Below are positions 1 to 64,000 of a stretch of DNA of 64,000 nucleotides, one piece after another. Positions within the stretch are counted from its first letter, which is position 1; every line of letters starts with the position of its first letter. The stretch is from NCBI GenBank assembly GCA_041690135.1, contig JAWLHY010000001.1:64001-128000 (forward strand), given 5' to 3'. A program made the translations under genes and the position numbers. A model generated the notes under the pieces. That model was not told the origin of the DNA. It saw nothing but the letters and a program-made list of their open reading frames with translations, and did no database searches. This DNA comes from Armatimonadota bacterium. Lineage in GTDB: Bacteria; Armatimonadota; SYMT01.

Positions 1-443
1 GAAAACCGGTGACCTTTTTCAATCTGGAGGCGCTCCGCAAGCAGGGCCCTGCGGGCAAGGTCCTCCTCCAGTCCGGGGACGAGGTCTACGTCCACGAGCA
101 GGCGAGCCGCATCGCCCTGATCGGCGCCGTGCAGAACCCGGGGCCCCGCGCCCTGAAACCGGGCCTCAAGCTCCGAGAGCTGATGGTCGGGGGCGCGGCG
201 GACATTGTCTCCGCGGCCAACCCGGCGGTGGTCGACCTGGGCGCCGTCCAACTCCTGCGCGGTGGGAAACCCGCCCTGAAACTGAACCTGCGTGAGGTGC
301 TGCGCAAGCCCGAGCACCGCGACAACATCGCGCTCGAGAGCGGCGACGTGCTGTTCTTCCCGCCGCGGAAGGGGCTGCGTCGCAACCCGCTGGATTACGT
401 AGGCCAGCTCGGCTCGCTCGGTTTTCTCTTCGGGCTATTCTGA
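1..443 (+). CDS. SLBB-domain (Wza/polysaccharide export-like) protein, 5'-truncated by the window edge
   Basis: Repeated SLBB-type motifs LLQSGDEVYV, IGAVQNPG, DNIALESGDVLFFP; hydrophobic C-terminus; no convincing start inside the window. Confidence 0.75.
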   Translation, partial: KPVTFFNLEALRKQGPAGKVLLQSGDEVYVHEQASRIALIGAVQNPGPRALKPGLKLRELMVGGAADIVSAANPAVVDLGAVQLLRGGKPALKLNLREVLRKPEHRDNIALESGDVLFFPPRKGLRRNPLDYVGQLGSLGFLFGLF

Positions 444-456
444 AAGATTGGGCCGC

Positions 457-3400
457 ATGAGTTCTCCCTCTCCGACGGGCCGGCGACACCCCGGCTGGGT
501 GCTGCTGATCGCCGGTTTACTGGCCCTGTTCCTGGCCGGAGCGCCCGATGCCGCCGCGCCGGCCGCCGTGCGACTCCACCTGCGCTCCGTCGGCAGCTTC
601 GATCCCCGGACCCAGACCTCACGGGTGCCGTCGGACCTCTCCGTGATGGGCGCCCAGCCCACGCGGGCGCCGGCTCGGCTCGGAGCGTCGCAACTCTGGA
701 TCGTGCAGTTCGCGGGTCCCGTCCGGCCCAGTTGGCAGGAGCTGCTGCTCGACGCGGGGGCGGAGATCCTGCGATACCTGCCGGACTACGCTTACGTGGT
801 GCGGGTCGCCGACCGTCGTCTTCCCCGCGTCCGCTCCCTCCCGCACGTCCGCACGGTCACGCCGTTCCGCCCCGCCTACGCCCTGAGCCCCCGGCTGGCG
901 CGCCCCCGCCGCGGGCGCCTGGATGTCCGGATCGAGACCTTCCTGCCGGAGGACGTGCCCAACATCCTGACCTGGGTCCGCAAGCTTGGCGGGCGGGTGA
1001 AATCGGTGACCGCCACCGAGGTCGGCTCCATCTCGGCGGATATCTCCTGGGCCGGAGCCCGCGCCCTGACCCGCGTCTACGGCGTGGCATGGGTGGAGGA
1101 GGAGCTGCCCCTCCGCCCCTTCAACGACGTCGGCTCCGGCATCTGCTACGTGCCCGCCACCCGCACGGCCCTGGGCCTCTACGGCACCGGGCAGATCGTC
1201 GCGGTGTCCGACACCGGCCTGGACAATGGGGATGCCGCCAGCGTGGGGATCGGCGCCGCCGGTACGCTGCACCCGGATTTCCAGGGGCGCCTCCTGTCCG
1301 CCACCAGTGTGAACGACCGGGGCACCTGGGACGATCCCGATGGGGCGGGCCACGGAACGCATGTCGCGGGTTCTGTCCTCGGAAACGGCCTCAACTCCGG
1401 CTCCACGCCCGCCCTGCACGCCTACGCCGGCAGCTACGCGGGGGCCGCCCCCGAGGCGCTGCTGGTCTTCCAGTCCAACCTCCGCAACGACGGCAACCTC
1501 TTCAGCGATCAGTACCGGTCGAACCTGTACCGGCTGTTCCAGGAGGCCTACGACCAGGGCGCGCGCATCCACAGCGACAGTTGGGGCGCCAACGTCCAGG
1601 GGATGTACACTTCGGACTCGTATCTCGTGGACCGCTTCATGTGGGAGCGGCAGGACATGCTGTGCGTGTTCGCCGCGGGCAACGACGGTCGCGACACCGG
1701 AACCCCGGACGGCATCGTGGACCTCGACTCGATGGGGGCGCCCGCGACCGCCAAGAACTGCCTGACGGTGGGAGCGACGGAAACCGAGCGGAACATCTAC
1801 AGCACCACCTGGTCGCTCTTCGGCAACCCCTCGCGGTTCACCACCGCGCCGATCAGCACGGACCGCGTGGACACCAGTCGCTTCGGCATGGCCGCCTTCA
1901 GCTCCCGCGGCCCCTGCGACGACCCGGCCGGCGCCTTCGGCGAGCGGCGGATCAAGCCGGACCTCGTGGCGCCAGGCACGGGCATTGCGTCTACCCGGTC
2001 GCAACTGCTGGCGGGTCCATTATCGGAGAACCACTGGGGCCGACTATCCGGTGCAGGCCTGACGACCTCGGGTAGCCTGGAGGATAACTCCTACCACTTC
2101 AATGGCGGGACCAGCATGGCCACGCCGCTGGTCGCGGGAATGGCGGCCCTGACACGTCAGTATTACCAGGAGCGGGAGAACCACCCCAACCCGAGCGCGG
2201 CGCTGCTCAAGGCCACGCTCCTCGCCAGCGCCTTCGATCTCCACTCCCTTCCGGCACGCGGACAATACACCTCTGCCAAGCCCGAGCAGCCCTCCGCCCG
2301 GCCCAACGCCGTCCAGGGGTGGGGGAGAGCCGATCTCCGGAAGGCCCTGAACCCGGCGGCCCACGTCCAGGACTTCAGCGGCGTGGCGTATCCGAACACG
2401 CGCCTGCTGTTCAACGATGTCCGTCCGGGTCTGCGCACGGGAGAACTGGACCTGATCTCCTTCCGGGCGACCACCGGCACCCCCCTGAATATCGTGTTGG
2501 CGTACACGGATGCCCCCGCCACCACTTCCGCCTCCGTAACCCTCGTCAACAACCTGGACCTCCGCATCACGGGTCCGGGAGGCACCACCTGGAACGGCAA
2601 CGGGGTAGACGGAGACAGTCGCAATAACGTGGAGTCGATCGACCTGCCGTCGTCTCTCACCACCGGAACCTACACGATTGCAGTGCGCGGGACCAACGTG
2701 CCGGCCGGACCGCAGCCCTACGCCGTGGTGGTCTACGGCGCCCTGCCTTCCTTCAGCCAGACGCTGCGCACCTCTCCGGCCTCGACTTTCTGCCAGTACA
2801 AACGCTCGGTACAACTGACCGCCCTGTTCAATGGTCAGCCGACCACCGGGGTCGAGTGGAAGGTCCTGAGCGGCGGCGGCGCCGTAACCACGAGCGGCCT
2901 TTACACGGCGCCGCCTTCCGGCACGAGCGCGGTGGTCGAGGCGAAGTTCGGCGCATTGACCGCGTCTACCACCATCACCTTTGAGCCGACTTCGCCGATC
3001 CAACTACCGCCCATTGCGCGGATCGAGATCTTCCACGCTGTCCCCTCGGAGTTGGTCAACATGCGCGTGGGCACGGGCGCCAATCCGGATGATCCGGTTT
3101 GGGAGCACCCCCAGTACAGGACCGGGTTCGGCGACACACCGGGACTGTTGGTGGAAGAGTTCGACCTCGTCGGCGCGCCCTCGGGATCGCTGCCTCCGAA
3201 CACGTCCAACCCGTGGTGGGTGCGGATCGAAGACTTCGGCGTGCCTGGGGAGAACAGCGGGGAGCTGCGGGTCTTCTGGGTCCGCTACCAGGGCGTCCAG
3301 TATTCCGCCTCCACGTTGCCGGCCCCTGTGCCGCCGACTCTGGAAGAGTACACCACCACCATCTTCATCAACCCATCGAACAGCACGGCCGGGCCGACGA

Positions 3401-4374
3401 TCCTGGCCCGGGTGCTCCTCACGCACACCCAGCCGTCGCAGATCAACTCGATCACGGTGGGATGCGGGCCCAACCCCGCCAGTCCCCTGTGGGAGTCGCC
3501 GGCGCAGACCGGGTTGGGCGCGGGGGAGAAGCTCTTCCGGCTGGACGACGCCCCGGCGGAGGCGTTCCCTCCCTCCGCAAACTATCCGTGGTTCGTCAAG
3601 ATCAACGATAACATCGCCAACACCGCCACGGGCCAGGTGAGCGGGTTTACGATCACCTACAACCAGCAGGAGTACATCGCGGGCGACCTGCCCCGGATCA
3701 TTCCGTCCGTGGGCACCGTGATCGCCTGGATCGATCCGCGCCCGCCGACAGTGGCGCTTACGGCGCCGGCACCTGGGGCCTCGCTGACCAACATCTTCAC
3801 CCTCACGGCCGACGCCACGGACAACGATACCGTGAAGCGCGTGGAGTTCTACGTGGATGACCGCCTGCTGGCGACCGACGCAACCCCGCCGTTCGGTTAC
3901 GCCTGGGATACCATGCCGGAGACGAACGGACCGCACCGGATCAGCGTGCGCGCCTTCGATCCGAGCGGGAACACCTCCGAAAGCTACGTCATCGCTTCCA
4001 TCGCCAATGCGGCCCTACGACCCAGCGTGGAGATGACGGTCGGCGAGTGGAGCTTCAATACCTCTACCCGGGAGCTAACGGCCACCGCCACGTTCCGAAA
4101 TGCCGGGCCCGCACACAGCGACGCCTGGCACCTGACGCTGGAGCGGCTGACCCTTTTCGGCACCGGTCCGGGGTTCGCGGGCGAACGCACCCTTTACATG
4201 CAGCCGGTTTCCGGGACGCCAGTGCCGCGCAACCTGGGAACGCTTCCATCCGGTGGGACGACTTCCCTGCAGCTGAAGGTCACCGTCCCCCCCGATGTGT
4301 CCGCCATACCCCGCTGGACGAGCCGGGGCTATTACTTTAATCACGAGACAGGTGGTAATCGCTACTACCTGTAG
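457..4374 (+). CDS. Secreted S8 (subtilisin-like) serine peptidase with propeptide, P-domain-like repeats and bacterial Ig domain
   Basis: Signal peptide; catalytic motifs VSDTG, GHGTHVAG, GGTSMATP; IKPDLVAPG; Ig-type VEFYVDD...AFDPSGN; ATG at 457 chosen over TTG 448. Confidence 0.93.
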   Translation: MSSPSPTGRRHPGWVLLIAGLLALFLAGAPDAAAPAAVRLHLRSVGSFDPRTQTSRVPSDLSVMGAQPTRAPARLGASQLWIVQFAGPVRPSWQELLLDAGAEILRYLPDYAYVVRVADRRLPRVRSLPHVRTVTPFRPAYALSPRLARPRRGRLDVRIETFLPEDVPNILTWVRKLGGRVKSVTATEVGSISADISWAGARALTRVYGVAWVEEELPLRPFNDVGSGICYVPATRTALGLYGTGQIVAVSDTGLDNGDAASVGIGAAGTLHPDFQGRLLSATSVNDRGTWDDPDGAGHGTHVAGSVLGNGLNSGSTPALHAYAGSYAGAAPEALLVFQSNLRNDGNLFSDQYRSNLYRLFQEAYDQGARIHSDSWGANVQGMYTSDSYLVDRFMWERQDMLCVFAAGNDGRDTGTPDGIVDLDSMGAPATAKNCLTVGATETERNIYSTTWSLFGNPSRFTTAPISTDRVDTSRFGMAAFSSRGPCDDPAGAFGERRIKPDLVAPGTGIASTRSQLLAGPLSENHWGRLSGAGLTTSGSLEDNSYHFNGGTSMATPLVAGMAALTRQYYQERENHPNPSAALLKATLLASAFDLHSLPARGQYTSAKPEQPSARPNAVQGWGRADLRKALNPAAHVQDFSGVAYPNTRLLFNDVRPGLRTGELDLISFRATTGTPLNIVLAYTDAPATTSASVTLVNNLDLRITGPGGTTWNGNGVDGDSRNNVESIDLPSSLTTGTYTIAVRGTNVPAGPQPYAVVVYGALPSFSQTLRTSPASTFCQYKRSVQLTALFNGQPTTGVEWKVLSGGGAVTTSGLYTAPPSGTSAVVEAKFGALTASTTITFEPTSPIQLPPIARIEIFHAVPSELVNMRVGTGANPDDPVWEHPQYRTGFGDTPGLLVEEFDLVGAPSGSLPPNTSNPWWVRIEDFGVPGENSGELRVFWVRYQGVQYSASTLPAPVPPTLEEYTTTIFINPSNSTAGPTILARVLLTHTQPSQINSITVGCGPNPASPLWESPAQTGLGAGEKLFRLDDAPAEAFPPSANYPWFVKINDNIANTATGQVSGFTITYNQQEYIAGDLPRIIPSVGTVIAWIDPRPPTVALTAPAPGASLTNIFTLTADATDNDTVKRVEFYVDDRLLATDATPPFGYAWDTMPETNGPHRISVRAFDPSGNTSESYVIASIANAALRPSVEMTVGEWSFNTSTRELTATATFRNAGPAHSDAWHLTLERLTLFGTGPGFAGERTLYMQPVSGTPVPRNLGTLPSGGTTSLQLKVTVPPDVSAIPRWTSRGYYFNHETGGNRYYL

Positions 4375-4495
4375 GGCCAAGAGAACGTTATACTCCTCTC
4401 CGTGGAGTCACACGGAAGCCCCTCGACAGGGCGGGCTATCGGCGCCTGCGACATCTCCCCTCTCCATGCGCAACAATCGGAAATCAAGCAACGCC

Positions 4496-7400
4496 ATGCG
4501 AGCGAACTGGTCTCGAGGATTCACCACGCTGATACTTCTGGTAACGCTGGGGCTCGCCTGGTGCGGCGCGCCCGAGGCCGCGCCGGAGCGGATGCCGTTG
4601 TTCCTGCGGGCGACGGGCGCCTTCGATCCGGCCGGGACGCAGCCGCGGGTTCCGGCCGATCTGAGCCAGGCCGCCGTCCAGAGCTTCAGCGCACGCGCGA
4701 CTAACCGCGTAGCGCCACCCAAAGGGGTGGGCCACTGGATCGTACAGTTCCGCGGGCCGGTTCTCGAGCACTGGAAAGAGGCGGTCGGTGAGTCCGGGGG
4801 ACGCCTGCTCCAGTATCTGCCCCAGAATGCGTTCATCGTTCGCATTGCCAACCGCGAAGTTCCCAAGGTCCGGCGCCTGCCGTACGTCCGCGCGGTCACC
4901 CCGTTCCATCCGGCCTACGCCCTTAGCCCGGCACTGCCGCGCCCGAGCCGAAGCCGGCTTAAAGTGAACATCCGGACCTTCTCACCCGAGGACCTGTCGG
5001 TGGTCCAACTGGCAGCCCGGCGCATGGGAGGTCGCATCACCTCCGTCTCGGCTGCCGGCGACGGTATGCTGACGGCCGATATCACCTCGGCCGCCATCCG
5101 CGCCCTGGCGCGCACCTTCGGCATCGCCTGGATCGAGCCGCTTCCCGCGTACCGGGTTCATTCCAGCCGGGCCAACGGGACCACGCGGGTCGACACCGCC
5201 CGGCAGCAAGTCAGCCTTTACGGCACCAACCAGATCGTGGCGGTAGCCGATACCGGTCTCGACCAGGGCCCCGCGGACGCCGTGGGCCTGGGAGCATACT
5301 CCCAGCACCTCCACCCGGACTTCACCAGCCGCATCCTGCAGGTCCAGGATCTGAACCTGCGGGGCGGATCGGACGAAGTGGTCTGGAGCGACCCCAACGG
5401 GCACGGCACGCACGTAGCGGGCGTGCTCCTGGGGAGCGGACGGGTCAGTGGCGCCGAGCCGGCGATCCAGTTGTATAACTCCAAGCTTTCCGGAGTCGTG
5501 CCGGAGGCGAACCTGGTGCTTCAATCGATCCTGGATGAAGACGGAAACATCCTCGGCCATCCGGAAGTCCAGGACCTCTACTTCATGTTCCAGCGGGCCT
5601 ACGATGCGGGCGCCCGGGTCCACAACAACAGTTGGGGCGCCGAGAACCGGCTGCACCAGACGCAGTTGGGAATTGCTCCCCAGTACGCGGGGCAATACTT
5701 CCAGGCCTCGCAGGCCGTGGACCGGTTCACCTGGGACCACCCGGACATGGTCATCGTCTTCTCCGCCGGCAACGGTGCGGAGGATCGAGACGGCAACGGG
5801 ATCATGGATTACGGACACACGCGGAACTCCATCGAAATTCCCGCCACCGCCAAGAATTGCATTGCCGTGGGTGCCACGGAGAACAGTCGACCCGAAGTGG
5901 ACGTGAACTACGGGCAACTGATGCCGTTTGCCTCCCTTTTCACGCCGATCGTGGAGGACCGGGTCGCGAACTTCGTCCACGGAATGGCGGCCTTCAGCGC
6001 CCGCGGCTACTGCGCCGACCCCGTCGGCAATTCGGAAGTGGCCCGCATCAAGCCAGACATCGTCGCCCCTGGCACGTATGTCGCGGGGGCACGTACGAGC
6101 GTGGCGTTTTTCGACGAGAACTTCGAAGGCGCCCAGCCCGGCGGCCTTCCGCAGGGCTGGACCCGCAGCGGAATTGCGGCAGTGACCAACGTGGACGGGC
6201 ATCCTACGCCGGGGCAATCGGCAGGCTTTGGGAACCCGGTCAGCGGATACCCGGTACTGGAACGGAACGGCACCGAGACCTTGGGTCTACCACTCCACCC
6301 GGACCTGGACCAGGCCTCTTGCCTCTATGTCAGTTACTGGACCAAGTACAATCTCCGCTCGGGTGATCAGGTGAAACTGTCTTACGGCTCGACGATCCTG
6401 GAATCCTCGATCGTCGGAACCAGCGACGGGGCCTGGGTCTACCGCACCGACGTGATCCGGCCCCTCCAACCCTCCGTCGACCGTATCACCTTCAACCTGA
6501 TCGGCGGAAGCACGAGCCAGGGCACCTACTACTTCCTGATCGACGACGTCCAGGTTCGGCCGGGGATCGGTAACGTCCTGAGCAATGTCGACCCGGGCTC
6601 CCTCGGGACCGCCCTCAATGAGGCGTATCAGTTTGCCTCCGGCACCAGCGTGGCGGCAGCGCAGGTCTCGGGCGCGGCCGCCCAGGTCCGCCAGTGGTAT
6701 CAGGAAGTGATGAACCACGGCCAGCCCAGCGCCGCCCTGATCAAGGCGACTCTGCTGACCAACGCCGCCGACCTGTTCAACACCGCGGACCAGGGCCAGT
6801 ACCCCTCCCATCCGGAGCAGCCGAGCCCGCGGCCGAACCCGGTCCAGGGATGGGGAAGGTTGGACGTGGCCAACGCCGTGCTCCCGGGAGTAGACGACCC
6901 GGACCGGACGGTGCTCTTTGCCGACGTATCGCCGGGTCTCGGTACCACCGAGTTCGATCAGTACCGGATCACGGTGTCCGGCGGCAACCGATTGAGCGTT
7001 GGGCTGGTATGGACTGATCCCCCCGCATCCCAGGCTTCCGGGGTGACGCTGGTCAACAACCTGGATCTCCTGGTGGAGACCCTGGATGGCGCGAAGTACC
7101 GCGGCAACGGGGTTGGCGGGGCGGGCGACGATCGCAACAACGTGGAAACCGTCGATGTCTCTGAACCGGGAACCAGAACGTATCTGGTTACCGTCACGGG
7201 GACCAACGTTCCCCTCGGCAAACAACCTTACGCGCTGGTGATCGGCGGCCGCGTACGCTACGCGCCCGAGAGCGGACTCCGCATCTCGCCATCCAAGGCG
7301 CAGTGCCAGTTTGGACGCAGTTACCGGTTCTCGGCCTATTTCCAGGGCATCCCCACCACCGGCGTGGAGTGGAAAGTGGCCACGGATAAGGGCGGGTTCA

Positions 7401-8953
7401 TCGACGCGAACGGCGTCTACACCGCCCCCAATGCCGGAGGTCCCGTGGAGATCCAGGCAGCTTACACGCTGCCGGGGACTTCCACCACCTACACGGCGAG
7501 CGCGCAGGTCGAACTGGTCGGCTTCCCGCTGCCGGACACCACTCCCAGTGGACACGTGGTGGTGAGCTACCCGGGCGCGCAAAGCGACATCAGCGTCGTG
7601 GAATTCGGCCACGACAGCGGCACCCCGCCTCCGGGCCCACCCGCGGTCGCCGAATACCTGACCGATAACAAGCCCGGCGACCCCACGGTGCCGGGTACCG
7701 GGGGCATGTTCACGCGCACGTTCCCACTCCAGAACTTCCCGTCCGGGTCGCTCCCGCCGAAGCCGGGCGAGTACTGGTGGGTCCACGTGCGGAACACCGG
7801 CGCCGCGGACGCCGAGGTGCCCACCGCGTGGCTAGTTTACGAGGGGCGGAAGTACACCTCCGATAGCGCGGTCACCGTGCCCGCCGGCACCGACCGCTAC
7901 ATCTACATCAACCCGACCACCGAGCGGCCACTGCCCGAGGTGTACGCCTACGTGGAGATCTACCATCCAAGGCCGAGTGACCTGACGAAGATCATCGTGG
8001 GAACGCCGGAGAACGGAGAGCGCGGTGCCTGGACCTCCGCGGTCGAGACAGGAGCGTCCGCCACGTCGAACATGCTCACCCTCGGGTTCGACCTGACAGA
8101 TGCCCCGGAGGGCTCGCTCCCGCCGGACGCGGACAACTCCTGGTTCGTTCGGATCGAGGACAGTGTGAGCGGGGACGTGGGGGTGCTGCGGAAGTTCTAC
8201 ATCCGCTACAACGGGGCTTACTACCGGGCCCGTCACCTGCCGCAGGGCCTGCGCGACGGTTCGTCCGGAGGTCCGGGCGTGGGGATCGGCTGGATCGACT
8301 ACACCCCCCCGGCCGTACGGATCACGGAGCCTGCACACGCCAGCACCATTACCGGAGCGGTTACGCTCCGGGCCGAGGCGACCGATAACGCCTGGGTGGC
8401 CCGGGTGGAGTTCTCGGTGGACGACCGCCTGCTCGGGGTCGACACCGAAGCGCCCTATGAGCTTACCGGGGATACGTACTTCGAGACCAACACCTGGCAT
8501 CGCGTGGTGGCGCGCGCCTTCGACGCCTCGGGCAACTGGAACGAGCATTCGATCGACGTATACACCGGCAACGGCGGCACGCGACCCAACGTGGCGGTGA
8601 ACATGGGCAACTGGCACTTTGACCCCACCACGCGCGAGTTGACCGGCACGATCACCCTGCGCAACACCACAATCACCGGCACCCGGGCCTACAACACCAC
8701 GCTCCAGCGCGTAACGCTCTACGGAACGGGGCCATCGTTTACGGGAACGCGCAGGTTGTACATGCAGCCCGTGGTTCCGCCGCCGCTGCCGCTCCGCACG
8801 CCGGGGGCCAACCCGGGGGAGATCGCACCAGGAAACTTCGCGAGCTTCCAGCTCAAGGTAGTCGTGCCGCCGGAGATCACCGCCGTCCCGCGCTGGAGCG
8901 CCACCGGTTTCTATTCGGACGACCCGGTGGCGGGCAGCTACTATCATCTCTAA
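4496..8953 (+). CDS. Secreted S8 serine peptidase, tandem paralog with an inserted domain
   Basis: VADTG, GHGTHVAG, SGTSVAAA; same architecture as 457..4374 plus a ~150-aa insert (FFDENFEG...FLIDDVQV); start uncertain (4466 or 4496). Confidence 0.92.
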   Translation: MRANWSRGFTTLILLVTLGLAWCGAPEAAPERMPLFLRATGAFDPAGTQPRVPADLSQAAVQSFSARATNRVAPPKGVGHWIVQFRGPVLEHWKEAVGESGGRLLQYLPQNAFIVRIANREVPKVRRLPYVRAVTPFHPAYALSPALPRPSRSRLKVNIRTFSPEDLSVVQLAARRMGGRITSVSAAGDGMLTADITSAAIRALARTFGIAWIEPLPAYRVHSSRANGTTRVDTARQQVSLYGTNQIVAVADTGLDQGPADAVGLGAYSQHLHPDFTSRILQVQDLNLRGGSDEVVWSDPNGHGTHVAGVLLGSGRVSGAEPAIQLYNSKLSGVVPEANLVLQSILDEDGNILGHPEVQDLYFMFQRAYDAGARVHNNSWGAENRLHQTQLGIAPQYAGQYFQASQAVDRFTWDHPDMVIVFSAGNGAEDRDGNGIMDYGHTRNSIEIPATAKNCIAVGATENSRPEVDVNYGQLMPFASLFTPIVEDRVANFVHGMAAFSARGYCADPVGNSEVARIKPDIVAPGTYVAGARTSVAFFDENFEGAQPGGLPQGWTRSGIAAVTNVDGHPTPGQSAGFGNPVSGYPVLERNGTETLGLPLHPDLDQASCLYVSYWTKYNLRSGDQVKLSYGSTILESSIVGTSDGAWVYRTDVIRPLQPSVDRITFNLIGGSTSQGTYYFLIDDVQVRPGIGNVLSNVDPGSLGTALNEAYQFASGTSVAAAQVSGAAAQVRQWYQEVMNHGQPSAALIKATLLTNAADLFNTADQGQYPSHPEQPSPRPNPVQGWGRLDVANAVLPGVDDPDRTVLFADVSPGLGTTEFDQYRITVSGGNRLSVGLVWTDPPASQASGVTLVNNLDLLVETLDGAKYRGNGVGGAGDDRNNVETVDVSEPGTRTYLVTVTGTNVPLGKQPYALVIGGRVRYAPESGLRISPSKAQCQFGRSYRFSAYFQGIPTTGVEWKVATDKGGFIDANGVYTAPNAGGPVEIQAAYTLPGTSTTYTASAQVELVGFPLPDTTPSGHVVVSYPGAQSDISVVEFGHDSGTPPPGPPAVAEYLTDNKPGDPTVPGTGGMFTRTFPLQNFPSGSLPPKPGEYWWVHVRNTGAADAEVPTAWLVYEGRKYTSDSAVTVPAGTDRYIYINPTTERPLPEVYAYVEIYHPRPSDLTKIIVGTPENGERGAWTSAVETGASATSNMLTLGFDLTDAPEGSLPPDADNSWFVRIEDSVSGDVGVLRKFYIRYNGAYYRARHLPQGLRDGSSGGPGVGIGWIDYTPPAVRITEPAHASTITGAVTLRAEATDNAWVARVEFSVDDRLLGVDTEAPYELTGDTYFETNTWHRVVARAFDASGNWNEHSIDVYTGNGGTRPNVAVNMGNWHFDPTTRELTGTITLRNTTITGTRAYNTTLQRVTLYGTGPSFTGTRRLYMQPVVPPPLPLRTPGANPGEIAPGNFASFQLKVVVPPEITAVPRWSATGFYSDDPVAGSYYHL

Positions 8954-9162
8954 CGGGAAGCACTCGCCAGGGGCCGCCGTGACCTCCCGGCACACCTTCG
9001 ACGCTACCGCGCCCGGTGGATGACCTGTTACAATCAGGCAGGACCTTGGGCTCCGACCCGGCAGGGCAGAACACCGGCGGATGTTTTGAACACTCCGCAG
9101 TGGAACGTGATGGGCAAGTACTTCGACACAAGCGGAAAGCGGTGCAAGCGGTGAGGGAACGC

Positions 9163-9453
9163 ATGGCCACGGAAATCCACAAGACCGGAGAGGAGCATCC
9201 CGAGCGACCTGATATTCCCGGAGAGAACGCCGGCAGGTGCGGAGGCCGCGCTCCTTATCAGGCGCCGTGCCTGCGCCGGCTAGGAAACATCGCGGATGTG
9301 ACGAAGGGAACCGGCACCGGTCCCGGCGTGCTGGTGGGCGGGTTCGGAGCCGGCCAGGAGAAAGAACAGATCCGCATCTACGGGGACTACTCGACCGACC
9401 AGGTTGGCTCCATCCTCAACGGCCCTCCGGAGAATCCTCCGGAGGGGCGGTAA
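9163..9453 (+). CDS. Lasso-RiPP-type leader peptide-containing precursor (96 aa)
   Basis: YQAPCLRRLGNIADVTKG matches the lasso leader consensus YxxPxLxxxGxxxxxTx-G; GAGGG RBS before ATG 9163; followed by kinase and nucleotidyltransferase genes. Confidence 0.75.
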   Translation: MATEIHKTGEEHPERPDIPGENAGRCGGRAPYQAPCLRRLGNIADVTKGTGTGPGVLVGGFGAGQEKEQIRIYGDYSTDQVGSILNGPPENPPEGR

Positions 9454-9466
9454 CGGTAAGAGCGGG

Positions 9467-10450
9467 ATGTGGGCCGCCGGAATGGATGCGACGACCTTCT
9501 TTGACGAGCGGCGGTTCCATGGCCTGCGGGTGCGGATAGCCGCCGATTCCCCGGCGCTGCGGTCCGCCCTTCTCCGGGAGTTTCCCCACGAGGACCTGCC
9601 TCAACCGCAGGGTCCGGAACGCGGAATGGTGGAGATCCGGGCCGAAGCGGAAGGCGCGGGGGAAGCTTTCCCGGAGCCCCCGGCGCCGCTCCAACCCGGA
9701 GCCGTCGGGCTGGCCTATCGGGTGACCCGGGACCGCCTCTGGCTCGAGACACGCACCGGATCCCGGGGCTGCTTCGACCTCCAACTTCGAACCGCGAGGC
9801 TCCGGATGGTCTCCACCGCCGACGTGGAAGCGGACACCGCCGCCCTCCTGGGTGTGGGGCTGCCCTACCTTTACCGCGAGTTGGGCCTGTACCCGGTACA
9901 CGCGTCTGCCGTCCTGGCAAACCGCACCCCGGTGCTGCTCGCCGGTGTCAGCGGCTCGGGAAAGTCGACCACCGCCGCGCTGCTCGCCCGGAGTGGCTTC
10001 GGTTTCTTCGCCGACGACCTGGTGCTGCTGGAGCCGACCGGAGACACGCTCACGCTGCGCGGGGTTCCGCGCCCTCCGCGGCTCGACGCAGCCGCTCGTC
10101 GACGGCTGGAGAGTCTTGCAACCGGCCCTGCACCCGCCTCCGCCCGGAGCGAGCCGGAGACGTTCGCCGCCCGGCCCCCGGTCCTGCTGCTCTTCCCCCA
10201 GGTAGAACACATTCGCGACACCCGTCTGGAGCTCCTCACCGGTCCCGAGGCAGTCGGCGCGCTGATCCGCTGCTCGCTCCTGATGGGCGAGAAGGAGGCC
10301 ACTCAAAAGCATCTCTCGGCGCTGGCGGCCCTCGCCACGGAGGCTTCCGCGTACCGCCTGCGGTTGGGAGAAGGGGTAGAGGCCCTTCCGGGCCAATTAC
10401 GCAACCTCTTGGCTGCCGCGTCAGCTTCCGAAAGTGGGCGAGTGATCTAG
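9467..10450 (+). CDS. HPr kinase-like P-loop kinase (lasso-associated type)
   Basis: VHASAV, Walker A GVSGSGKST, FFADD motif. Confidence 0.85.
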   Translation: MWAAGMDATTFFDERRFHGLRVRIAADSPALRSALLREFPHEDLPQPQGPERGMVEIRAEAEGAGEAFPEPPAPLQPGAVGLAYRVTRDRLWLETRTGSRGCFDLQLRTARLRMVSTADVEADTAALLGVGLPYLYRELGLYPVHASAVLANRTPVLLAGVSGSGKSTTAALLARSGFGFFADDLVLLEPTGDTLTLRGVPRPPRLDAAARRRLESLATGPAPASARSEPETFAARPPVLLLFPQVEHIRDTRLELLTGPEAVGALIRCSLLMGEKEATQKHLSALAALATEASAYRLRLGEGVEALPGQLRNLLAAASASESGRVI

Positions 10451-10453
10451 GAG

Positions 10454-11623
10454 ATGAGAGAGCGTTCGCTCGAAATCGAGCTCCTCGCGCTGACGGATGC
10501 ATTGGGGGGCGGTGAAACGAAGCATGCCGCGGTGTGTGACTTCAGCTTGGCGGAGTGGCAAGGGTGGTACCACCGCGTGGAAGAGCATGGCCTGGCGCCT
10601 GGACTGTACCGCTTGTTGGAGAGACCTCGATGGAGCGGCCTCCCCGCCGAACAGCGGGCCGAATGCCGGGCGCGCTACCTGGAGCAAACGGCTCGTACCC
10701 TGGGAGCCCGTCGGCAGTGCACAGAAATTCGCGAGTGCCTGGAGAACGCTTCCATTCCCGTCCTCCCACTCAAGGCACTGGCATTTTCCGGCACGCTTTA
10801 CGATGATCCCGGCTTGCGGCAATTCGGAGACCTGGACCTCCTGATTCCGGAAGAGGCTGCCGGGGAGGCCGAGGCCCGGCTGCATGCGCTTGGGTATCGC
10901 CCGCTGGCGGCCTTTACTTCCCGGGAAGAGGCGGCGCTCCACGCCCGGTTCGCGCACCTCTGCCCGCTCGCTCGCCCGGGAGGTCTACCGGTGGAGTTGC
11001 ACACGCACCTGCTGAAGGACCGCGGCGACGACCGGATGGCGGTACGGGACACCTGGGATCACGCCGGCATCGACGCCGCGGGAACCCGCCGGATGCGACC
11101 GGAGCACGAATTCGTGTATGCCGCCGCCCATTACGCGGGCCATCTGCACCTGGGCGGCGCACGGTTGAAGTGGGCGGCGGACCTGCTCCGGATGGCCCGG
11201 TATGAAGAAGCCCTCGATTGGGAGCCGGTACGGGGGACGGCGGAACGCTGGAGACTCACGCCGTACCTGGCCCCGGTGATGCATGCCCTGCGAGATCACT
11301 GGAACCTGCCGGTGGGGAAGTGGCCCTCGGCCGGCGGGGTGCTGGGATCGGAACAGCTCACCGCCAGCCCCCAACATTCGGCCTCGCGACTAGCCCCCTC
11401 AGCCCTGGCTCGCTTGCGGCAAGTACGAGAACTGCCGGGATGGGGCCGTCGCGCGCGCTATTTCTGGCACCTCGCCTTCCCCGAGGCCGAACATTTGCGC
11501 TTCCGTTACTCGCTGCCCGCGGGAGCGCCCGTAACGGGAGTGCGCCTGCTCCACCCCCTGCGCCAGGCGAGCCGGTTCGTCCGCGGTTGGGTGGGCTCCC
11601 ACAAGGAAGGGTCCGCCAGGTGA
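10454..11623 (+). CDS. Nucleotidyltransferase family protein (NTP_transf_5-like)
   Basis: PLKALAF...LYDDPGLRQFGDLDLL, VELH, RLKWAADL motifs; AGGAG RBS. Confidence 0.88.
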   Translation: MRERSLEIELLALTDALGGGETKHAAVCDFSLAEWQGWYHRVEEHGLAPGLYRLLERPRWSGLPAEQRAECRARYLEQTARTLGARRQCTEIRECLENASIPVLPLKALAFSGTLYDDPGLRQFGDLDLLIPEEAAGEAEARLHALGYRPLAAFTSREEAALHARFAHLCPLARPGGLPVELHTHLLKDRGDDRMAVRDTWDHAGIDAAGTRRMRPEHEFVYAAAHYAGHLHLGGARLKWAADLLRMARYEEALDWEPVRGTAERWRLTPYLAPVMHALRDHWNLPVGKWPSAGGVLGSEQLTASPQHSASRLAPSALARLRQVRELPGWGRRARYFWHLAFPEAEHLRFRYSLPAGAPVTGVRLLHPLRQASRFVRGWVGSHKEGSAR

Positions 11624-11714
11624 TCTCGACAACCGAACTTCATCAGGCTACTATTCATGGTAGCCGGCAACCGGCCGTTCCGAACCGGAGCGAGCCCTCG
11701 ACCGGGAGTTTCTT

Positions 11715-13526
11715 ATGACGGCAACGCTCCGGAATCTCCGCCCCCACCTGCCCCTGCTGATCGCCGCGCCAATCCTGCTGGCGCCGGTGCTTTTCGTACC
11801 GCAAGAGGGGCCATGGCAGGGGCTGCGCTGGTTCCTGGCGCAGGCGGTAGGGCTCGTCTTCCTCGTGTACCTGGCCGCCCGCGCGAGAGGTTCCGTCCAG
11901 GAAGCACGTTCTTTCTTCCTCACCGGGCCCAACCTGCCGATCCTGCTGCTGCTGGCCTGGGCGGGTGCTTCCTTTCTCACCTCCGCGCCCGCCGCGGGAC
12001 GGGGACGCGAGATGGCCCTGGTGGAACTCCTGCGCCTGGGTACGGGGGCGATCCTTTACTTCGCGGTCGCCTACGGAAACTCCCGGCGCAGCGCTTTGAA
12101 CGCCTGGACCCATCTGCTGTTGGGCTGCGCGGTCCTGGCCGCCCTGGCGGGGCTCGTCACCAGCACCCAGCAAGAAATCGGATGGGCGACCGGGGCGTAC
12201 GCCAACCCCCAACTCCTGGCGGGATTCCTCGTGCTGCTGCTTCCCTTCGCCGGGGTGTACGCCCTTCAGGGCCGGATGGACCTGCGCCGCCTCCTGGCGA
12301 CCGTCGCTCTCGTGTTCGTGGTGGGAGCGCTGCTGGTCACCCGGAACCGGAGCGCCTGGCTGGGATCCCTGACGGGGCTCATCCTCCTTGGCGGCCTCTG
12401 GCTGCGGTCCGTCTCCCTGGCCGAGCTGGCCCGCCAGCGGCACCGGTGGATGATGCCCCTCATCATCGCAGCCGTGGGAGGCGGGTTGTTCCTGACGTTT
12501 AAGCCAGATACCGGCACCCTGGTCGAAGCCCGCGCCGCCACGCTGCTCGCGCCGGGACAGGAACCGTCGTTCCAGTGGCGCCTGCGCATGTGGGCGGCCG
12601 GCTGGGACATGGTGACCGCCCGGCCGCTGACCGGCTGGGGCGTGGGCTCGTTCCCGCGATTGGTGGGGGACTTCCTGCCGGAGGCACCCGCGACGGTGCA
12701 GGTGGAAGAGGCCGGCCCTTCGCTGGCCAGCGTTCCCCACAACGAGTATGTCCAACTGGCCGCCGAGTTGGGCGTACCGGGCCTATTGCTTTATCTCGCC
12801 CTGTTCCTCGCCTTCTTCCGGCTGGGACTCCGGTTCACCCGCACCGCCGAGAGTGAGACGCGAAAGTGGCTCGCCATCGCCTGCATGGGAGCTGTGGCCG
12901 CGCAGAGCATCGATGCGCTGGGCAACCCAGCCTGGCGGTTTGGGGACGTGGCCCCCTTGTTCTGGCTGGTGCTCGGCCTCGGCGTGGCGGCTACCCGAGC
13001 CCAGCAGGCGGGAGAAGCGAGCCCCATCGCCGAGCCGGGCGAGACGACGGGGCTCGCACCCCGCACCCCCATCTGGCGCTGGAGCTGGCAGGCGGCCTCC
13101 CTGGTCTGCGCCGTCGGCCTGGGCGCCTCCGCGTTCGGCGCCACCGTCGGCGGCCAACCGGGCATCCTCCGCGGGTACTACGACCCACGCGCGACGCCCG
13201 ACCTGGTTCTCAGCCGCACCACCCTCAGCTTCGGAACCGTCCGGGTAACGGGGCGGCGACGCCCGCCCGTCGCCGTGAAGACGCTCCGGATCACGTCCGG
13301 TGGCGAGCGCGGCGGCCTGATCCTCGGCCACCTGACCCTGGCTCCCGGATCTCCCTTCGAGCTGATCGGCGGCAACGACTTCCGCCTGGTGAAGCCCCGC
13401 TCCCAGAACTTCCGGTTCCGCTTCCGTCCCACCCAGCCGGGCACCTACTCGGTTCCCGTGGTCGTGACGTGCAACGATCCGGAAACGCCGGAGGTGGTGG
13501 TGACCCTGGTGGGGACAGCGTTGTGA
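11715..13526 (+). CDS. O-antigen ligase (Wzy_C) family membrane protein with a C-terminal Ig-like (ASH/choice-of-anchor D-like) domain
   Basis: Many TM helices, YANPQLLA, TRNRSAW, R-x-x-x-W...PLTGWGVGSF, PHNEYVQLAAELG; tail LSFGTV...FRPTQPGTY...NDP...VTLVGTA. Confidence 0.88.
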   Translation: MTATLRNLRPHLPLLIAAPILLAPVLFVPQEGPWQGLRWFLAQAVGLVFLVYLAARARGSVQEARSFFLTGPNLPILLLLAWAGASFLTSAPAAGRGREMALVELLRLGTGAILYFAVAYGNSRRSALNAWTHLLLGCAVLAALAGLVTSTQQEIGWATGAYANPQLLAGFLVLLLPFAGVYALQGRMDLRRLLATVALVFVVGALLVTRNRSAWLGSLTGLILLGGLWLRSVSLAELARQRHRWMMPLIIAAVGGGLFLTFKPDTGTLVEARAATLLAPGQEPSFQWRLRMWAAGWDMVTARPLTGWGVGSFPRLVGDFLPEAPATVQVEEAGPSLASVPHNEYVQLAAELGVPGLLLYLALFLAFFRLGLRFTRTAESETRKWLAIACMGAVAAQSIDALGNPAWRFGDVAPLFWLVLGLGVAATRAQQAGEASPIAEPGETTGLAPRTPIWRWSWQAASLVCAVGLGASAFGATVGGQPGILRGYYDPRATPDLVLSRTTLSFGTVRVTGRRRPPVAVKTLRITSGGERGGLILGHLTLAPGSPFELIGGNDFRLVKPRSQNFRFRFRPTQPGTYSVPVVVTCNDPETPEVVVTLVGTAL

Positions 13527-13540
13527 TGCGTGAAGCGTTA

Positions 13541-13605
13541 GGCTTACGTGCGAGGCGGCTGCGGGGGCAGGGGGTTCGCCTCGGACATGGGTGCGTAGTG
13601 CGTAA
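13541..13605. repeat. ~70-bp dispersed repeat (CGAGG...CCTCG hairpin flanked by TGCGTRA-type heptamers)
   Basis: GGCTTACGTGCGAGGCGGCT...GCCTCGG recurs at 15560-15776. Confidence 0.75.
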
Positions 13606-14082
13606 AGCGTGTTGCGTAAGAGACTTGCAGTAGCCGGGTTGCCGGCCACTGCACCGAACTCGAGCCCAGGTGTGGCGTTTGATGTGCGGGAGGTAGGGCA
13701 GGCTCGCCGTTGTGTCCCTCGCACCGAACCCGTACCCGTATTGCCGTGTGGGACCCGTGGTTAACGGCCTGTGCTCTGCCCTTGTACCCGCAGATGTAGG
13801 GCGGGATCTCCGTTCCCGCCGGGCCATGGACAATTACCCGTCGTGCCATGTGGGACTCGACATCTATGTTGGTCTACGAACCAAGACAGGCGAACCGCCC
13901 GGACCTTATTGGGCCACGCTCTTGTTTGTTTCCCGACATCGGGTGCCGAGCAGATATGATTGTAGGACGAACGGCGCCTGTCTCCGACGTCAATCTTGTT
14001 CTTCCGCGTGTTTCCGTGTGTTCCCATACGGGCAAGCTCGCGGGCCTATTCGGTTCCCCGATTCCGCCGTCCTGGGCTTCAA

Positions 14083-15531
14083 ATGATTACGCCCTCCCTT
14101 CCCGAACCCTTTCTCACGGCACCCGGAAATCCAGAGACGGCGGACCTGCCGGAAAAGAAGGTCTCCTTCTGGGAACTGGCGGGACCGGGCGCGATCCTGG
14201 TGGGCCTCTCCATCGGGGCCGGCGAGATCATGCTCTGGCCGTACCTGATCGACCGGTTCGGGCCGGGGATCGCCTGGGCCGCGGGGTTGGGGGTCTTCCT
14301 CCAGTTGTGGGTGAACCTGGAGATCGCGCGTTACACCGTCGCCACCGGGGAGACCGTGTACACCGCGCTGGGCCGGGTGACCCGCTGGTTCGGGCCGGTG
14401 TTCATCCTGTTCAACGTGTTCGGCTGGATCGCCCCGGCCTGGGCCATGGCCTCGGGACTGGCGCTGAAGACGCTGCTGGTGGGGCCGGACGGGTGGGGGA
14501 GCGGAGCCACCTGGACCGCTATCACCTTCGCCCTGGTGGCCCTGGCCTTGTTCGGCCCCAGGGTCGTCTACTCCGGCGTTGAGAAGAGTGTGAGCTTCCT
14601 GGTAGGGGTGGTATCCCTGGGCCTGCTGGCCGTAGCGCTGGCGGTAGGCCGAGGTGAGGACTGGTCCGCCGTGGGCCGGGGACTGGTGAGCTTCGGCCAC
14701 GTGCCCGCCGACCTCGACATCAAGACCCTCTTCATCGCCATCTCAGCGGCCGGGGCGGCGGGCACCGCCAACCTTTTCTACGGCTTCTACCTGCGCGACA
14801 AGCACATCGGCATGGGCGCGCGCCTCCCGGAGATGCGCAACCCGCTGCGCGACCGGGTGGAGAAAGAGCCTACCACCGGCTACCTCTACCCGGAAACGCC
14901 GGAGAACGCCCACCGTTTCCGGGCGTGGTTCCGCCACGTCGCCACGGACCAGGGCCTCTTCTTCTGGGGCCTCAACTCGTTCACGATCATCCTCTTCATC
15001 TTCGTGGCCACGGCGATCCTGCGGGACACGCCGGAGGTGATGAAGCAGGGGCAGGTGATCGGCGCGCAGGCGGCGGCTCTCGGTTCCGCCCTGCCTGGAA
15101 TGTTCGGGCCGTTCTTCCGCGTATTGTTTCTACTGGTGGGCTTCGCCACGCTGTTCAGCACCCAGATCGCGCTGGTGGACGGCGTGTCGCGGTCGATCTC
15201 CGAGATCCTGTACGTGCAGTTCCCGCAGGCACGCGGATGGGAGCACTCTCGCTGGTACCTGGCGATTGCGATCACCTGGATGTTCTGCAGCGCCGGACTG
15301 GCGGCATTCCTGGAGGCGCGGGGGATCACCGAGATGGGCTTCCTGTTCAATGCCGCCTACGTGGGCGGCATCTGCATGGCCGTGTACACACCAGTGCTGC
15401 TGTGGGTGAACCACCGTCGGCTGCCGCCCTCGGCCCGACCGGGTCGGCTGTGCACCGTAATGACCACCCTGGCCGCGCTGTTCTACGTGACCTTTGCCAT
15501 CGGCAGCATTTGGTGGGAGATTTCTGGATAG
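14083..15531 (+). CDS. Nramp-like (YcsG-type) divalent cation/solute transporter
   Basis: GPGAILVGLSIGAGE, EIARYTVATGE, ATLFSTQ; about 11 TM segments. Confidence 0.82.
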   Translation: MITPSLPEPFLTAPGNPETADLPEKKVSFWELAGPGAILVGLSIGAGEIMLWPYLIDRFGPGIAWAAGLGVFLQLWVNLEIARYTVATGETVYTALGRVTRWFGPVFILFNVFGWIAPAWAMASGLALKTLLVGPDGWGSGATWTAITFALVALALFGPRVVYSGVEKSVSFLVGVVSLGLLAVALAVGRGEDWSAVGRGLVSFGHVPADLDIKTLFIAISAAGAAGTANLFYGFYLRDKHIGMGARLPEMRNPLRDRVEKEPTTGYLYPETPENAHRFRAWFRHVATDQGLFFWGLNSFTIILFIFVATAILRDTPEVMKQGQVIGAQAAALGSALPGMFGPFFRVLFLLVGFATLFSTQIALVDGVSRSISEILYVQFPQARGWEHSRWYLAIAITWMFCSAGLAAFLEARGITEMGFLFNAAYVGGICMAVYTPVLLWVNHRRLPPSARPGRLCTVMTTLAALFYVTFAIGSIWWEISG

Positions 15532-15559
15532 AGCGTGTTGCGTATTGCGTATCGAGTAA

Positions 15560-15776
15560 GCCGACGTGCGAGGCGGCTACGGGGGCGGAGGGCCTGCCTC
15601 GGTCGGGTGCGTGAGACGTGAAACGTGAAACGTGAGGCTTACGTGCGAGGCGGCTACAGGGGCAGGGATTTGGCCTCGGGCGTGGGGAGTATTGCGTAAT
15701 GCGTAAGGCTTACGTGCGAGGTAGGGGCGAGGGCGGAGGGTCTGCCTCGGTCAGGTGGTGATGCGTGACGCGTGAG
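15560..15776. repeat. Three tandem degenerate ~72-bp repeats of the 13541 family
   Basis: Units start near 15560, 15636 and 15707, each ACGTGCGAGG...GCCTCGG followed by heptamers. Confidence 0.75.
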
Positions 15777-16192
15777 GTCCTCGATACGGCGGTCGCACCC
15801 GGAATGCATCCCGGTAACAGTCCAGGAGGGTTGGTGTCGCCGTCCCCAACCAGGATCATGCCGGCTAGCCCGGAATGCACCGTGGTAACCGCGCACTGGC
15901 GCGGGCGTGACGACCGCCTCGGCAGCCGTCACGCCAGGTGGGGCTCAGCTTGTATGAGGGAAATGCAAGGCGCGGCTCCTGGTGGACGGAATGGACCTTT
16001 GGCTCGCACCCATGTAGGGCAGGCTCTCCGATGCCTGCCTGGGCTTGTGTATGCACCCGTTTCGCCGGGTGGGACTCCGCGAGCGACCAGGGGATGTGAA
16101 CGCATACGCCGAAGGATCCGCAGGACGGCCTGCTGGCGATTGGGTGTGGATCAGAGTAAGGGCATAGCCCACGAAAAGCGATGGGAAGTTGG

Positions 16193-16675
16193 ATGATGGG
16201 TTGGAATAGGCGAGTGAGCCTGGGAAGTGTCGCGGTTCTCACGGCGTTCGGGACCGTGGGAGTGAGCGGGTGCCGTCCGGTAGCGCGGAGCGAGGCGGCG
16301 AGCCGGGCTCTGAAGATAGGACCGGGGCTGGAACGGCTGGACGGGAAGTTATTCGGATCGCAATTGTCCGAGGCGGAGAAGCAGGCCTACTGGTCGGAGC
16401 ACCAGGGCAAGCTGGTGAGCGCCACCGGGAACGTGGTGCGAGTAACCGAAGATCGCAGCATCCTTCTGCGTTGCCCGCTGAAGGCGCCCGTGGGCCGGAT
16501 GGTCCTGGTGCAAGCCTACGTGGGTGAGGATCTCCACACCGCCCTCCCCATGATGAAGTCGAATCAATACCTCACCCTGCAAGGCTTGCTCTCCGAGTGG
16601 AATCCGGATGCTGAGGCACCGAAGAGCGAAACCCCCGCGTTCGTCCTGCGAAAAGCACGGATCCGCATCCGCTGA
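16193..16675 (+). CDS. Putative lipoprotein with an OB-fold-like domain
   Basis: Lipobox-like VSGC after a hydrophobic stretch; GKLVSATGNV...LTLQG pattern. Confidence 0.6.
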   Translation: MMGWNRRVSLGSVAVLTAFGTVGVSGCRPVARSEAASRALKIGPGLERLDGKLFGSQLSEAEKQAYWSEHQGKLVSATGNVVRVTEDRSILLRCPLKAPVGRMVLVQAYVGEDLHTALPMMKSNQYLTLQGLLSEWNPDAEAPKSETPAFVLRKARIRIR

Positions 16676-17145
16676 CGTGGGAAACTCACCACAGAGGGCA
16701 CACGGAGAGGGAGATGGCCCGCGGAAAACGCGGAAGCGCGCGGAAAAAGGGAGATTGGTGGAAGATTAAACTGGAGAAGGCCACTGTGTGACGCGCAGGG
16801 CCGCCGGACGGGGTCAAGCTCCGTAAACCTGCCACCTGAAACCCTCAACCCCTGGCCCCCGAGGGGGGCTTCCAATTTACCAACCTTTAAACCAGGAAAC
16901 AGGAGGCCGGCGCAGGGGGACTGCGCCGGCCTCAGTCTGTCTGGGAATTGGCCGAGGGGCTCATCAGCACCGCAGGAAATCGCCCCATTCACCCGGGACT
17001 TTCTGGTTTCGGTTTTCTTTTCCGCGTGCTTCCGTGTGTTCCCATACGGGCAAGCTCGCGGGCACAAACGGTTCCCCGAGCTTCAACCTGTAACCTGTTA
17101 ACCTGCAACTCAGCAGTAATCCCCGGCCAAATAGTACCCGTCACG

Positions 17146-18285
17146 TTATCGCCGGTCGGTGGTGAACCGGTGGATGGTCGTTTGTTTGTACACCTGGCCA
17201 GGTCGCAGGATCACCGAAGGGAACTGCGGCTTATTGGGGGAGTCGGGGAAGTGCTGGGTCTCCAGGCAGAAGCCGGTGTTCTTCTTGTAGACCACGCCGT
17301 TCTTGCCCTTCAGGGAGCCGTCCAGGAAGTTGCCGGTATAGAACTGGATGCCCGGCTCGTCCGTGAGGATCTCCATGACCCGCCCGCTCTTGGGATCCCG
17401 GACCCGGGCCGCGAGCGCCAGGCTCTTACCCCCGCTGTCGAGGACGTAGTTGAGGTCGTAACCGCCGGGATCGCTGTAGGCCGGGCGCGGCTTCAACTGC
17501 CCGATCCGAGCGCCCATGGGGGTCGGTTTCGTGAAATCGAAGGGGGTGCCCTTCACCGAAGCGATCTTGCCCGTGGGGATCATGGTGGCGTCGCCGGGGG
17601 TGTACCGCTTCGCCGCCAGCATCAGCTCGTGGTCGAGGATGGTCCCCTTACCCGCCAGGTTGAAATAGCTGTGGTGCGTGAGGTTGACCGGGGTGGGGGC
17701 GTCGGTCTTGGCGGTGTAATCCAGCCGCAGCTCGTTGTTATTCGTGAGGGTGTAGGTGACCCGAGAGACCAACTCGCCGGGATAGCCTTCCTCCAGGTTG
17801 GGGCTGGTGTAGGCGAACTCAACGGCCGGGCCGAGGCTCGACTGCACCGTCCGGGCACGCCATACCACCTTATCGAACGCCTTCTCACCCCCATGCAGGT
17901 GGTGGTTGCCGTTGTTCCGCGCCAGCGGGTACTCCACCCCATCCAGCGTGAACTTCCCGTTGGCGATGCGGTTCGCCACCCGGCCCACGGTGGAGCCGAA
18001 GAAGGGGTGACCGGCGAGGTACTGCTTCAGGTTGGTGAACCCGAGGACCACGTCGCCCAGCTTCCCGTTGCGGTCCGGCACGTGCAACTCGGTAAGGGTA
18101 GCGCCGTAGGTCGTGATCTTGGCGACCGCCCCATTCTTGTTGGTGAGCGTGTAAAGATCGACCACCGCGCCGTCCGGCATCTTGCCCCAGGCCTTCTTCG
18201 TCACGCCGGGCTGCGCGGCCGGAGCCTGCACCGCCATGCCAAGACTCAGCAGGACCACGGTGGCGAGGACTGGTTTCTTGAGCAT
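17146..18285 (-). CDS. galM: Aldose 1-epimerase (galactose mutarotase), signal-peptide bearing
   Basis: [43 protein letters not shown]. Confidence 0.95.
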
Positions 18286-18852
18286 CGTTGCTTTCCTGAT
18301 CGAAGGTGACATCACGGCCGGACGAGGACTTCCCCGGCACTTCTACCCTATAGGTTGGACACGATGAGGCCGCGTGCCTCCCAAGGCTTCGTAGACTATG
18401 ATGAGGATAAGGAAGGATGCGTGCGGAGACGGGGCGAGCGTTCGTTTCGTGATGCTGGGTTCGGTCGCGACACATACGGACACAGCGCGGCGCAGCCGCA
18501 ACCGAACCGGTTCTGGTCACGGTGGACAATGGGTGCATCGCGCTCCAGGCCGTTCACGGCACATCCGGTCCGCGTCGCCCGTACCGCTCAAACAGCAACA
18601 CTCGAAATCCGTGCCCCGTGTACCGGAGGTGCCAGCCCCCGGACCTGACGGCCGCACAGAAAAGCCCTGGAGGGGCGGTAGAGCCATGCGCTGTGAGGGA
18701 ATCTGAACCGCCCAAGGGGCGGATGGCGGAAGGCAGGAGCAAACCAGGGATAGCCAGATCTGGCGAAGGGAAGGGGTGTGTTTCGCAGAAACCGTCACGT
18801 AAGGAGCCGCACACTTCGCGGCAAGCATTTCCCCATAGGAGGCCCGGTCGCC

Positions 18853-19179
18853 ATGCCCGTTCAGATCGTCCGCATCAATGAAGATCAGCTCGGAGAGCAA
18901 GAGCGAAATGCCCTCGATATCCTGGTGAACCTGGATGTCGCCACCCTCAACCAGCTCAAAGAGTTGATGGAGCTGAGCCACCCAGGAGAAGTCGGACCCC
19001 AGACCCTCGCCAGCTTCATCGCGTTGTGCGGGGAAGAGCGGATCGACCTCTCCGACGCGGGGGTGAACGCCTTCAAGGAGGCGCACGGCCTGGGCAATCG
19101 CGGCCCCCTCCAGGGGGTGGCGGCCAGACACTGCCGGGGCTGGTCCGGCGGCGGAAGGCGGAGCGGGCGCTGTTCTTGA
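18853..19179 (+). CDS. Small hypothetical protein, possibly with a truncated peptidoglycan-binding-like tail
   Basis: AGGAGG RBS before ATG 18853; protein-like composition; AFKEAHGL..G motif; C-terminus looks out of frame. Confidence 0.5.
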   Translation: MPVQIVRINEDQLGEQERNALDILVNLDVATLNQLKELMELSHPGEVGPQTLASFIALCGEERIDLSDAGVNAFKEAHGLGNRGPLQGVAARHCRGWSGGGRRSGRCS

Positions 19180-19238
19180 CCTGACACCGCGGAGCCGCTG
19201 CAGCTCCAAGTTGAAGGTGCAGCGGCTCCGGGCCGCAT

Positions 19239-22200
19239 TCAATCCCTGGGCGGGGAGGCGATCCGCCGCAGGATCCCGGCCACTCCATCGTCGTCCGTGC
19301 CGATGAACAGGTCGCGGGTGCCGTTCCCCGGCTCGCGGATGGCCAGGCTTTCGACTTTGACCCCGTCCAGGGTCCCCAGGGGGCGGGCGGTTTCGAAGAT
19401 GTTCACCACCGTGCTGCCTTCCGCGTCCCGTCCCAGGCGCCCGATGCGGAAGACGTGGCTCCGGAACGGCCCGTGGTCCCCGAGATCGCTAACGCCTGCG
19501 GCATAGATCCATCCTTCCGAATCGATCTCCAGCGCCGTGATGTGCCGGCGATGGGGTCCCTTCAAGCTCGGAGCGGCATACGGCTTGCAGTCGTGGCTGA
19601 TGATAGTCCCCGAGCGGATCTCCCCCCAGTGGATCACCGTTTGGGTTTCACTCTCCCCGCGTTCGCCAAAGAGGAGCATCAGCCGGTCACCCATCCAGAA
19701 CGCAGCCGTCCCCTCGATGTTCCGGACCGTCTTCGGAAGGTCACCTTCGTGGTAGAGCCGCGCTTCCCCATCCCCGGTAAGCTCTGCCGTGAACACCCGC
19801 CGGAAGCGCGGATTGACCCCACTCTCCACCAGTAGGAACCGGGGCTTACCGGGTCCCTCGCCGGGCTTGGGCGGGATGCGGGCAATACTCTCCAGATCGT
19901 AAGGGGCCGGCTCCACCCCCTTGATCTTCAGCGGAGTAAACTGGCCGGTGTGCTCGTTCACCAGGCTCAGCCGCGCCTCCCCGTCTTTGGTGGTATCGTG
20001 CAGCACAAGGAAACGCTCGCCGTCCAGCCACGCGGCCCCGCTCAGATCGCGCGGGCAGGCGGAAGCCTTGGCTGGCGGCTGAGGGGCGGGCGCCGGCTCC
20101 ACGGGGACAGGACTCTTTACCTCGGGCTTCTCTTCCAGCGGCTCCATCAGGAACGCCGGCGGCTCGTCGCCAACCTCGGGCCGGCGCGGGACATCCACCA
20201 GCAGGTCGACCAGCTCGGCGACCGATGGGTAGATCGCGGTCTGCCCCAGGATGACGCTCTCCTGCACCACGCCTGCCTTGCTCGCCTGGCGGGTGAAGTA
20301 CCCGAGAATGGGGAGGTCCTTCAGGAGGGGAAGCTCGCGGACGAACGGAATGCCGCCCGTCCGGCGCTCGGGCAACCCGAGCTGCGAGTTTACCCCAAAG
20401 CGAGAGACCTCTCTCACTTCCAGGTTGGAGAGCTGGACTTCCGTGTTGACGGTATGCCGGTCCACCCGCGGGATGGACGGGTTGACGGTGCCGTCGGGCT
20501 CGCGCACCCGGACCGTGGCGGCATGGTCGAAGCGGAACCGAAGTGCCTGACCGGACGGGTCAAAGATCGGGGTAATCTTGAAAACGTCCCCGGTGTTGAG
20601 GCTGTACACCTCCCCCGGCGGTTCCTTCGGCTGCTCCTGAAGCAGGCTGAGCAGGCCCATGGCAGCCCCGATAACCGGGAGTGACGTGGTTCCGGCAAGG
20701 TTGGCCGCATTGGCCGTGGTCGCGGCCGTTACCCCCGCCCCGGCGGCCCGCGAGACCCGATCGGGCGCAAAGAAGGAGTTGTTGACCCCCTGGGCAAGCT
20801 GCCCAAGCTGTTGAGCCTGCTGCAGGAAGTCCTGTGCGCCCGCCAGTTCCACGTCGGCGGAAGCATTCGGTGAGACCCGCGCCACCAGACGGTTCGTGGC
20901 AAGGATAGAAGTGCGCTGGATCAGCCCGAGGTTCACGCGGGGGGCCGTCCCTCCGAACAGGCCGGCAATGCGGTCTCCCAGGCGGGTGCCCGGACCCGGT
21001 TTGTCGTGGATGGCGTCCTGGAGCCCTTGCAGGGTGGGGGCGACGAAGTAGTGGTCCAGGTCGTCCTCGGTGATGATCATCAGGCGCTTGATCATGTCGT
21101 CGGCCGCCGCCACGCGGGCTGTGGCCTGCGTCAACGTATTGCGGTTGCCTTCGGTGCCGGCCAGGTCCCAAGCCATGCGGTCGGCTCGGATCAGGACACC
21201 CCGCCCCGCGAGATCACCTCCCTTCATCCGCAGGGTCCCTCTGCTGTCGAGTTCGAGGAGTAGCGTTTTCGCGCCAAGCTGGCGGTAGCTGGGAGGGATG
21301 TCACATGGCTGCTTCACCCTTGCATCGATCTCGCGGAAATCCGCGGCAGAGTCCACGTGCGAGCGGCTGAGCCACCCAATCAACGGCAGATAGTCCTCTC
21401 GGTGCTTTCCGGCGCCGTCCCTGGTCACATCGACTTTCTTTCCGTTCGTCCGGCCCTTCCAGGCAAGGCTGCGATCGACCTGCTTGAGCAACCCGCGAAT
21501 CTCGGAGGCCACCGAGTAGCGTGCCTTGGCCTGGATAGCCAGCAAGACCTCGAGCTGGTTCGCGGTCATCTCGTCGTCGTTGAGGCCGGCGGTGCGGGCG
21601 TTCAACGCGCCGAACAGCACCTTGGGCATGGCGGGAAAAGCCGTGGCCCGCGATCCGTTCGCTCCGGCAGAACCCGTCACCCCATTGCCTTCCTGGCCGG
21701 TGATCAAGGTCCGCAGCACCTGAAGTGAGTCGTCCAGAAACCGGGCGTACTCCTTACGACGCTGCTCTTGTGCCTTCTGGTCGTCGTGGTTATCGGCGTC
21801 GCCGTTGATTTCGCGACGGCTGGAGAGGTTCACCAACTCGCGAGAAAAATCGCGCAGTACGCGGAGACGGGAAGAGCGTCGCCCCAGGGTCAGCACGAAC
21901 ATGGTCTCGCCAAGCGTCGTGCAGTGCGCCGGATCGGGGATGGTCCAGCGGGTTACGTATTCCAGGTCCTTGAGGTAAAGTCGAAGTTGCCTCACATTCC
22001 CCTGGTGCTCAAGAAACTGCTTCCGTTCCGCAGATGGCAGCTCCTGCAACTCCGACTCCGGCCGCTCTTCCGCCAGGGCGAAGGCGGCAACGCGCATCCC
22101 ATCCAGCATTGCCGACACCTGCTCGGTCACAACGCCAAGTGCATCGCGAAAGCTCGTGAGCTCGTCGAGCTTCCGTGCGTGGACCACTGCTGTGTTGAGA

Positions 22201-25200
22201 CGCTCCTGAAACACCGTTTGCTGCTGTTCAAGGCGGGGCGACCGTGATGTAGCATCACCTTCGGCCTTTCGTGTCTCTTCTTCGAGCACCTGGCATGACG
22301 AACCACAGGGGGAGACGGGCGGTTCGTTCTCTTCGTCCGAGGGCAAAGGCCCGTAACCCTGGAGATACGCGCGGTCTTCTTGCTTGAGGGACAGCTTTCC
22401 CAGCCGAAGCCGTTCGCCTCGCGCTTCATCCAGCCGATCCTGGACTTGCTGCGCAACCTTCCGGATAGATAAGGTAGCACCCTGCAGTTGTTTAACGAGT
22501 GTGTCGATTTGCGTGGAGCACTTTTCAAGACTTTTAAGTTCTCGCAGCCACAACTCGACTCGCGGCAGTGATTGGTTCCGGGCCTCGTCGAAGGCCGCGG
22601 AGGCAAACTCATCGAGCAGTTGCCGGTCTTTGCGCAGGCCCTTGATCTCTTTGGAACCCTCTTTCCCTTCCAACTTGAGCTTTTCGATTCGGTAGTTCAG
22701 GCCGGCGATCGCCTCGGTGAGATGGGCAATGTCCTGGATGTCGCCATGCAGCCGCAGCACCTGGGTGGCCGCGGACCACCAGGCGCGGTAGGGAAGCTTG
22801 AAGCCGAGCCGCTCGCGGATCTCCGGTGGGTAGAAGAAGTACCGGTTCAAGCGGGCGTCCAGCTCCAGAGCGGTGCCCCGGGTCAGGTTCCGCATTCCCT
22901 GGGCTACCTGGTTGACTTCCTTGTTAACGGAGTTCCGCAGCACCTCCTGGATCGTCGTGATGTTGTTGCGCAAGTGGCGCAACTCCGTGTTGATCATCCG
23001 GACGCGCCCGTTGATGGCGTTAGGATCGCGGCTGTTGAGTTGCATCGTCCAGAGCGTGACGCGCGCCTGCGGTGCGGGCCGGTCGAAACCGGCAATCACG
23101 TCCAGGGCCTTCTCCACATCTTCCGGAAGGCCGCGGATGAAGAGGGTTTTGCTGTCCGCGAAGGCGTACATCATCACCCGCTTGATCGGATCGGTGCTGC
23201 GGAAGTTTGCCGGGGCGAAGTAGATCGGCGTGTTCTCGCGGGCCGTGCCGAACGCTTCCGCCTCGATCCGGGCCTGGAACACGATGCTCTGCCGGAGGCC
23301 TGCCACGGCTGTCTGCAGTTCCGAAAGATCCGACCGCACCGCCGCAAGGTTCTGGGCTTTCCCCTCCTTCTCACCCGTCAGCAGGTCCAGCTCGTTCTTC
23401 TGATTGGTGTGCGCACCTTCGGCGGCCTCTACCAACTTGCTCTGGTTCTTCACCCGCTCCGTAGCTGCGTCATCATCCGCCTTGGCTTCCGCGGCAAGCT
23501 TCTTTGCGTCGGCAAGCGCCGCCTCGGCCTTCACCAGCGCTTCCGCGGCCCCTTCTTCGTTGGCATCCTTCTTCTGCCGCGCCTCCGTCACGGTCTGCTC
23601 CTTGCGGGTGACGTCGGCATCCTTTTTGCCCTTGGCGGTAGCGGTCTCGACCTGCTTGTCCTTCAGCTCCGACTCGGTGGATCTCAGACCTGAGAGTGTC
23701 TTCGCAGCCGCACTCACCTTCTGGCCCTGGATCCGGATCTTCTCCTCGAGCACCACCACCTGGCGCTGGAGGTCCGCGACCCGGCCCTGCTTTTCGAAGA
23801 GCTCCTGCTCACTCTTCAGCAGCTTGTTCTGAAGGTTCTGCCCGCGTGCAACTGCAACCCGTCCTTCCGGATTGAGGATGGTCGTCGCGCCGTTGAGGGT
23901 CTGCATCAGGCGCGGCACGTTGTCGAAGTAGAACAGGCGCACCTGTTCATTCACGAAGTGGTCGACATCGCCCGTGAACGACTCCTCCAACAGCAGCACT
24001 GCCTGCGCGAGGAGGTCGCGCTGCGAGCGCGCGTCCTTATAGGCCCGGTTCGCGTACTCGATGGGAGTCTCGTACCGTGTATTCAACTGCGCGGCCAGGA
24101 GCGGCCAGTCCTGGTCGGCCCGCCGGAGGTCGGCCACCAGGGATTTCGCCGGAGCAAGAGCTTCGTGGGTCTCACCAAGATCGAGTGCCGGATCGCGCTT
24201 ATCCTTGAGGCTATCGCGGATCTGCTTGATGATGGCATCTCGCCGGTTGCCCACCTTCAGGTTCTGCTCGCCAGCATAGTCCCGCATGCGAGCCCAAAGC
24301 CGTTCGAAGTTCCCCACGCACTGGTCACATTCATTGCTGTTGGTGACCACCGTTTTCAGATAGCTATTGCCGGTATCGGTCTCTTCCTTCCAACCTCCGG
24401 GTAAAAGGCCGGCTGCCAGGGTTTCGGCCGCTCCTTTGGAATAGTCGTTACCCGCCTGGAGCGGTGCGGCAGCCTTCTTCATCGGCGGATTCAGGGCTTC
24501 CGCCTGCCCAAACGCGGGAAGTTGCACCGCCAGAGCGCCGTGGATCCCGGCGTCTTTCCGCTCCTTCAACAGGGTCGGAAAACCGGTGACGAGGAAGCGC
24601 TGCTGATGGGACCCCGCGACTCGCTTCGCGGCCGTAAGATAACCGTTGGCTGCCGTCCGGAGCTTCTTATCGCCTTCGTGCAGCTCTTTGAGCCGGACCA
24701 GCAGGCCGTTCAACTGGGTGTGCGCGTTCCTCGCCACATCGTATCCCGGCACTTTCGCGTCGAGCGCCGTTTTCGCATCGGCCACGGCCTTCTCCGCCGT
24801 CGCCAGTTCCTTCTTCTTTTCTGCGATCTTGGCCTCGTCCTTCGGATCCGCTTTCTCGAGGGCGGCCAGTTCCTCGGCACGAGCTTTCCGGCTCGTCTCC
24901 GCGGCAGCCAGTGCATCGGCCTCGGTCTTGCGCCGGGAGTCGGCCTCGGCAAGAGCATCCGCCAGAGACTTGATGGTCTTGCGGAGCTCACTGTTCTTTG
25001 CGGGATCCCGGGGGTCTTCCTGGAGATGCTTCTGGAGTTCTGCGTCCAGACCGTGCTCGCCGCCGATCGGAGTCGCTTTCAGGACCTCCGCGGCCTCCTG
25101 GAGTTTTGCAATGCCTTCGGCATCGAGCGCGGCATCTTTAGCTGCTGCCAGCTTCGCCTGCAGCTTATCGCCGTTGTCCGCGACGGGTTTTACTTCTCCG

Positions 25201-25352
25201 GCAAAGGTGATGGCCTTGCCCGTGGGTCCCGCCAGCTTGGGGTCGAGGTTGGTCTGTGCCGACAGCTCGACCAGTCCCAGGGCGAGGGACAGTCCGATGC
25301 AGACCGGAAGGAGGCGCACGAGGTGCAGCACGGGACGGAATGGGTATCGCAT
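19239..25352 (-). CDS. Giant secreted protein with coiled coils, split secretin-like motifs and a C-terminal beta-propeller-like domain
   Basis: Signal peptide; TLFIRGLPEDVEKALDVIAGFDRPAPQARV (secretin N3/core junction); LPLLKDLPILGYFTR...ESVIL (secretin C-terminal signature); Pro-rich linker, then DLSG/DLES/NIEG/KVES repeats. Confidence 0.72.
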   Translation of the reverse strand: MRYPFRPVLHLVRLLPVCIGLSLALGLVELSAQTNLDPKLAGPTGKAITFAGEVKPVADNGDKLQAKLAAAKDAALDAEGIAKLQEAAEVLKATPIGGEHGLDAELQKHLQEDPRDPAKNSELRKTIKSLADALAEADSRRKTEADALAAAETSRKARAEELAALEKADPKDEAKIAEKKKELATAEKAVADAKTALDAKVPGYDVARNAHTQLNGLLVRLKELHEGDKKLRTAANGYLTAAKRVAGSHQQRFLVTGFPTLLKERKDAGIHGALAVQLPAFGQAEALNPPMKKAAAPLQAGNDYSKGAAETLAAGLLPGGWKEETDTGNSYLKTVVTNSNECDQCVGNFERLWARMRDYAGEQNLKVGNRRDAIIKQIRDSLKDKRDPALDLGETHEALAPAKSLVADLRRADQDWPLLAAQLNTRYETPIEYANRAYKDARSQRDLLAQAVLLLEESFTGDVDHFVNEQVRLFYFDNVPRLMQTLNGATTILNPEGRVAVARGQNLQNKLLKSEQELFEKQGRVADLQRQVVVLEEKIRIQGQKVSAAAKTLSGLRSTESELKDKQVETATAKGKKDADVTRKEQTVTEARQKKDANEEGAAEALVKAEAALADAKKLAAEAKADDDAATERVKNQSKLVEAAEGAHTNQKNELDLLTGEKEGKAQNLAAVRSDLSELQTAVAGLRQSIVFQARIEAEAFGTARENTPIYFAPANFRSTDPIKRVMMYAFADSKTLFIRGLPEDVEKALDVIAGFDRPAPQARVTLWTMQLNSRDPNAINGRVRMINTELRHLRNNITTIQEVLRNSVNKEVNQVAQGMRNLTRGTALELDARLNRYFFYPPEIRERLGFKLPYRAWWSAATQVLRLHGDIQDIAHLTEAIAGLNYRIEKLKLEGKEGSKEIKGLRKDRQLLDEFASAAFDEARNQSLPRVELWLRELKSLEKCSTQIDTLVKQLQGATLSIRKVAQQVQDRLDEARGERLRLGKLSLKQEDRAYLQGYGPLPSDEENEPPVSPCGSSCQVLEEETRKAEGDATSRSPRLEQQQTVFQERLNTAVVHARKLDELTSFRDALGVVTEQVSAMLDGMRVAAFALAEERPESELQELPSAERKQFLEHQGNVRQLRLYLKDLEYVTRWTIPDPAHCTTLGETMFVLTLGRRSSRLRVLRDFSRELVNLSSRREINGDADNHDDQKAQEQRRKEYARFLDDSLQVLRTLITGQEGNGVTGSAGANGSRATAFPAMPKVLFGALNARTAGLNDDEMTANQLEVLLAIQAKARYSVASEIRGLLKQVDRSLAWKGRTNGKKVDVTRDGAGKHREDYLPLIGWLSRSHVDSAADFREIDARVKQPCDIPPSYRQLGAKTLLLELDSRGTLRMKGGDLAGRGVLIRADRMAWDLAGTEGNRNTLTQATARVAAADDMIKRLMIITEDDLDHYFVAPTLQGLQDAIHDKPGPGTRLGDRIAGLFGGTAPRVNLGLIQRTSILATNRLVARVSPNASADVELAGAQDFLQQAQQLGQLAQGVNNSFFAPDRVSRAAGAGVTAATTANAANLAGTTSLPVIGAAMGLLSLLQEQPKEPPGEVYSLNTGDVFKITPIFDPSGQALRFRFDHAATVRVREPDGTVNPSIPRVDRHTVNTEVQLSNLEVREVSRFGVNSQLGLPERRTGGIPFVRELPLLKDLPILGYFTRQASKAGVVQESVILGQTAIYPSVAELVDLLVDVPRRPEVGDEPPAFLMEPLEEKPEVKSPVPVEPAPAPQPPAKASACPRDLSGAAWLDGERFLVLHDTTKDGEARLSLVNEHTGQFTPLKIKGVEPAPYDLESIARIPPKPGEGPGKPRFLLVESGVNPRFRRVFTAELTGDGEARLYHEGDLPKTVRNIEGTAAFWMGDRLMLLFGERGESETQTVIHWGEIRSGTIISHDCKPYAAPSLKGPHRRHITALEIDSEGWIYAAGVSDLGDHGPFRSHVFRIGRLGRDAEGSTVVNIFETARPLGTLDGVKVESLAIREPGNGTRDLFIGTDDDGVAGILRRIASPPRD

Positions 25353-25394
25353 GGATTCAAGAACCTGTGGGGAACGTGAGACTGGAAGGCGAGC

Positions 25395-26723
25395 TCAAGG
25401 GTGCAGCCCCCGGCCGTGCGGGGTCAGGTCGACCTGGGCAATTCCTTGCTCCCCGCGGGCCAGGTAGCGGAGAGTGCGGTTATTCTGCCACCGGGGAGTG
25501 GTCAAGTGAGCGCTGTGCCCGGACCACTCAACCCCATTCACAACCACCAATCGCGCGGGATCGCTTACGGCGTACGAGAGCCACCGGCCGTCGGGGCTGA
25601 AGCGAAGACTGTTAGGCTCGATGCGCCGGTAGACCTTGAGCGGCCGGCCGTCAAGGATGACAGCCTGTTGCCCGGGGGACAGGCTCGCGACATAGGCAAG
25701 GCGGCGGCCGTCGGGGGAGAAGAGGAGGCTGGAGTCGTCGATATCCGCGAGACGCGGGCCCAGGTTGCCTCCGTTTACGAGCCGCCACTCGCCACCGGAC
25801 TCTGCGGGAAAGACCATCTGGGGTCCCACGGGGTTGAAATGAATCGAGCCGACCCGAGTGTAGGGTCCCCGTTCCATCTCCTCATTTGAGTGGGTCCGAT
25901 CCGTTTCAGCGAGGATGACGCGCTCCCGGCCGTACTCGTCGGTGGCGACGTAGGCCAGCAGCCTACCGTCACTGCTGAATACGGGCCGGTCAACAGAAGG
26001 CGCCGGACGGGACCAGGGGACGCCGTCCAGGTAGATTTTCTGGGTTCGCCCATCATCCCCCATGAACGCAATTCTTTTTCCATCCGGACTGAATACCGGA
26101 TCTCCCACCGCCGCAAAACCCGTCCAACTGTGGCCCTGGTTCGTCTCGACCCGCCATGACGAAGCATCGCGCGCCGCGAGGGCAAGTGAGCGCCCGTCCG
26201 GACTGAAAACCAGCGAAGAGGCGCGGATCTCCTCGAGATGACAGAGGGAAGTTCCATCGCAAACGGCGAGCGACTTGCGCCCACTCCGACCTACAAAAGC
26301 GGAGTGGCGTCCATCGGCACTGACCCGGACGCTCGCAGGATCGATGGAGTGGTAGGCCGGCCCTTCGTGGAAGCCGACCACCACGTGCATCCCTTTGGGT
26401 GAACGGGCGACGTAGGTGATCTGGTGGTTCTCGGTAAAGCGAATGGTCGCCGGTTCGATCGAGTAGTAGGGGCGTCCCGGCACTCCGTTTATAGTGACCC
26501 AATCCACGCCGGCCCCGCGGACGTGGAAGGCCACCCGGTTGAGATCCCGGGAAACGACGGCCGCGCTCCGCTTCCCTTCTGGAATGGCTCCGAGGGGCGC
26601 GATAACGGCGGTGAGATGAGCGCCGCGAGTGCCCGCTTCGCCGGCAGGCGGCAGGGAGGCGGCGCCAACGGTAACCGCAATCAATCCCGAACGTGAGATA
26701 AGGGTGCACATGGATCTGGGCAT
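25395..26723 (-). CDS. Secreted WD40/TolB(PD40)-like beta-propeller protein
   Basis: Repeated FSPDG(R/K)xxA(Y/F) motifs; N-terminal signal peptide. Confidence 0.85.
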   Translation of the reverse strand: MPRSMCTLISRSGLIAVTVGAASLPPAGEAGTRGAHLTAVIAPLGAIPEGKRSAAVVSRDLNRVAFHVRGAGVDWVTINGVPGRPYYSIEPATIRFTENHQITYVARSPKGMHVVVGFHEGPAYHSIDPASVRVSADGRHSAFVGRSGRKSLAVCDGTSLCHLEEIRASSLVFSPDGRSLALAARDASSWRVETNQGHSWTGFAAVGDPVFSPDGKRIAFMGDDGRTQKIYLDGVPWSRPAPSVDRPVFSSDGRLLAYVATDEYGRERVILAETDRTHSNEEMERGPYTRVGSIHFNPVGPQMVFPAESGGEWRLVNGGNLGPRLADIDDSSLLFSPDGRRLAYVASLSPGQQAVILDGRPLKVYRRIEPNSLRFSPDGRWLSYAVSDPARLVVVNGVEWSGHSAHLTTPRWQNNRTLRYLARGEQGIAQVDLTPHGRGLHP

Positions 26724-26731
26724 CGCGAGCC

Positions 26732-29170
26732 TCAGTGAGATGCGGAGTTGGGGCGAGCCCGGCCGGTCAGTCGCACCGGCACCGGGCGAGGGGCGCCGGC
26801 CGGCGTGATCGTAAGAGTGGAGCGGAAGCTTCCCGGCAAGGCAGGATCGAAATGAAGCATTAACGTACGGCTCTGGCGCGGCAACAGGTGGATCACGGCA
26901 GGAGAGCTCTCCACAAAGAACGGAGCTACCGGAGTGCCGATCGTCAGCGTCATAGCCCCCTTGCCGGTATTGCGCAGGCGCAAGCGCCGTGTGACCGGAG
27001 CCGCGCCGACCCGAAGGGTGCCGAAACCCACCGCCCGCCGCACGGAGAGACGGCCGAGATTCTGTGGACTGATCTCGAGCACGAAGGCATCCGAAAGGCC
27101 TCCTGCCGGATTGCCGCTCACACTCTGGAGCGGCTTCTCCAGAGGGAACCCCTCGTAGAATCCGGTTTCGCGAATATCAACCGACGCCGTGCGGCCGACC
27201 ACCAGTACGCGGCGATTAGGGGCCAGTCCGATACCCCTGCCGGAGTCCGCTCCCAGCCCGCCCAGGTAGGAGGCATACTCGATCTCCGCCCCCGCCCGCC
27301 GGAGCGCAACGACAAAGGCGTCGGACGACCCCGATGCACCTAGCTGCAAGGGATTGACCTGCGGGAAGTCGCCGGAAACCGTCTCACCGGTAAGGTAAAC
27401 CGTCCCATCGGCGCCGACGGCCACCGCGCGAGCCCGGTCGTCACTTGAGCCGCCAATGAAGGTGGAGTACAGAGTCGTGGTTCCTTCGGCGTTCAGCTTC
27501 AGCACAAAGGCGTCGCTTCCGCCGGAGTAAGGGAAGAGCGTGTCCACGCAGGGAAAATCTGCCGAACCGGCCCCGCCCGCCAGGTAAACGCTCCCGGCGG
27601 CATCCAGGGCAAGGGCATGGACCTCGTCTTCGCTGCTGCCGGCCAGAAAGCTCAAGAACTCCAGCCCCGTCCCGTCTTCCTTGAGCCGCGAAACGAAACC
27701 GTTCCCGCCAGTGTTCGCCGGCGCCGTCACCCCCTCCATGGCTGGGAAGCTCTCGGAAATCGTACGTCCGGCGATCCAGGCTTTGCCGTCGGGCGTCACC
27801 CCCACGGCGTTGGCACGGTCGTCCTGGGCTCCCCCCACGTAAGTGAAGTACTGTCGCTGGCCCGGCACGAGCCGCGCGACAAAGGCATCCGAAGCTCCAC
27901 CGATTAGAGTCACGGTGGTATCTCCCGTAACCAGCGAAGGAGAACTGGTGGATCCCGCCAGGTAGAACCTGCCTTGAGGATCGATCGCCAGTCCGAGCGC
28001 ATCGTCATCCCCCGCTCCACCGAGGAACGTGGAGGAGACAATGTCGCGGCCCTGCGGAGATAGGACAGTCAGGAAGCCATCCGACTTGCCTCCCGCGAAA
28101 AGCTGCTGCGAAGCATCCCGGCGCGGAAAATCCTCGGAGCCGGTGGAGCCGGCTACAGCGATCCGCCCCTCGCGGGTGAGAGCGACGGCATTGCCGAATT
28201 CGTCGCCGGACCCACCCAGGTAGGTGCAGAAGACGAAGGAGGTGCGGGTTCGGTTCAGTCGCGCAATGAAGACATCGCGCATGCCGGCATTCGCGGGCTG
28301 GCCGGGAGAGAACGTGGGAAACTGAAGGGATGCCGTGGTACCTACTACGTAGGCATTACCGGCGGCGTCCACCGCCACCGCATTCGCCTGGTCCGGTCCT
28401 TCCCCGCCGAGATAGCTGCTGAAGAGCAGCACGGGATCGATCACCTGCGCCCGCCGCCTGTCAAAGGGACCGATCTTGAAGCCGATCTTCTTACCGGCAC
28501 GGACTTCAAAGCCGGCCGGGATTTCCCGCCGTTTCGCACCGACGCCCTGGTACGCCACGGGCCGCTTCTGAACAAAGGAAAAGCCACCCCGCGTGATCCG
28601 GAGATCGCCGGAAGGCTCGATTCGGACCGTATCCGCCCCTTCGATCTCCAGTTGCAGCATCGCTGGATCGACGCCCGGTTGCAACCGGAGATCATACTCC
28701 AGGTCTCCCCGGTTCGTGTAGTACACGAGATCCACACCGGGAAGTAGGTTCCGCGAACGGACGCGATGATAGGCGGGCACATCGGCCCGCCAGCGGGAAG
28801 GATCGCTGCCTACGAGGGAGTGGATCCGGGTCCGGATGCGCTCTTCACCGTAGAAGCGGCTCTTTCGGACGCCCGTGAGGCGCATCCGCGCACCCCCCTG
28901 GGTGGAAGACGGCCCGGGCAGCAGCATGGAGCCGTCTTCCAGCAGCAGAAGGTGGCCGGTACGCCCGCGGAACGCGAAGGCAACGCCAGCGTTCCACTGG
29001 CCTACGTTCTGCTCGAACGCCGGTAGAGGTCGGAGGGAACCCGGATCTCCGGCTTCGCCGGCGCTGGCAGCCGCGCCGGCAGGGTGTGGCCCGGCGAGTG
29101 TGGCGAGTACTGCCGCAAGTGTGGGAAGAACGCAGCGGGCAGGCAGCGGGAAAAACCTAAAAGTATGCAT
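26732..29170 (-). CDS. SBBP-repeat beta-propeller protein with a C-terminal ASH-like Ig domain
   Basis: FEQNVGQ, LEYD...PG, VIDPVL, seven (Y/F)LGGxxxD...AVDxxG...G.T.S.xFP repeats; tail GFGTLRVG...LRNTG...VRLTG. Confidence 0.88.
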   Translation of the reverse strand: MHTFRFFPLPARCVLPTLAAVLATLAGPHPAGAAASAGEAGDPGSLRPLPAFEQNVGQWNAGVAFAFRGRTGHLLLLEDGSMLLPGPSSTQGGARMRLTGVRKSRFYGEERIRTRIHSLVGSDPSRWRADVPAYHRVRSRNLLPGVDLVYYTNRGDLEYDLRLQPGVDPAMLQLEIEGADTVRIEPSGDLRITRGGFSFVQKRPVAYQGVGAKRREIPAGFEVRAGKKIGFKIGPFDRRRAQVIDPVLLFSSYLGGEGPDQANAVAVDAAGNAYVVGTTASLQFPTFSPGQPANAGMRDVFIARLNRTRTSFVFCTYLGGSGDEFGNAVALTREGRIAVAGSTGSEDFPRRDASQQLFAGGKSDGFLTVLSPQGRDIVSSTFLGGAGDDDALGLAIDPQGRFYLAGSTSSPSLVTGDTTVTLIGGASDAFVARLVPGQRQYFTYVGGAQDDRANAVGVTPDGKAWIAGRTISESFPAMEGVTAPANTGGNGFVSRLKEDGTGLEFLSFLAGSSEDEVHALALDAAGSVYLAGGAGSADFPCVDTLFPYSGGSDAFVLKLNAEGTTTLYSTFIGGSSDDRARAVAVGADGTVYLTGETVSGDFPQVNPLQLGASGSSDAFVVALRRAGAEIEYASYLGGLGADSGRGIGLAPNRRVLVVGRTASVDIRETGFYEGFPLEKPLQSVSGNPAGGLSDAFVLEISPQNLGRLSVRRAVGFGTLRVGAAPVTRRLRLRNTGKGAMTLTIGTPVAPFFVESSPAVIHLLPRQSRTLMLHFDPALPGSFRSTLTITPAGAPRPVPVRLTGRARPNSASH

Positions 29171-29527
29171 CTGGCTGGGGTAACATCGTTCGGCCCCGCA
29201 AAGTGCGGGCTGCCGGCTGCTTGTTTCCGGCCGCTGTAATACACCCCTTCGCCTGATCTGGCTATTTTCGTCCCATTCCACTTACCTGGTGTCCGCGAGC
29301 TTAGCTCGGCTGAACCGGCAGGTAGAGGTCCTAATTGCCTCGTCGACCGGCACCTGGCTGCAATTGTTCACATGGATTTCGAACGGGGGGCCGGGCGGCG
29401 CCCTTCCGGAAGCGGCGATACCGCACCGCTACGCGCAGGAGATTGCCTGTGAGGCAAGTCAATACAAGTCCGTCTGACTGCACTCCCGCCCGTCACGCCC
29501 CTGGGCAAAAAATCCCAGAATCCAGCT

Positions 29528-29800
29528 TCAGCTCTCGCCGTGCACCTCTCCGAGTCTGGGCGCCCTTTGGGTTATCTCCGTAGTGAGAACATCTTCCGAT
29601 CGGAGCCAGCCGTTAACGGCGGCCCAGGCGATCATCTGGGTGAGGTAGCGGCAGCCGGACTTATCCCGGAGGTGGTCCAGGTGAGCGTCGACGGTATGGG
29701 GCGAGATGTACAGCGACCGGGCCGCTGCGGCGATCGTGCCGTGGACGGCGATCGCCTGCAGAACCTCGATCTCTTTGGGGGTGGGGGTATTCTGGCGCAT
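29528..29800 (-). CDS. Stand-alone LuxR-type HTH transcriptional regulator
   Basis: TPKEIEVLQAIA...AARSLYISPHTVDAHLDHLRDK...A..NGW. Confidence 0.85.
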   Translation of the reverse strand: MRQNTPTPKEIEVLQAIAVHGTIAAAARSLYISPHTVDAHLDHLRDKSGCRYLTQMIAWAAVNGWLRSEDVLTTEITQRAPRLGEVHGES

Positions 29801-30278
29801 CGGGCTTTCTCCGTAGGTTCGGGGGAGGGGCACGATCGCCTGACGCGGGGCCTTCGCTTCTTTTGTTGCTTGTCCCCTTAGATCCCATAAGGCGGCCGTT
29901 TTGTTGGGAAGGGAGCAAGAATTTTTTTCCAGGGGCCTTGGCGTTCAGGCGAAGGGCAGGGGGGCTCAGGCGCTCCCGAGGCGGATCCGCACTCCATTCA
30001 ACGCTGCATGCCTCCCTCATCGGTCCGCACGGTAGTACGCTCCGTGGCGCGGTCGTTTTTACGGTGGAAACGGCACCTCGATGCTCGTGGGCATGCAGGC
30101 AACCGGTAGACAGGCGTTCAGACTTCAAGGAAACAGGCCTTCGGGCTCTCCCGCCGGTCGTGTACATTCCGGTGGCCAGTCCTCATCCTCCTGATCCTTA
30201 TCCTCTCCGTCCTTATCCCTATCTCCATCCTCATCGGCCGCAGGCGCCAGGAGGGGGCAAGGGAGCGGGGGGAGAATC

Positions 30279-30322
<44 letters not shown>

Positions 30323-30380
30323 ATAGGTGGGCATGTGGGGGATGAGGTTGGAGATAGGGGCGGAGTTGGGGAGTGAACGA

Positions 30381-31269
30381 ATGAACGAGAACCGGCTGGG
30401 ACCGGGGACCCGGCTGGGGTCATACGAACTGGAAGAGGAACTGGGTCGGGGCGCGCTGGGGGTGGTGTACCGCGCGCGGCACCTGCACCTGGAGCGGCCG
30501 GCGGCCATCAAGGCGCTGCACGCCCACTGGACCCACGCCCCGAATTTTGTGGAGCGGTTCCGGGCCGAGGGACGCGTGCTGGCCCGGCTGGAACACCGGA
30601 ATATCGTGAGGGTCTACGACGCGGGAGAGGAGCACGGGGCCTTCTATCTGGCGACCCAACTCCTGGAAGGTCGGAACCTGGAGCAGTTGCTCTCCGAACC
30701 GGTACCCCACCGGGCGGTGATCCATGTGGGACGGCAGGTAGCCGCGGCGCTGGCCTATGCCCACGCGCGCGGCGTGGTCCACCGTGATGTGAAGCCGGCA
30801 AACCTGATGGTTGGGGATCGCGGCGAGGTCACGTTGATGGACTTCGGGGTGGCGCGAATGCTGGATGCCCCGGGGATGACGTTGCCCGGCAGCTTCGTGG
30901 GGACCCCCTTTTACATGGCGCCCGAGCAGGTGCAGGGCCGGCCGGCGGATACCCGCTCCGACCTTTATGCGCTGGGAGTGGTGCTGTATGAGATGCTCAC
31001 CGGGGCGCCCCCTTTTCCAGGCCCGAGTTCCGAGGAAGTCTTCCATGCCCACCTGAACCAGGCGCCACCCCCGTTGGACACCGGTTGTCCGGAATGGCTG
31101 CAGGCGGTGGTGCTGAAGACGCTGGAGAAGAACCCGGCGGCGCGGTTTCAGAGCGCCGAACAATTCCGCGCGGCGCTCTCTTCGGAGGGCATTCCGGAAC
31201 TCCTCGCGGCCGCTGGACTGGCCCTCCCGAACCTATCGCAGCCGGTGGACTCGGAGCGAACGGCCATAG
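30381..31269 (+). pseudogene. 5' part (Ser/Thr kinase domain) of a kinase-cyclase-FHA gene interrupted by IS1380
   Basis: GRGALGVVY, AAIK, HRDVKPAN, DFG, APE; the frame joins the 33008..33942 segment after IS removal. Confidence 0.9.
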
Positions 31270-33003
31270 CCCGAATTATTCATCGGGTGCCTAAAAGGAA
31301 AACAGTCTGTGCGAGGAGGATAGAGGAAGTGCCAACAACCCTTATCTCTCGCCAGACTGTTCGCCCATGTCTTCGCAACCAGCCTGTTCCTTTCCTCTCC
31401 TGGACCGTAAGCCGGTCGTCGCCGATTTCTCCGCCGGACACCTCTCCTCGGATGGCGGCCTCTTGCTGCTTGCGGAGGCCAACCGGCGTCTGGGGCTGAC
31501 CGCTGCGCTCGCCGCCGCGTTGACGGACCACCGGGCACCCGCGCAAGTGGAGCTCCCTTTACCCACCCTGGTCGCCCAACGGGTCCTCCAGATCGCGTGC
31601 GGTTACGAAGATGCCCTGGACGCCCAGACCCTGCGCCGCGATCCGCTGTTCAAAACCGCCGTGGGCCATGCCCCCCAGCAAGGGCGGGATCTGGGCAGCC
31701 AACCCACCCTCTCTCGCTTCGAGAACGGCGTCACCCGCCAGGAGTTGCTCCGGGCCGCCACCGCGCTGGCGGAGTTCGTCCTCGACCAGCACCGGGAGCA
31801 GCGGGTGGTCCGCGTGGTTCTGGACGTGGACGCGACAGAAGACCCCACCCACGGACAGCAGGAGCTGAACTTCTATAACCAGCACTACCGCTCTCACGGC
31901 TACTTACCCCTGTTGGTCTACGCGACCTTCACGGTGGAAGTAGCTCCGGGCGTGCACCAGGAACTGCCGGAACAGGAGCTCTTGGTGGCGCTCTTGCGGC
32001 CCGTCAATAAGGAAGCTTCCTGGCGCACCACCGCGGTCCTCCGGCGGCTGGTGCCGCACCTCCGGCAGCGCTGGCCGGAGGTCGAGATCTTGCTCCGGGC
32101 CGACAGCGGCTTCGCACGCCCGGAGTTGTATGCCTGGTGTGAGCGCGTGCGGGTGGGCTACTTGCTGGGGCTCGCCAAGAACGCCGCCCTGGTACGGCGG
32201 ACCCAACCGTGGTTGGCCGACGCCCGAGCGGCCTACCAGGCGCAGCCGGAGCCGGAGGCCGGGAGCGGGCGCCCGGCGGTGCAAGTCTTTGGCGAGTATC
32301 TCTACCAGGCGGGGAGTTGGGACCAGGAGCGACTGGTCACGTGCAAAGCCGAGGTGATGGGCTTGGGAGACAACCCACGGTGGCTGGTGTCCGGAGGCTT
32401 GCCGCCGGATCTCCAGGACCCGGAAGCCCGCTATCGGTTCTACTGTTTGCGCGGGGATCGGGAGAACCGGATCAAAGAATGGAAGTGCGACCTACGGGCG
32501 GACAAAACGAGTTGCTCCCGCTTCGCGGCGAACCAGTTCCGGCTATTGCTCCACACGGCGGCTTACCTGTTGTGGCAAGCGGTGCGGCGGCGTCTCCTGC
32601 GCGGGACGGAGTGGGCCACCGCGCAAGTAGGGACCCTGCAGTGTAAACTGGTCAAAGTGGCGGCGCGGGTCCGCGAGAGCCATCGGCGGGTCTACGTGCA
32701 GTTGGCGAGCAGTTACCCGTGGCCATCGCTGTGGAAGCGGTGTGTCGCGCGGTTAGACGGGTTGTAGCGGCCCGGTCGGGAGCGCTGCCGCCGACCCCGG
32801 ACCGCCCCGTGCTCTGCACGCGGCGGCGGTTTTGGGCAACGGGGTCCGGGCGATGCCTGCCCGCGGGGCGCGTCCTGGGTGCATGCGCCCGTTGGGCCTG
32901 CCCTCAGGACGGCCCAACTTCCCAGGCGCGGCCGTCCGGGGCTGTTTGGCCTACCAGCAAACCCTTGCAAACGCCAGTTGGCAGCACTGATGAATAATCC
33001 GGG
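31270..33003 (+). mobile_element. Complete IS1380-family insertion sequence (1734 bp)
   Basis: TIRs CCCGAATTATTCATC (31270) and GATGAATAATCCGGG (ends 33003), 14/15 match; 4-bp target duplication ATAG at 31266-31269 and 33004-33007. Confidence 0.95.
31367..32767 (+). CDS. IS1380-family DDE transposase
   Basis: SSDGGLLL, GYED, SQPTLSRFEN, LDVDAT, RADSGF, YCLRGDRENRIKE, FAANQFRL. Confidence 0.96.
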   Translation: MSSQPACSFPLLDRKPVVADFSAGHLSSDGGLLLLAEANRRLGLTAALAAALTDHRAPAQVELPLPTLVAQRVLQIACGYEDALDAQTLRRDPLFKTAVGHAPQQGRDLGSQPTLSRFENGVTRQELLRAATALAEFVLDQHREQRVVRVVLDVDATEDPTHGQQELNFYNQHYRSHGYLPLLVYATFTVEVAPGVHQELPEQELLVALLRPVNKEASWRTTAVLRRLVPHLRQRWPEVEILLRADSGFARPELYAWCERVRVGYLLGLAKNAALVRRTQPWLADARAAYQAQPEPEAGSGRPAVQVFGEYLYQAGSWDQERLVTCKAEVMGLGDNPRWLVSGGLPPDLQDPEARYRFYCLRGDRENRIKEWKCDLRADKTSCSRFAANQFRLLLHTAAYLLWQAVRRRLLRGTEWATAQVGTLQCKLVKVAARVRESHRRVYVQLASSYPWPSLWKRCVARLDGL

Positions 33004-33007
33004 ATAG

Positions 33008-33942
33008 TCGGCCTGAACGGGCTGGAGCTGGCCGCAAAGCTGGTGCGCGAGGAGCGGACCGTACTTTCACTGGACATCGTGGGGTCGCGGCGCATGAAGC
33101 GGCCGGGGCTGACGATGCGGGTGCAGCACCGGTTCGCGCTTTTTCGCGAGTATGTGCGGCGCCACCTCACCGCCTGGAGCGGGGGCGGAAAGGATGCCAT
33201 CTGGGCGGGAGACGGACTCCTGGCCCTCTTCCGCAGCCAGGCGGACGGCGCTCGGTGCGCGCGGGCGATCCTGGAAGGACTCCCCGACTTCAATGCCGCG
33301 CATCCGGAGGAAACGCCGATTTCAGTCCGGATCGGCGTGCATTCCGGTCCGATCCTTCGCAGCCCGGACCAGCCGCTGGGTGAGGTGACGAGCGCCACGC
33401 TCGACCTGGCCGGACACCTGCAGAAGTATGGTCCCGAGGGGTCGGTGCTGATCAGCGATGCCGTGTACCGGACACTGGACACGCCGGAAGATTGGAGCCC
33501 GGCTGCGAAGGAAATCCAGGCGCAGTTCGAGGTACCGGTCTACGCCTTTCCCGCTCTCGCAACCGGTAGCACGCCGGCCGCGGAGGCTACGTTGGATAGG
33601 GTTGCCGAGGATACGGAGAAGACCCCCTTACTGCGACTGCGCATCGCGGTGGGGGACACCACCTGGGAAGAAGCCGTTGAACAAGAAGGCCTGGTCGGCC
33701 GACCGGATACCCGTCCATCCCGTCTTTCGCGGCTGGTCATCCGTGGCGACGATGCCGTTTCGCGCAACCACGCGCAGATCTCGCGCCTGGGAGACACGTT
33801 CCTGTTGGAGGATCTGGGCAGCGCCAACGGGACGTGCGTCAACGGAACGTGGCTTCAGCCAGGTGTATCCGTCCCCCTCAACGTGGGCGACGAGATCCGC
33901 CTCGGTGAGAGAACGGTAATCACGGCGATCGGAACCGATTGA
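33008..33942 (+). pseudogene. 3' part (class III nucleotidyl cyclase-like plus FHA domains) of the IS-interrupted kinase gene
   Basis: LDIVGS, AGDG, RIGVHSG, VLISDAVY; FHA motifs VGR, VSRNHA, DLGSANGT. Confidence 0.88.
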
Positions 33943-34121
33943 ACGCCAGAGGGCCGGAGAGATCACCTCCCCGGCCCCCGGGATGCCTTCGGACGCCCTG
34001 CGCTCGACCGCTGAAACGCCGAGTGAGTGCAAGGGGCAGGAAGAAAGAGAGGGCGCCGGGAAGATGTCCTGGCACCTTCGGCCGGACCGGTCGAACAGAT
34101 GGTTTGCACGACGAGATACCC

Positions 34122-35018
34122 ATGAGAACAGGTTTGCTACTGATGACGGCCCTGCTGCTCGGCGCCGCAGCCGGCGCGTGGGCGCAGGCCGGCAATGCTC
34201 CGCGCGATCCCTTTCCGCTCTGGGCGCAGGGGGCGCCGGGCGCCCTCGGGAAGGAAGAGAAGGACGTTCCCACCCTGACCCCCTACTTTGCCAACCCGGA
34301 GAGGGCCACCGGTGCCTCGGTGGTGGTTTGCCCCGGCGGCGGCTACGGCGGCCTGGCCCCGCACGAGGGGCGGGACTACGCCATGTGGCTCAACGAGCTG
34401 GGCGTAACGGCGTTCGTCCTCAAGTACCGCCTCGGGTCGGGTGGGTACCGGCACCCCGTTATGCTGAATGACGCGACGCGGGCGGTGCGGTACGTCCGGA
34501 GCAAGGCGGGCGACTGGAAGCTCGATCCCCGGCGGGTGGGGATCATGGGTTCCTCCGCCGGCGGTCACCTCGCCTCCACGCTGCTCACCCATTTCGATGC
34601 CGGAAACCCCAGCGCCGAGGACCCGATCGACCGGCAGAGCTCCCGGCCCGATCTGGGCATCCTCTGCTACCCGGTGATCTCAATGGGGGAAAAGACCCAC
34701 GCCGGGTCGAAGCGGAACCTCCTGGGCGAAAACCCCTCGCCGGAGCTGGTACGGCTCCTCTCCAACGAGTTGCAGGTCACGAAGGAGACCCCTCCGACGT
34801 TCCTGTTCCACACCGCGGAAGACAAGGCCGTTGTGGTGGACAACAGCCTGATGTTCGCCGCCGCCCTGGCGAAGCACGGCGTGCCCTTCGCCCTGCACGT
34901 CTACCCGAAAGGCCCCCACGGGATCGGGCTGGGGACCCGCCAGTGGGACCCGGCGGAACGCCACCCATGGACCACGCAGCTCTCGGTCTGGCTGCGAGAG
35001 CAGGGCTTCGTCCGATAG
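34122..35018 (+). CDS. Secreted alpha/beta hydrolase (acetyl/feruloyl esterase-like)
   Basis: CPGGGY, GSSAGG nucleophile elbow, D...V, HGIG. Confidence 0.9.
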   Translation: MRTGLLLMTALLLGAAAGAWAQAGNAPRDPFPLWAQGAPGALGKEEKDVPTLTPYFANPERATGASVVVCPGGGYGGLAPHEGRDYAMWLNELGVTAFVLKYRLGSGGYRHPVMLNDATRAVRYVRSKAGDWKLDPRRVGIMGSSAGGHLASTLLTHFDAGNPSAEDPIDRQSSRPDLGILCYPVISMGEKTHAGSKRNLLGENPSPELVRLLSNELQVTKETPPTFLFHTAEDKAVVVDNSLMFAAALAKHGVPFALHVYPKGPHGIGLGTRQWDPAERHPWTTQLSVWLREQGFVR

Positions 35019-35496
35019 GCGGAACCACTCATCACACGATCTGGTGAGATGTGGAAAGAGGGTGATGCCGCAAGCCGGCGTCACCCTCTGGTTTCCAGTT
35101 CAATTGGGTCCCATTGAGCTCTCGTGAACCCACTCAACACCGGCTGGGGACTGCAAGCCTCTGGTGGGTCACTTGCCTCGCAGGTGCCCCCTTCGCTCTC
35201 GCGGAGTGCCGGAGCTACACTCCACACGGCACCACGGGCGCTAACCCAATGCCAGGCAGGCATCGGAAAGCCTGCCCTACATCGGTGCAATGGCAAAGCT
35301 CCTGGCGTTCACCACGAGTCAGTCCTGTCGCAGCGCAAAATGAGCGCGGACCAAGTGAGTATTGGTCAACCCGTACCCCCACCAACAGCAGGATATCCAA
35401 CCTTTAGTCCCTGACGGGGGCTTCAACTTTCAACCTTCAACCTGCTAACCTGCCAACTCAGATCCCGGTCAATGCCAAACCGTACCCGCAACGGGT

Positions 35497-36837
35497 TCAC
35501 CGGCCGATGCAGTAGAGCTTGCTGTTCGTTCGGATGAAGAGGTTGCCGCGCGAGACGGCGATGCTGGAGCGGATCTCGTTCTCCCCCTCGGCCATCATCA
35601 CCGAAGAGAGGATCTTGCCGGTGGCCGCATCGAGAACGTGGGCTTCCCCGCGCAGGCTGAGGAGGTAGATCTTGCCGTCCGCCACCGTGGGGGAGGCCCA
35701 CACAGCTGCGGGGCCCTCAAGCGCGGTAGTCCACACGACCTTACCATCCGGCTCCACACAAGCCATGTTCTTACGCAGGTCGCTGGCGATGTAGAACCGG
35801 CCCTTATAGAAAGCCGGGGTCGGCACGTCCGTCGTGATGTTGTCGCTCTTGGGGTCCGTGGCCCAGGCGAGCCCGTTACCGGTCACGTCCCCGTTCATGC
35901 CTGCCTTCACGGCGAACACCGGCTCCCGCTTGGGGCCACAGCCCAGCACGACCCCGCCGCCGGCAACGGGTGAGGGAACCAGGCGATAGGCGGGATTCAG
36001 ATGGTTCTGGTTCCAGGTGCCCCAACGCCACAGCTCTTTGCCGGTGGACGGGTCGTGCCCACTCAGCAAATCGCCGCCGGAGAGCAAGATCTCATTGCGG
36101 CCGTTGTGCACGAACGGAATGGGCGTGGTGAAGGCTTCCCGCGACTCCATCCGGGCGGGAGACGGGCGTTCTACCTTCCAGAGCTCCTTGCCGGAGGCCG
36201 GGTCCAACGCGAGTAGCCAGGAGGGCATTCCGTCCTTGCCGCGGCCGGAGACCGGCTTGTCCCGCTGCAGCAACTGGAAGTAGAGCCGTCCCTCGTAGAA
36301 CTGCGGGCTGCTCGAGAAGGTCCAGCCAAAGCAGAAATCGCCGTACTCCTGTTGCATGTTCCGGCGCCAGAGCTGCTTGCCGTCGAAATCGTAGGCTACC
36401 AGGTCGCCGTTGCCGTAGAAGAAGACCACCCGCTTCCCATCGGTAACGGGCGAAGGCGAGGCATAGTTGGAGCGGTAGTCGAGTTGGACGGTGTTGCCCA
36501 TCCCCGCCGGCTTGTAGCCGCTGCCGGCGATGTGCCGCCACCGGACCTTGCCCGTCTTCCGGTCCACGCAGATCGCCGCCAGGTTCTGGGCCGCGGTGTC
36601 CACGCTGGAGAGGAACACGTGATCCCCGTAAATGATCGGCGTGCCGGCGCTCGGCCCGGGAAGGTCCACGGACCACTTCACGTTCTCTGTCGGCGAGAAC
36701 TTCACCGGCAGCCCCGTTTCATCCGACGAGCCATTGAAGTGGGGACCGCGCCAGTTAGCCCAGTCCTGCCCCGAAGGCGCCGCCGTAGCGGCTACCGTCA
36801 GCGTTACAGCCAGAGCAGTTAAGGACAGCGTCTTCAT
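35497..36837 (-). CDS. PQQ-binding-like beta-propeller protein (BamB-like repeats)
   Basis: DWANWRGP, repeated D..TG...W and SP motifs, LFIRT; GGAGG RBS. Confidence 0.9.
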   Translation of the reverse strand: MKTLSLTALAVTLTVAATAAPSGQDWANWRGPHFNGSSDETGLPVKFSPTENVKWSVDLPGPSAGTPIIYGDHVFLSSVDTAAQNLAAICVDRKTGKVRWRHIAGSGYKPAGMGNTVQLDYRSNYASPSPVTDGKRVVFFYGNGDLVAYDFDGKQLWRRNMQQEYGDFCFGWTFSSSPQFYEGRLYFQLLQRDKPVSGRGKDGMPSWLLALDPASGKELWKVERPSPARMESREAFTTPIPFVHNGRNEILLSGGDLLSGHDPSTGKELWRWGTWNQNHLNPAYRLVPSPVAGGGVVLGCGPKREPVFAVKAGMNGDVTGNGLAWATDPKSDNITTDVPTPAFYKGRFYIASDLRKNMACVEPDGKVVWTTALEGPAAVWASPTVADGKIYLLSLRGEAHVLDAATGKILSSVMMAEGENEIRSSIAVSRGNLFIRTNSKLYCIGR

Positions 36838-36857
36838 CTCCAACCTCCCGATCCGGT

Positions 36858-38204
36858 TCACTTACCGATGCAGAACAGTTTGCCGTTGGTGCGGATGAAC
36901 AGGTTGCCGCGCGAGACGGCGATGCCGGAGCGGATCTCGTTCTCGCCTTCGGCCATCATCACGGAGGAGAGCACCTTCCCGGTGGCCGCATCCAGCACGT
37001 GGGCTTCGCCGCGCAGGCTTAGCAGGTAGACCTTCCCGTCGGCCACGGTGGGGGAGGCCCAAACCGGGGAGGGGCCTTCCAGTGGTGTGGACCACACGAC
37101 TTTGCCGTTGGGTTCCACGCAGGTGATGTTCTTGCGCAGATCGCTGGCGATGTAGAAGCGTCCCTTGGAGAAAGCGGGGGTCGGTACGTCTGAGGTGATA
37201 TTGTCCGTTTTCGGATCGGTCTTCCACGCCAGCCCCGTGCTGGTGACATCGCCGTTCACCCCCGCTTTCACCGCAAAGACCGGCTCCCGCTTCGGTCCGC
37301 ATCCGAGGACCACTCCACCACCGCCCACTGGCGAGGGGACGATCCGATAATCCGGACGCCGGTTGGCCTCGTTCCAGGTGCCCCAGCGCCAGAGTTCTTT
37401 GCCCGTGGCCGGATCGTGACCGCTCAGCAGGTCGCCACCGGAGAGCAAGATCTCCTTGCGGCCGTTGTGAACGAACGGCACCGGAGAAGTGAACGCCTCG
37501 CGGGACTCTTCGCGGGCGGGGGTGGGGCGATCCGCCTTCCAGAGAGTCTTGCCGGTGTTCGGGTCCAACGCCAGGAGCCAGGAGGGAGCGTTGGCCGAAG
37601 CGCCGCGGCCACCCACTGCATGGTCGCGCTGGAGCAACTGGAAGTAGAGCTTGCCGTCGTAGAGCAGCGGACTGCTGGAGAAGGTGAAGCCGAAACAGAA
37701 GTCGCCGTAGTCCTGCTGCATGTTCCGGCGCCAGAGCTGCTTGCCGGCGAAGTCGAATGCGATGAGGTCCCCGTTGCCGTAGAAGAAGATGACCCGCTTG
37801 CCGTCCGTGGTGGGGGAGGGGGAGGAGTAGTTCGAGCGGGAGTCGAGCTGAACGGGGTTGCCCATCCCCGCCGGCTTATAGCCGCTGCCAACGAGATGCT
37901 TCCACCGGACCTTGCCGGTCTTGCGGTCGACACAGAAGGCCGCCAGGTTCTGCGCTTGCGCGTCCACGCTGGAGAGGAAGACGTGGTCTCCCCAAATGAC
38001 CGGGGTAGAAGCGCTGGGACCGGGAAGGTCGAGGGCCCACTTTACGTTCTCCGTGGGAGAGAACTTGACGGGCAGCCCGGTTTCATCCGATGAGCCGTTG
38101 TAGTGGGGGCCCCGCCACCCGGGCCAGTTCTGTGGGGTGGGCGCCGCGGAAGCGGCCACGGTCAGGGTAAAAGCAAGTGCACTAAGGGATAGGATCTTCA
38201 CCAC
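36858..38204 (-). CDS. PQQ-binding-like beta-propeller protein, close tandem paralog
   Basis: NWPGWRGP; near-collinear and highly similar to 35497..36837. Confidence 0.9.
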   Translation of the reverse strand: MVKILSLSALAFTLTVAASAAPTPQNWPGWRGPHYNGSSDETGLPVKFSPTENVKWALDLPGPSASTPVIWGDHVFLSSVDAQAQNLAAFCVDRKTGKVRWKHLVGSGYKPAGMGNPVQLDSRSNYSSPSPTTDGKRVIFFYGNGDLIAFDFAGKQLWRRNMQQDYGDFCFGFTFSSSPLLYDGKLYFQLLQRDHAVGGRGASANAPSWLLALDPNTGKTLWKADRPTPAREESREAFTSPVPFVHNGRKEILLSGGDLLSGHDPATGKELWRWGTWNEANRRPDYRIVPSPVGGGGVVLGCGPKREPVFAVKAGVNGDVTSTGLAWKTDPKTDNITSDVPTPAFSKGRFYIASDLRKNITCVEPNGKVVWSTPLEGPSPVWASPTVADGKVYLLSLRGEAHVLDAATGKVLSSVMMAEGENEIRSGIAVSRGNLFIRTNGKLFCIGK

Positions 38205-38310
38205 GAACCTCCGGCGAGGAAATCCGGTAACACGCGTCCGAGCAACGGTTCCAATACAGCAGTTTCAACGCCCGGATCGAGGGTTCCTCGGTGGAATGCG
38301 GCGGCGTTGG

Positions 38311-38347
38311 GCGTTCGGGTGTTCGGGTGTTCGGGTGTTCGGGTGTT
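38311..38347. repeat. Octamer tandem repeat (GGGTGTTC)~4
   Basis: Directly visible. Confidence 0.85.
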
Positions 38348-38390
38348 GACGGCGCCTGTCTCGATTGCGGCCTCCTTATCATTATCTTCA

Positions 38391-39971
38391 TCAGCCGCAG
38401 GCTCTGTCCTTATCAGCTGCAGGCGCCTTCCAGCCGCTGAACTTCTTGAGGTAGGGACGGAGGGAGGCCTGGTACATGGGGCTGTCCGGATGGCGGCCGG
38501 CGAACTCGGCGAGAACGCGGTTCTCGCGGCGCAGGGCCTGGATCGCCTGGGCGCGGATCTCGTCCTGCCGGTCCATGGAAAGACCGTCCCACCAAGCGTC
38601 GAACTCGCCTTCTTCGGCGGCACGGTGTCCTACCCGTTCCTCGGCGTGGCGTCGCTGCCGCTCCGACTTCTCCCGGTTCTTCCGCTGTTCCTCGGCACGC
38701 ACCCAGGCGGTCGGCGCCGCCCAGCCTTCGCGGATGGACCGGACCAGGACGGCTCCGGGTTCGCGCGCTTCCCGAAACGGCAGGTACTGGAGTTGGTTCT
38801 CGCACTCCTCCGGCTGTGAGGCGGAAAGCTCCACTGCCGCGGCCCGCGACACCCCGGCGTCGATCAGCCGCTGGGCCAGCAGGCTCACAGTCGGCGCCTG
38901 GGGAACAGTGGGGGCGGGCTCGGCCGACGTCGTGGAGGCCGGAAGCGAACGGGGGCGTTCCTCCCGGCGTTCCTCCCGCAGAGCCTTCGGGGCGAAGCGA
39001 TAGATAACCATCTCCTCGCCGGACTTCATGGGGGCGTACTCCGCGCCCTGAATGAAGCCCTTCTCAATCAGCTCCTTATGCGCCGGCGCCAGCTTCCGCT
39101 TGATGTCGGACGGGTAGTAGTTTCGAGAAAGTCCCAGGTGCTCGAACGCCAGTTTCCGCAGCCCGATGCGATACAGGGGCTTGCCGTCATAGCGCTTGGC
39201 ATCCAAGTAGCGGTAAAGCGCCTGGGCAATGACACTTTCCAGCGAGAGGAAGGTGTCTACGTCCAGCGACTTGATGTAGCCCGCCTGCATGTTGGCGTAG
39301 AGCTCTGTGCTCCACCGGATCCAACTCGGCGTCAGAGAAGGAGAGTGCTCCCGCGGACGGGTGATGTCGGCGATCTTGTAGCTGTCCAGGATGTGGAAGG
39401 CTTCCTTGGTGGTCCACTTCCGCTGGCTGGCGTCGTAGAAGGCGTTGCGTGTCCGGATGGTCACGCTTACCAGACGGTCCAGGGCCAGGGTGAGACGCTC
39501 ATAGGAGGCGCCGCTGTGCACCCAACCGAGCCGTCGGACCACGTCGGCCCGACTAAACTCCACAATGGGCGGGAAGTTTTGGGCACGGGTCAACTCCATC
39601 AGCACGACGTAGACCTGGACATCGGCCGAAGTCGGCAAACCATAAGCAGTGCTGCCTTCGACCACCCACTCCTTCTGACCGTCTTGAAAAACCAGTCGAG
39701 AGGGAGAGTCCTTGCTCGGCCGGTTGGCCAGCAGCGCAAACGGGAATTCCGTCAGGTTGAGCTCATCCCGGCCGATGCGCGTGAGTTCGATGCCTTCTTC
39801 CACTGCCATTTCAACAACAACCCTTTTTGCCGGCCATTTGGGTGGCGTGCCTGTCTGGTTCCGGTTGTTCCAATCTGCTTGAAGTTCCGGAGTCTGTTCT
39901 ACTGGAATCCTGATCCGATTTTCGTGCCTGGGAATCCGGATTTCGGCGGTTTTGCTCGTCCCGAATGACAT
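38391..39971 (-). CDS. Plasmid-type replication initiator protein A
   Basis: GRDELNLTEFPFALL, GLPTSAD, winged-helix-like core, ALYRYLDAKR, KRKLAPAHKELIEKGFI; adjacent iteron-like array; true start may be 39809. Confidence 0.82.
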   Translation of the reverse strand: MSFGTSKTAEIRIPRHENRIRIPVEQTPELQADWNNRNQTGTPPKWPAKRVVVEMAVEEGIELTRIGRDELNLTEFPFALLANRPSKDSPSRLVFQDGQKEWVVEGSTAYGLPTSADVQVYVVLMELTRAQNFPPIVEFSRADVVRRLGWVHSGASYERLTLALDRLVSVTIRTRNAFYDASQRKWTTKEAFHILDSYKIADITRPREHSPSLTPSWIRWSTELYANMQAGYIKSLDVDTFLSLESVIAQALYRYLDAKRYDGKPLYRIGLRKLAFEHLGLSRNYYPSDIKRKLAPAHKELIEKGFIQGAEYAPMKSGEEMVIYRFAPKALREERREERPRSLPASTTSAEPAPTVPQAPTVSLLAQRLIDAGVSRAAAVELSASQPEECENQLQYLPFREAREPGAVLVRSIREGWAAPTAWVRAEEQRKNREKSERQRRHAEERVGHRAAEEGEFDAWWDGLSMDRQDEIRAQAIQALRRENRVLAEFAGRHPDSPMYQASLRPYLKKFSGWKAPAADKDRACG

Positions 39972-40833
39972 CCGGGCCTGTCTCGGCTGACATCCCGGGA
40001 GCCGATTCGCCCGTCTCGTCTGACGCGATTCTCGTCCGGGCTGACATGCCGTCCGTCCCGCCTGACACGAGACTCGCCCCGATTGACACCGGCGCCCCGA
40101 GATTCCGGGCTCGTCTCCGCTGACATGGGAGAATCGCGAATCGGCCTTTCGTCCCGCCTGACACCCGTGTACCCTCCGGATTCACTCGTCCCGATTGACA
40201 CTCTCGATTCACACGAAACCGCTGGAGACCTGGATTTCGTAGGGTGCATATCGTTCTAAGCGGAGCCTTCCGGTCTTCCGGGGACTCCCACTCGTCCTGA
40301 CTGACATTCGGATAGAAGAATTGGCCACAAAAACTCCTCTCAACTGTGGAGCGTCTGATAGTGGGGAGGGTCACTTCCCCGGGCACTGCCGAGTTGAGAG
40401 CACGCCGTGGGCGACTGCGAGAAGGGGTTGTGTCAGTTGAGACGAGAGGGGGTGTGGGGTGCGGTCCGACCAGTGGAGCGACGGATGTCAATCGAGACGA
40501 GGGGGGCCGCATGCGCTCTGAAGTGTCAATGGAGACGAGGGTCCGCGGACCGGGCGATCCGCATTCGCATTCGGTTATTGCCCACATCGGGCGCCTGCTG
40601 GTCATGGAACAGCGGATTTTGGCCGAAATCCGGGTGGAAATTCCGCGGACCGGGCGACCCGGAAAAAAGTTGCTGCGTGGGAATCCGGTGGGCGGAGGGT
40701 AGTCTACGATTCGCACGAATCGGGACGGGCGCTAAAAGGTCCTTAAATCGGCTCCGGACGCGTTTCGGCAGTGGGGGCATGGGTGCTTCCGCACCGGCTC
40801 CGGCGGACAACCGGCGGTGTCAGATGAGACGAG
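39955..40833. promoter_or_regulatory. Iteron-like array / putative replication origin: 14 copies of CTCGTC-N5-TGACA
   Basis: Direct copies (some with 1-2 mismatches) at 39955, 39977, 40010, 40031, 40052, 40073, 40110, 40148, 40185, 40291; inverted copies at 40431, 40486, 40524, 40818. Confidence 0.85.
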
Positions 40834-41277
40834 GACGAGAGACCTTCAGGCATTCGGCACTCATGCACTCGGGTGTTCAGGCAATCAGGCGATCGGGCAA
40901 TGAAAACGGTAGTCATGGCAAGGAGCGATAGACCCGCAGCAACTTCCCTGAACCGGATGAGCCTTCCGCCGAAGCACCAAACCTATTGAACTAGCCCCTG
41001 TAAGCGACGTGAGTCTACCCGGCGAAGCTAGGGCCAGCCCCCTGGTCAGGGCACCCGTCCTTACTCGGGACTCTTTATCCCTATCCTCTCGATCCTGATT
41101 CACCACGCTCCCTGGTCAGGGCAGTCGTCCTGGGTCAGGGCTCCTTATCCTAATCCTCGTCTTCATCCTCATCGCCAAAGGCCCGAGGAGGAAGTTGCGG
41201 TCTGGGGCTGCAAGTGCTAGCAAGAGAAGCGGCGGATCCCCGCCGGTGTGTCCTCTTTTCCTCGCGAGGAGTTGCCG

Positions 41278-43035
41278 ATGTCGTCCTGGAAGTTTTGTGC
41301 TCTGCTCCTGGCCGGCGGTGTGCTGGCCCTGACGGCTGGTCCTTCGGAGGGGCAGAATGCCGCCTCGGCACTGCCGAAGGTGGTGCTCGTGGGCGATTCG
41401 ATCCGGCTGGGCTACGCACCCGTGGTGGCGGAGCGTCTCAAGGGCAAGGTGACGATCGTCAGTCCCGAGCCGAATGGGGGAGACAGCGCCAACGTCCTCA
41501 AGAATCTGGAAGCCTGGGTGATCCGAGAGAAGCCCCAGTTGGTCCATCTGAACTGTGGATTGCACGACCTGAAGCTGCTACAGGCCACGAAGAAGCACCA
41601 GGTGGAGCCGGACAGTTACCGGGCCAACCTGCGCGAGATCGTGGGCCGCATTCGCGGCGCGGGGATCCCGGGGCTGGTCTTTGCCAATACCACGCCGATC
41701 CTGGACGACCGGCACGCAAAGCGGGGAGCGAACTTCGACCGCTTCGAAGCGGATGTCGTCCAGTACAACCGGACCGCGCAGGAAGTGATGGACGAGCTGG
41801 GAGTGCCGGTCCATGACCTGCACGGCCTGGTGCATCATGCGGGCGCCGGGAAGCTCCTGCTGAAGGACGGCACCCATTACACCCCCGAGGGGAGCCGGCT
41901 GCTGGGTGAGGCGGTGGCGGACTGCATCCTCCGTCAACTGGCGATCAACAAGCCGAGAGCTCTCTCCACACCCCGGTCGGGCGCGGAGGCCGCGGCCGCG
42001 TACCGGGAGCAGGAAGCCAGGCGTGATGCGGTGGTCCCGGAGGCGTACCGGAACGTGAAGGTGGGCCAGTTCGTGCCACCGGCGAGCAACAAAGAGTGGA
42101 AGAGCCGCCGGGCGGACGTGTATCGCAAGGTCGTCGACTCCCTGGGCGATCTGCCGCCGCGCCCTTCACCGCAGAAGATCCGCCTGGTCTCCCGGGAGAT
42201 CCGCCAGGGATATACGGTCGATCGGGTGGCCATCGATAATGGCGTGGACAACGAGGTGTCGGCGCTCCTCCTGGTTCCGCAGGGATTGAAGAAGCCGGCT
42301 CCGGCCGTGATGTGGCTTCACTCCAGCACCCCGGATAAGAACCAGATCCTGCAGCCTAACACCTTCTGGGGCGAGGAGCCGCTGGGGGAGACCCTGGTGA
42401 AGGCGGGGTACGTGGTCCTCTCGCCCGACGCCTACTGGCACGGAAACCGCGCGGGGACGGGTCCCTCCGGTTCCCTGGAAACCCTGCGGGAAGAGCAGGA
42501 GAGCCTGTTCAAGTTCCACCTCTGGATGGGGCGGACGCTGTGGGGGATGTTCGTCCGCGACGACCAGATCGCGCTCGACTACCTGTGCAGCCGCCCGGAG
42601 GTGGATAAGACCCGAATCGGTGTGACCGGGATGAGCATGGGCAGCACCCGGGCGTGGTGGCTGGCGGCGGTGGACGAACGGGTGAAAGTCCCGGTCGCCA
42701 TTGCGTGCATGACGCGCTACCAGAACCTGATCCGGCACGGTCAGCTCCGGGCGCACGGGATCTACTACTTCACCAACGGCCTGCTCAAGCACTTCGACAC
42801 GGAAGGGGTGCTCTCCCTGATCGCCCCACGGCCCTTCCTGATCCTCACGGGAGAACTGGACCACGGATCCCCCGCCGACGGGATCCGCGATCTGGAGAAG
42901 CCGGTCAGCCGGACTTACACCGCGTTAGGCGCGGCGGATCGCTTCCGGAACGTGCTCTACCCGGAAGTGGGCCACACCGTGACCCCCGCGATGCGCGCCG
43001 AGATGCTGGCGTGGTTCGAAAAGTGGTTGAAGTAG
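41278..43035 (+). CDS. Secreted SGNH/GDSL esterase fused to an alpha/beta (dienelactone hydrolase-like) domain
   Basis: LVGDSI, NCGLHD, DGTHY; GMSMG, GELD, VGH. Confidence 0.9.
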   Translation: MSSWKFCALLLAGGVLALTAGPSEGQNAASALPKVVLVGDSIRLGYAPVVAERLKGKVTIVSPEPNGGDSANVLKNLEAWVIREKPQLVHLNCGLHDLKLLQATKKHQVEPDSYRANLREIVGRIRGAGIPGLVFANTTPILDDRHAKRGANFDRFEADVVQYNRTAQEVMDELGVPVHDLHGLVHHAGAGKLLLKDGTHYTPEGSRLLGEAVADCILRQLAINKPRALSTPRSGAEAAAAYREQEARRDAVVPEAYRNVKVGQFVPPASNKEWKSRRADVYRKVVDSLGDLPPRPSPQKIRLVSREIRQGYTVDRVAIDNGVDNEVSALLLVPQGLKKPAPAVMWLHSSTPDKNQILQPNTFWGEEPLGETLVKAGYVVLSPDAYWHGNRAGTGPSGSLETLREEQESLFKFHLWMGRTLWGMFVRDDQIALDYLCSRPEVDKTRIGVTGMSMGSTRAWWLAAVDERVKVPVAIACMTRYQNLIRHGQLRAHGIYYFTNGLLKHFDTEGVLSLIAPRPFLILTGELDHGSPADGIRDLEKPVSRTYTALGAADRFRNVLYPEVGHTVTPAMRAEMLAWFEKWLK

Positions 43036-43091
43036 GGGGTTGGGGGCCAGGGTTCGGGGGCCAAAGTTGCCCCTTGGGAGGCGCGGCTGCG

Positions 43092-43808
43092 ATGACACGC
43101 ACGATCAGGTTGGGAGTGGTGCTGGCGGCGCTTTGCTCCGTGCCGCTGGCGGCGCAAGGGCCGGTGAAGATCCGGCCGGTCAAGCCGCTCCAATCGGCCC
43201 GCGCCGATCTGAACGGGGATGGAAAACCGGAAGATATCCGGCTGTACCGGAAGAAGGAGCCCTCGGAGTTCGACCTAGTGATCAACGGTAAGGTCCGGGT
43301 CGGCGATCGTCTCGATGGGGAGATCGACCGGTTCGAGATCGTGGACATCGACCGGAGTGACCGGTTCCGCGAGGTGGCGGTCCATACGGAAGGTCCCAGC
43401 GATGACGACCAGTATCTCCATTTCTGGTATGATGGCGTGCGCTTGCAGAAGAGTGGTTTGCTGCAACGCTGGCCGAAATACCTGGGGAACGGCATCGTGC
43501 TGGTCGAGCAGTGGGAAGGGTTCTGGGGCAGCCAGAACAAGTACGTGCTGGGCAAGAATCACACTCTGGCGGAGGTACCGCAGGAACTCTACGCAGTCGA
43601 TTGTACCGCCACGGTTCGTCGTCCTCTCGGTCTCTTGCAGCGCCGGAATGGGACTCCACTCGCAAACCTGCGGGTGGGTAGCCAGATCACCGTGTTGCTG
43701 GGAGATAAGAAAGGCTGGTACCTGGTGCAGTCGGAGAACGACCTGGTGGGGTGGGTCAAAGAAGAGAATCTGCTGGCTACTGTAGAGGGTCTTCCGATTG
43801 CGGACTAG
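43092..43808 (+). CDS. Secreted hypothetical protein with a C-terminal SH3-like domain
   Basis: Signal peptide, DLNGDGKPE, GWYLV...GWV; GGAGG RBS. Confidence 0.7.
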   Translation: MTRTIRLGVVLAALCSVPLAAQGPVKIRPVKPLQSARADLNGDGKPEDIRLYRKKEPSEFDLVINGKVRVGDRLDGEIDRFEIVDIDRSDRFREVAVHTEGPSDDDQYLHFWYDGVRLQKSGLLQRWPKYLGNGIVLVEQWEGFWGSQNKYVLGKNHTLAEVPQELYAVDCTATVRRPLGLLQRRNGTPLANLRVGSQITVLLGDKKGWYLVQSENDLVGWVKEENLLATVEGLPIAD

Positions 43809-43817
43809 GGTAGTCTG

Positions 43818-44567
43818 GTGACCACACACGTATTCTCGTGGATAGCGGGTTTCGGGTGGACGGTCATGCCGGCCCGCGGGCCCTATATGATCGAGCGGGT
43901 TCCCGGCCAGGCGCGGACGCTGCGAGTACTGTGCGGCGAGGACGATCCACCGAAGGAGGCGGTCGTCACAATCACGGAGGACGGCGAGAGCTGGAACGCC
44001 ACCCCCGTGCCGATCACCGGCGTGGTGGCCGACGTATTCGACGTGCTGGAAGGGGCCGCGGAGCCTGGCTCGACGCATGGGGCCCGTTATGACGATTGGC
44101 GGGTCGAGACCTCGGTCTTCTCGATCTGCTGGCCGGAAGATTTTGCCCTCCAGTCCCTCCCGGGTACCACGCCGCCTGTCTTCGAACTGGTCGGTCCGGA
44201 GGAGTCCCGCATCACCATCCAGGGCCCGCTTCCCGGCAGCCGGCTCCCGCGCCTGCAGGAAATGGTGGCGCCGGGGCAGACCTTGCTGCGCGTAACGCGG
44301 GTGGAAGCCGGCCCCATGGTCGAGGCCGCCTACTCCCACGAGGGGGAGGCGTGGCGGCAACTCCACTGCGTGGTCCGCTGGCCAGGCAAGGTGGAAGCTC
44401 CCCGGCGCCCCCTGGGGGCCACCGTTCGGCAATGGATCACCGGTCGCCGCGCGACTGAGGAGTCCGTGTACGTGGCAGTGGTGACCGCCCAGACCCCCCT
44501 GACCCAGGTGGACCCGGTCCGTGCGGCCGTGGAGGCCATCGCGGCCTCCATCACCCCCCAGGCATAG
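43818..44567 (+). CDS. Hypothetical protein
   Basis: 249-aa ORF tightly following the previous gene, with GC3-rich codons. Confidence 0.6.
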   Translation: MTTHVFSWIAGFGWTVMPARGPYMIERVPGQARTLRVLCGEDDPPKEAVVTITEDGESWNATPVPITGVVADVFDVLEGAAEPGSTHGARYDDWRVETSVFSICWPEDFALQSLPGTTPPVFELVGPEESRITIQGPLPGSRLPRLQEMVAPGQTLLRVTRVEAGPMVEAAYSHEGEAWRQLHCVVRWPGKVEAPRRPLGATVRQWITGRRATEESVYVAVVTAQTPLTQVDPVRAAVEAIAASITPQA

Positions 44568-44694
44568 CGGCCCGGACCCGGACCGATTCACCACGGAGCC
44601 ACAGAGACACGGAGAAGATCACGGAGAGGGAAAGAGGGGAAAGGGAGTGAGCCCGCCATGCCTATCCGCAATGTAGGAGCACAGGCGGTGCGTC

Positions 44695-45006
44695 AACCTT
44701 TAGCCACAGAGGGGCCGGATCGCGTCCCGCTAAACCGTACCCTCCCTGAATGTCCGGGTTCCCAACCTTTAGCCCCCGAGGGGGTTCCAACCCCTGGCCC
44801 CCGAGGGGGGCTTCCAACTTTTAGCCCCCGAGGGCGGCCGCAACTCCGATCCCGGTAGTGCCAAACTCTAGCCCCCGCGGGGGGCCGCACTCGCGCTGAA
44901 CCCCAGGGTTCGTAACCTTCAACCCCTGGCCCCCGAGGGGGGCTTCAACCTTCCAACTTGCCAACCCTGATCCCGTCCCGCCAAACTTTAGCCCCCGCGG
45001 GGGGCC
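44695..45006. repeat. Cluster of about 7 REP-like palindromic repeats (AAC-Y3/4-TRGCCCCCG(A/C)GGGGG)
   Basis: Copies near 44695, 44764, 44789, 44816, 44864, 44921, 44984; related copies near 16848 and 35399. Confidence 0.8.
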
Positions 45007-45015
45007 GTACCCCGA

Positions 45016-46710
45016 TTACGGTGCAAATGGGAAGAATGTGGCTCCGATCAGGGTGACGAGGAGGCCTACCACGCCCATGGAGGCGGTGAGGGGGGTGATG
45101 TAGCGGAGACCTTCCACTTCGGTCATGCCGCTCATCTTGGTGATCACCCAGAAGCCGCTGTCGTTCATCCAGGCGATCGGCTTGGAGCCGCAGCCGATGG
45201 CGAGGGCGAGGTAGACGGGGTGGAAGCCGAGCCCCTGGCCTGCGAGACCGGAGAGCACGCCGACGGCCGTGATCATGGCGACCGTCGCGGAGCCCTGGGC
45301 TGTGCGGATGGCGGTGGTGATCAGGAACGCGAGGGTGATCAGGATGGCCGGCGAGCTGCGGGGCAGCTCGTTGATGAGACTGGCGACCCCGGTCTGCTGC
45401 AGCACGGCGCCGAACGCGCCACCCGCGGCCGTAATCAGGATGATTTCCCCGCCGCTCATAAGCGAGGAGCGTACGGAAGCGCTGAGTTCCTCTCGGGAGG
45501 TGCGGCGCTTCCACACGAGGGTGGCCATGGCAATCAGCGCGGCGATGATCAATGCGATGTTCTTATCGCTGAGGGCGTCGGTCCAGGGACGCTGCGCGGG
45601 AGAGGCCTCCCAGCCGGTCGCTTCCATGATCGTGAACCCGCCCAGGAGAACGACGGGAAGCAGGATCGGCACCAGGGAGAGCCAGGTGGGGGGAAGCTCC
45701 GCGTCCGTCCGCTGGGAGATCTTCTCCAACTCCGCCAGCGAGAGGTCCGCCGAGTCCCGCAGCGGCAGGTTGTGGCGGCGGTTGAGGAACTGGGCGAAGA
45801 AGTACCCGAAGGTACTGGTGAAGAGGCCGACGATGGTGCCGCCCAGGATCATGGTCCCGATGTCGACGTTGAGCTGCTCGGCTACCAGCAGGGGTCCTGG
45901 GGTGGGCGGGACCAGCGAGTGGGCCATGGTGCCGCCGGCGACGATGGTGAGCACGAACAGCAGGTAGTTCTTGCCCGAGCGCATCCCCATCGCCTTGCCC
46001 AGGGGGATCATCAGGTAAAAGACGGTGTCGAAGAACACGGGGACGGCCAGCAGAAATCCGCTGAGGAGGAATGCCACGGGGGCGCCCCGCTCGCCGGTGA
46101 CGCGCAGGGCCGAGCGGACCACGCGGTCCGCGGCGCCGCTATCCAGCAGGCACTTGCCGATGATGGAGGCCATGGCGATCAGGATGCCGATGCTGGCGCA
46201 GGTGCTGCCGAACCCGGCGGCGATCCGTTCTCCCACGTTCTGGCCCGCCAGCCGGCGCGCGGACCGGAGCGCCATCGGATGGATCACGAAATCCCCGCTG
46301 AGCGGGACGACGCCCCCTGCGCCACGAAGCGTGGCCACGGCGCGCTGCGTCGTCTTGCCGGCGCTGTCGGTCGCTTCCTCGAACCGCTCGATCTGGAGGT
46401 CCGCCACCGGCTGGAACCGCCCCGAGGCGGGATCGGTGCGCACGACCTGGTAGAGCATTCCGGGCCGCGCACCCTGTTTCTCCGTAAGTCGCAGGGTCAC
46501 TTCGCGAGAGGCGGCATCCGAGGAATACACCCGCACGGCGTCTTTGCGCACTGCGGCCCGCTCGATGGCGGCACTGGGAGTGAGAGCCCCCACGACCAGA
46601 GCGCCGAGGAGCAGGGCGAGGAAGGCGTGCAGCCGCAGGGCGAGCACCCCTCCCACGACCACCGTCACGCCAATCAGAAGAATGCCAAGAATGCCTACGG
46701 TCGAATCCAT
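45016..46710 (-). CDS. GntP family (gluconate:H+ symporter-like) permease with an inserted soluble domain
   Basis: LHAFLALL, IGKCLLDSGAAD, PVFFD, LVPPTPGP, AQGSATVA, WMNDSGFW. Confidence 0.92.
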   Translation of the reverse strand: MDSTVGILGILLIGVTVVVGGVLALRLHAFLALLLGALVVGALTPSAAIERAAVRKDAVRVYSSDAASREVTLRLTEKQGARPGMLYQVVRTDPASGRFQPVADLQIERFEEATDSAGKTTQRAVATLRGAGGVVPLSGDFVIHPMALRSARRLAGQNVGERIAAGFGSTCASIGILIAMASIIGKCLLDSGAADRVVRSALRVTGERGAPVAFLLSGFLLAVPVFFDTVFYLMIPLGKAMGMRSGKNYLLFVLTIVAGGTMAHSLVPPTPGPLLVAEQLNVDIGTMILGGTIVGLFTSTFGYFFAQFLNRRHNLPLRDSADLSLAELEKISQRTDAELPPTWLSLVPILLPVVLLGGFTIMEATGWEASPAQRPWTDALSDKNIALIIAALIAMATLVWKRRTSREELSASVRSSLMSGGEIILITAAGGAFGAVLQQTGVASLINELPRSSPAILITLAFLITTAIRTAQGSATVAMITAVGVLSGLAGQGLGFHPVYLALAIGCGSKPIAWMNDSGFWVITKMSGMTEVEGLRYITPLTASMGVVGLLVTLIGATFFPFAP

Positions 46711-47211
46711 GCCGCTCCCTTTTGTTTCCGGTTGCGCGGGGCCGGGTACGGATGCACCCGAATCCACCCTCTGTGCCTGAATCCGTTCGGCGCACGCACG
46801 TCGGATTCATTCCGGGGGACATTCAGGGCCTCTGTTGGCCGTGTTGAAAGAGGAACGCAATCCACGGATCCCTACGGGGCGGGAAAGGGGAGCCACAGAT
46901 TGCACAGATTGGAAGGGATGAAGAGAAAGAGCGAGGCAGCAGGGATGCGGCGTCAGGCCGGCAGAGCCGTAACGGATGAGGGCGTCATCACGGAGCACAC
47001 GGGGCATGGGTGTCTCTCTGCCGGCTGAACGCTGGGAAAGGATGGGGAAGACGGGTTTCCGGTTCACGATACCCGGACGAATGCCCTCCGGGACGGTTTA
47101 GCGGTGGGAGGTCGCCACACGAAAGGGAATAGCGCAAGGGCCCTTGCCGGGCCCGCAAGACCGAGATGGGCCACCCAGGTGGACCTGGAGTGGGGTCAGA
47201 AGAAGGTGGAG

Positions 47212-47979
47212 ATGAGTGAGCGCGAGCCGACGCCGTTTGACGATGCGGAGCTTTACGACCGGCTCTTCGGCGATTTCGATTACGGGATCGACTACTACGT
47301 CGAGCAGGCGCGGGCGGTGGATGGACCGGTCCTCGACCTCTGCTGCGGCACGGGGCGGGTGCTGCTGCCGCTGCTGCGGGCGGGGGTGGACGCCGACGGG
47401 GTGGACGGCTTCCCCGCCATGCTGGAGGTGGCTCGGCGGAAGGCGGCGGCGGAAGGATTCACGCCGAGCCTGGAGCTTTCCGACATGCGGGGGTTCCGGC
47501 TCCCGCGCCGGTACGCGCTAATCGTGATCCCGTTCAACTCGATCGTCCACAACCTCACGGCCGAGGACCAACTCGCCACCCTGCGCACCTGCCGGGAACA
47601 CCTTCTGCCGGGCGGACGGCTGGTGTTCGACACCTTCTTCCCCGGCGCCGAGTGGTTTGCGCAGCCGCAGGGGGAGCCGCAGTTCGAGCACGAGATTCCG
47701 CACCCCGAAACGGGCCTGCCGGTGCAGGTCTACGATACCCGGACCCTCGACCCCGTCGCGCAGACCCAGCGCTCCGAGGTAGAGGTGCGGGAGTTGGGTC
47801 CGGAGGGCGAGGTGGTGCGGTCGCACCGGTCGTGGACGACGATCCGCTGGATCTTCAAGGCGGAGCTGGAGCTGCTGTTGCGGCTGGCCGGATACTCCCG
47901 CTGGGAGATCGTCCGCGGCTTCGACGGCGCACCGCTTACCGGGGCCACGGAGCCGATGCTGGTGACGGCCTGGGCATAA
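47212..47979 (+). CDS. Class I SAM-dependent methyltransferase
   Basis: VLDLCCGTGR, SDMR, HLLPGGRLVFD. Confidence 0.92.
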   Translation: MSEREPTPFDDAELYDRLFGDFDYGIDYYVEQARAVDGPVLDLCCGTGRVLLPLLRAGVDADGVDGFPAMLEVARRKAAAEGFTPSLELSDMRGFRLPRRYALIVIPFNSIVHNLTAEDQLATLRTCREHLLPGGRLVFDTFFPGAEWFAQPQGEPQFEHEIPHPETGLPVQVYDTRTLDPVAQTQRSEVEVRELGPEGEVVRSHRSWTTIRWIFKAELELLLRLAGYSRWEIVRGFDGAPLTGATEPMLVTAWA

Positions 47980-48167
47980 GGTACCGGATTCGCGACGGGA
48001 TGAAATCCGCGCCGCTCCCAAGCCCTCCGGGGTGCCTGCCTTCGCAGGCACCGAAGTCCTTGTTTCCGCTACGTTATTGCGGATAACCCGGATTGGGTAG
48101 TCTCGCCTTCGATTGGACCGAGAGCCGGATCTTGAGCGTATACCTGCGTTTCAGTGTGAACCGCGGG

Positions 48168-48410
48168 TTATTCGCCGAAGTTCGGCAGGTCGGTCCAGGA
48201 CTCGACCTGGGTGACGTGCCGCAGCCACTCTTCGAGCTGCTCCAGGCGGGCCTCGTTCTCGATCCGCCGGACCACGGCGGCGTCCGGCTCCCCAAACCGG
48301 GGCGTACCGACGAGCAGCAGCGCCCGTACCGCTTCCTTCAGTTGGCCTTCCACACGGCCTTCCATGCGGCCTTCTTCGAGGATAGCTTGATAGGTATCCG
48401 ACTCACGCAT
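48168..48410 (-). CDS. Isolated Rpn/YhgA-like (DUF4351-type) C-terminal domain; fragment or stand-alone small protein
   Basis: MRESDTYQAILEEGRMEGRVEG...RFGE...LEQLEEW...SWTDL. Confidence 0.65.
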   Translation of the reverse strand: MRESDTYQAILEEGRMEGRVEGQLKEAVRALLLVGTPRFGEPDAAVVRRIENEARLEQLEEWLRHVTQVESWTDLPNFGE

Positions 48411-48503
48411 AGCGGCAATACTCCATTCGCTGCAGGACCTCCGGCGATTCTGGGGACCGGGAATGCAGGGTTCGGCCTCCCCGCTCAATCATCGTGAGGA
48501 ACC

Positions 48504-48741
48504 AAATGTAGGGGCATCCGCTGTGGTTGCCCGGTGATGGGATTTGATGACCCCGTGCAAACACGTACCCGTGTTGAACGTGGGTCGGCGTGATGCGGCC
48601 GTCGTGCACAATAGTCACCAGGCGGATGCACATGACGACCGCGGTTCAATTCAACACGGTGGTCGCGCGGGCCAACGTCCCATTTTGCACGCGCTGATCA
48701 GCAACAGACCGAGGGCAACCAGGGCCGATGCCCCTACATTT
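48504..48741. mobile_element. REPIN/MITE-like element bounded by inverted GTAG-type REPs
   Basis: AAATGTAGGGGCATC-N5-TGGTTGCCC at 48504-48532 and its inverse at 48713-48741. Confidence 0.7.
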
Positions 48742-48771
48742 CCGATTGGCGGTGCGGCGGTAGTCAACCGA

Positions 48772-49230
48772 TCAGTCGGTGGTATCGGGGTTGGCGGCCT
48801 CCCAGAGCTGGCGGTCGCGACTCTTCTTCCCGCGGCCGGAGTGGGGTGGGGGGAGCTTGCCGCGCCACTCGGCCAGCTCCTCTTCCGTGAACTCGGGCGC
48901 GGGGGCGGGCGCCTTTTTGCGGCTGGAGCGGCTGCCACCGTTGGACTCCGGCGCGGGGGCTTCCTTCGCTTTCGCGGTGGAAGCCCGGGGCTCGGAGGCC
49001 GCGGTGGGCTTGCGACTCTTCTTGCGGCCGGCCTGGTCCGCATAGTGCTCCATGAGCTGCGTGTAGAGGTCTTCCTGCTCCGTAAGGTGCCGTTCGACCA
49101 TCCGGTGGAGCGCGTCGAACGTGACGCTCACGGTGATGGGGACCTCGATCTCGCGGTCGCCGATCGCCAGCCGGATCGGGAGCTCGAACTCACGGGTTTC
49201 GGCGGCAGGTGGATTGTCGTTGGTGGACAT
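48772..49230 (-). CDS. Hypothetical protein downstream of purA
   Basis: GGAGG RBS, 7 bp after the purA stop; acidic N-terminal domain and basic low-complexity tail. Confidence 0.7.
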   Translation of the reverse strand: MSTNDNPPAAETREFELPIRLAIGDREIEVPITVSVTFDALHRMVERHLTEQEDLYTQLMEHYADQAGRKKSRKPTAASEPRASTAKAKEAPAPESNGGSRSSRKKAPAPAPEFTEEELAEWRGKLPPPHSGRGKKSRDRQLWEAANPDTTD

Positions 49231-49237
49231 GGTGGGG

Positions 49238-50515
49238 TCACCTCCGGATGATGGCGTCGCGGCGGGGGCCGACGGAGAGCCAGCGGATGGGGACCTGGAT
49301 CAGGCTCTCGATTCGCTCCACGTAGTCGCGGGCCGCGGCGGGAAGCTCCGCGTACTCCCGGATGCCGGAAATGTCGGTCTTCCAGCCGGGCAGGGTCTCG
49401 TAGACGGGCCGGGCCTTCTCCAGGCGGGCGTTGACCGGGAACTCCGTGGTCCTTTCGCCGTCCACCTCATAGGCGGTGCAGACGGGGATCTCGTCCCGGT
49501 AGCCGAGGACGTCGAGGAGGGTCAGCGCGACCTCCGTGGCGCCCTGGACGCGGCAGCCGTAGCGGGTGGCGACGGCGTCGAACCAGCCCATGCGGCGGGG
49601 GCGGCCGGTGGTGGCGCCGAACTCACCGGCGTCACCGCCCCGGGTGCGCAGCTCGTCACCTTCGGGCCCCTCGATCTCCGTAACGAACGGTCCGGCGCCC
49701 ACGCAGCTCGAGTAGGCCTTGGCGACGGCGATCACGCTGTCGATGGCGCCCACCGGCACGCCGGCGCCGACGGGAGCGTAACCGGCCAGGGTGGAAGAGG
49801 AAGTAGAAAAGGGATAGATGCCGTGGTCCGGATCCCGCAGGGCGCCGAGCTGTCCTTCCAGCAGGACCCGCTTCCCGGCGGCGAGCGCTTCGTGCAGGAG
49901 AAGGGTGGTGTCGCACACGAAGGGCCGGAGCTGGTCGGCCAGGGGGCTCAGCTCGTCGGCCAGGGCGCCGGCGTCAATCGGCTCGTGCCCGTACAACTCA
50001 CGGAAGAGGACGTTCTTCGGCTCCAGCGCCGTGGCAAGGCGGTCGCGCAGGCGCTCGGGGATCAGGAAGTCCGCGATCTGCACGCCCACCTTCAGGTATT
50101 TGTCCGCGTAAAACGGTGCAATCCCGGAGCGGGTGGAGCCGAACTTGCGGCTACCGAGGCGGTCTTCCTCCAGCCGGTCCAGCAGCACGTGGTACGGCAT
50201 CACCACCTGGGCGCGCTCGGAGACGCACAGCTTCGGCGCCGGCACCCCGCGCGAGGTGAGGCTTTCCACCTCCCGGACCAGCGCCGCTACGTCCACCGCC
50301 ACGCCGGGTCCGAGCACGTTGGTGACGTGCGGGTAGAAAACCCCGGAAGGCAGCAGGTGCAGGGCGAACTTGCCGTAGTGGTTGATGACTGTATGGCCCG
50401 CGTTGCTGCCCCCCTGGTAGCGGACGACGTAGTCCGCCTCGGCAGCAAAGCAGTCGGTCATCTTCCCTTTACCTTCGTCGCCCCAGTTGGCTCCTACGAT
50501 CGCGGTGGCGCTCAT
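49238..50515 (-). CDS. purA: Adenylosuccinate synthetase
   Basis: WGDEGKGK, QGGSNAGHT, GATTGRPRR, LSVGP. Confidence 0.97.
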   Translation of the reverse strand: MSATAIVGANWGDEGKGKMTDCFAAEADYVVRYQGGSNAGHTVINHYGKFALHLLPSGVFYPHVTNVLGPGVAVDVAALVREVESLTSRGVPAPKLCVSERAQVVMPYHVLLDRLEEDRLGSRKFGSTRSGIAPFYADKYLKVGVQIADFLIPERLRDRLATALEPKNVLFRELYGHEPIDAGALADELSPLADQLRPFVCDTTLLLHEALAAGKRVLLEGQLGALRDPDHGIYPFSTSSSTLAGYAPVGAGVPVGAIDSVIAVAKAYSSCVGAGPFVTEIEGPEGDELRTRGGDAGEFGATTGRPRRMGWFDAVATRYGCRVQGATEVALTLLDVLGYRDEIPVCTAYEVDGERTTEFPVNARLEKARPVYETLPGWKTDISGIREYAELPAAARDYVERIESLIQVPIRWLSVGPRRDAIIRR

Positions 50516-50663
50516 CCGTAACTCTCCCCATAAGAAACACTACGCTATTCAACTTCGGCAGGCAGCATCGCCTTCTCTCGCCGTGCCCACACATCTTTAA
50601 CCCACCCGACGATATAAATCCAGTGAATAATCGGAATGCAATCGATGCGCGTGAGGTATACCG

Positions 50664-51548
50664 GTGGAATTGTTTCAACTGCGGAGCCTGGTCCGGGTAG
50701 CGGAGGAGGGAAGCGTCACCCGCGCGGCGGAGTCGCTCTGCCTCACACAGCCGGCCGTCTCCCGTCACATCCAGGCGTTGGAGCAGGAGTTGGGCGTGAG
50801 CCTGTTCGAGCGGACGGAGCGGGGGATGCGGCTCACCCCGGCCGGCACGGCGCTGCGGGACCACGCCCGCCGGAGCCTGGCGATCCTGGAAGAGGGCCGG
50901 CGCCTCATCGCGGAGCTGGAGGACGGCGCCGCGGGTCGGCTGACCCTGGGGGCGGGAGTCACCACCAGCATCTTCCGCCTGCCGGCGCTGCTGCGCATCT
51001 TTCGGGAGGCCTACCCGCGCGTGGACGTGGTGGTGCGAACCGGTCGCAGCCGGGAGATCGCGCAGTTCGTGATGGACCGGGAGGTGGAAGTCGGCCTGGT
51101 CACCTCGCCGCAGCAATCCCCCGAGCTGGAGACGGTGGGGCTGTTCGACGAGGAGATCTTGCTGGTCACTCCGCCGGGGCTAGGACCCGCGGAGCCGGGA
51201 GAGCTCACGCCCGCGCAGTTCCAGTCGCTGCCCCTGATCCTCTTTTCCCGCAACACCGGGTTCCGGGGTTACCTGGACCGCGTCTTCAGCGAGAGCCAGC
51301 TCGCGCCCTCGGTGAAGATGGAGAGCGACAGCGTGGAGGCGATCAAGAGCTTCGTCACGGTAGGGCTGGGAGCTTCGTTCCTGCCGGAGTCCAGCGTGCG
51401 CGCGGAGATTGCCGCGGGCGCCCTTCACAGCCGGTGCGTGGAGCGGCTGCCCCGGCTCGCGCGGCGGACCTCCGCGATTTACCGGCGCGACCGGCAACTG
51501 CCGTTCGCGGCGCGCGAGTTCCTCCAGGTGCTCCAGCCCGGCGCTTAA
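50664..51548 (+). CDS. LysR family transcriptional regulator, divergent from purA
   Basis: GSVTRAAESLCLTQPAVSRHIQALEQELGVSLFER; LysR substrate domain. Confidence 0.95.
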   Translation: MELFQLRSLVRVAEEGSVTRAAESLCLTQPAVSRHIQALEQELGVSLFERTERGMRLTPAGTALRDHARRSLAILEEGRRLIAELEDGAAGRLTLGAGVTTSIFRLPALLRIFREAYPRVDVVVRTGRSREIAQFVMDREVEVGLVTSPQQSPELETVGLFDEEILLVTPPGLGPAEPGELTPAQFQSLPLILFSRNTGFRGYLDRVFSESQLAPSVKMESDSVEAIKSFVTVGLGASFLPESSVRAEIAAGALHSRCVERLPRLARRTSAIYRRDRQLPFAAREFLQVLQPGA

Positions 51549-51718
51549 CCCAGCGTTAATCTCGCGGAAATGCCTTCACAACCTGGGGATGCGATTTTAT
51601 ACCTCATGGTGTGAAGAGCGGGAGTGGAGCCGGTTCGGGAGTAGCACCGGCAGTGGATCGCGGCGGATCGCCTTGCCCACGGCCCCGCTCGAGAGAAGAA
51701 TTCAGGAAAGGAACACCC

Positions 51719-54382
51719 GTGATCGTTGAAGCCACACCGGGAAGCACGGACGAGCGCTCCCTGTTGCTGACCCTGGAGGAGATCAGCCACCTGGCCGCCC
51801 ACGACGGCGAGCCCACGGCCACGCTGCAGAACATCGTGCAATTGATCCAGGGCCGCTTCCGCACGGACGTTTGTTCCGTGTACCTGCTGGAGCCGGACCG
51901 GGCGCACCTGGTGCTCGCGGCGACGGTGGGCCTGCGCGCGGAGAGCGTGGGCAAGGTGCGGATGTCGCTGAAGGAGGGCCTGGCAGGACTGGTGGCGGAG
52001 CGGTTGGAGCCGGTGGTGGTGGCGGACGCCACTTCCCATCCGCGCTTCAAGTACTTCGAGGAGGCCGGAGAGGACCTCTACCACTCCTTCCTGGGCATTC
52101 CGCTGCTGGACGGCAACCTGATCCAGGGGGTGCTGGTGGTGCAAACCGCCGAGCCGCGCACCTTTTCGGAGGCGGAGGTGCGAATGCTGGTGGCCGCGAG
52201 CCGCCAGTTGGGGTCCGTGGTCTGCGAGGCGCGGGCGCAGCAGCAGTTTACCTCTCGGGCCCACGAGCGCCTCTGGGATCTGGCCCGCAACCTGTGGTGG
52301 AGCTGGTACCCGAACGGCGCGGATGTGTTCCGGGAGATCGATCCGGTGTTGTGGGGGGAGGTGCGGCACAACCCGGTCGCCTTCCTGAAGCAGATCCCGT
52401 ACAAGCAGTTAGAAGAGCTGGCGGGACAGATCATGCAGAACGGCCGCATCAACCACGAGCACCGGCGCCTCCAGGAGTACCTCCGCTCCGAGAAGACCTG
52501 GGGGGCGACCCACTGCGGCGTACTGCGCGCTCGCCCCGTGGCCTACTTCTCCGCGGAGTTCGGCCTGCACGAGTCGATGCCGATCTACTCCGGCGGCCTG
52601 GGGGTGCTGGCGGGGGACCACATCAAGAGCGCCTCGGACCTGGGTATCCCGCTGGTGGCGGTGGGCCTGCTCTACAAGGAAGGCTACTTCCGGCAGCGGA
52701 TCGACCAGACCGGTCTGCAGCAGGAAGAGTACCTCCGTGTGAAGACCGAGGAGCTTCCCCTGGAACTGGCGGTGGGGAAGGACGGTCGCCCGGTGGAGAT
52801 CCGCATCCACACCCGCGGCGGCAGCCTGGCCGCGCGCGTGTGGAAGGTGGCGGTGGGGCGGACCACCCTGCTGCTGCTGGACTCCGACGTGGAGGGGAAT
52901 GCCGCGGAGGACCGGGAGTTGACCGCCCGTCTCTATGGTGGCGACAACCGGGTGCGTATCCGCCAGGAGCTGCTGCTGGGTGTGGGCGGGGTCCACGCGC
53001 TGCGGGCGATGGGGATCCAGCCGGGCGTCCTGCATCTCAACGAGGGCCACAGCGCCTTCGCCCCGCTGGAGGTGATGCGGGAGCGGATGGCCTCCGAAGG
53101 CATCGGGTTCGATGAGGCGGCGCGGCGGGTGTCGCGGATGACGGTCTTCACCACGCACACGCCCGTGCCCGCGGGCCACGACCGCTTCTCCCCGGAACTG
53201 GTGGAAGAGCACCTCGGACCTCTGCGGGACGGCCTGGGGATCTCCTACGAGCACCTGGTCGGGCTGGGACGCGTGAACCCCTGGGACGGGGGCGAAGAGT
53301 TCTGCATGACGGTCCTCGCGCTGAAGCATTCCCGCCGGGCGAACGCGGTCTCGTCGCTGCACGGCGAGGTCTCGCGGTCGATGTGGTCCTGCATGTGGCC
53401 CGGTCGCCCCGAGGACGAAGTGCCGATCGGTCACATCACCAACGGCGTGCACGTGCTGACCTGGCTGGCGCCGGCCATGCACCAGACCTACTCCCGCTAC
53501 CTGGGGCCGAACTGGTTCGTCCGCAGCGGCGAGCCGGAGGTATGGGGCGAGATCGAAGGGGTGGACGACGGGGAGCTGTGGGAGACGCACGTCGCCCTGA
53601 AGGCCCGCCTGATCTCCTTTGTCCGGAAAGCGGCGGCGCGCCAGGCGGTGCGGCGCGGGGAGTCGCAGGAGGTGGTGGAGCAGCTCTGCCGGGCGATGAG
53701 CCTGGACGCGCTCACCATCGGCTTTGCCCGGCGGTTCGCCACCTACAAGCGGGCCAACCTGCTCTTCCACGACCTGGAGCGGATGGTGGAGCTGGTCAAC
53801 GACTCGCGCCGGCCGATCCAGATCGTCTTCGCCGGGAAGGCGCACCCGCGGGACTGGCCGGGCAAGGAGATGCTCCGGGAGATCTTCAAGGTCACCCGCG
53901 ACCCGCGGTTCCTCGGCAAGGTGGTATTCCTGGAGAACTACGACATCAACGTGGCTCGGCACCTGATCCAGGGTGTGGACGTGTGGCTCAACAACCCCCG
54001 GCGTCCCCTGGAGGCCTCCGGCACCAGCGGTCAGAAGGTGGTCCTCAACGGCGGCCTCAACCTCTCCGTCCTCGACGGCTGGTGGGCGGAAGCGTACGAC
54101 GGGGAGAACGGGTTTGCCATCGGCCACGGCGAAACCCACAGTAACCTGGAGATCCACGACCGCCGCGACACGGAAGCGCTCATGGAGACTCTCACCCGCG
54201 AGGTGATCCCCCTCTACTACCAGCGCGACCCGGACGGGCTGCCGCGGGCGTGGGTCGCCCGGATGAAGCGCGCCATCCGCACCCTCGGCTGGCGCTTCAA
54301 CGCGGACCGAATGGTGATGGATTACGTGAGGCACTGCTACGTCCCCGCCGCGGGAGGCACCTCGAGCGCGATGCCACGCTGA
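51719..54382 (+). CDS. glgP: Alpha-glucan phosphorylase with an N-terminal GAF domain
   Basis: YSGGLGVLAGD, HLNEGH, ARRFATYKR, PLP motif EASGTSGQK; N-terminal PtsP-like GAF (CSVYL, LAATVGL, EGLAGLV, SFLGIPL). Confidence 0.95.
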   Translation: MIVEATPGSTDERSLLLTLEEISHLAAHDGEPTATLQNIVQLIQGRFRTDVCSVYLLEPDRAHLVLAATVGLRAESVGKVRMSLKEGLAGLVAERLEPVVVADATSHPRFKYFEEAGEDLYHSFLGIPLLDGNLIQGVLVVQTAEPRTFSEAEVRMLVAASRQLGSVVCEARAQQQFTSRAHERLWDLARNLWWSWYPNGADVFREIDPVLWGEVRHNPVAFLKQIPYKQLEELAGQIMQNGRINHEHRRLQEYLRSEKTWGATHCGVLRARPVAYFSAEFGLHESMPIYSGGLGVLAGDHIKSASDLGIPLVAVGLLYKEGYFRQRIDQTGLQQEEYLRVKTEELPLELAVGKDGRPVEIRIHTRGGSLAARVWKVAVGRTTLLLLDSDVEGNAAEDRELTARLYGGDNRVRIRQELLLGVGGVHALRAMGIQPGVLHLNEGHSAFAPLEVMRERMASEGIGFDEAARRVSRMTVFTTHTPVPAGHDRFSPELVEEHLGPLRDGLGISYEHLVGLGRVNPWDGGEEFCMTVLALKHSRRANAVSSLHGEVSRSMWSCMWPGRPEDEVPIGHITNGVHVLTWLAPAMHQTYSRYLGPNWFVRSGEPEVWGEIEGVDDGELWETHVALKARLISFVRKAAARQAVRRGESQEVVEQLCRAMSLDALTIGFARRFATYKRANLLFHDLERMVELVNDSRRPIQIVFAGKAHPRDWPGKEMLREIFKVTRDPRFLGKVVFLENYDINVARHLIQGVDVWLNNPRRPLEASGTSGQKVVLNGGLNLSVLDGWWAEAYDGENGFAIGHGETHSNLEIHDRRDTEALMETLTREVIPLYYQRDPDGLPRAWVARMKRAIRTLGWRFNADRMVMDYVRHCYVPAAGGTSSAMPR

Positions 54383-54587
54383 ACGGATAAAGATGAAGAT
54401 AAGGATAAAGAGGTGGGTCGCGCCTCGGTGGTTGATGAGGCGTGACGGCGGCGCACGTGTCGATGCCGACGTAATGCGTATTGCGTGATGCGTAAGGGAA
54501 CCGTTGGCGTGTTGCGTGAGGCGTAATGTGTGAGGGGACGTAGTGGGCGGGTGCGGGGGCAGAGTGGGTGCCTCGCTTGAGCTCATG

Positions 54588-54650
54588 AGACGTAAGACGT
54601 AAGACGTAAGACGTAAGACGTAAGACGTAAGACGTAAGACGTGAAACGTG
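54588..54650. repeat. Heptamer tandem repeat (AGACGTA)~8
   Basis: Directly visible. Confidence 0.9.
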
Positions 54651-54781
54651 AGGCTCGGGGCAGGGCCGGTCCGATTGGCCAGGACGGGGTGCGCGGCACT
54701 TGCCGCGAACGCTCGCCCTGGCCCCATTGACACATCCGATGCGCCGTCCGGGAGGGTGGCAAGACTCGTCACTCAGGGTGG

Positions 54782-55191
54782 TGGGTTTGTCTTGCCAGGC
54801 GGTAGGCAGTTCGGGATCATGACCGGAGTCCCGCTGCCGGGTGCCCCTTGGGCGGGGGCCTTCGCGATAAGGGACTCCGGATCCAGTTGGGCCAAACCGC
54901 CCGCCGACCTTTGGGTCTCTGAAGCGGGGCGTTCGCGAATCGTGGTCCCCGGAAACCGTGCGAGTGAACCGTGTGTCGGCGTCTGGTCACCCTGGCGGGG
55001 GCGAGTCAGCCGTGGACAGGCTCCGGCAACCGGGTCGCGAAGGCCGGCCTCACAGCCGGACTCCGTCATGGGTCCCGAGGGTTCACCGGTAACCGGGACA
55101 GGCGTCAGAGTCTGGCATCCCCATCTCGTTAACCCACGAGCTAGCGCTGGGCAACTCGGGGTGGGCCGGTGGTTGGATATGAATTCCAGGC
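54782..55191 (+). ncRNA. Candidate large structured ncRNA, copy 1 (3'-truncated)
   Basis: Long-range helices 54817-54831/55058-55070 and 54857-54867/55035-55045; similar to copy 2 with structure-preserving changes; no credible ORF. Confidence 0.6.
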
Positions 55192-55257
55192 GTAGCCAGT
55201 GCGCGGTGAGCGCCGCCATCCACCTGGGCGAGATGCCTCCCCGACGGTGTGGAGTTG
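55192..55257 (+). pseudogene. Relic fragment of the downstream rplY-like gene
   Basis: 55210-55234 is identical (25 bp) to 56333-56357; flanks similar, with indels. Confidence 0.8.
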
Positions 55258-55263
55258 TGATGA

Positions 55264-55831
55264 TGGGCTTGTCTTGCCAGGCGGTAGGCTGAATTGGTTC
55301 ATGACCGGAGTCCCGCTGCGAGGCGGGCCTTCGCGATAAGCGATTCCGGATCCTATCGGAGTGAACCGCTCGCCGACCACGACTTCACAGACGGCAACGC
55401 ACTGGGTTTGGTAGACACGGCCTTTGGAAGTCTTAATCTCGGGATTGACGAGAGGTGAGCAGAACTCAAACCGCCGGCCTCAAGGGCAGGGACTCGTCTG
55501 GCATTGACGGGTGACGGCAACCGGGTCGCGAAGGCCGGCCTCACAGCCGGACTCCGTCATGAGTCCCGAGGGCTCACCGGTAACCGGGCCATGCGTTAAA
55601 GTCTGGCATCGCCATCTCGTTAACCCATCAGCTAACACTGGGTAACTGGGGGTGGGCTGTCGGTTGGGCATGGATTCCAGGCATACACAGTGGCTCCAAT
55701 CTGTCGGATCGGCCAAACTCCGGTATGATGAAGGCGAGATCCGAAACGGATCGGTGAAGCATTGGCGCGTTGCCCGTGGGGCCCCTGCTACTGGTGCTTG
55801 TTGAGCACTGGTGGTGGGGGCTTTCCGTTTT
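55264..55831 (+). ncRNA. Candidate large structured ncRNA / leader, copy 2 (up to ~570 nt)
   Basis: Helices 55299-55313/55549-55562 and 55326-55336/55526-55536; GNRA-type loops; GATCCGAAACGGATC hairpin; ends in a 19-bp stem. Confidence 0.65.
55781..55831 (+). terminator. Terminator-like 19-bp hairpin with a U-rich tail
   Basis: 55781-55799 pairs with 55803-55821 (6 G-U pairs, so it is valid only on the + strand), followed by TTTCCGTTTT. Confidence 0.55.
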
Positions 55832-55869
55832 CTGGCCCGGGCAGCCAACTTCAAGAAGGAGCACGCAGA

Positions 55870-56472
55870 ATGATCGGAACAGATCGCCCGCGGGTGACTG
55901 CTACCCCGCGACAGACCGGTAGCAAGGCGATGATCAAGGCCGTCCGCCGCAAGGGGGATGTGCCCGGGTCGCTCTACGGTCGGGACGTCGAACCCGTCTC
56001 CGTGCAGGTTTCGGCCCGCGTCCTGGGCGCTTATCTCGGTGCACACGGCTCGGGCGCTTTGATGGACCTGGACCTCGGTGGGCAGGTGATCCCCGTGGTC
56101 TTGAAGGAAGTCGATCGCGACGGGATGACCGGCGCCGTGTCGCATGTCTCGTTCCAGCGCATCGTGCTGAGCGAGGAACTGCAGGCCGCGATCCCCCTGC
56201 GATTTGAGGGGATCGACGAGCTGATCAAGAACGGACTGGTGCTGCAGACGCAGTTGGATGTGGTGGAGCTCCACGGCCGGGCGGACCGGCTCCCGGAAGT
56301 GCTGACGGTAGACGTGAGCCACTGCGCGGCGGGCGCCGCCATCCACCTGGGCGAGATCCCGCTTCCCGAAGGCGTGGAGCTGTCGCGAGATGCCACCATC
56401 GTTGCGGCCATCGTTACCTCGCCGCGAACGGGTGGTGAGGCGGCGACGGAAGCCGCTTTGCCGGAAGCCTAG
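55870..56472 (+). CDS. rplY: Ribosomal protein L25/Ctc family protein, divergent paralog
   Basis: VRRKGDVPGSLYG, VVLKEV, HVSF (canonical HxDF), C-terminal domain LPEVLTVDVS...IHLGEIPLPEGVEL; AAGGAG RBS. Confidence 0.88.
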   Translation: MIGTDRPRVTATPRQTGSKAMIKAVRRKGDVPGSLYGRDVEPVSVQVSARVLGAYLGAHGSGALMDLDLGGQVIPVVLKEVDRDGMTGAVSHVSFQRIVLSEELQAAIPLRFEGIDELIKNGLVLQTQLDVVELHGRADRLPEVLTVDVSHCAAGAAIHLGEIPLPEGVELSRDATIVAAIVTSPRTGGEAATEAALPEA

Positions 56473-56566
56473 TGAAATGTGGGGGGACGGGGTCGGGTAA
56501 TCGGTCTCGTCTCCCCCAAGGCGGGGCAACCGGAGTACCCACACCGGTTCTCCGCTTTGGTCTCTA

Positions 56567-57340
56567 TCAGTCCGGGGGCCCGGAGACCCACTTCAGACCA
56601 GAGGTCAGAAGAGAATGGGTGCTGGGGGTCTTCTCGGGGTGGGGACTAAAGCAGAGCACCCGGCCCATGCCAAAGCGGCCGGAAGCGATAGCGGTGGTGC
56701 CGATCATCACTCCGGAAGGGGCGCCCTTTTGTGCGATCTCGGACTCATAGGTCCCCAGGGGCTCGTAGTCCGGCACCTCCGGATCTCCGGCCGGGGCGAG
56801 GAGCGGTCCCTGCCAGTAGACGATCGTTTCCCGTTGCGAGGTCACGCCCAGGACTTTGCGGCCAGTCTCGGAGAGCCCCACCACCGTATCTCCATTGCCG
56901 CGTGCCCAGTGGGCCTTGTCGATCACCTTCGCGTCGAGGATGCGGAGCGACCAGGGGTAGTCGCAGGTCGCCAGGTAGGCGCCGGCGCAGATGCCGACGT
57001 AGCCGCCTCCCCCGCGCACGAACTCCCGGATCTTCTCGCGACCTTCTTCGCCCAGGGCGCGCCCCTGCCCGCCTCCGCTCCCTCCCGGCTGGATCAGCAC
57101 CTGGAAGCCCGCGAGCTTGCCGGCGCGGATCTCCTCGACCGTCACCGTCTCCACCTGGAAGTCCTTGAACTGCTCAAGAGCGGTGAGCAGGGTGCTCCGG
57201 CTGCGACTGGCACCCTGATCGGCGTACACGGCCACTCGCAGGGGAGACGGTGCTTCCGGTGCGGTGTCGGCGACTGCGGATGACAGCAGCCCCAGGATGC
57301 CCAGGGCGAGGCCGGTACTGCGAAAAGGAGGACGATACAT
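56567..57340 (-). CDS. Secreted BPL-N / class I glutamine amidotransferase-like protein
   Basis: QPGGSG, GICAGAY, SPHPE; signal peptide. Confidence 0.82.
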   Translation of the reverse strand: MYRPPFRSTGLALGILGLLSSAVADTAPEAPSPLRVAVYADQGASRSRSTLLTALEQFKDFQVETVTVEEIRAGKLAGFQVLIQPGGSGGGQGRALGEEGREKIREFVRGGGGYVGICAGAYLATCDYPWSLRILDAKVIDKAHWARGNGDTVVGLSETGRKVLGVTSQRETIVYWQGPLLAPAGDPEVPDYEPLGTYESEIAQKGAPSGVMIGTTAIASGRFGMGRVLCFSPHPEKTPSTHSLLTSGLKWVSGPPD

Positions 57341-57777
57341 GGCGGAGTTCCTCGAAAGGCGACGGTCTCAGGAATTGGCGGGAGTGACGGCGGCTTCCTG
57401 CTGGGAGTGTAGCGCAGTCACCTTAACGCATCCTGATGACAACGCGGTGGGAACGAACCACGAAGACACGAAGGACACGACGAAGGGGCAGAAAGGATGA
57501 AGATGCCTTCGGCCGACTTGGATGAGGATTACGATTATGATAAGGACCGCAGGGCACCAGAGAGCTGAGGGGTTAAAGAAGGAACTCGGTGTTGAGTGAG
57601 GATAATGAACACCACGGTAGAGAGCTCGCTCCATTCTTGAAGACGCGCGATCTTCCGCTTTCTTTTCATCCTCTTCCGCGTCCATCCCATACGGGCGCGG
57701 GAACATACGGTTCGTAATCTCTTTGGGGCATTCATCGCTCCCGTTGCTTTCGAGCATTCCCATCCAGGAAACTCGTC

Positions 57778-59334
57778 GTGAAACTTCGTCCTCTCCTCCT
57801 CTTCCCGGCGCTGGCGACCTGCGCCTCCGCCGCCTACTCCACCGCCGCCCAACAGTCGGGCCAGCCTTCCGCGCGGCCCAACGTGATCGTGATCCTGGCC
57901 GATGATATCGGCTATGGGGATGTGAGCTGCTACGGTGCGAAGCGGGTGAAGACGCCCAACCTCGACCGCCTGGCAGCGCAGGGGCTGCGGTTCACGGACG
58001 GGCACGCGCCCTCGGCGACCTGTACGCCGACGCGCTACTCCCTCCTTACCGGAGAGTATGCCTGGCGGAAGAAGGGCACCGGGATCCTGCCCGGCAACGC
58101 CGGCCTGATCATCCCGACGGAAGGGGTCACCCTGCCCTCCATGCTGAAGCGGGCCGGGTACGCCACGGCGGTGGTGGGCAAGTGGCACCTGGGCCTGGGC
58201 GCGGAGACCGGGAAGCAGGATTGGAACGCGGAGGTGAAGCCGGGCCCGCGCGAGATCGGGTTCGACTACTCCTTCCTGGTGCCGGCGACGGGCGACCGCA
58301 CCCCCTGCGTGTACATGGAGAACCAGCGGGTGGTGGGCCTCGACCCCACGGACCCGATCGAGGTCCGGTACGGGATGAAGGTCGGCACCGATCCCACGGG
58401 CCGGGAGAACCCCGAACTCCTGAAGATGAAGCCGAGCCACGGCCACGACCAGACCATCGTCAACGGGATCAGCCGCATCGGCTACATGACCGGCGGGAAG
58501 GCCGCACGGTGGGTGGACGAGGACATGGCCGACACCATCACCCGCAAGGCGGTCGCCTTCCTGGAGCGGAGCGCCCCGAAGAGCCGGGAGCAGCCATTCT
58601 TCCTCTTCCTCCCCACCCACGACATCCATGTGCCCCGCGTCCCACATCCGCGCTTCGTGGGGAAGAGCGGCATGGGACCCCGCGGCGATGCCCTGCTGCA
58701 GTTCGACTGGACCGTCGGCGAGGTGATGGCCACCCTCGACCGCCTGAAGGTGGCGCGGAACACGTTGGTGATCGTGAGCAGCGATAACGGTCCCGTGGTT
58801 GACGACGGCTACCAGGACCAGGCGGTGGAGAAGTTGGGCGACCATGACCCCACGGGCCCCCTGCGCGGCGGGAAGTACAGCAACTTCGAAGCCGGGACCC
58901 GCGTGCCGTTCCTCGTCCGGTGGCCGGACCGAGTAAAGCCCGGCGTCAGTGACGCCCTGGTGTGTCAGATCGACCTCCTCGCCAGCCTGGCCGCCCTCAC
59001 CGGCCAGAAGCTCCCGCTGGAGGCGGCTCCCGACAGCTTTAACGTGCTGCCGGCACTCCTCGGCGATGCCAAAGAGGGCCGCGATCACCTTTTCGAACAC
59101 GCCGGCCAGGTGTCCGTCCGTAAGGGGAGTTGGAAGTACATCCCCCCGAGCCGGGGACCGCGAGTGCAGGCGAACACGGGAACCGAGCTGGGCAACGATC
59201 CGCGGGGACAACTCTACGACCTGAGCACCGACCTGGGGGAAACGAAGAACCTGATTGCCGAACGTCCCGAGATTGCCGCCGCCCTCGCCGCCCTGCGGGA
59301 GAAGGGGATGCGGGAGTCCCGAACCAGCCCTTGA
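57778..59334 (+). CDS. Arylsulfatase-family sulfatase
   Basis: PNVIVILADDIG, CTPTR (formylglycine motif), GKWHLG, SDNG. Confidence 0.95.
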   Translation: MKLRPLLLFPALATCASAAYSTAAQQSGQPSARPNVIVILADDIGYGDVSCYGAKRVKTPNLDRLAAQGLRFTDGHAPSATCTPTRYSLLTGEYAWRKKGTGILPGNAGLIIPTEGVTLPSMLKRAGYATAVVGKWHLGLGAETGKQDWNAEVKPGPREIGFDYSFLVPATGDRTPCVYMENQRVVGLDPTDPIEVRYGMKVGTDPTGRENPELLKMKPSHGHDQTIVNGISRIGYMTGGKAARWVDEDMADTITRKAVAFLERSAPKSREQPFFLFLPTHDIHVPRVPHPRFVGKSGMGPRGDALLQFDWTVGEVMATLDRLKVARNTLVIVSSDNGPVVDDGYQDQAVEKLGDHDPTGPLRGGKYSNFEAGTRVPFLVRWPDRVKPGVSDALVCQIDLLASLAALTGQKLPLEAAPDSFNVLPALLGDAKEGRDHLFEHAGQVSVRKGSWKYIPPSRGPRVQANTGTELGNDPRGQLYDLSTDLGETKNLIAERPEIAAALAALREKGMRESRTSP

Positions 59335-59469
59335 AGTACTGTTGGCAAACCGCAAGCTGGCGCCTGTCGCCACAACCTACGCTCTCGGGTAGAATCCAGA
59401 AGGGTGGCCAGACATCCTGAACCAACGTGAAGGCACCCTAGGCCATAGAGTAGTGAGGCGAGGTGCGTG

Positions 59470-59751
59470 ATGCCCACCATCACGGTGAAAGTGGAGATCC
59501 CAGAAGAGTTGCGGGAACAGTTTGCTGCACGCGTCCGAGCCCACGGAGGCGACCAGAGCGGTTATATTCGCGAAGTCCTGGAGCGTGAGTTGCGCACACC
59601 AAGTCCTGACCCGCAAATGACGTTCCGTGAGATCTTCGCGCCGGCAGAAGAGGGATTCCAGGCGACTGGAATGAGCGAAGAGGATCTGGTCGAATTCACG
59701 GAAGAGGAGATCAAGCGCTACCGCGCGGAGCGCCGGATGCGAGAGGCATAG
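59470..59751 (+). CDS. Putative ribbon-helix-helix antitoxin
   Basis: TITVKVEIPEEL...SGYIREVLERE; directly upstream of the PIN gene. Confidence 0.7.
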   Translation: MPTITVKVEIPEELREQFAARVRAHGGDQSGYIREVLERELRTPSPDPQMTFREIFAPAEEGFQATGMSEEDLVEFTEEEIKRYRAERRMREA

Positions 59752-59753
59752 CG

Positions 59754-60239
59754 ATGGTTGAGCCGCCTAAGCCCATCGTGATCTTTGATACCGGTGTGGT
59801 GCTGCAGGCGGTGCTTAACCCCATGGGACCGGCCGCCGACGCACTTTCCCAGTTTGATGGGGACCGCGTGTCCGTATACTTGAGCCCGCGCTTACGCAGC
59901 GAGTGGGAAGATGTGCTCATGCGTCCATCCATTCGGGCCAAGAACCGGAGCGTAACAGACGCGTAGGTCCGAGCGGCGCTGGACCGCTTCGACCGGCGTG
60001 CAGTGATGGTTCCGAACGCGCCCACCCATTACGCCTTTCCACGAGATCGGGATGATGAGCCGGTCATCAATCTAGCCATCCACGTAAAGGCTACCTATAT
60101 TGTCAGCCGTGATCGTGATTTACTCGATCTGATGGATCCGAGTCGCTCGGAGGGTCGAGAGTTTCTGCAGCGCTTCCCGCGGCTAAGGATCCTTGATCCA
60201 GTTGCGTTCGTGATGGCTCTGGATGGCACGCCTGGGTAG
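59754..60239 (+). pseudogene. PIN-domain toxin with an in-frame TAG stop at 59964-59966
   Basis: VIFDTGV...RDRDDE...IVSRDRDLL all lie in one frame across a single stop. Confidence 0.85.
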
Positions 60240-60278
60240 ACAACGCTTCGCGTCTGGTGAGACATCGACGCAGCACCG

Positions 60279-61178
60279 CTACCGATTGATCTCCGTAGCA
60301 GTGATGTGTTCCGCGACGAGGAGGTTGCCTTCGGCAAAAAGGAACGCTTGCTCCTCCGGCCGGGGAGAGCGGAACCGGAGGAACTCGTCCTCGCCAACCT
60401 GGGAAGTGTGCCCCGGCTCGATGCGGGCTCTGGACGTGCGGAGGTAGTCGAGGACGGAGCAGAACGTTTCGAAGGTGCTCTGGCCGTGGTCGTGCGAGGG
60501 GGTGTGCATGGCCAGGTCCGGCAGGTTCAGCAGCGGGCATCCGAACGTCCGCATCCAGACCCCAGGTACACCCGGGACGTCTCCTTTGACGAAGCCGGCG
60601 TACAGCATCAGCAGCGGGAAAGCGCGCAGCAGGGCCAGCATATTCTTGTCATTGCCGGGTGCAAACACGCCGATGGGCAGGGAAGTCCGCGCGCTCTCGT
60701 TGGCGACAAGCAGGGCGCCCTGCGGCCCGAGGCAACCGGCCACCGCGGCCAGTGCGACGTACTGCTCCAGCGGGTCGGATTCGTAACCCGCGTAGTAGAG
60801 CAGGAGGTGGGACTTCGCCTGGCGGGCCTGCTGCTTCAGCTCCTGGGGGTAATGGGCGGGAGCGACTACCGTCTCCACCACCTGCGGCGGCATCGGGGCG
60901 TTGAAGCCGACCAGCCGGATCACGTGCTTTCCCCAGCCGACCAGGCCCAACGGCGTGCCCTGCGCAGCCGTGGCCGTGTCCAGCTCGCACCTTGCTCCCC
61001 TCATGTCGCGGTGGTACTGCCGCAGGGTGGCGGTCAGCGCTTCCGGGTCGAGTGTTAACGCGCCGGGGAAGAGAATCTGAAGGCTGAGCGGTTTCTCCAG
61101 GGCGGGGTTCGCCGTGAGAGGGCCGGAAGCCTCGGGACCGCTGTCCTTACGGCCGAAGAAGCGTTCGAAGAGGCCCAT
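60279..61178 (-). CDS. DUF4261-like protein
   Basis: MGLFERFFG start with AAAGGAG RBS; WMRTFG...LPDL...YL...GHT C-terminal motif. Confidence 0.75.
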   Translation of the reverse strand: MGLFERFFGRKDSGPEASGPLTANPALEKPLSLQILFPGALTLDPEALTATLRQYHRDMRGARCELDTATAAQGTPLGLVGWGKHVIRLVGFNAPMPPQVVETVVAPAHYPQELKQQARQAKSHLLLYYAGYESDPLEQYVALAAVAGCLGPQGALLVANESARTSLPIGVFAPGNDKNMLALLRAFPLLMLYAGFVKGDVPGVPGVWMRTFGCPLLNLPDLAMHTPSHDHGQSTFETFCSVLDYLRTSRARIEPGHTSQVGEDEFLRFRSPRPEEQAFLFAEGNLLVAEHITATEINR

Positions 61179-61349
61179 GGGGTCTCCTTTCATGGGGAGG
61201 GGAAGCGCGGTGATTTCCCCCAGGATACCGCGCCCCGGTGGAAAGCCGCAGCCGGTTTGCGCTGCGGGGCGCACGAACCGGGCGGAAAGGGATACGTGCC
61301 CCGGAACGCGAACCTCCGTTCAGGATGTAGTTGGATCCGGAGGCATCAA

Positions 61350-61901
61350 ATGAAACGAACACGACGCGACGCGATGGCGACGGGGGCACTGCTGGTTCTG
61401 GGGCTGTCCGCGGGGATCGGATTGCCGCCGGCCGCCGCCCAGGAAACGGAAGATGAGAAGAAGCTGCTGAAGGTCGGCCAGGTGGCGCCGGACTTCACCC
61501 TGCCCCTGGTGACCGGCGGCGAGGTGACCCTGGGGAACCTGCTCAAGTTCGGTAAGGCGGTTCTCGTCGGCTTTTGGGGCATCGAGGAAGAAGACGGCGG
61601 CACGGAACTGGCAATGGTCCAGAAACTGCACAACGACATGCAGGCTAAGGGCCTGACCACCATCACCATCAACCCGGTCGATCCCATCGGCGACGTGCGC
61701 GACCACCTGAAGGAAGAGAAGATCGAGATCCAGGTCGCCATCGACGGCAAGGAGACGAACCGTGCCGTCACCAACGTCTACAAAGCGAAGAAGCTGCCGA
61801 CCTACTACCTCCTCGACCCGGACGGCAAGGTGCTGTGGCGCGGTATCGGCTACAAGGACGCGGTCCTGCGCGAGGCGCTCGCCAAAGCCGGCGTGAAATA
61901 G
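61350..61901 (+). CDS. TlpA/redoxin-fold protein lacking the CXXC motif
   Basis: KVGQVAPDFTL, VLVGFW, LPTYYLLDPDGKV; twin-Arg-like signal TRRDAM; no Cys. Confidence 0.85.
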   Translation: MKRTRRDAMATGALLVLGLSAGIGLPPAAAQETEDEKKLLKVGQVAPDFTLPLVTGGEVTLGNLLKFGKAVLVGFWGIEEEDGGTELAMVQKLHNDMQAKGLTTITINPVDPIGDVRDHLKEEKIEIQVAIDGKETNRAVTNVYKAKKLPTYYLLDPDGKVLWRGIGYKDAVLREALAKAGVK

Positions 61902-62262
61902 GTCGGCCGAGGCGTCCTCACCACAGAGGCACGGAGACACGGAGAAGACCACGGAGAGGGGAAGAGGAGAACCAGGTAGCAGAGCCCCTGGTGGGCGTTG
62001 GTCACGGTACGCGCTTGGAGTTTCCCGGGCTACCGTCTGATCACGGCCTGCCTGTCCTGGTCACGGTCTGGGCAATGGGGATCTCGGGCCCTGGTCGTGG
62101 GGACGGTGATCCTGCCCGGCGTGCGAACCCAGCACGCGGAATTCCGTGATTCGTTGTCGGGGTGGGGGGCGTGATGCGTGTCTCTGGCTCACACGATCGG
62201 CCGTGGGGGGCACGGAACCACGGAAGAGGGAAAAGGGAAGCGGATTGGGACAGCATCGTAGC

Positions 62263-63558
62263 ATGGGGGGCTGGGCGCGGGCCGGCCTGGCGCTGGCATT
62301 GATCGTACCGGCCGGGGCCACGCTGGCGGCGGACTGGCCGCACTGGCGCGGGCCGCAGCGCGCGGGCCTCACCACCGAGCTTTCCGGTTGGTCCGGCACG
62401 GCCTGGGCGGTCCGGCAGCCCGCCTGGAACGTGAGCCTGGGCCAGGGCTCTACCTCTCCCCTGGTGGTGGGGGACCGCGTCTACACCGCTGGTTGGGGAG
62501 GCGAGAAGGACCACGTCTACTGCCTCGATACCGCCACGGGCAAGACGGTGTGGGAACAGGCGTACCCCGCGCCCCGGTTCGGGCGCCACGCGATGGGTGA
62601 CCAGAACTTCTACTCCGGGATCTCCGCCAGCCCCGAGTATGATCCCGCCACCGGCTACCTCTACACCCTCGGGGCCGACGGCGCCCTCCACTGCTGGAAC
62701 ACGAAAGAGGGCGGGAAGCCGGTCTGGAACCTGAACCTCTACGACCAATACGGTGTCCCCCGCCGTCCCCAGGCGACCCGTCGCGGCGGTAGCCATCGCG
62801 ACTACGGCTACACCAGCGCGCCACTGGTGCACCAGGACTGGCTGATTGTGGAGGTTGGCGACGACGAGGGCGCCCTGATGGCTTTCGACAAGCGCACCGG
62901 CGAGCGCCGCTGGGCCTCCGAGAGCAAAGTCCCCGCAGGGCACTCCGGGGGACCGGTCCCGGTCACCGTCGAAGGCGTGCCGTGCGTGGCGGTCTACACC
63001 CTCCAGGGCCTCCTGGTCACCCGCCTCGACCCTCCGAACGCCGGCAAGACCGTGGCGGAATACGAGTGGATCACCGACTTCGCCAACAACATCCCCACGC
63101 CGGCGGTCCACGGCAGCAGCGTGCTGCTCACCTCCAACTACAACCAGCGCAAGATCGCCCGCCTCGACGTGACCCTCTCCGGCGCGAAGAAAGCCTGGGA
63201 GCAGCCGCTTTCTTCCGGCGTCTGCAGCCCCGTAGTCTACAAGGGCCACGTCTACTTCGCCAGCCGGGGCCTCAAGTGCTTCGACTTCAACTCCGGCGAG
63301 CTGAAGTGGGAGGGCGGCCGCTTTGGCGATGTGGCATCCCTGGTGGTGACCGGCGACGGCCGGCTGGTAGTCTGGGCCAACGAAGGCGACCTCGCCCTGG
63401 CCGAGACCGCGGAGCGCTCCCCGAACCAGTACACCGAACTGGCCTTCCTGCCCCGGATGTTCGCCACCGAAGTGTGGCCCCACGTCGTGCTTGCCAACGG
63501 CCGCCTCTACTGCAAGGACCGGGCGGGTAACCTGCGCTGCTTCGCCACCCGGCCGTAG
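62263..63558 (+). CDS. PQQ-binding-like beta-propeller protein
   Basis: DWPHWRGP, CLDTATGKTVW, PVV motifs, LANGRLY. Confidence 0.9.
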   Translation: MGGWARAGLALALIVPAGATLAADWPHWRGPQRAGLTTELSGWSGTAWAVRQPAWNVSLGQGSTSPLVVGDRVYTAGWGGEKDHVYCLDTATGKTVWEQAYPAPRFGRHAMGDQNFYSGISASPEYDPATGYLYTLGADGALHCWNTKEGGKPVWNLNLYDQYGVPRRPQATRRGGSHRDYGYTSAPLVHQDWLIVEVGDDEGALMAFDKRTGERRWASESKVPAGHSGGPVPVTVEGVPCVAVYTLQGLLVTRLDPPNAGKTVAEYEWITDFANNIPTPAVHGSSVLLTSNYNQRKIARLDVTLSGAKKAWEQPLSSGVCSPVVYKGHVYFASRGLKCFDFNSGELKWEGGRFGDVASLVVTGDGRLVVWANEGDLALAETAERSPNQYTELAFLPRMFATEVWPHVVLANGRLYCKDRAGNLRCFATRP

Positions 63559-63887
63559 GGGTCCTTACCGCAAAGACGCAAAGAACCGCAAAGGGCCGCG
63601 GAGAGTAGACCGGAAGAAACAAGATGGATAGGATCAGCAGGATGTCGCGATCGTAGGCTATATAGGCCGTCTCGGTGTGCACGCCCGACCCAGGCGCCGG
63701 ACAGGGATCGAGATGCGGTCGTGGTCAACAAGAACTGATCCTGGTGCATGCCCGGAGTCCTCGAGATCTCGGGGACTGAAGTTGTCTTGTTCTCATTCCC
63801 TCCAGGATGCGCCCGCGGAAGACGCTTAAGCACGGGGTTGGGGCTTGACCAGGGACGGGGTGCCGCCGGGCCGGCCGGGGAAATAGT

Positions 63888-64000
63888 TCAAGTGAACCGC
63901 TGCGGCTGGTCTTTGAGCGGCAGCTCCATCCAGAAGGGAAGAGGCCCCAGCTCCGCTTCCGCACACAGGGCTTTCAACTCCTGGCGCTCCCCTTCCGGGG
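63888..64000 (-). CDS. Possible 3' end of a gene entering from beyond the window
   Basis: Open frame PEGERQELKALCAEAELGPLPFWMELPLKDQPQRFT-stop. Confidence 0.35.
   Translation of the reverse strand, partial: PEGERQELKALCAEAELGPLPFWMELPLKDQPQRFT

Follow-up and report, generated by a model that had tools for sequence, protein, structure and literature searches.

The giant open reading frame on the minus strand at 19239-25352 of the window (the whole stretch of DNA analysed, 64,000 nucleotides) starts with ATG and encodes a protein of 2037 aa, P0001, which on balance is probably an exported and highly divergent secretin-superfamily protein. Together with many unannotated relatives it makes up a large family of "split" giant secretins. 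Several major bacterial machines have a secretin as their outer-membrane gate, and secretin architecture is regarded as well mapped; in this family, which comprises at least 530 clusters, hundreds of helical residues interrupt both the ring-building and the pore domain. The interrupted domains, the missing coupling domain and the absence of linked partner genes point to an unexplored way to build or use a secretin, and the cargo and partners of the family, once found, could bring to light a new system of export, uptake or envelope architecture in bacteria not yet cultured.

The open reading frame and the four motifs named in the first-pass annotation (LFYFDNVPRLMQTL at aa 473, TLFIRG at 736, FDRPAPQ at 756 and DLPILG at 1679) were present as described there. 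Two predicted structures, an AlphaFold2 model of aa 700-1745 (model 1; pLDDT 73.4, pTM 0.75) and a model of the N3-like region (model 2; pLDDT 92), show a single N3-like domain directly before a secretin-type beta sheet; into this N3-like domain a hairpin of two helices, each of about 100 residues, is inserted. The first half of this domain (aa 464-494, 23871..23963; this and all other features of the gene lie on the minus strand) has a strand at 467-472 and a helix at 479-486 and was assigned from the model, the block count and conservation. It is followed by an antiparallel coiled-coil hairpin (aa 495-706, 23235..23870), assigned from model 2, in which it consists of helices 495-596 and 602-706, and from the insert lengths of the family; the ~230-aa coiled coil that had been proposed between the N3 halves is therefore present in the model. 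The second half of the domain (aa 707-760, 23073..23234), placed by Secretin_N matches and both models, contains three strands and a helix with FDRPAP at its end, which gives the order strand-helix, hairpin, three strands and helix in model 2. With model 2 as query, Foldseek matched nothing but long coiled coils, among them SMC arms, Tc-toxin channel helices and chemoreceptors, and is thus no readout of the N3 fold.

Strand 1 of the predicted secretin sheet, QARVTLWTMQLNS (aa 761-774, 23031..23072), was assigned from the long model and from conservation. Residues 762-774 form a 13-residue strand in model 1 and are coil in model 2, where the C-terminal sheet was left out, and this strand precedes the rest of the sheet by ~700 mostly helical residues. 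According to the models, about 640 residues, most of them helical, are inserted between the first and second secretin strands (aa 775-1409, 21126..23030; also delimited by alignments A1 and A2). In model 1 aa 777-1465 are nearly all helical, and long strands follow at 1473-1486, 1590-1597, 1603-1615, 1630-1642, 1646-1657 and 1695-1708, which agrees with the earlier description of several hundred helical residues ahead of beta-rich segments. The middle of the insertion (about aa 920-1059) is variable, and conserved blocks lie at ~aa 1134-1150, 1262-1278 and 1318-1329. No named relative of the helical insertion was found with Pfam or in a language-model neighbour search with aa 1100-1465, where the best score, 0.75, was in the chance range. 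The conserved core (aa 1410-1724, 20181..21125; Foldseek and Pfam) holds the other secretin strands and the LPLLKDLPILGYF signature, such that the modelled sheet comprises strand 762-774 together with strands between 1473 and 1708. The weak parts of model 1 (200 of 1046 residues with pLDDT < 50) include aa 1526-1587 in the beta region.

The secretin kinship of P0001 is supported by the predicted fold, by recurrent sub-threshold Pfam matches and by motif conservation. When model 1 was compared with the PDB using Foldseek, all 29 matches listed down to rank 39 were secretins or secretin-containing machines, including InvG, GspD, XcpQ, PilQ, RcpA and pIV, with probabilities of 0.96-1.00 and five at E <= 0.001; the first non-secretin match had a probability of 0.06. 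The secretin sheet that structure prediction had been proposed to check for was thus found, at low TM-scores (0.10-0.34, target-normalised; rmsd 4-18 Å over 122-310 columns). In the Pfam searches, for which the gathering cut-offs are 27.5 bits (Secretin, PF00263) and 28.2 bits (Secretin_N, PF03958), P0001 scored 15.5-15.6 bits with PF00263 (E 0.012-0.013). That match covers aa 1673-1702 and profile positions 133-162 of 169 only, on which the secretin signature of P0001 falls; a C-terminal Pro/Gly/aromatic signature is typical of secretins. Secretin_N matched the region of aa 707-760 with 21.6-23.9 bits, likewise below its cut-off, and this Secretin_N-like domain sits exactly at the secretin N3 position.

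Similar matches recur among the relatives. Secretin_N was matched at E < 0.001 by 17 of 30 relatives, one of which exceeded the cut-off, and PF00263 by 3 of 30 full-length relatives, the best being P0014 (24.8 bits, profile positions 52-167 of 169). Among C-terminal fragments of the family, 12 of 16 matched PF00263 at E <= 0.1 (best 1.1e-5), and three other Pfam families were matched by the same fragments, each in one member only. The language-model neighbours of aa 1125-1745 were PF00263 clusters (score 0.87), which we treat as a lead only. Sequence profile searches of the PDB found no secretin (alignment A2, 0 hits; A3, coiled-coil noise; A5, one unrelated protein at E 0.18). The earlier identification as a secretin consequently stands on the Foldseek fold, the recurring weak Pfam matches and the motifs; it does not extend to the Pfam cut-offs, which P0001 missed. 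The closest relative is recorded as "Actinomycetes bacterium", and this record, if correct, would be a point against an outer-membrane secretin, as it would place the protein in a cell without an outer membrane.

P0001 had been called an orphan, a term that fails for relatives and holds only for linked partner genes. A profile search with the core retrieved the 530 clusters (50% identity, E <= 0.001), and homologous-protein searches by word index returned 5 and 28 proteins, with the query counted in both. All five blocks occurred in the same order in 108 of 150 listed representatives, and the block of the first N3 half in 109 of the 150. In those 108 representatives the insert in the N3-like domain measures 120-407 aa (median 192); for the insert in the secretin domain the family range is 261-804 aa, with a median of 376. 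The split N3-like domain and the giant insertions are real and are traits of the whole family. The motifs are also kept in homologs, a point on which the first-pass annotation had let its reading depend. G741, D757, P759 and P1681 are each conserved in 102/102 sequences, as is an aromatic residue at 1685 (W in 64, Y in 38), and G1684 (100/102), R740 and Q762 (99/102 each) and F1686 (88/102) are nearly as constant; in the first N3 half, L473 is found in 43/45 and Y475 in 42/45. The family falls below the curated Pfam and NCBIfam cut-offs, and as a result its members, where a source names them at all, are called "hypothetical protein". Literature searches found nothing on such split giant secretins, so that the earlier description as undescribed holds, as far as our searches reach.

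At the N-terminus, aa 1-33 (25254..25352) contain a hydrophobic segment assigned by hydropathy as a likely Sec signal peptide, through which P0001 is likely exported. Similar N-terminal segments were seen in 7 of 10 relatives examined. The segment (aa 7-33, Kyte-Doolittle > 1.6) is the only one in P0001, which suggests that the mature protein has no inner-membrane anchor; the hydropathy profile thus lends no support to the envelope-spanning channel proposed in the first-pass annotation. We considered and rejected a lipoprotein, as the lone cysteine of the signal region (LPVC) does not seem to fit the lipobox. The following region (aa 34-463, 23964..25253; alignment A1, phmmer and composition) is rich in Ala, Lys and Glu and little conserved: among 149 relatives, only the sister protein P0002 gave a phmmer match. 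We assume this region to be helical, based on its composition and on SMC/Rad50 coiled-coil noise matches, which were also all that an NCBIfam scan of the whole of P0001 returned. An N0 domain is usual in T2SS, T3SS and T4P secretins, where it contacts the inner-membrane platform. No N0 (STN/TonB-plug-like) domain was found by Pfam or NCBIfam in the whole of P0001 or in aa 1-470 at E <= 10.

The core is followed by a Pro-rich linker (aa 1725-1766, 20055..20180), noted earlier and borne out by its composition (29% Pro, 17% Glu), and by a fused Phytase-like/DUF6929-like domain, a putative beta-propeller (aa 1767-2037, 19242..20054), that was delimited by stand-alone homologs. There are 84 such homologs of 223-367 aa, and the C-terminal 271 aa of P0001 align with the whole mature length of stand-alone proteins of ~310 aa; identities are 34-41%, and 57 columns of the alignment are invariant. 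The domain is missing from the 149 other family representatives, and P0002 stops 40 aa past the core. Judged by these alignments, it is an otherwise separate secreted protein that has been fused only in the lineage of P0001, where, in contrast to the stand-alone proteins, it has no signal peptide of its own and lies behind the Pro-rich linker to the secretin. The designation of this domain as a propeller can be kept as a suggestion from weak sequence matches only, all below cut-off: Phytase-like (PF13449, 13.7 bits against 27.6), DUF6929 (PF22000, 15.7 against 27) and DUF6910 (PF21851, 17.8 against 27). When the P0001 domain and ten stand-alone homologs were aligned, 8 of the 11 rows matched Phytase-like at E <= 0.01 (best 9.9e-6), and the row of P0001 itself matched only DUF6910 at that threshold. 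A PDB sequence search with alignment A7 of the domain found nothing relevant. Of 149 representatives, 25 carry a different C-terminal extension longer than 100 aa, and these are scattered across the tree, which indicates that C-terminal accretion is a habit of the family.

The giant gene is preceded on the same strand by a gene for a 442-aa protein with PD40/TolB-like propeller repeats (25395..26723, 42 bases from the giant gene), by one for an 849-aa protein with DUF7948, SBBP propeller and ASH domains (26732..29281, 8 bases from the next gene) and, at the head of the row, by a small LuxR/GerE-type HTH gene (29528..29833; Pfam GerE/HTH_1). A scan of genome contigs for relatives gave two loci, L001 and L002. 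A conserved operon with the two propeller genes was rejected, as neither of them accompanies the relatives in L001 and L002; the gene immediately upstream of the giant gene in L002 is a homolog of the HTH gene, 50% identical. A scan for promoters and terminators around the giant gene gave nothing above shuffled sequences, and tblastn of the core against plasmids gave no match. Consistent with the first-pass annotation, no T2SS, T4P, T3SS or Tad families were found by Pfam among 37 ORFs of the window (those of about 100 aa or more), nor a prepilin motif in stop-to-stop frames of at least 80 aa. Pilus, secretion or filamentous-phage genes (ATPase, platform, pilin, prepilin peptidase) occurred at none of three loci (the window, and L001 and L002 with 21 ORFs). 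The term "stand-alone" reflects only this lack of partner genes at three loci, and partners may be encoded elsewhere.

We consider it likely, with good confidence, that P0001 assembles into an outer-membrane multimer of the secretin type. If solved secretins are taken as a guide, subunits would form a ring of 12-15 copies, the sheets of which would be a gated outer-membrane pore, with the N3-like domains as a ring under the pore. An elongated alpha-helical cage or stalk in the periplasm might then be formed by the hairpins and helical insertions, with a length of roughly 15 nm for straight helices (100 residues x 0.15 nm). It would replace the N0-N2 domains that link ordinary secretins to the inner-membrane platform. 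The fused C-terminal domain, flexibly tethered by the Pro-rich linker, could lie at the rim on the periplasmic side and act as an accessory module for binding or catalysis. A three-copy complex prediction of aa 1465-1730, a construct that lacks strand 762-774, had a score of 0.00 with uncertain partner fold and counts neither for nor against such a ring.

How such a multimer is used is a separate matter. The chance that P0001 works for a pilus- or secretion-type machine with genes elsewhere is somewhat short of even, and a function without one is rather unlikely. The most conventional account, for which we would allow a real if minor share of the probability, is that P0001 acts as a normal outer-membrane gate for a T4P, T2SS or Tad-like machine encoded elsewhere, its extra helices serving only to fit a wide periplasm. 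The fold matches are secretins of these very systems; repeated co-option of secretins by different filament machines has been described (PMC6668835), and a 757-residue pilus secretin, Thermus PilQ, has been solved (PMC5745081). An ordinary gate, however, would have to be reconciled with the missing ATPase, platform, pilin and prepilin-peptidase genes at three loci and the missing prepilin motif, with the lack of a detectable N0-type domain, and with 430 N-terminal residues that are less conserved than one would expect of a docking surface. An improbable alternative, which also fits the lack of partner genes at three loci, is that a secretin-derived ring in the outer membrane is a structural connector or spacer, not a transport channel, and carries long coiled coils that fix the gap to the cell wall or inner membrane. 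The antiparallel coiled coil is kept family-wide while its length varies (120-407 aa), and a Deinococcus outer-membrane barrel with a coiled-coil stalk to the cell wall provides a precedent (PMC9388160). No peptidoglycan-binding or SLH-type domain was detected, though, and the strictly conserved secretin core motifs suggest selection on the pore-forming part.

Two further explanations concern the protein itself. The sub-threshold scores of P0001 with the secretin models, the negative PDB sequence searches and the low TM-scores would all be expected if the likeness were convergent or spurious and P0001 were a coiled-coil surface protein, unrelated to secretins, whose C-terminal part is beta-rich. 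We give this a very slim chance, given the uniformly secretin Foldseek matches (29/29), the PF00263 matches in 12/16 fragments where other families were matched singly, the long match of P0014 along the profile and the Secretin_N-like domain at the N3 position. It is also quite unlikely that the C-terminal propeller was joined to the secretin by an assembly or frameshift artefact. The domain does equal a complete stand-alone protein and is absent from P0002 and the 149 other relatives, but the frame is open and continuous through the Pro-rich linker, and 25/149 representatives carry other extensions of this kind.

With the reading of P0001 as a divergent secretin retained, its likeness to classical secretins (GspD/XcpQ/PulD, InvG, PilQ, RcpA, pIV) lies in the top Foldseek matches, a putative N3-like domain that immediately precedes the beta domain, the conserved P-x-x-G-aromatic-F signature towards the C-terminus and a likely N-terminal export signal. 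It differs from them in its size (2037 aa, compared with solved secretin target lengths of 231-609 in the Foldseek results), in an N3 split by a hairpin of ~210 aa and a sheet split by ~700 helical residues, in having no N0-type domain and no linked secretion or pilus genes at the three loci, and in remaining below the Pfam thresholds. TolC-type outer-membrane factors consist of a beta barrel and a long alpha-helical periplasmic tunnel. They may offer a working analogy, an outer-membrane beta pore continued by an antiparallel helix bundle, although oligomer state and barrel origin differ and no sequence or fold match of P0001 to TolC was found in the Pfam, NCBIfam or Foldseek searches. The PilQ of Thermus thermophilus spans a wide periplasm and owes its length to stacked extra N-domain rings, unlike P0001, which is lengthened by coiled-coil hairpins and helical bundles lying inside its domains. 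This pilus and DNA-uptake secretin, of 757 residues (PMC5745081), likewise has an unusually long periplasmic part. Secretins of cyanobacteria and myxobacteria have been described as polysaccharide "slime nozzles", which widens the cargo beyond pili and folded proteins (PMC12475490); those secretins are standard members of the PilQ/GspD family from type II systems, whereas no link to polysaccharide export was found for P0001.

We give only a small chance to the most far-reaching form of the secretin reading, namely that the family is a self-contained trans-periplasmic conduit in which a secretin pore is combined with an alpha-helical tube or cage of 12-15 hairpins plus insertions and works without a type IV filament machine. 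If true, this would be a hybrid absent from all known systems. The mechanisms and players of macromolecule uptake at the large outer-membrane crateriform structures were still called unknown in a 2025 review (PMC12673574), and such a conduit could be the pore of these structures if a weak hint at Planctomycetota holds. The hint comes from the nearest language-model clusters, which are from Lentisphaerota and Planctomycetota, and from the replication-initiator gene of the window, for which the best match was to Planctomycete plasmids at ~32% identity.

The giant gene (19239-25352, minus strand) starts with ATG and encodes a 2037-residue protein, P0001; its third-position GC of 0.78 is similar to that of the adjacent genes. 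The first-pass annotation had described an orphan secretin-like protein with giant insertions, and as an observation this was largely right, as the ORF and the motif positions were both borne out, with the four motifs it had listed located at aa 473, 736, 756 and 1679. The single hydrophobic segment in P0001, at aa 7-33, resembles a Sec signal peptide, and no internal membrane-spanning segment was found in the protein. Searches of the whole protein against Pfam gave Secretin_N as the sole match (21.6 bits; cut-off 28.2), while searches with fragments raised Secretin_N to as much as 23.9 bits and added PF00263 Secretin at 15.5 bits (E 0.013), limited to aa 1673-1702. Because the Pfam matches were sub-threshold, NCBIfam returned only coiled-coil noise on P0001, and three family alignments, used as profiles to search PDB sequences, identified no secretins, P0001 would not be called a secretin under curated sequence criteria.

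Although the protein had been considered an orphan, this proved wrong with respect to its relatives. A word-indexed search returned only four, and an exhaustive HMMER search with a conserved-core profile built from four sequences (A2, aa 1125-1745 of P0001) identified 530 clusters (50% identity) at E <= 0.001, 466 at E <= 1e-10 and 342 at E <= 1e-30. Most family members listed are 1200-1800 aa long, and the only name given to them, where sources name them at all, is "hypothetical protein". When block HMMs for five conserved pieces were scanned against the 150 listed representatives, 108 had all five blocks in identical order; the others were mostly shorter entries, which we take to be putative fragments. 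The motifs are near-invariant throughout the family. The gap between the two halves of the N3-like domain (N3 being a secretin periplasmic domain type) is 120-407 aa (median 192; 220 in P0001), and 261-804 aa (median 376; 636 in P0001) separate the first secretin strand from the conserved block that follows it. Among 30 relatives, Secretin_N matched 17 at E < 0.001, with one scoring above the cut-off, and PF00263 Secretin matched three, the best match (24.8 bits) spanning profile positions 52-167 of 169. In addition, PF00263 Secretin was matched at E <= 0.1 by 12 of 16 C-terminal fragments, among which no other Pfam family matched more than one member.

The model of the N3-like region (aa 440-800, pLDDT 92) has a strand at 467-472 and a helix at 479-486, followed by an antiparallel pair of helices (495-596 and 602-706) and then three strands and a helix within aa 710-756, an arrangement that fits an N3-type domain interrupted by a hairpin. 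Since Foldseek with this model returned only coiled coils and no N3-type match, Pfam and topology are the basis for assigning it to N3.

A longer AlphaFold2 model, of aa 700-1745 and built from 46 aligned sequences, had a mean pLDDT of 73.4 and a pTM of 0.75, with low confidence at aa 980-1045 and 1526-1587. It contains three short strands and a helix at aa 710-757, a 13-residue strand at 762-774, nearly continuous helices from 777 to 1465, and long strands at 1473-1486, 1590-1597, 1603-1615, 1630-1642, 1646-1657 and 1695-1708. The long model turns aa 757-776, which are coil in the N3 model, into a strand; the strand at aa 762-774 is therefore predicted to pair with the distant C-terminal sheet, so that the secretin domain is itself split. 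Foldseek of the long model against the PDB listed 29 rows down to rank 39 that were all secretins, including InvG, GspD, XcpQ, PilQ, RcpA and pIV, with probabilities of 0.96-1.00 and E <= 0.001 for five of them; the row after the secretins was MukBEF, at a probability of 0.06. The TM-scores normalised to the target were low (0.10-0.34), as would be expected for a monomer model with insertions, so that the match is one of topology rather than of close superposition.

Based on these data, P0001 is best read as a secretin-superfamily outer-membrane ring protein, in which the periplasmic reach of the ring would come from helices inserted inside its own domains. We infer its ring size, gate, membrane insertion and helix geometry by analogy with known secretins. 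A spurious resemblance to secretins is unlikely because the Foldseek list consisted entirely of secretins and the Pfam signal recurred from a single family. The secretin assignment made in the first-pass annotation is supported.

The stand-alone envelope-spanning channel proposed earlier is a hypothesis; the giant secretin may work alone or may serve a machine encoded elsewhere. Neither the 37 window ORFs nor the 21 ORFs of two related loci yielded a secretion ATPase, platform, pilin or prepilin peptidase, and no prepilin motif was found in any frame of at least 80 aa. Coupling to a standard machine is opposed by the missing N0-type domain (another secretin periplasmic domain type) and by the poorly conserved N-terminus of P0001; however, as this covers just three loci, partners may be encoded elsewhere. 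A structural connector role for P0001 is a minor alternative to these two readings. Repeated co-option of secretins, many times over, is described in one source (PMC6668835). Another, on macromolecule uptake in Planctomycetes, discussed with pili from crateriform structures, states that the mechanisms and players are still unknown (PMC12673574), and crateriform structures are treated in a third (PMC11131199). In the open-access full texts searched we found no description of secretins with such insertions. P0001 thus belongs to a large unannotated family of split giant secretins, to which the window copy adds a fused Phytase-like domain.

That domain (aa 1767-2037) follows a linker that is 29% Pro and has 84 homologs, all of them stand-alone proteins of 223-367 aa. 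Ten of these, 34-41% identical to the P0001 segment, were aligned with it (A7) over their entire mature part, with 57 invariant columns, and nine of the ten start with their own leader of 20-40 residues. Pfam Phytase-like was matched at E <= 0.01 by eight of the 11 aligned rows, and the P0001 row itself matched only DUF6910. The domain was not identified in any of the remaining 149 family representatives, and the sister protein P0002, which is 60% identical to P0001, terminates 40 aa past the core. Of the 149, 25 have different C-terminal extensions longer than 100 aa, and these are dispersed over the core tree. The domain is a recent, lineage-specific fusion and a putative propeller.

In the window, a small LuxR/GerE-type HTH regulator (29528-29833, minus) heads the same-strand gene row, and two larger genes (25395-29281, minus) lie between it and the giant gene, with successive gaps of 246, 8 and 42 bases. 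Both encoded proteins, one of 849 aa (DUF7948/SBBP/ASH) and the next of 442 aa (PD40, TolB-like repeat), start with hydrophobic leaders and are exported beta-propeller proteins. The fused domain of P0001 brings the propeller-type modules in this gene row to three. At the two related loci recovered (L001 and L002) these propeller genes are not conserved, and the neighbors are wholly unlike those of the window, being cytochrome c maturation genes, an SMC-like ATPase and a polysaccharide deacetylase at L001, and a sugar kinase, a DHDPS-family gene and a RyR-domain protein at L002. The one exception is a regulator copy at L002 (8601-8831, plus; 50% identical over 76 aligned aa, E 4e-22), about 105 bases directly upstream of the giant gene. 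The regulator is absent at L001. This small gene may be a dedicated family regulator.

Long antisense ORFs in several frames within the giant gene (19836-24401, plus) have blastp matches among the antisense ORFs at L001 and L002; we regard them as shadows cast by the conserved coding strand rather than as genes. L001 (JANPLG010000124.1), whose secretin-like gene encodes 1726 aa, is labelled "MAG: Actinomycetes bacterium" and also encodes CcmB/CcmE/CcmF-type cytochrome c maturation and a 3-keto-disaccharide hydrolase. That label is hard to square with a secretin and CcmE/CcmF-type genes, and it, or the binning, may be wrong.

On the contig, of about 1.6 Mb, the gene for replication initiator protein A (RPA; 38391-39971, minus) has its best plasmid matches in Planctomycetes (Planctomyces sp. 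SH-PL62, Frigoriglobus, Aquisphaera and Isosphaera; about 32% identity, 153-182 bits), with Deinococcus at about 100 bits. The gene may be a remnant of an integrated plasmid, and it gives the sole taxonomic hint in the window. The nearest language-model clusters were from Lentisphaerota and Planctomycetota. A Ser/Thr kinase ORF (30327-31499, plus) is overlapped at its 3' end by a DDE_Tnp_1_4 transposase ORF (31367-32767, plus; E 6e-133) and may have been truncated by an insertion sequence. Elsewhere in the window are two S8 subtilase genes in tandem, both very large (448-8953, plus; 1308 and 1552 aa) and with Big_7 domains, one also with PPC, then a cluster of HprK-related kinase-like, NTP_transf_5 nucleotidyltransferase and Wzy_C O-antigen-ligase-like genes (9404-13526, plus) followed by an Nramp transporter (13996-15531), and a 923-aa fusion of GAF, DUF3417 and alpha-glucan phosphorylase (51611-54382, plus).

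Follow-up and report, generated by a model that had tools for sequence, protein, structure and literature searches.

Retained paralogs of bacterial ribosomal proteins are mostly small, zinc-dependent proteins. In Bacillus subtilis, the only known L25 homologue is Ctc, which is placed under the control of a stress sigma factor, and the action of L4 on the S10 leader is an example of an autogenous ribosomal-protein leader that promotes termination. To our knowledge, almost no regulatory RNAs have been described in the phylum of the bacterium analyzed here. Ctc of B. subtilis is described as made only under stress, with a production that is conditional and not constitutive (PMC4408793), and zinc-responsive alternative proteins such as bL31B, bL36B, and bS18B are described as duplicates that are kept beside the primary copy and have their own regulation (PMC7363858, PMC7431078). 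The enterobacterial rplY gene is independently transcribed and has a conserved, hairpin-containing 5' UTR (PMC4408793; PMC7247131, both in excerpt), and the L25 leader is reported for Enterobacteria only in the passages considered of PMC7247131. The open-access literature that was searched, as far as its excerpts extended, described neither an L25 leader outside Enterobacteria nor a clade of bL25 paralogs.

The gene studied here lies in a stretch of 64,000 nucleotides (C1:64001-128000, hereafter the window) of an Armatimonadota genome of 9.1 Mb in 25 contigs, all of which was searched. The features of the gene and of the region in front of it are collected in Table 1.

Table 1. Positions of the features at the bL25 paralog locus, numbered from the first nucleotide of the window
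Feature	Position	Strand	Remarks
AGACGTA tandem repeat	54588-54642		7.9 copies
Tandem unit 1	54779..55260	none	REP-like palindrome pair at 54824-54867 (+) and 55035-55065 (-)
Tandem unit 2	55261..55697	none	REP-like palindromes at 55306-55336 (+) and 55526-55556 (-)
Relic of the 3' part of the paralog	55194..55260	+	end of unit 1
TATGAT, -10-like box	55724..55729	+	invariant in the window, L040, and L041; putative promoter element
Hairpin P1 (GATCC-GAAAC-GGATC)	55738..55752	+	5 bp; of the 4 pairs common to the window and L040/L041, 3 differ on both sides
Conserved leader block AAGCATTGGCGCGTTG	55757..55772	+	AAGCATTGACGCATTG in L040 and L041
Hairpin P2 and T-rich tract	55778..55834	+	about 20 bp; terminator/attenuator-like; ~35 nt before the ATG; z = -3.9
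Shine-Dalgarno-like AAGGAG	55857-55862	+	7 nt 5' of the paralog ATG; read from the sequence
bL25/Ctc paralog CDS	55870..56472	+	ATG to TAG, 200 aa; L25p N-domain and TL5_C C-domain; acidic tail absent

A second bL25 gene and its clade

The window gene had been predicted to encode a protein of the L25/Ctc family, and the analysis of domains and fold agreed. The protein matched Pfam Ribosomal_L25p (PF01386) at aa 10-95 with 57.2 bits (cut-off 23.6) and Ribosomal_TL5_C (PF14693) at aa 104-184 with 62.9 bits (cut-off 27), and it matched the NCBIfam equivalog TIGR00731 (bL25_bact_ctc) with about 107 bits (cut-off 73.1); it scored below the cut-off of every one of the narrower PRK05618.x sub-models. 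An AlphaFold2 model made from a 15-sequence alignment had a mean pLDDT of 83.6 and a pTM of 0.69. The best Foldseek match to the model was the ribosome-bound bL25 chain 9qt5_V (E 3.3e-19), the complex of TL5 with a 5S rRNA fragment (1FEU, chain 1feu_A) was matched with an E of 4.3e-17, and the TM values against bL25/TL5 chains were 0.65-0.74. The start Met was at the same position in the homologues. By its domains, fold, and equivalog model the window protein is a member of the bL25/Ctc family, and it is a paralogous variant, not the product of the orthologous rplY of the lineage.

A search of the genome with TIGR00731 (E <= 10) revealed three matches, two of which were above the cut-off. A canonical rplY was located on contig C5 (332328-333014, match at 332367-332876) and scored 125.6 bits compared with 106.9 bits for the window gene; its product of 228 aa (L001:1462-2148) was 42% identical to the window protein. 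Since this second, better-scoring rplY sits on C5, the window gene is a paralog and not the sole rplY of the genome, as the original prediction had proposed. The third match (14.9 bits, E 0.08) was not an L25. Two full-length bL25 copies were found in this genome only among 41 related genomes; the two bL25 matches of G026 were not two copies but halves at contig ends. When 401 genomes were sampled across the phylum, 47 matched the window protein at E <= 1e-20, two matches were obtained only here, and the best foreign identity was 43%.

A search of 5.8 billion protein clusters with the window protein returned 35 proteins at E <= 1e-10. Nine clusters, the window protein included, formed a tight set of 195-201 aa with 58-100% identity, and the next-best proteins outside this set were 45% and 44% identical, one of which was labelled as an Armatimonadota L25 by its source. 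Two database relatives were named Armatimonadota. The search for related loci gave a single weak and irrelevant match in genome contigs; in metagenome contigs, two of the nine loci returned belonged to the paralog clade. These two loci, L040 (on a 35-kb contig) and L041, came from one metagenome and encoded proteins 59% and 58% identical to that of the window.

Two trees were calculated, the first with 29 rows and the second with 39, to which 15 canonical relatives and L040 had been added and from which the outgroups L014, L016, L018, L023, L026, and L029 had been omitted. The paralog clade was supported with 100/100 in both trees (9 rows, then 10 rows consisting of the 9 database clusters and L040) and had a long stem branch of 0.49-0.50. 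It was placed at the unresolved base of the bL25 radiation of the family (31 rows, 90/91), within the clade of the order (32 rows, 100/99), and the C5 copy grouped with the rplY genes of G004, G005, and G006, three family genomes with one copy each. The separate 100/100 clade, together with the grouping of the C5 copy with the single copies of the family, therefore identified the window gene as a paralog and assigned the role of the orthologue to the C5 copy. Because the clade nests inside the bL25 radiation of the family, the window gene appears to have arisen by duplication within this family.

The identities of the canonical copies (91/75/73/71%) were mirrored by those of the paralogs (86/64/64/63%), and the subtree ((C5,P0037),(P0038,(P0039,P0040))) was mirrored by (window,P0002) and (P0003,(P0004,P0007)). 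The mirrored ladders and subtrees suggest that both bL25 copies reside in the same organisms and that the evolution of the paralog is about 1.7-fold faster; the coexistence of the two copies was seen directly in this genome alone and is read from the mirrored trees elsewhere. It is improbable that the paralog clade stems from a sister lineage that has been sampled poorly, in which it would be the only and ordinary bL25 without a special function, and that this genome acquired it from there by horizontal transfer. The clade was found in only one of the 401 sampled phylum genomes, this one, and the genes surrounding the paralog differed between the window and L040/L041, both of which would fit a transfer. 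However, the mirrored identities and subtree shapes suggest joint vertical descent, the clade nests within the family's own radiation, and a relic of a local tandem duplication lies at the window gene. Even if it had been transferred, the protein would still be ribosomal.

The paralog was found to be under purifying selection, as judged from its substitutions. Between L040 and L041, dN/dS was 0.09 at a dS of 0.77, and between the window and L040 it was 0.26. The reading frame was intact in all 10 members of the clade, and 57 columns, spread across both domains, were invariant in the alignment of 9 members. A redundant recent duplicate that drifts toward loss and has no distinct role would agree with the decayed fragment next to the gene, which shows that duplicates decay at this locus, and with the rarity of the clade (9 clusters in 5.8 billion). 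The low dN/dS of L040 against L041, the intact frames, the invariant columns, and the conserved leader described below nevertheless make such a drift highly improbable, and the internal divergence of the clade (56-86% identity) showed that it has been retained for a long time. The two clades differed at the C-terminus. The canonical proteins carried a conserved acidic tail of ~40 aa (P-A/S-D-V-E-A-A-L-E/D-A-E-E-A-A followed by an E-rich part), whereas the paralogs ended 10-16 aa past the C-domain without an acidic or low-complexity tail. The net charge of the domains was alike in both clades, from +2 to +5 for the N-domain and from -4 to -9 for the C-domain.

The position of the window gene outside the common prs-rplY-pth context had also been taken as a mark of the paralog. 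The observation was correct, but the argument did not stand, because the same is true of the C5 copy and of the single-copy rplY genes of the family, so that the missing context does not single out the window gene. In this genome, prs and pth were adjacent on contig C4 with no rplY between them. When the prs and pth proteins were compared by tblastn with 36 loci, pth lay beside rplY in 7 and prs in 7, all of them in other families of the phylum, and neither gene was found beside the two copies of this genome, the single copies of the family and order, L040, or L041. The rplY gene is in any case an independent transcription unit (PMC4408793, in excerpt).

5S contact residues and loop E

The sequence HVSF (aa 92-95) of the window protein aligned by phmmer with HLDF, HIDF, or HVDL of ribosome-bound bL25 chains, and DRDG (aa 82-85) aligned with QRHP or QRDP. 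The replacement of HxDF by HVSF and of QxHP by DRDG was thus present as predicted, but its reading as a sign of repurposing was not supported, since the same changes occurred in the C5 copy and in all seven canonical copies. The C5 protein read DRDP and HLGF at these sites, and position 82, the Gln of QxHP, was Asp or Glu in both bL25 clades of the family.

The residues R14, R26, Y36, H92, and Asp94 are what we take to be the five classical buried 5S contacts of TL5; the window protein kept four of them and had Ser in place of Asp94. Residues were counted in an alignment of 71 rows. At position 94, the 11 rows of the paralog clade contained Ser (6), Gly (4), and Ala (1), and the canonical copies of the family and of the sister family in the order contained Gly in all 7 rows. 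The 53 rows outside the order and the paralog clade, among which one gene was counted twice, contained Asp (47), Thr (3), Ser (2), and Gln (1). The deviation at Asp94 is therefore real yet recurrent, as 6 of these 53 rows carry Q, T, or S, and it predates the duplication because it is common to the paralog and all 7 canonical copies. R14, R26, Y36, and H92 were invariant in 11 of 11 paralog rows, which went beyond the canonical sisters of the family and order, where the contact Tyr was present in 2 of 7 rows and the contact His in 4 of 7. As far as can be judged from these residues, nothing pointed to the loss of 5S binding that had been proposed.

A heterogeneity of 5S rRNA that could pair with the two forms of bL25 was looked for, but the five 5S rRNA genes of the genome differed from each other only at position 23, outside loop E. 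Loop E itself read GAGGGUA / AAGAGUA in this genome, compared with GAUGGUA / GAGAGUA in most other families of the phylum. A 5S match was obtained in three more genomes of the family, of which G001 and G005 also deviated, and G002 kept GAUGGUA on the 5' strand but deviated on the 3' strand. The simplest reading of these sequences would be that bL25 and 5S loop E changed together in the family before the duplication. Because the change of Asp94 is family-wide and loop E is deviant, the motif fits co-evolution with 5S rRNA and not a loss of binding.

These residues bear on the original prediction of a paralog that has lost 5S and ribosome binding and forms a ribonucleoprotein of its own with a trans-acting RNA whose gene lies directly in front, which we consider improbable. 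The long stem branch of the clade (0.5), its faster evolution compared with the canonical copies, and the loss of the acidic tail would agree with such a protein. In contrast, the motif change cited for it is common to canonical copies, and all rows of the clade keep the remaining four contact residues. Binding of 5S rRNA by bL25 requires only the N-domain; the C-domain of the paralog is as conserved as its N-domain, which is a further point against a stand-alone particle.

The repeat array and the leader upstream of the paralog

The intergenic region in front of the paralog was 1.49 kb long, extending from the end of a gene for a GAF-fused glucan phosphorylase (54382) to the ATG at 55870, and it consisted of three parts: a short tandem repeat, two long tandem units, and a leader (Table 1). 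The two units of about 490 nt each had a mean column identity of 81%, and in each a 31-nt imperfect palindrome, CGGAGTCC-hairpin-CCTTCGCGA, occurred as an inverted pair; its hairpin showed the compensatory variants CCGGC/GCCGG and CCCGC/GCGGG. With up to 2 mismatches, the palindrome was found in 37 copies in the genome (20 forward and 17 reverse; 0 for the reversed control), and it formed alternating +-+- arrays at five other loci, giving six arrays in all. It was found in 0 copies in 20 relatives, 6 of which were from the same family. Outside the palindrome, the repeat units had no other match in the genome. A reading of the units as protein-coding was rejected, as the 148-aa minus-strand ORF of unit 1 (54773-55219) was not kept and the ORFs of unit 2 had 63-79 aa. 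The stretch from 54779 to 55697 is thus a REP-type repeat private to this genome and not a conserved RNA partner.

Within the end of unit 1, 55194-55237 was 91% identical to 56317-56360 of the paralog, and the likeness extended ~25 nt further. Because unit 1 ends in this relic, array and gene were duplicated as one piece, and the gene copy on the upstream side has since decayed.

The leader, the last ~135 nt before the ATG (about 55724-55869), was common to the window, L040, and L041, with the same order of elements in all three: TATGAT, P1, the conserved block, P2, a U-rich tract with TTTTCTGG, the Shine-Dalgarno sequence, and the ATG. The consensus of the block over the three loci was AAGCATTG-R-CGC-R-TTG, and P2 had the same position in L040 and L041 as in the window but a different sequence. 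The TATGAT box was not called in a scan for consensus promoters. The upstream 220 nt of L040 and L041 were 91% identical, compared with a difference at 48% of the synonymous sites. A search of sequencing runs for the locus listed two DNA runs with a small share of it and no RNA run. Short contigs from these two other metagenomes, which covered only the leader and parts of the gene, showed 1 difference over 55716-55866 and 10 over 55658-55877. In the written structure, which was derived from the same sequences on which it was tested, 92.8% of the cells paired compared with 39-51% when the partners were slid, and both partners differed in 6 of the 23 pairs, a value reached by 2 of 500 shuffles; since two independent lineages (the window, and L040 with L041) and two short contigs are all that could be compared, the covariation evidence is thin.

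The leader was specific to the paralog. None of the five canonical upstream regions inspected, that of the C5 copy included, had this architecture. The covariance model of the leader (R1) scored 82.5 bits at the leader itself and 30.4 bits at the next match in the genome (C2:51864-51959), and it revealed no leader in 6 of 6 family genomes without the paralog. The weak matches at C2:51864-51959 and in G012 (31.7 bits), G007 (25), and G011 (22) were rejected as generic hairpin-plus-U elements, none of which precedes an L25 gene; that of G012 overlapped the 3' end of an upstream ORF and is probably the terminator of that gene. The leader was present at 3 of 3 readable paralog loci and absent from the 6 paralog-free family genomes. 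The block had no second copy in the 9.1-Mb genome with 1 mismatch allowed; in the 401 genomes, again with 1 mismatch, the 16-nt block gave scattered single matches, about as many as its reversed control among the matches listed, and these were set aside as uninformative. No Rfam family matched at E <= 1 in 50000-64000, and none reached the gathering score in the whole window. In 3000-4800 of L040 (E <= 5), 10 Rfam matches were all located at 3067-3192, outside the leader, and the best of them was Thr_leader with 27.1 bits (gathering score 55). The gene upstream of the leader in L040 encodes an RRM-domain protein on the opposite strand, so the terminator-like hairpin on the + strand of L040 does not belong to it. 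On the basis of these comparisons, the leader is a candidate for a new cis-regulatory RNA.

The predicted upstream RNA therefore fared differently in its two parts. A conserved, structured non-coding element does precede the gene at 3 of 3 readable paralog loci, but most of the sequence that had looked RNA-like is the REP array. For the stand-alone ribonucleoprotein, this means that a structured element ending in a terminator is at hand at all three loci, that termination would release an RNA of ~100 nt, and that no other site in the genome scores above 31 bits for the element. However, no mimicry of loop E was seen by eye in the leader: it has no loop-E-like internal loop, and P2 is a continuous helix that varies in sequence between the lineages. 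The larger part of the upstream region is an array private to the genome, and a terminated leader right before a gene usually signals cis-regulation and not a separate RNA gene.

A proposed role and its relation to known systems

The reading we prefer, with a probability of roughly 55%, is that the window gene encodes an alternative bL25 that still binds 5S loop E in the 50S subunit, is made conditionally under attenuator-type control, and is a lineage-restricted duplicate. A duplication inside one family of the phylum would have given rise to a second bL25/Ctc copy, which would then have been kept beside the canonical rplY by purifying selection. The paralog gene would be transcribed from a putative promoter of its own, starting a few nt past TATGAT, and its leader would measure some 100-135 nt. 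By default, transcription would end at P2, and read-through into the paralog would be conditional. The order of P1, the block, and the terminator-like P2 with its U-tract suggests that the balance between premature termination and read-through determines expression. Once made, the paralog may replace or supplement the canonical bL25 on 5S rRNA in the central protuberance of the 50S subunit, and the outcome would be ribosomes without the acidic tail of bL25. Against this alternative bL25, the faster evolution and the lost tail would be compatible with an altered role outside the ribosome as well, the paralog does not have the contact residue Asp94, and the terminator-like P2 could end an upstream transcript instead of attenuating.

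The leader may also be read as the target of the protein that it precedes. In a self-contained RNA-protein module, the paralog would bind the leader through P1 and the GCAUUG-N2-GCRUUG block and switch the P2 terminator, and in a variant of this module the terminated leader would persist as a small RNA that titrates the protein. We regard the module as possible but rather unlikely; if it were true, no ribosomal-protein leader would have been known before for a bL25 with two domains, nor one of bL25 that acts by attenuation. Of similarly limited likelihood is a narrower version of the alternative-bL25 reading, in which the paralog or free bL25 would bind its own leader and promote termination at P2. 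E. coli L25 represses its own mRNA via a conserved hairpin of the 5' UTR (PMC4408793; review PMC10931766, both in excerpt), and, at the locus described here, leader and paralog strictly co-occur and the structured 5' UTR is specific to the paralog and conserved far above the synonymous sites. In the same excerpts (PMC4408793; PMC10931766), however, such autogenous control was reported for short one-domain L25 proteins with a weak Shine-Dalgarno sequence only, whereas the paralog has two domains and a strong AAGGAG. The leader also bore no resemblance to 5S loop E or, according to Rfam (none at E <= 1), to the enterobacterial L25 leader, the canonical C5 copy lacks such a leader, and the regulator could equally be another protein, a small RNA, or a metabolite.

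If the alternative bL25 is what the gene encodes, this conserved, leader-bearing paralog would mean that ribosome heterogeneity could also arise from a protein that binds 5S rRNA in the central protuberance, and its leader would provide a compact attenuator in a phylum that is poor in described regulatory RNAs. The "invariant" Asp has been lost throughout the family and loop E is changed as well, and these changes offer a natural experiment on the co-evolution of the L25-loop E interface; the deviating motif and the absence of prs and pth from the neighborhood characterize the lineage and are not marks of repurposing.

Among the described systems, the paralog is closest to the two-domain bL25/TL5/Ctc proteins (Thermus thermophilus TL5, PDB 1FEU; ribosome-bound bL25 from Streptomyces, Pseudomonas, and Mycobacterium), with which it has both Pfam domains, TIGR00731, and the fold in common. 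The Arg, Arg, Tyr, and His contact positions of the TL5-type proteins are kept. The paralog differs from them in having Ser for the Asp of HxDF and Asp for the Gln of QxHP, changes that are common to the canonical copies of the family, and in being the second copy in its genome and lacking the acidic or low-complexity C-terminal tail. It resembles B. subtilis Ctc as a two-domain L25 homologue and, as proposed here, in a conditional production; unlike the situation of Ctc, a constitutive-looking canonical copy coexists with the paralog, and the proposed control is by a leader/attenuator. Compared with the zinc-responsive ribosomal-protein paralogs, the bL25 paralog has no Cys motif or zinc logic, and bL25 is not among the pairs named in the excerpts of the literature on alternative ribosomal-protein paralogs. 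The far-upstream 31-nt palindrome resembles REP/BIME palindromes in its 37 copies in both orientations, often in alternating arrays, but the array at this locus has been tandemly duplicated along with a piece of the paralog gene. With the enterobacterial L25 leader, the leader of the paralog has in common a conserved hairpin-containing 5' UTR directly before rplY, although the two do not match in sequence or structure and the leader described here precedes a long two-domain L25. The enterobacterial leader acts by translational repression at a weak Shine-Dalgarno sequence, whereas the terminator-like hairpin with its U-tract and the strong Shine-Dalgarno sequence of the paralog leader point to attenuation of transcription.

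Relic of the paralog gene and repeat arrays

The second bL25/Ctc gene (the paralog) was preceded by two tandem repeat units carrying a 31-nt REP-like palindrome, and the end of the first unit was a relic of about 66 nt of the paralog 3' coding part. This relic implies that the repeat and the paralog gene were once tandemly duplicated together and that the upstream gene copy later decayed. The palindrome also formed five more arrays in the same genome (G000) beyond the window, with a spacing of about 150-300 nt within the arrays. Comparison of the inter-palindrome sequences between the REP-like arrays of this genome revealed none in common. Perfect heptanucleotide tandem arrays were found in the window and, as the GCATTGG type, at other genome loci, and they look like a trait of this genome. 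The AGACGTA array was matched by many unrelated metagenome contigs.

Coordinates of the features discussed (window positions unless a contig or locus is named; C1-C5, contigs of G000)
Feature	Location	Strand or orientation	Detail
Alpha-glucan phosphorylase gene	51611-54382	+	923 aa
AGACGTA array	54588-54642		x7.9
Paralog relic	55194-55260		
Relic counterpart	56317-56385		
GCATTGG-type arrays (examples)	C3:92928-92990; C4:295223		
REP-like array	C1:242637-244028	strictly alternating	
REP-like array	C1:1171562-1172128	strictly alternating	
REP-like array	C3:643321-643995	strictly alternating	
REP-like array	C3:692973-693569	strictly alternating	
REP-like array	C5:380883-381430	+---	
prs and pth	C4:202929-204447		
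Weak leader-model match	C2:51864-51959 (L113:1501-1596)		30.4 bits
Weak leader-model match	G007 C211:20500-20614 (L116)		25 bits
RRM-domain protein gene	L040:3221-3574	-	118 aa; PF00076, 64.6 bits

Neighbouring genes and leader-like elements

The gene upstream of the paralog encoded an alpha-glucan phosphorylase that carried a GAF domain at its N-terminus (domains: GAF + DUF3417 + Phosphorylase), which is an unusual sensor-enzyme fusion. In the metagenome locus L040, a gene for an RRM-domain protein with a Gly-rich tail was divergent to the paralog, and the 425-nt spacer between them was very highly conserved relative to locus L041. No RRM gene was adjacent to the window paralog. The covariance model of the paralog leader gave weak matches on C2 and in the related genome G007, which had in common GCAUUAACG, a hairpin whose loop region reads GCUAG(U/C)GCCUUA, and a U-tract. 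Downstream of them were an unannotated small ORF and a 389-aa secreted-looking protein, respectively. These matches could be due to chance or could represent a distantly related terminator-containing element.

Placement of rplY and loop E across the phylum

The prs and pth genes of G000 were adjacent, without rplY between them, whereas rplY was located between or beside these genes in other families of the phylum (pth at 7 of 36 loci, prs at 7 of 36). This difference indicates that rplY was relocated from the cluster in the ancestor of the order or family of G000. The 5S rRNA genes were compared across G000-G040. In some families (e.g., G012, G027, G022, G035, G031, and G016), no bL25 was detected by the NCBIfam model TIGR00731, and their loop E, the bL25-binding part of 5S rRNA, differed, reading GAAAAUA or GAAGAUA with GAAAAUA. 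G040 combined this type of loop E with a very divergent bL25 (S14, Q36, HATF). Judged from these sequences, bL25 and loop E appear to have co-evolved or to have been co-lost across the phylum.
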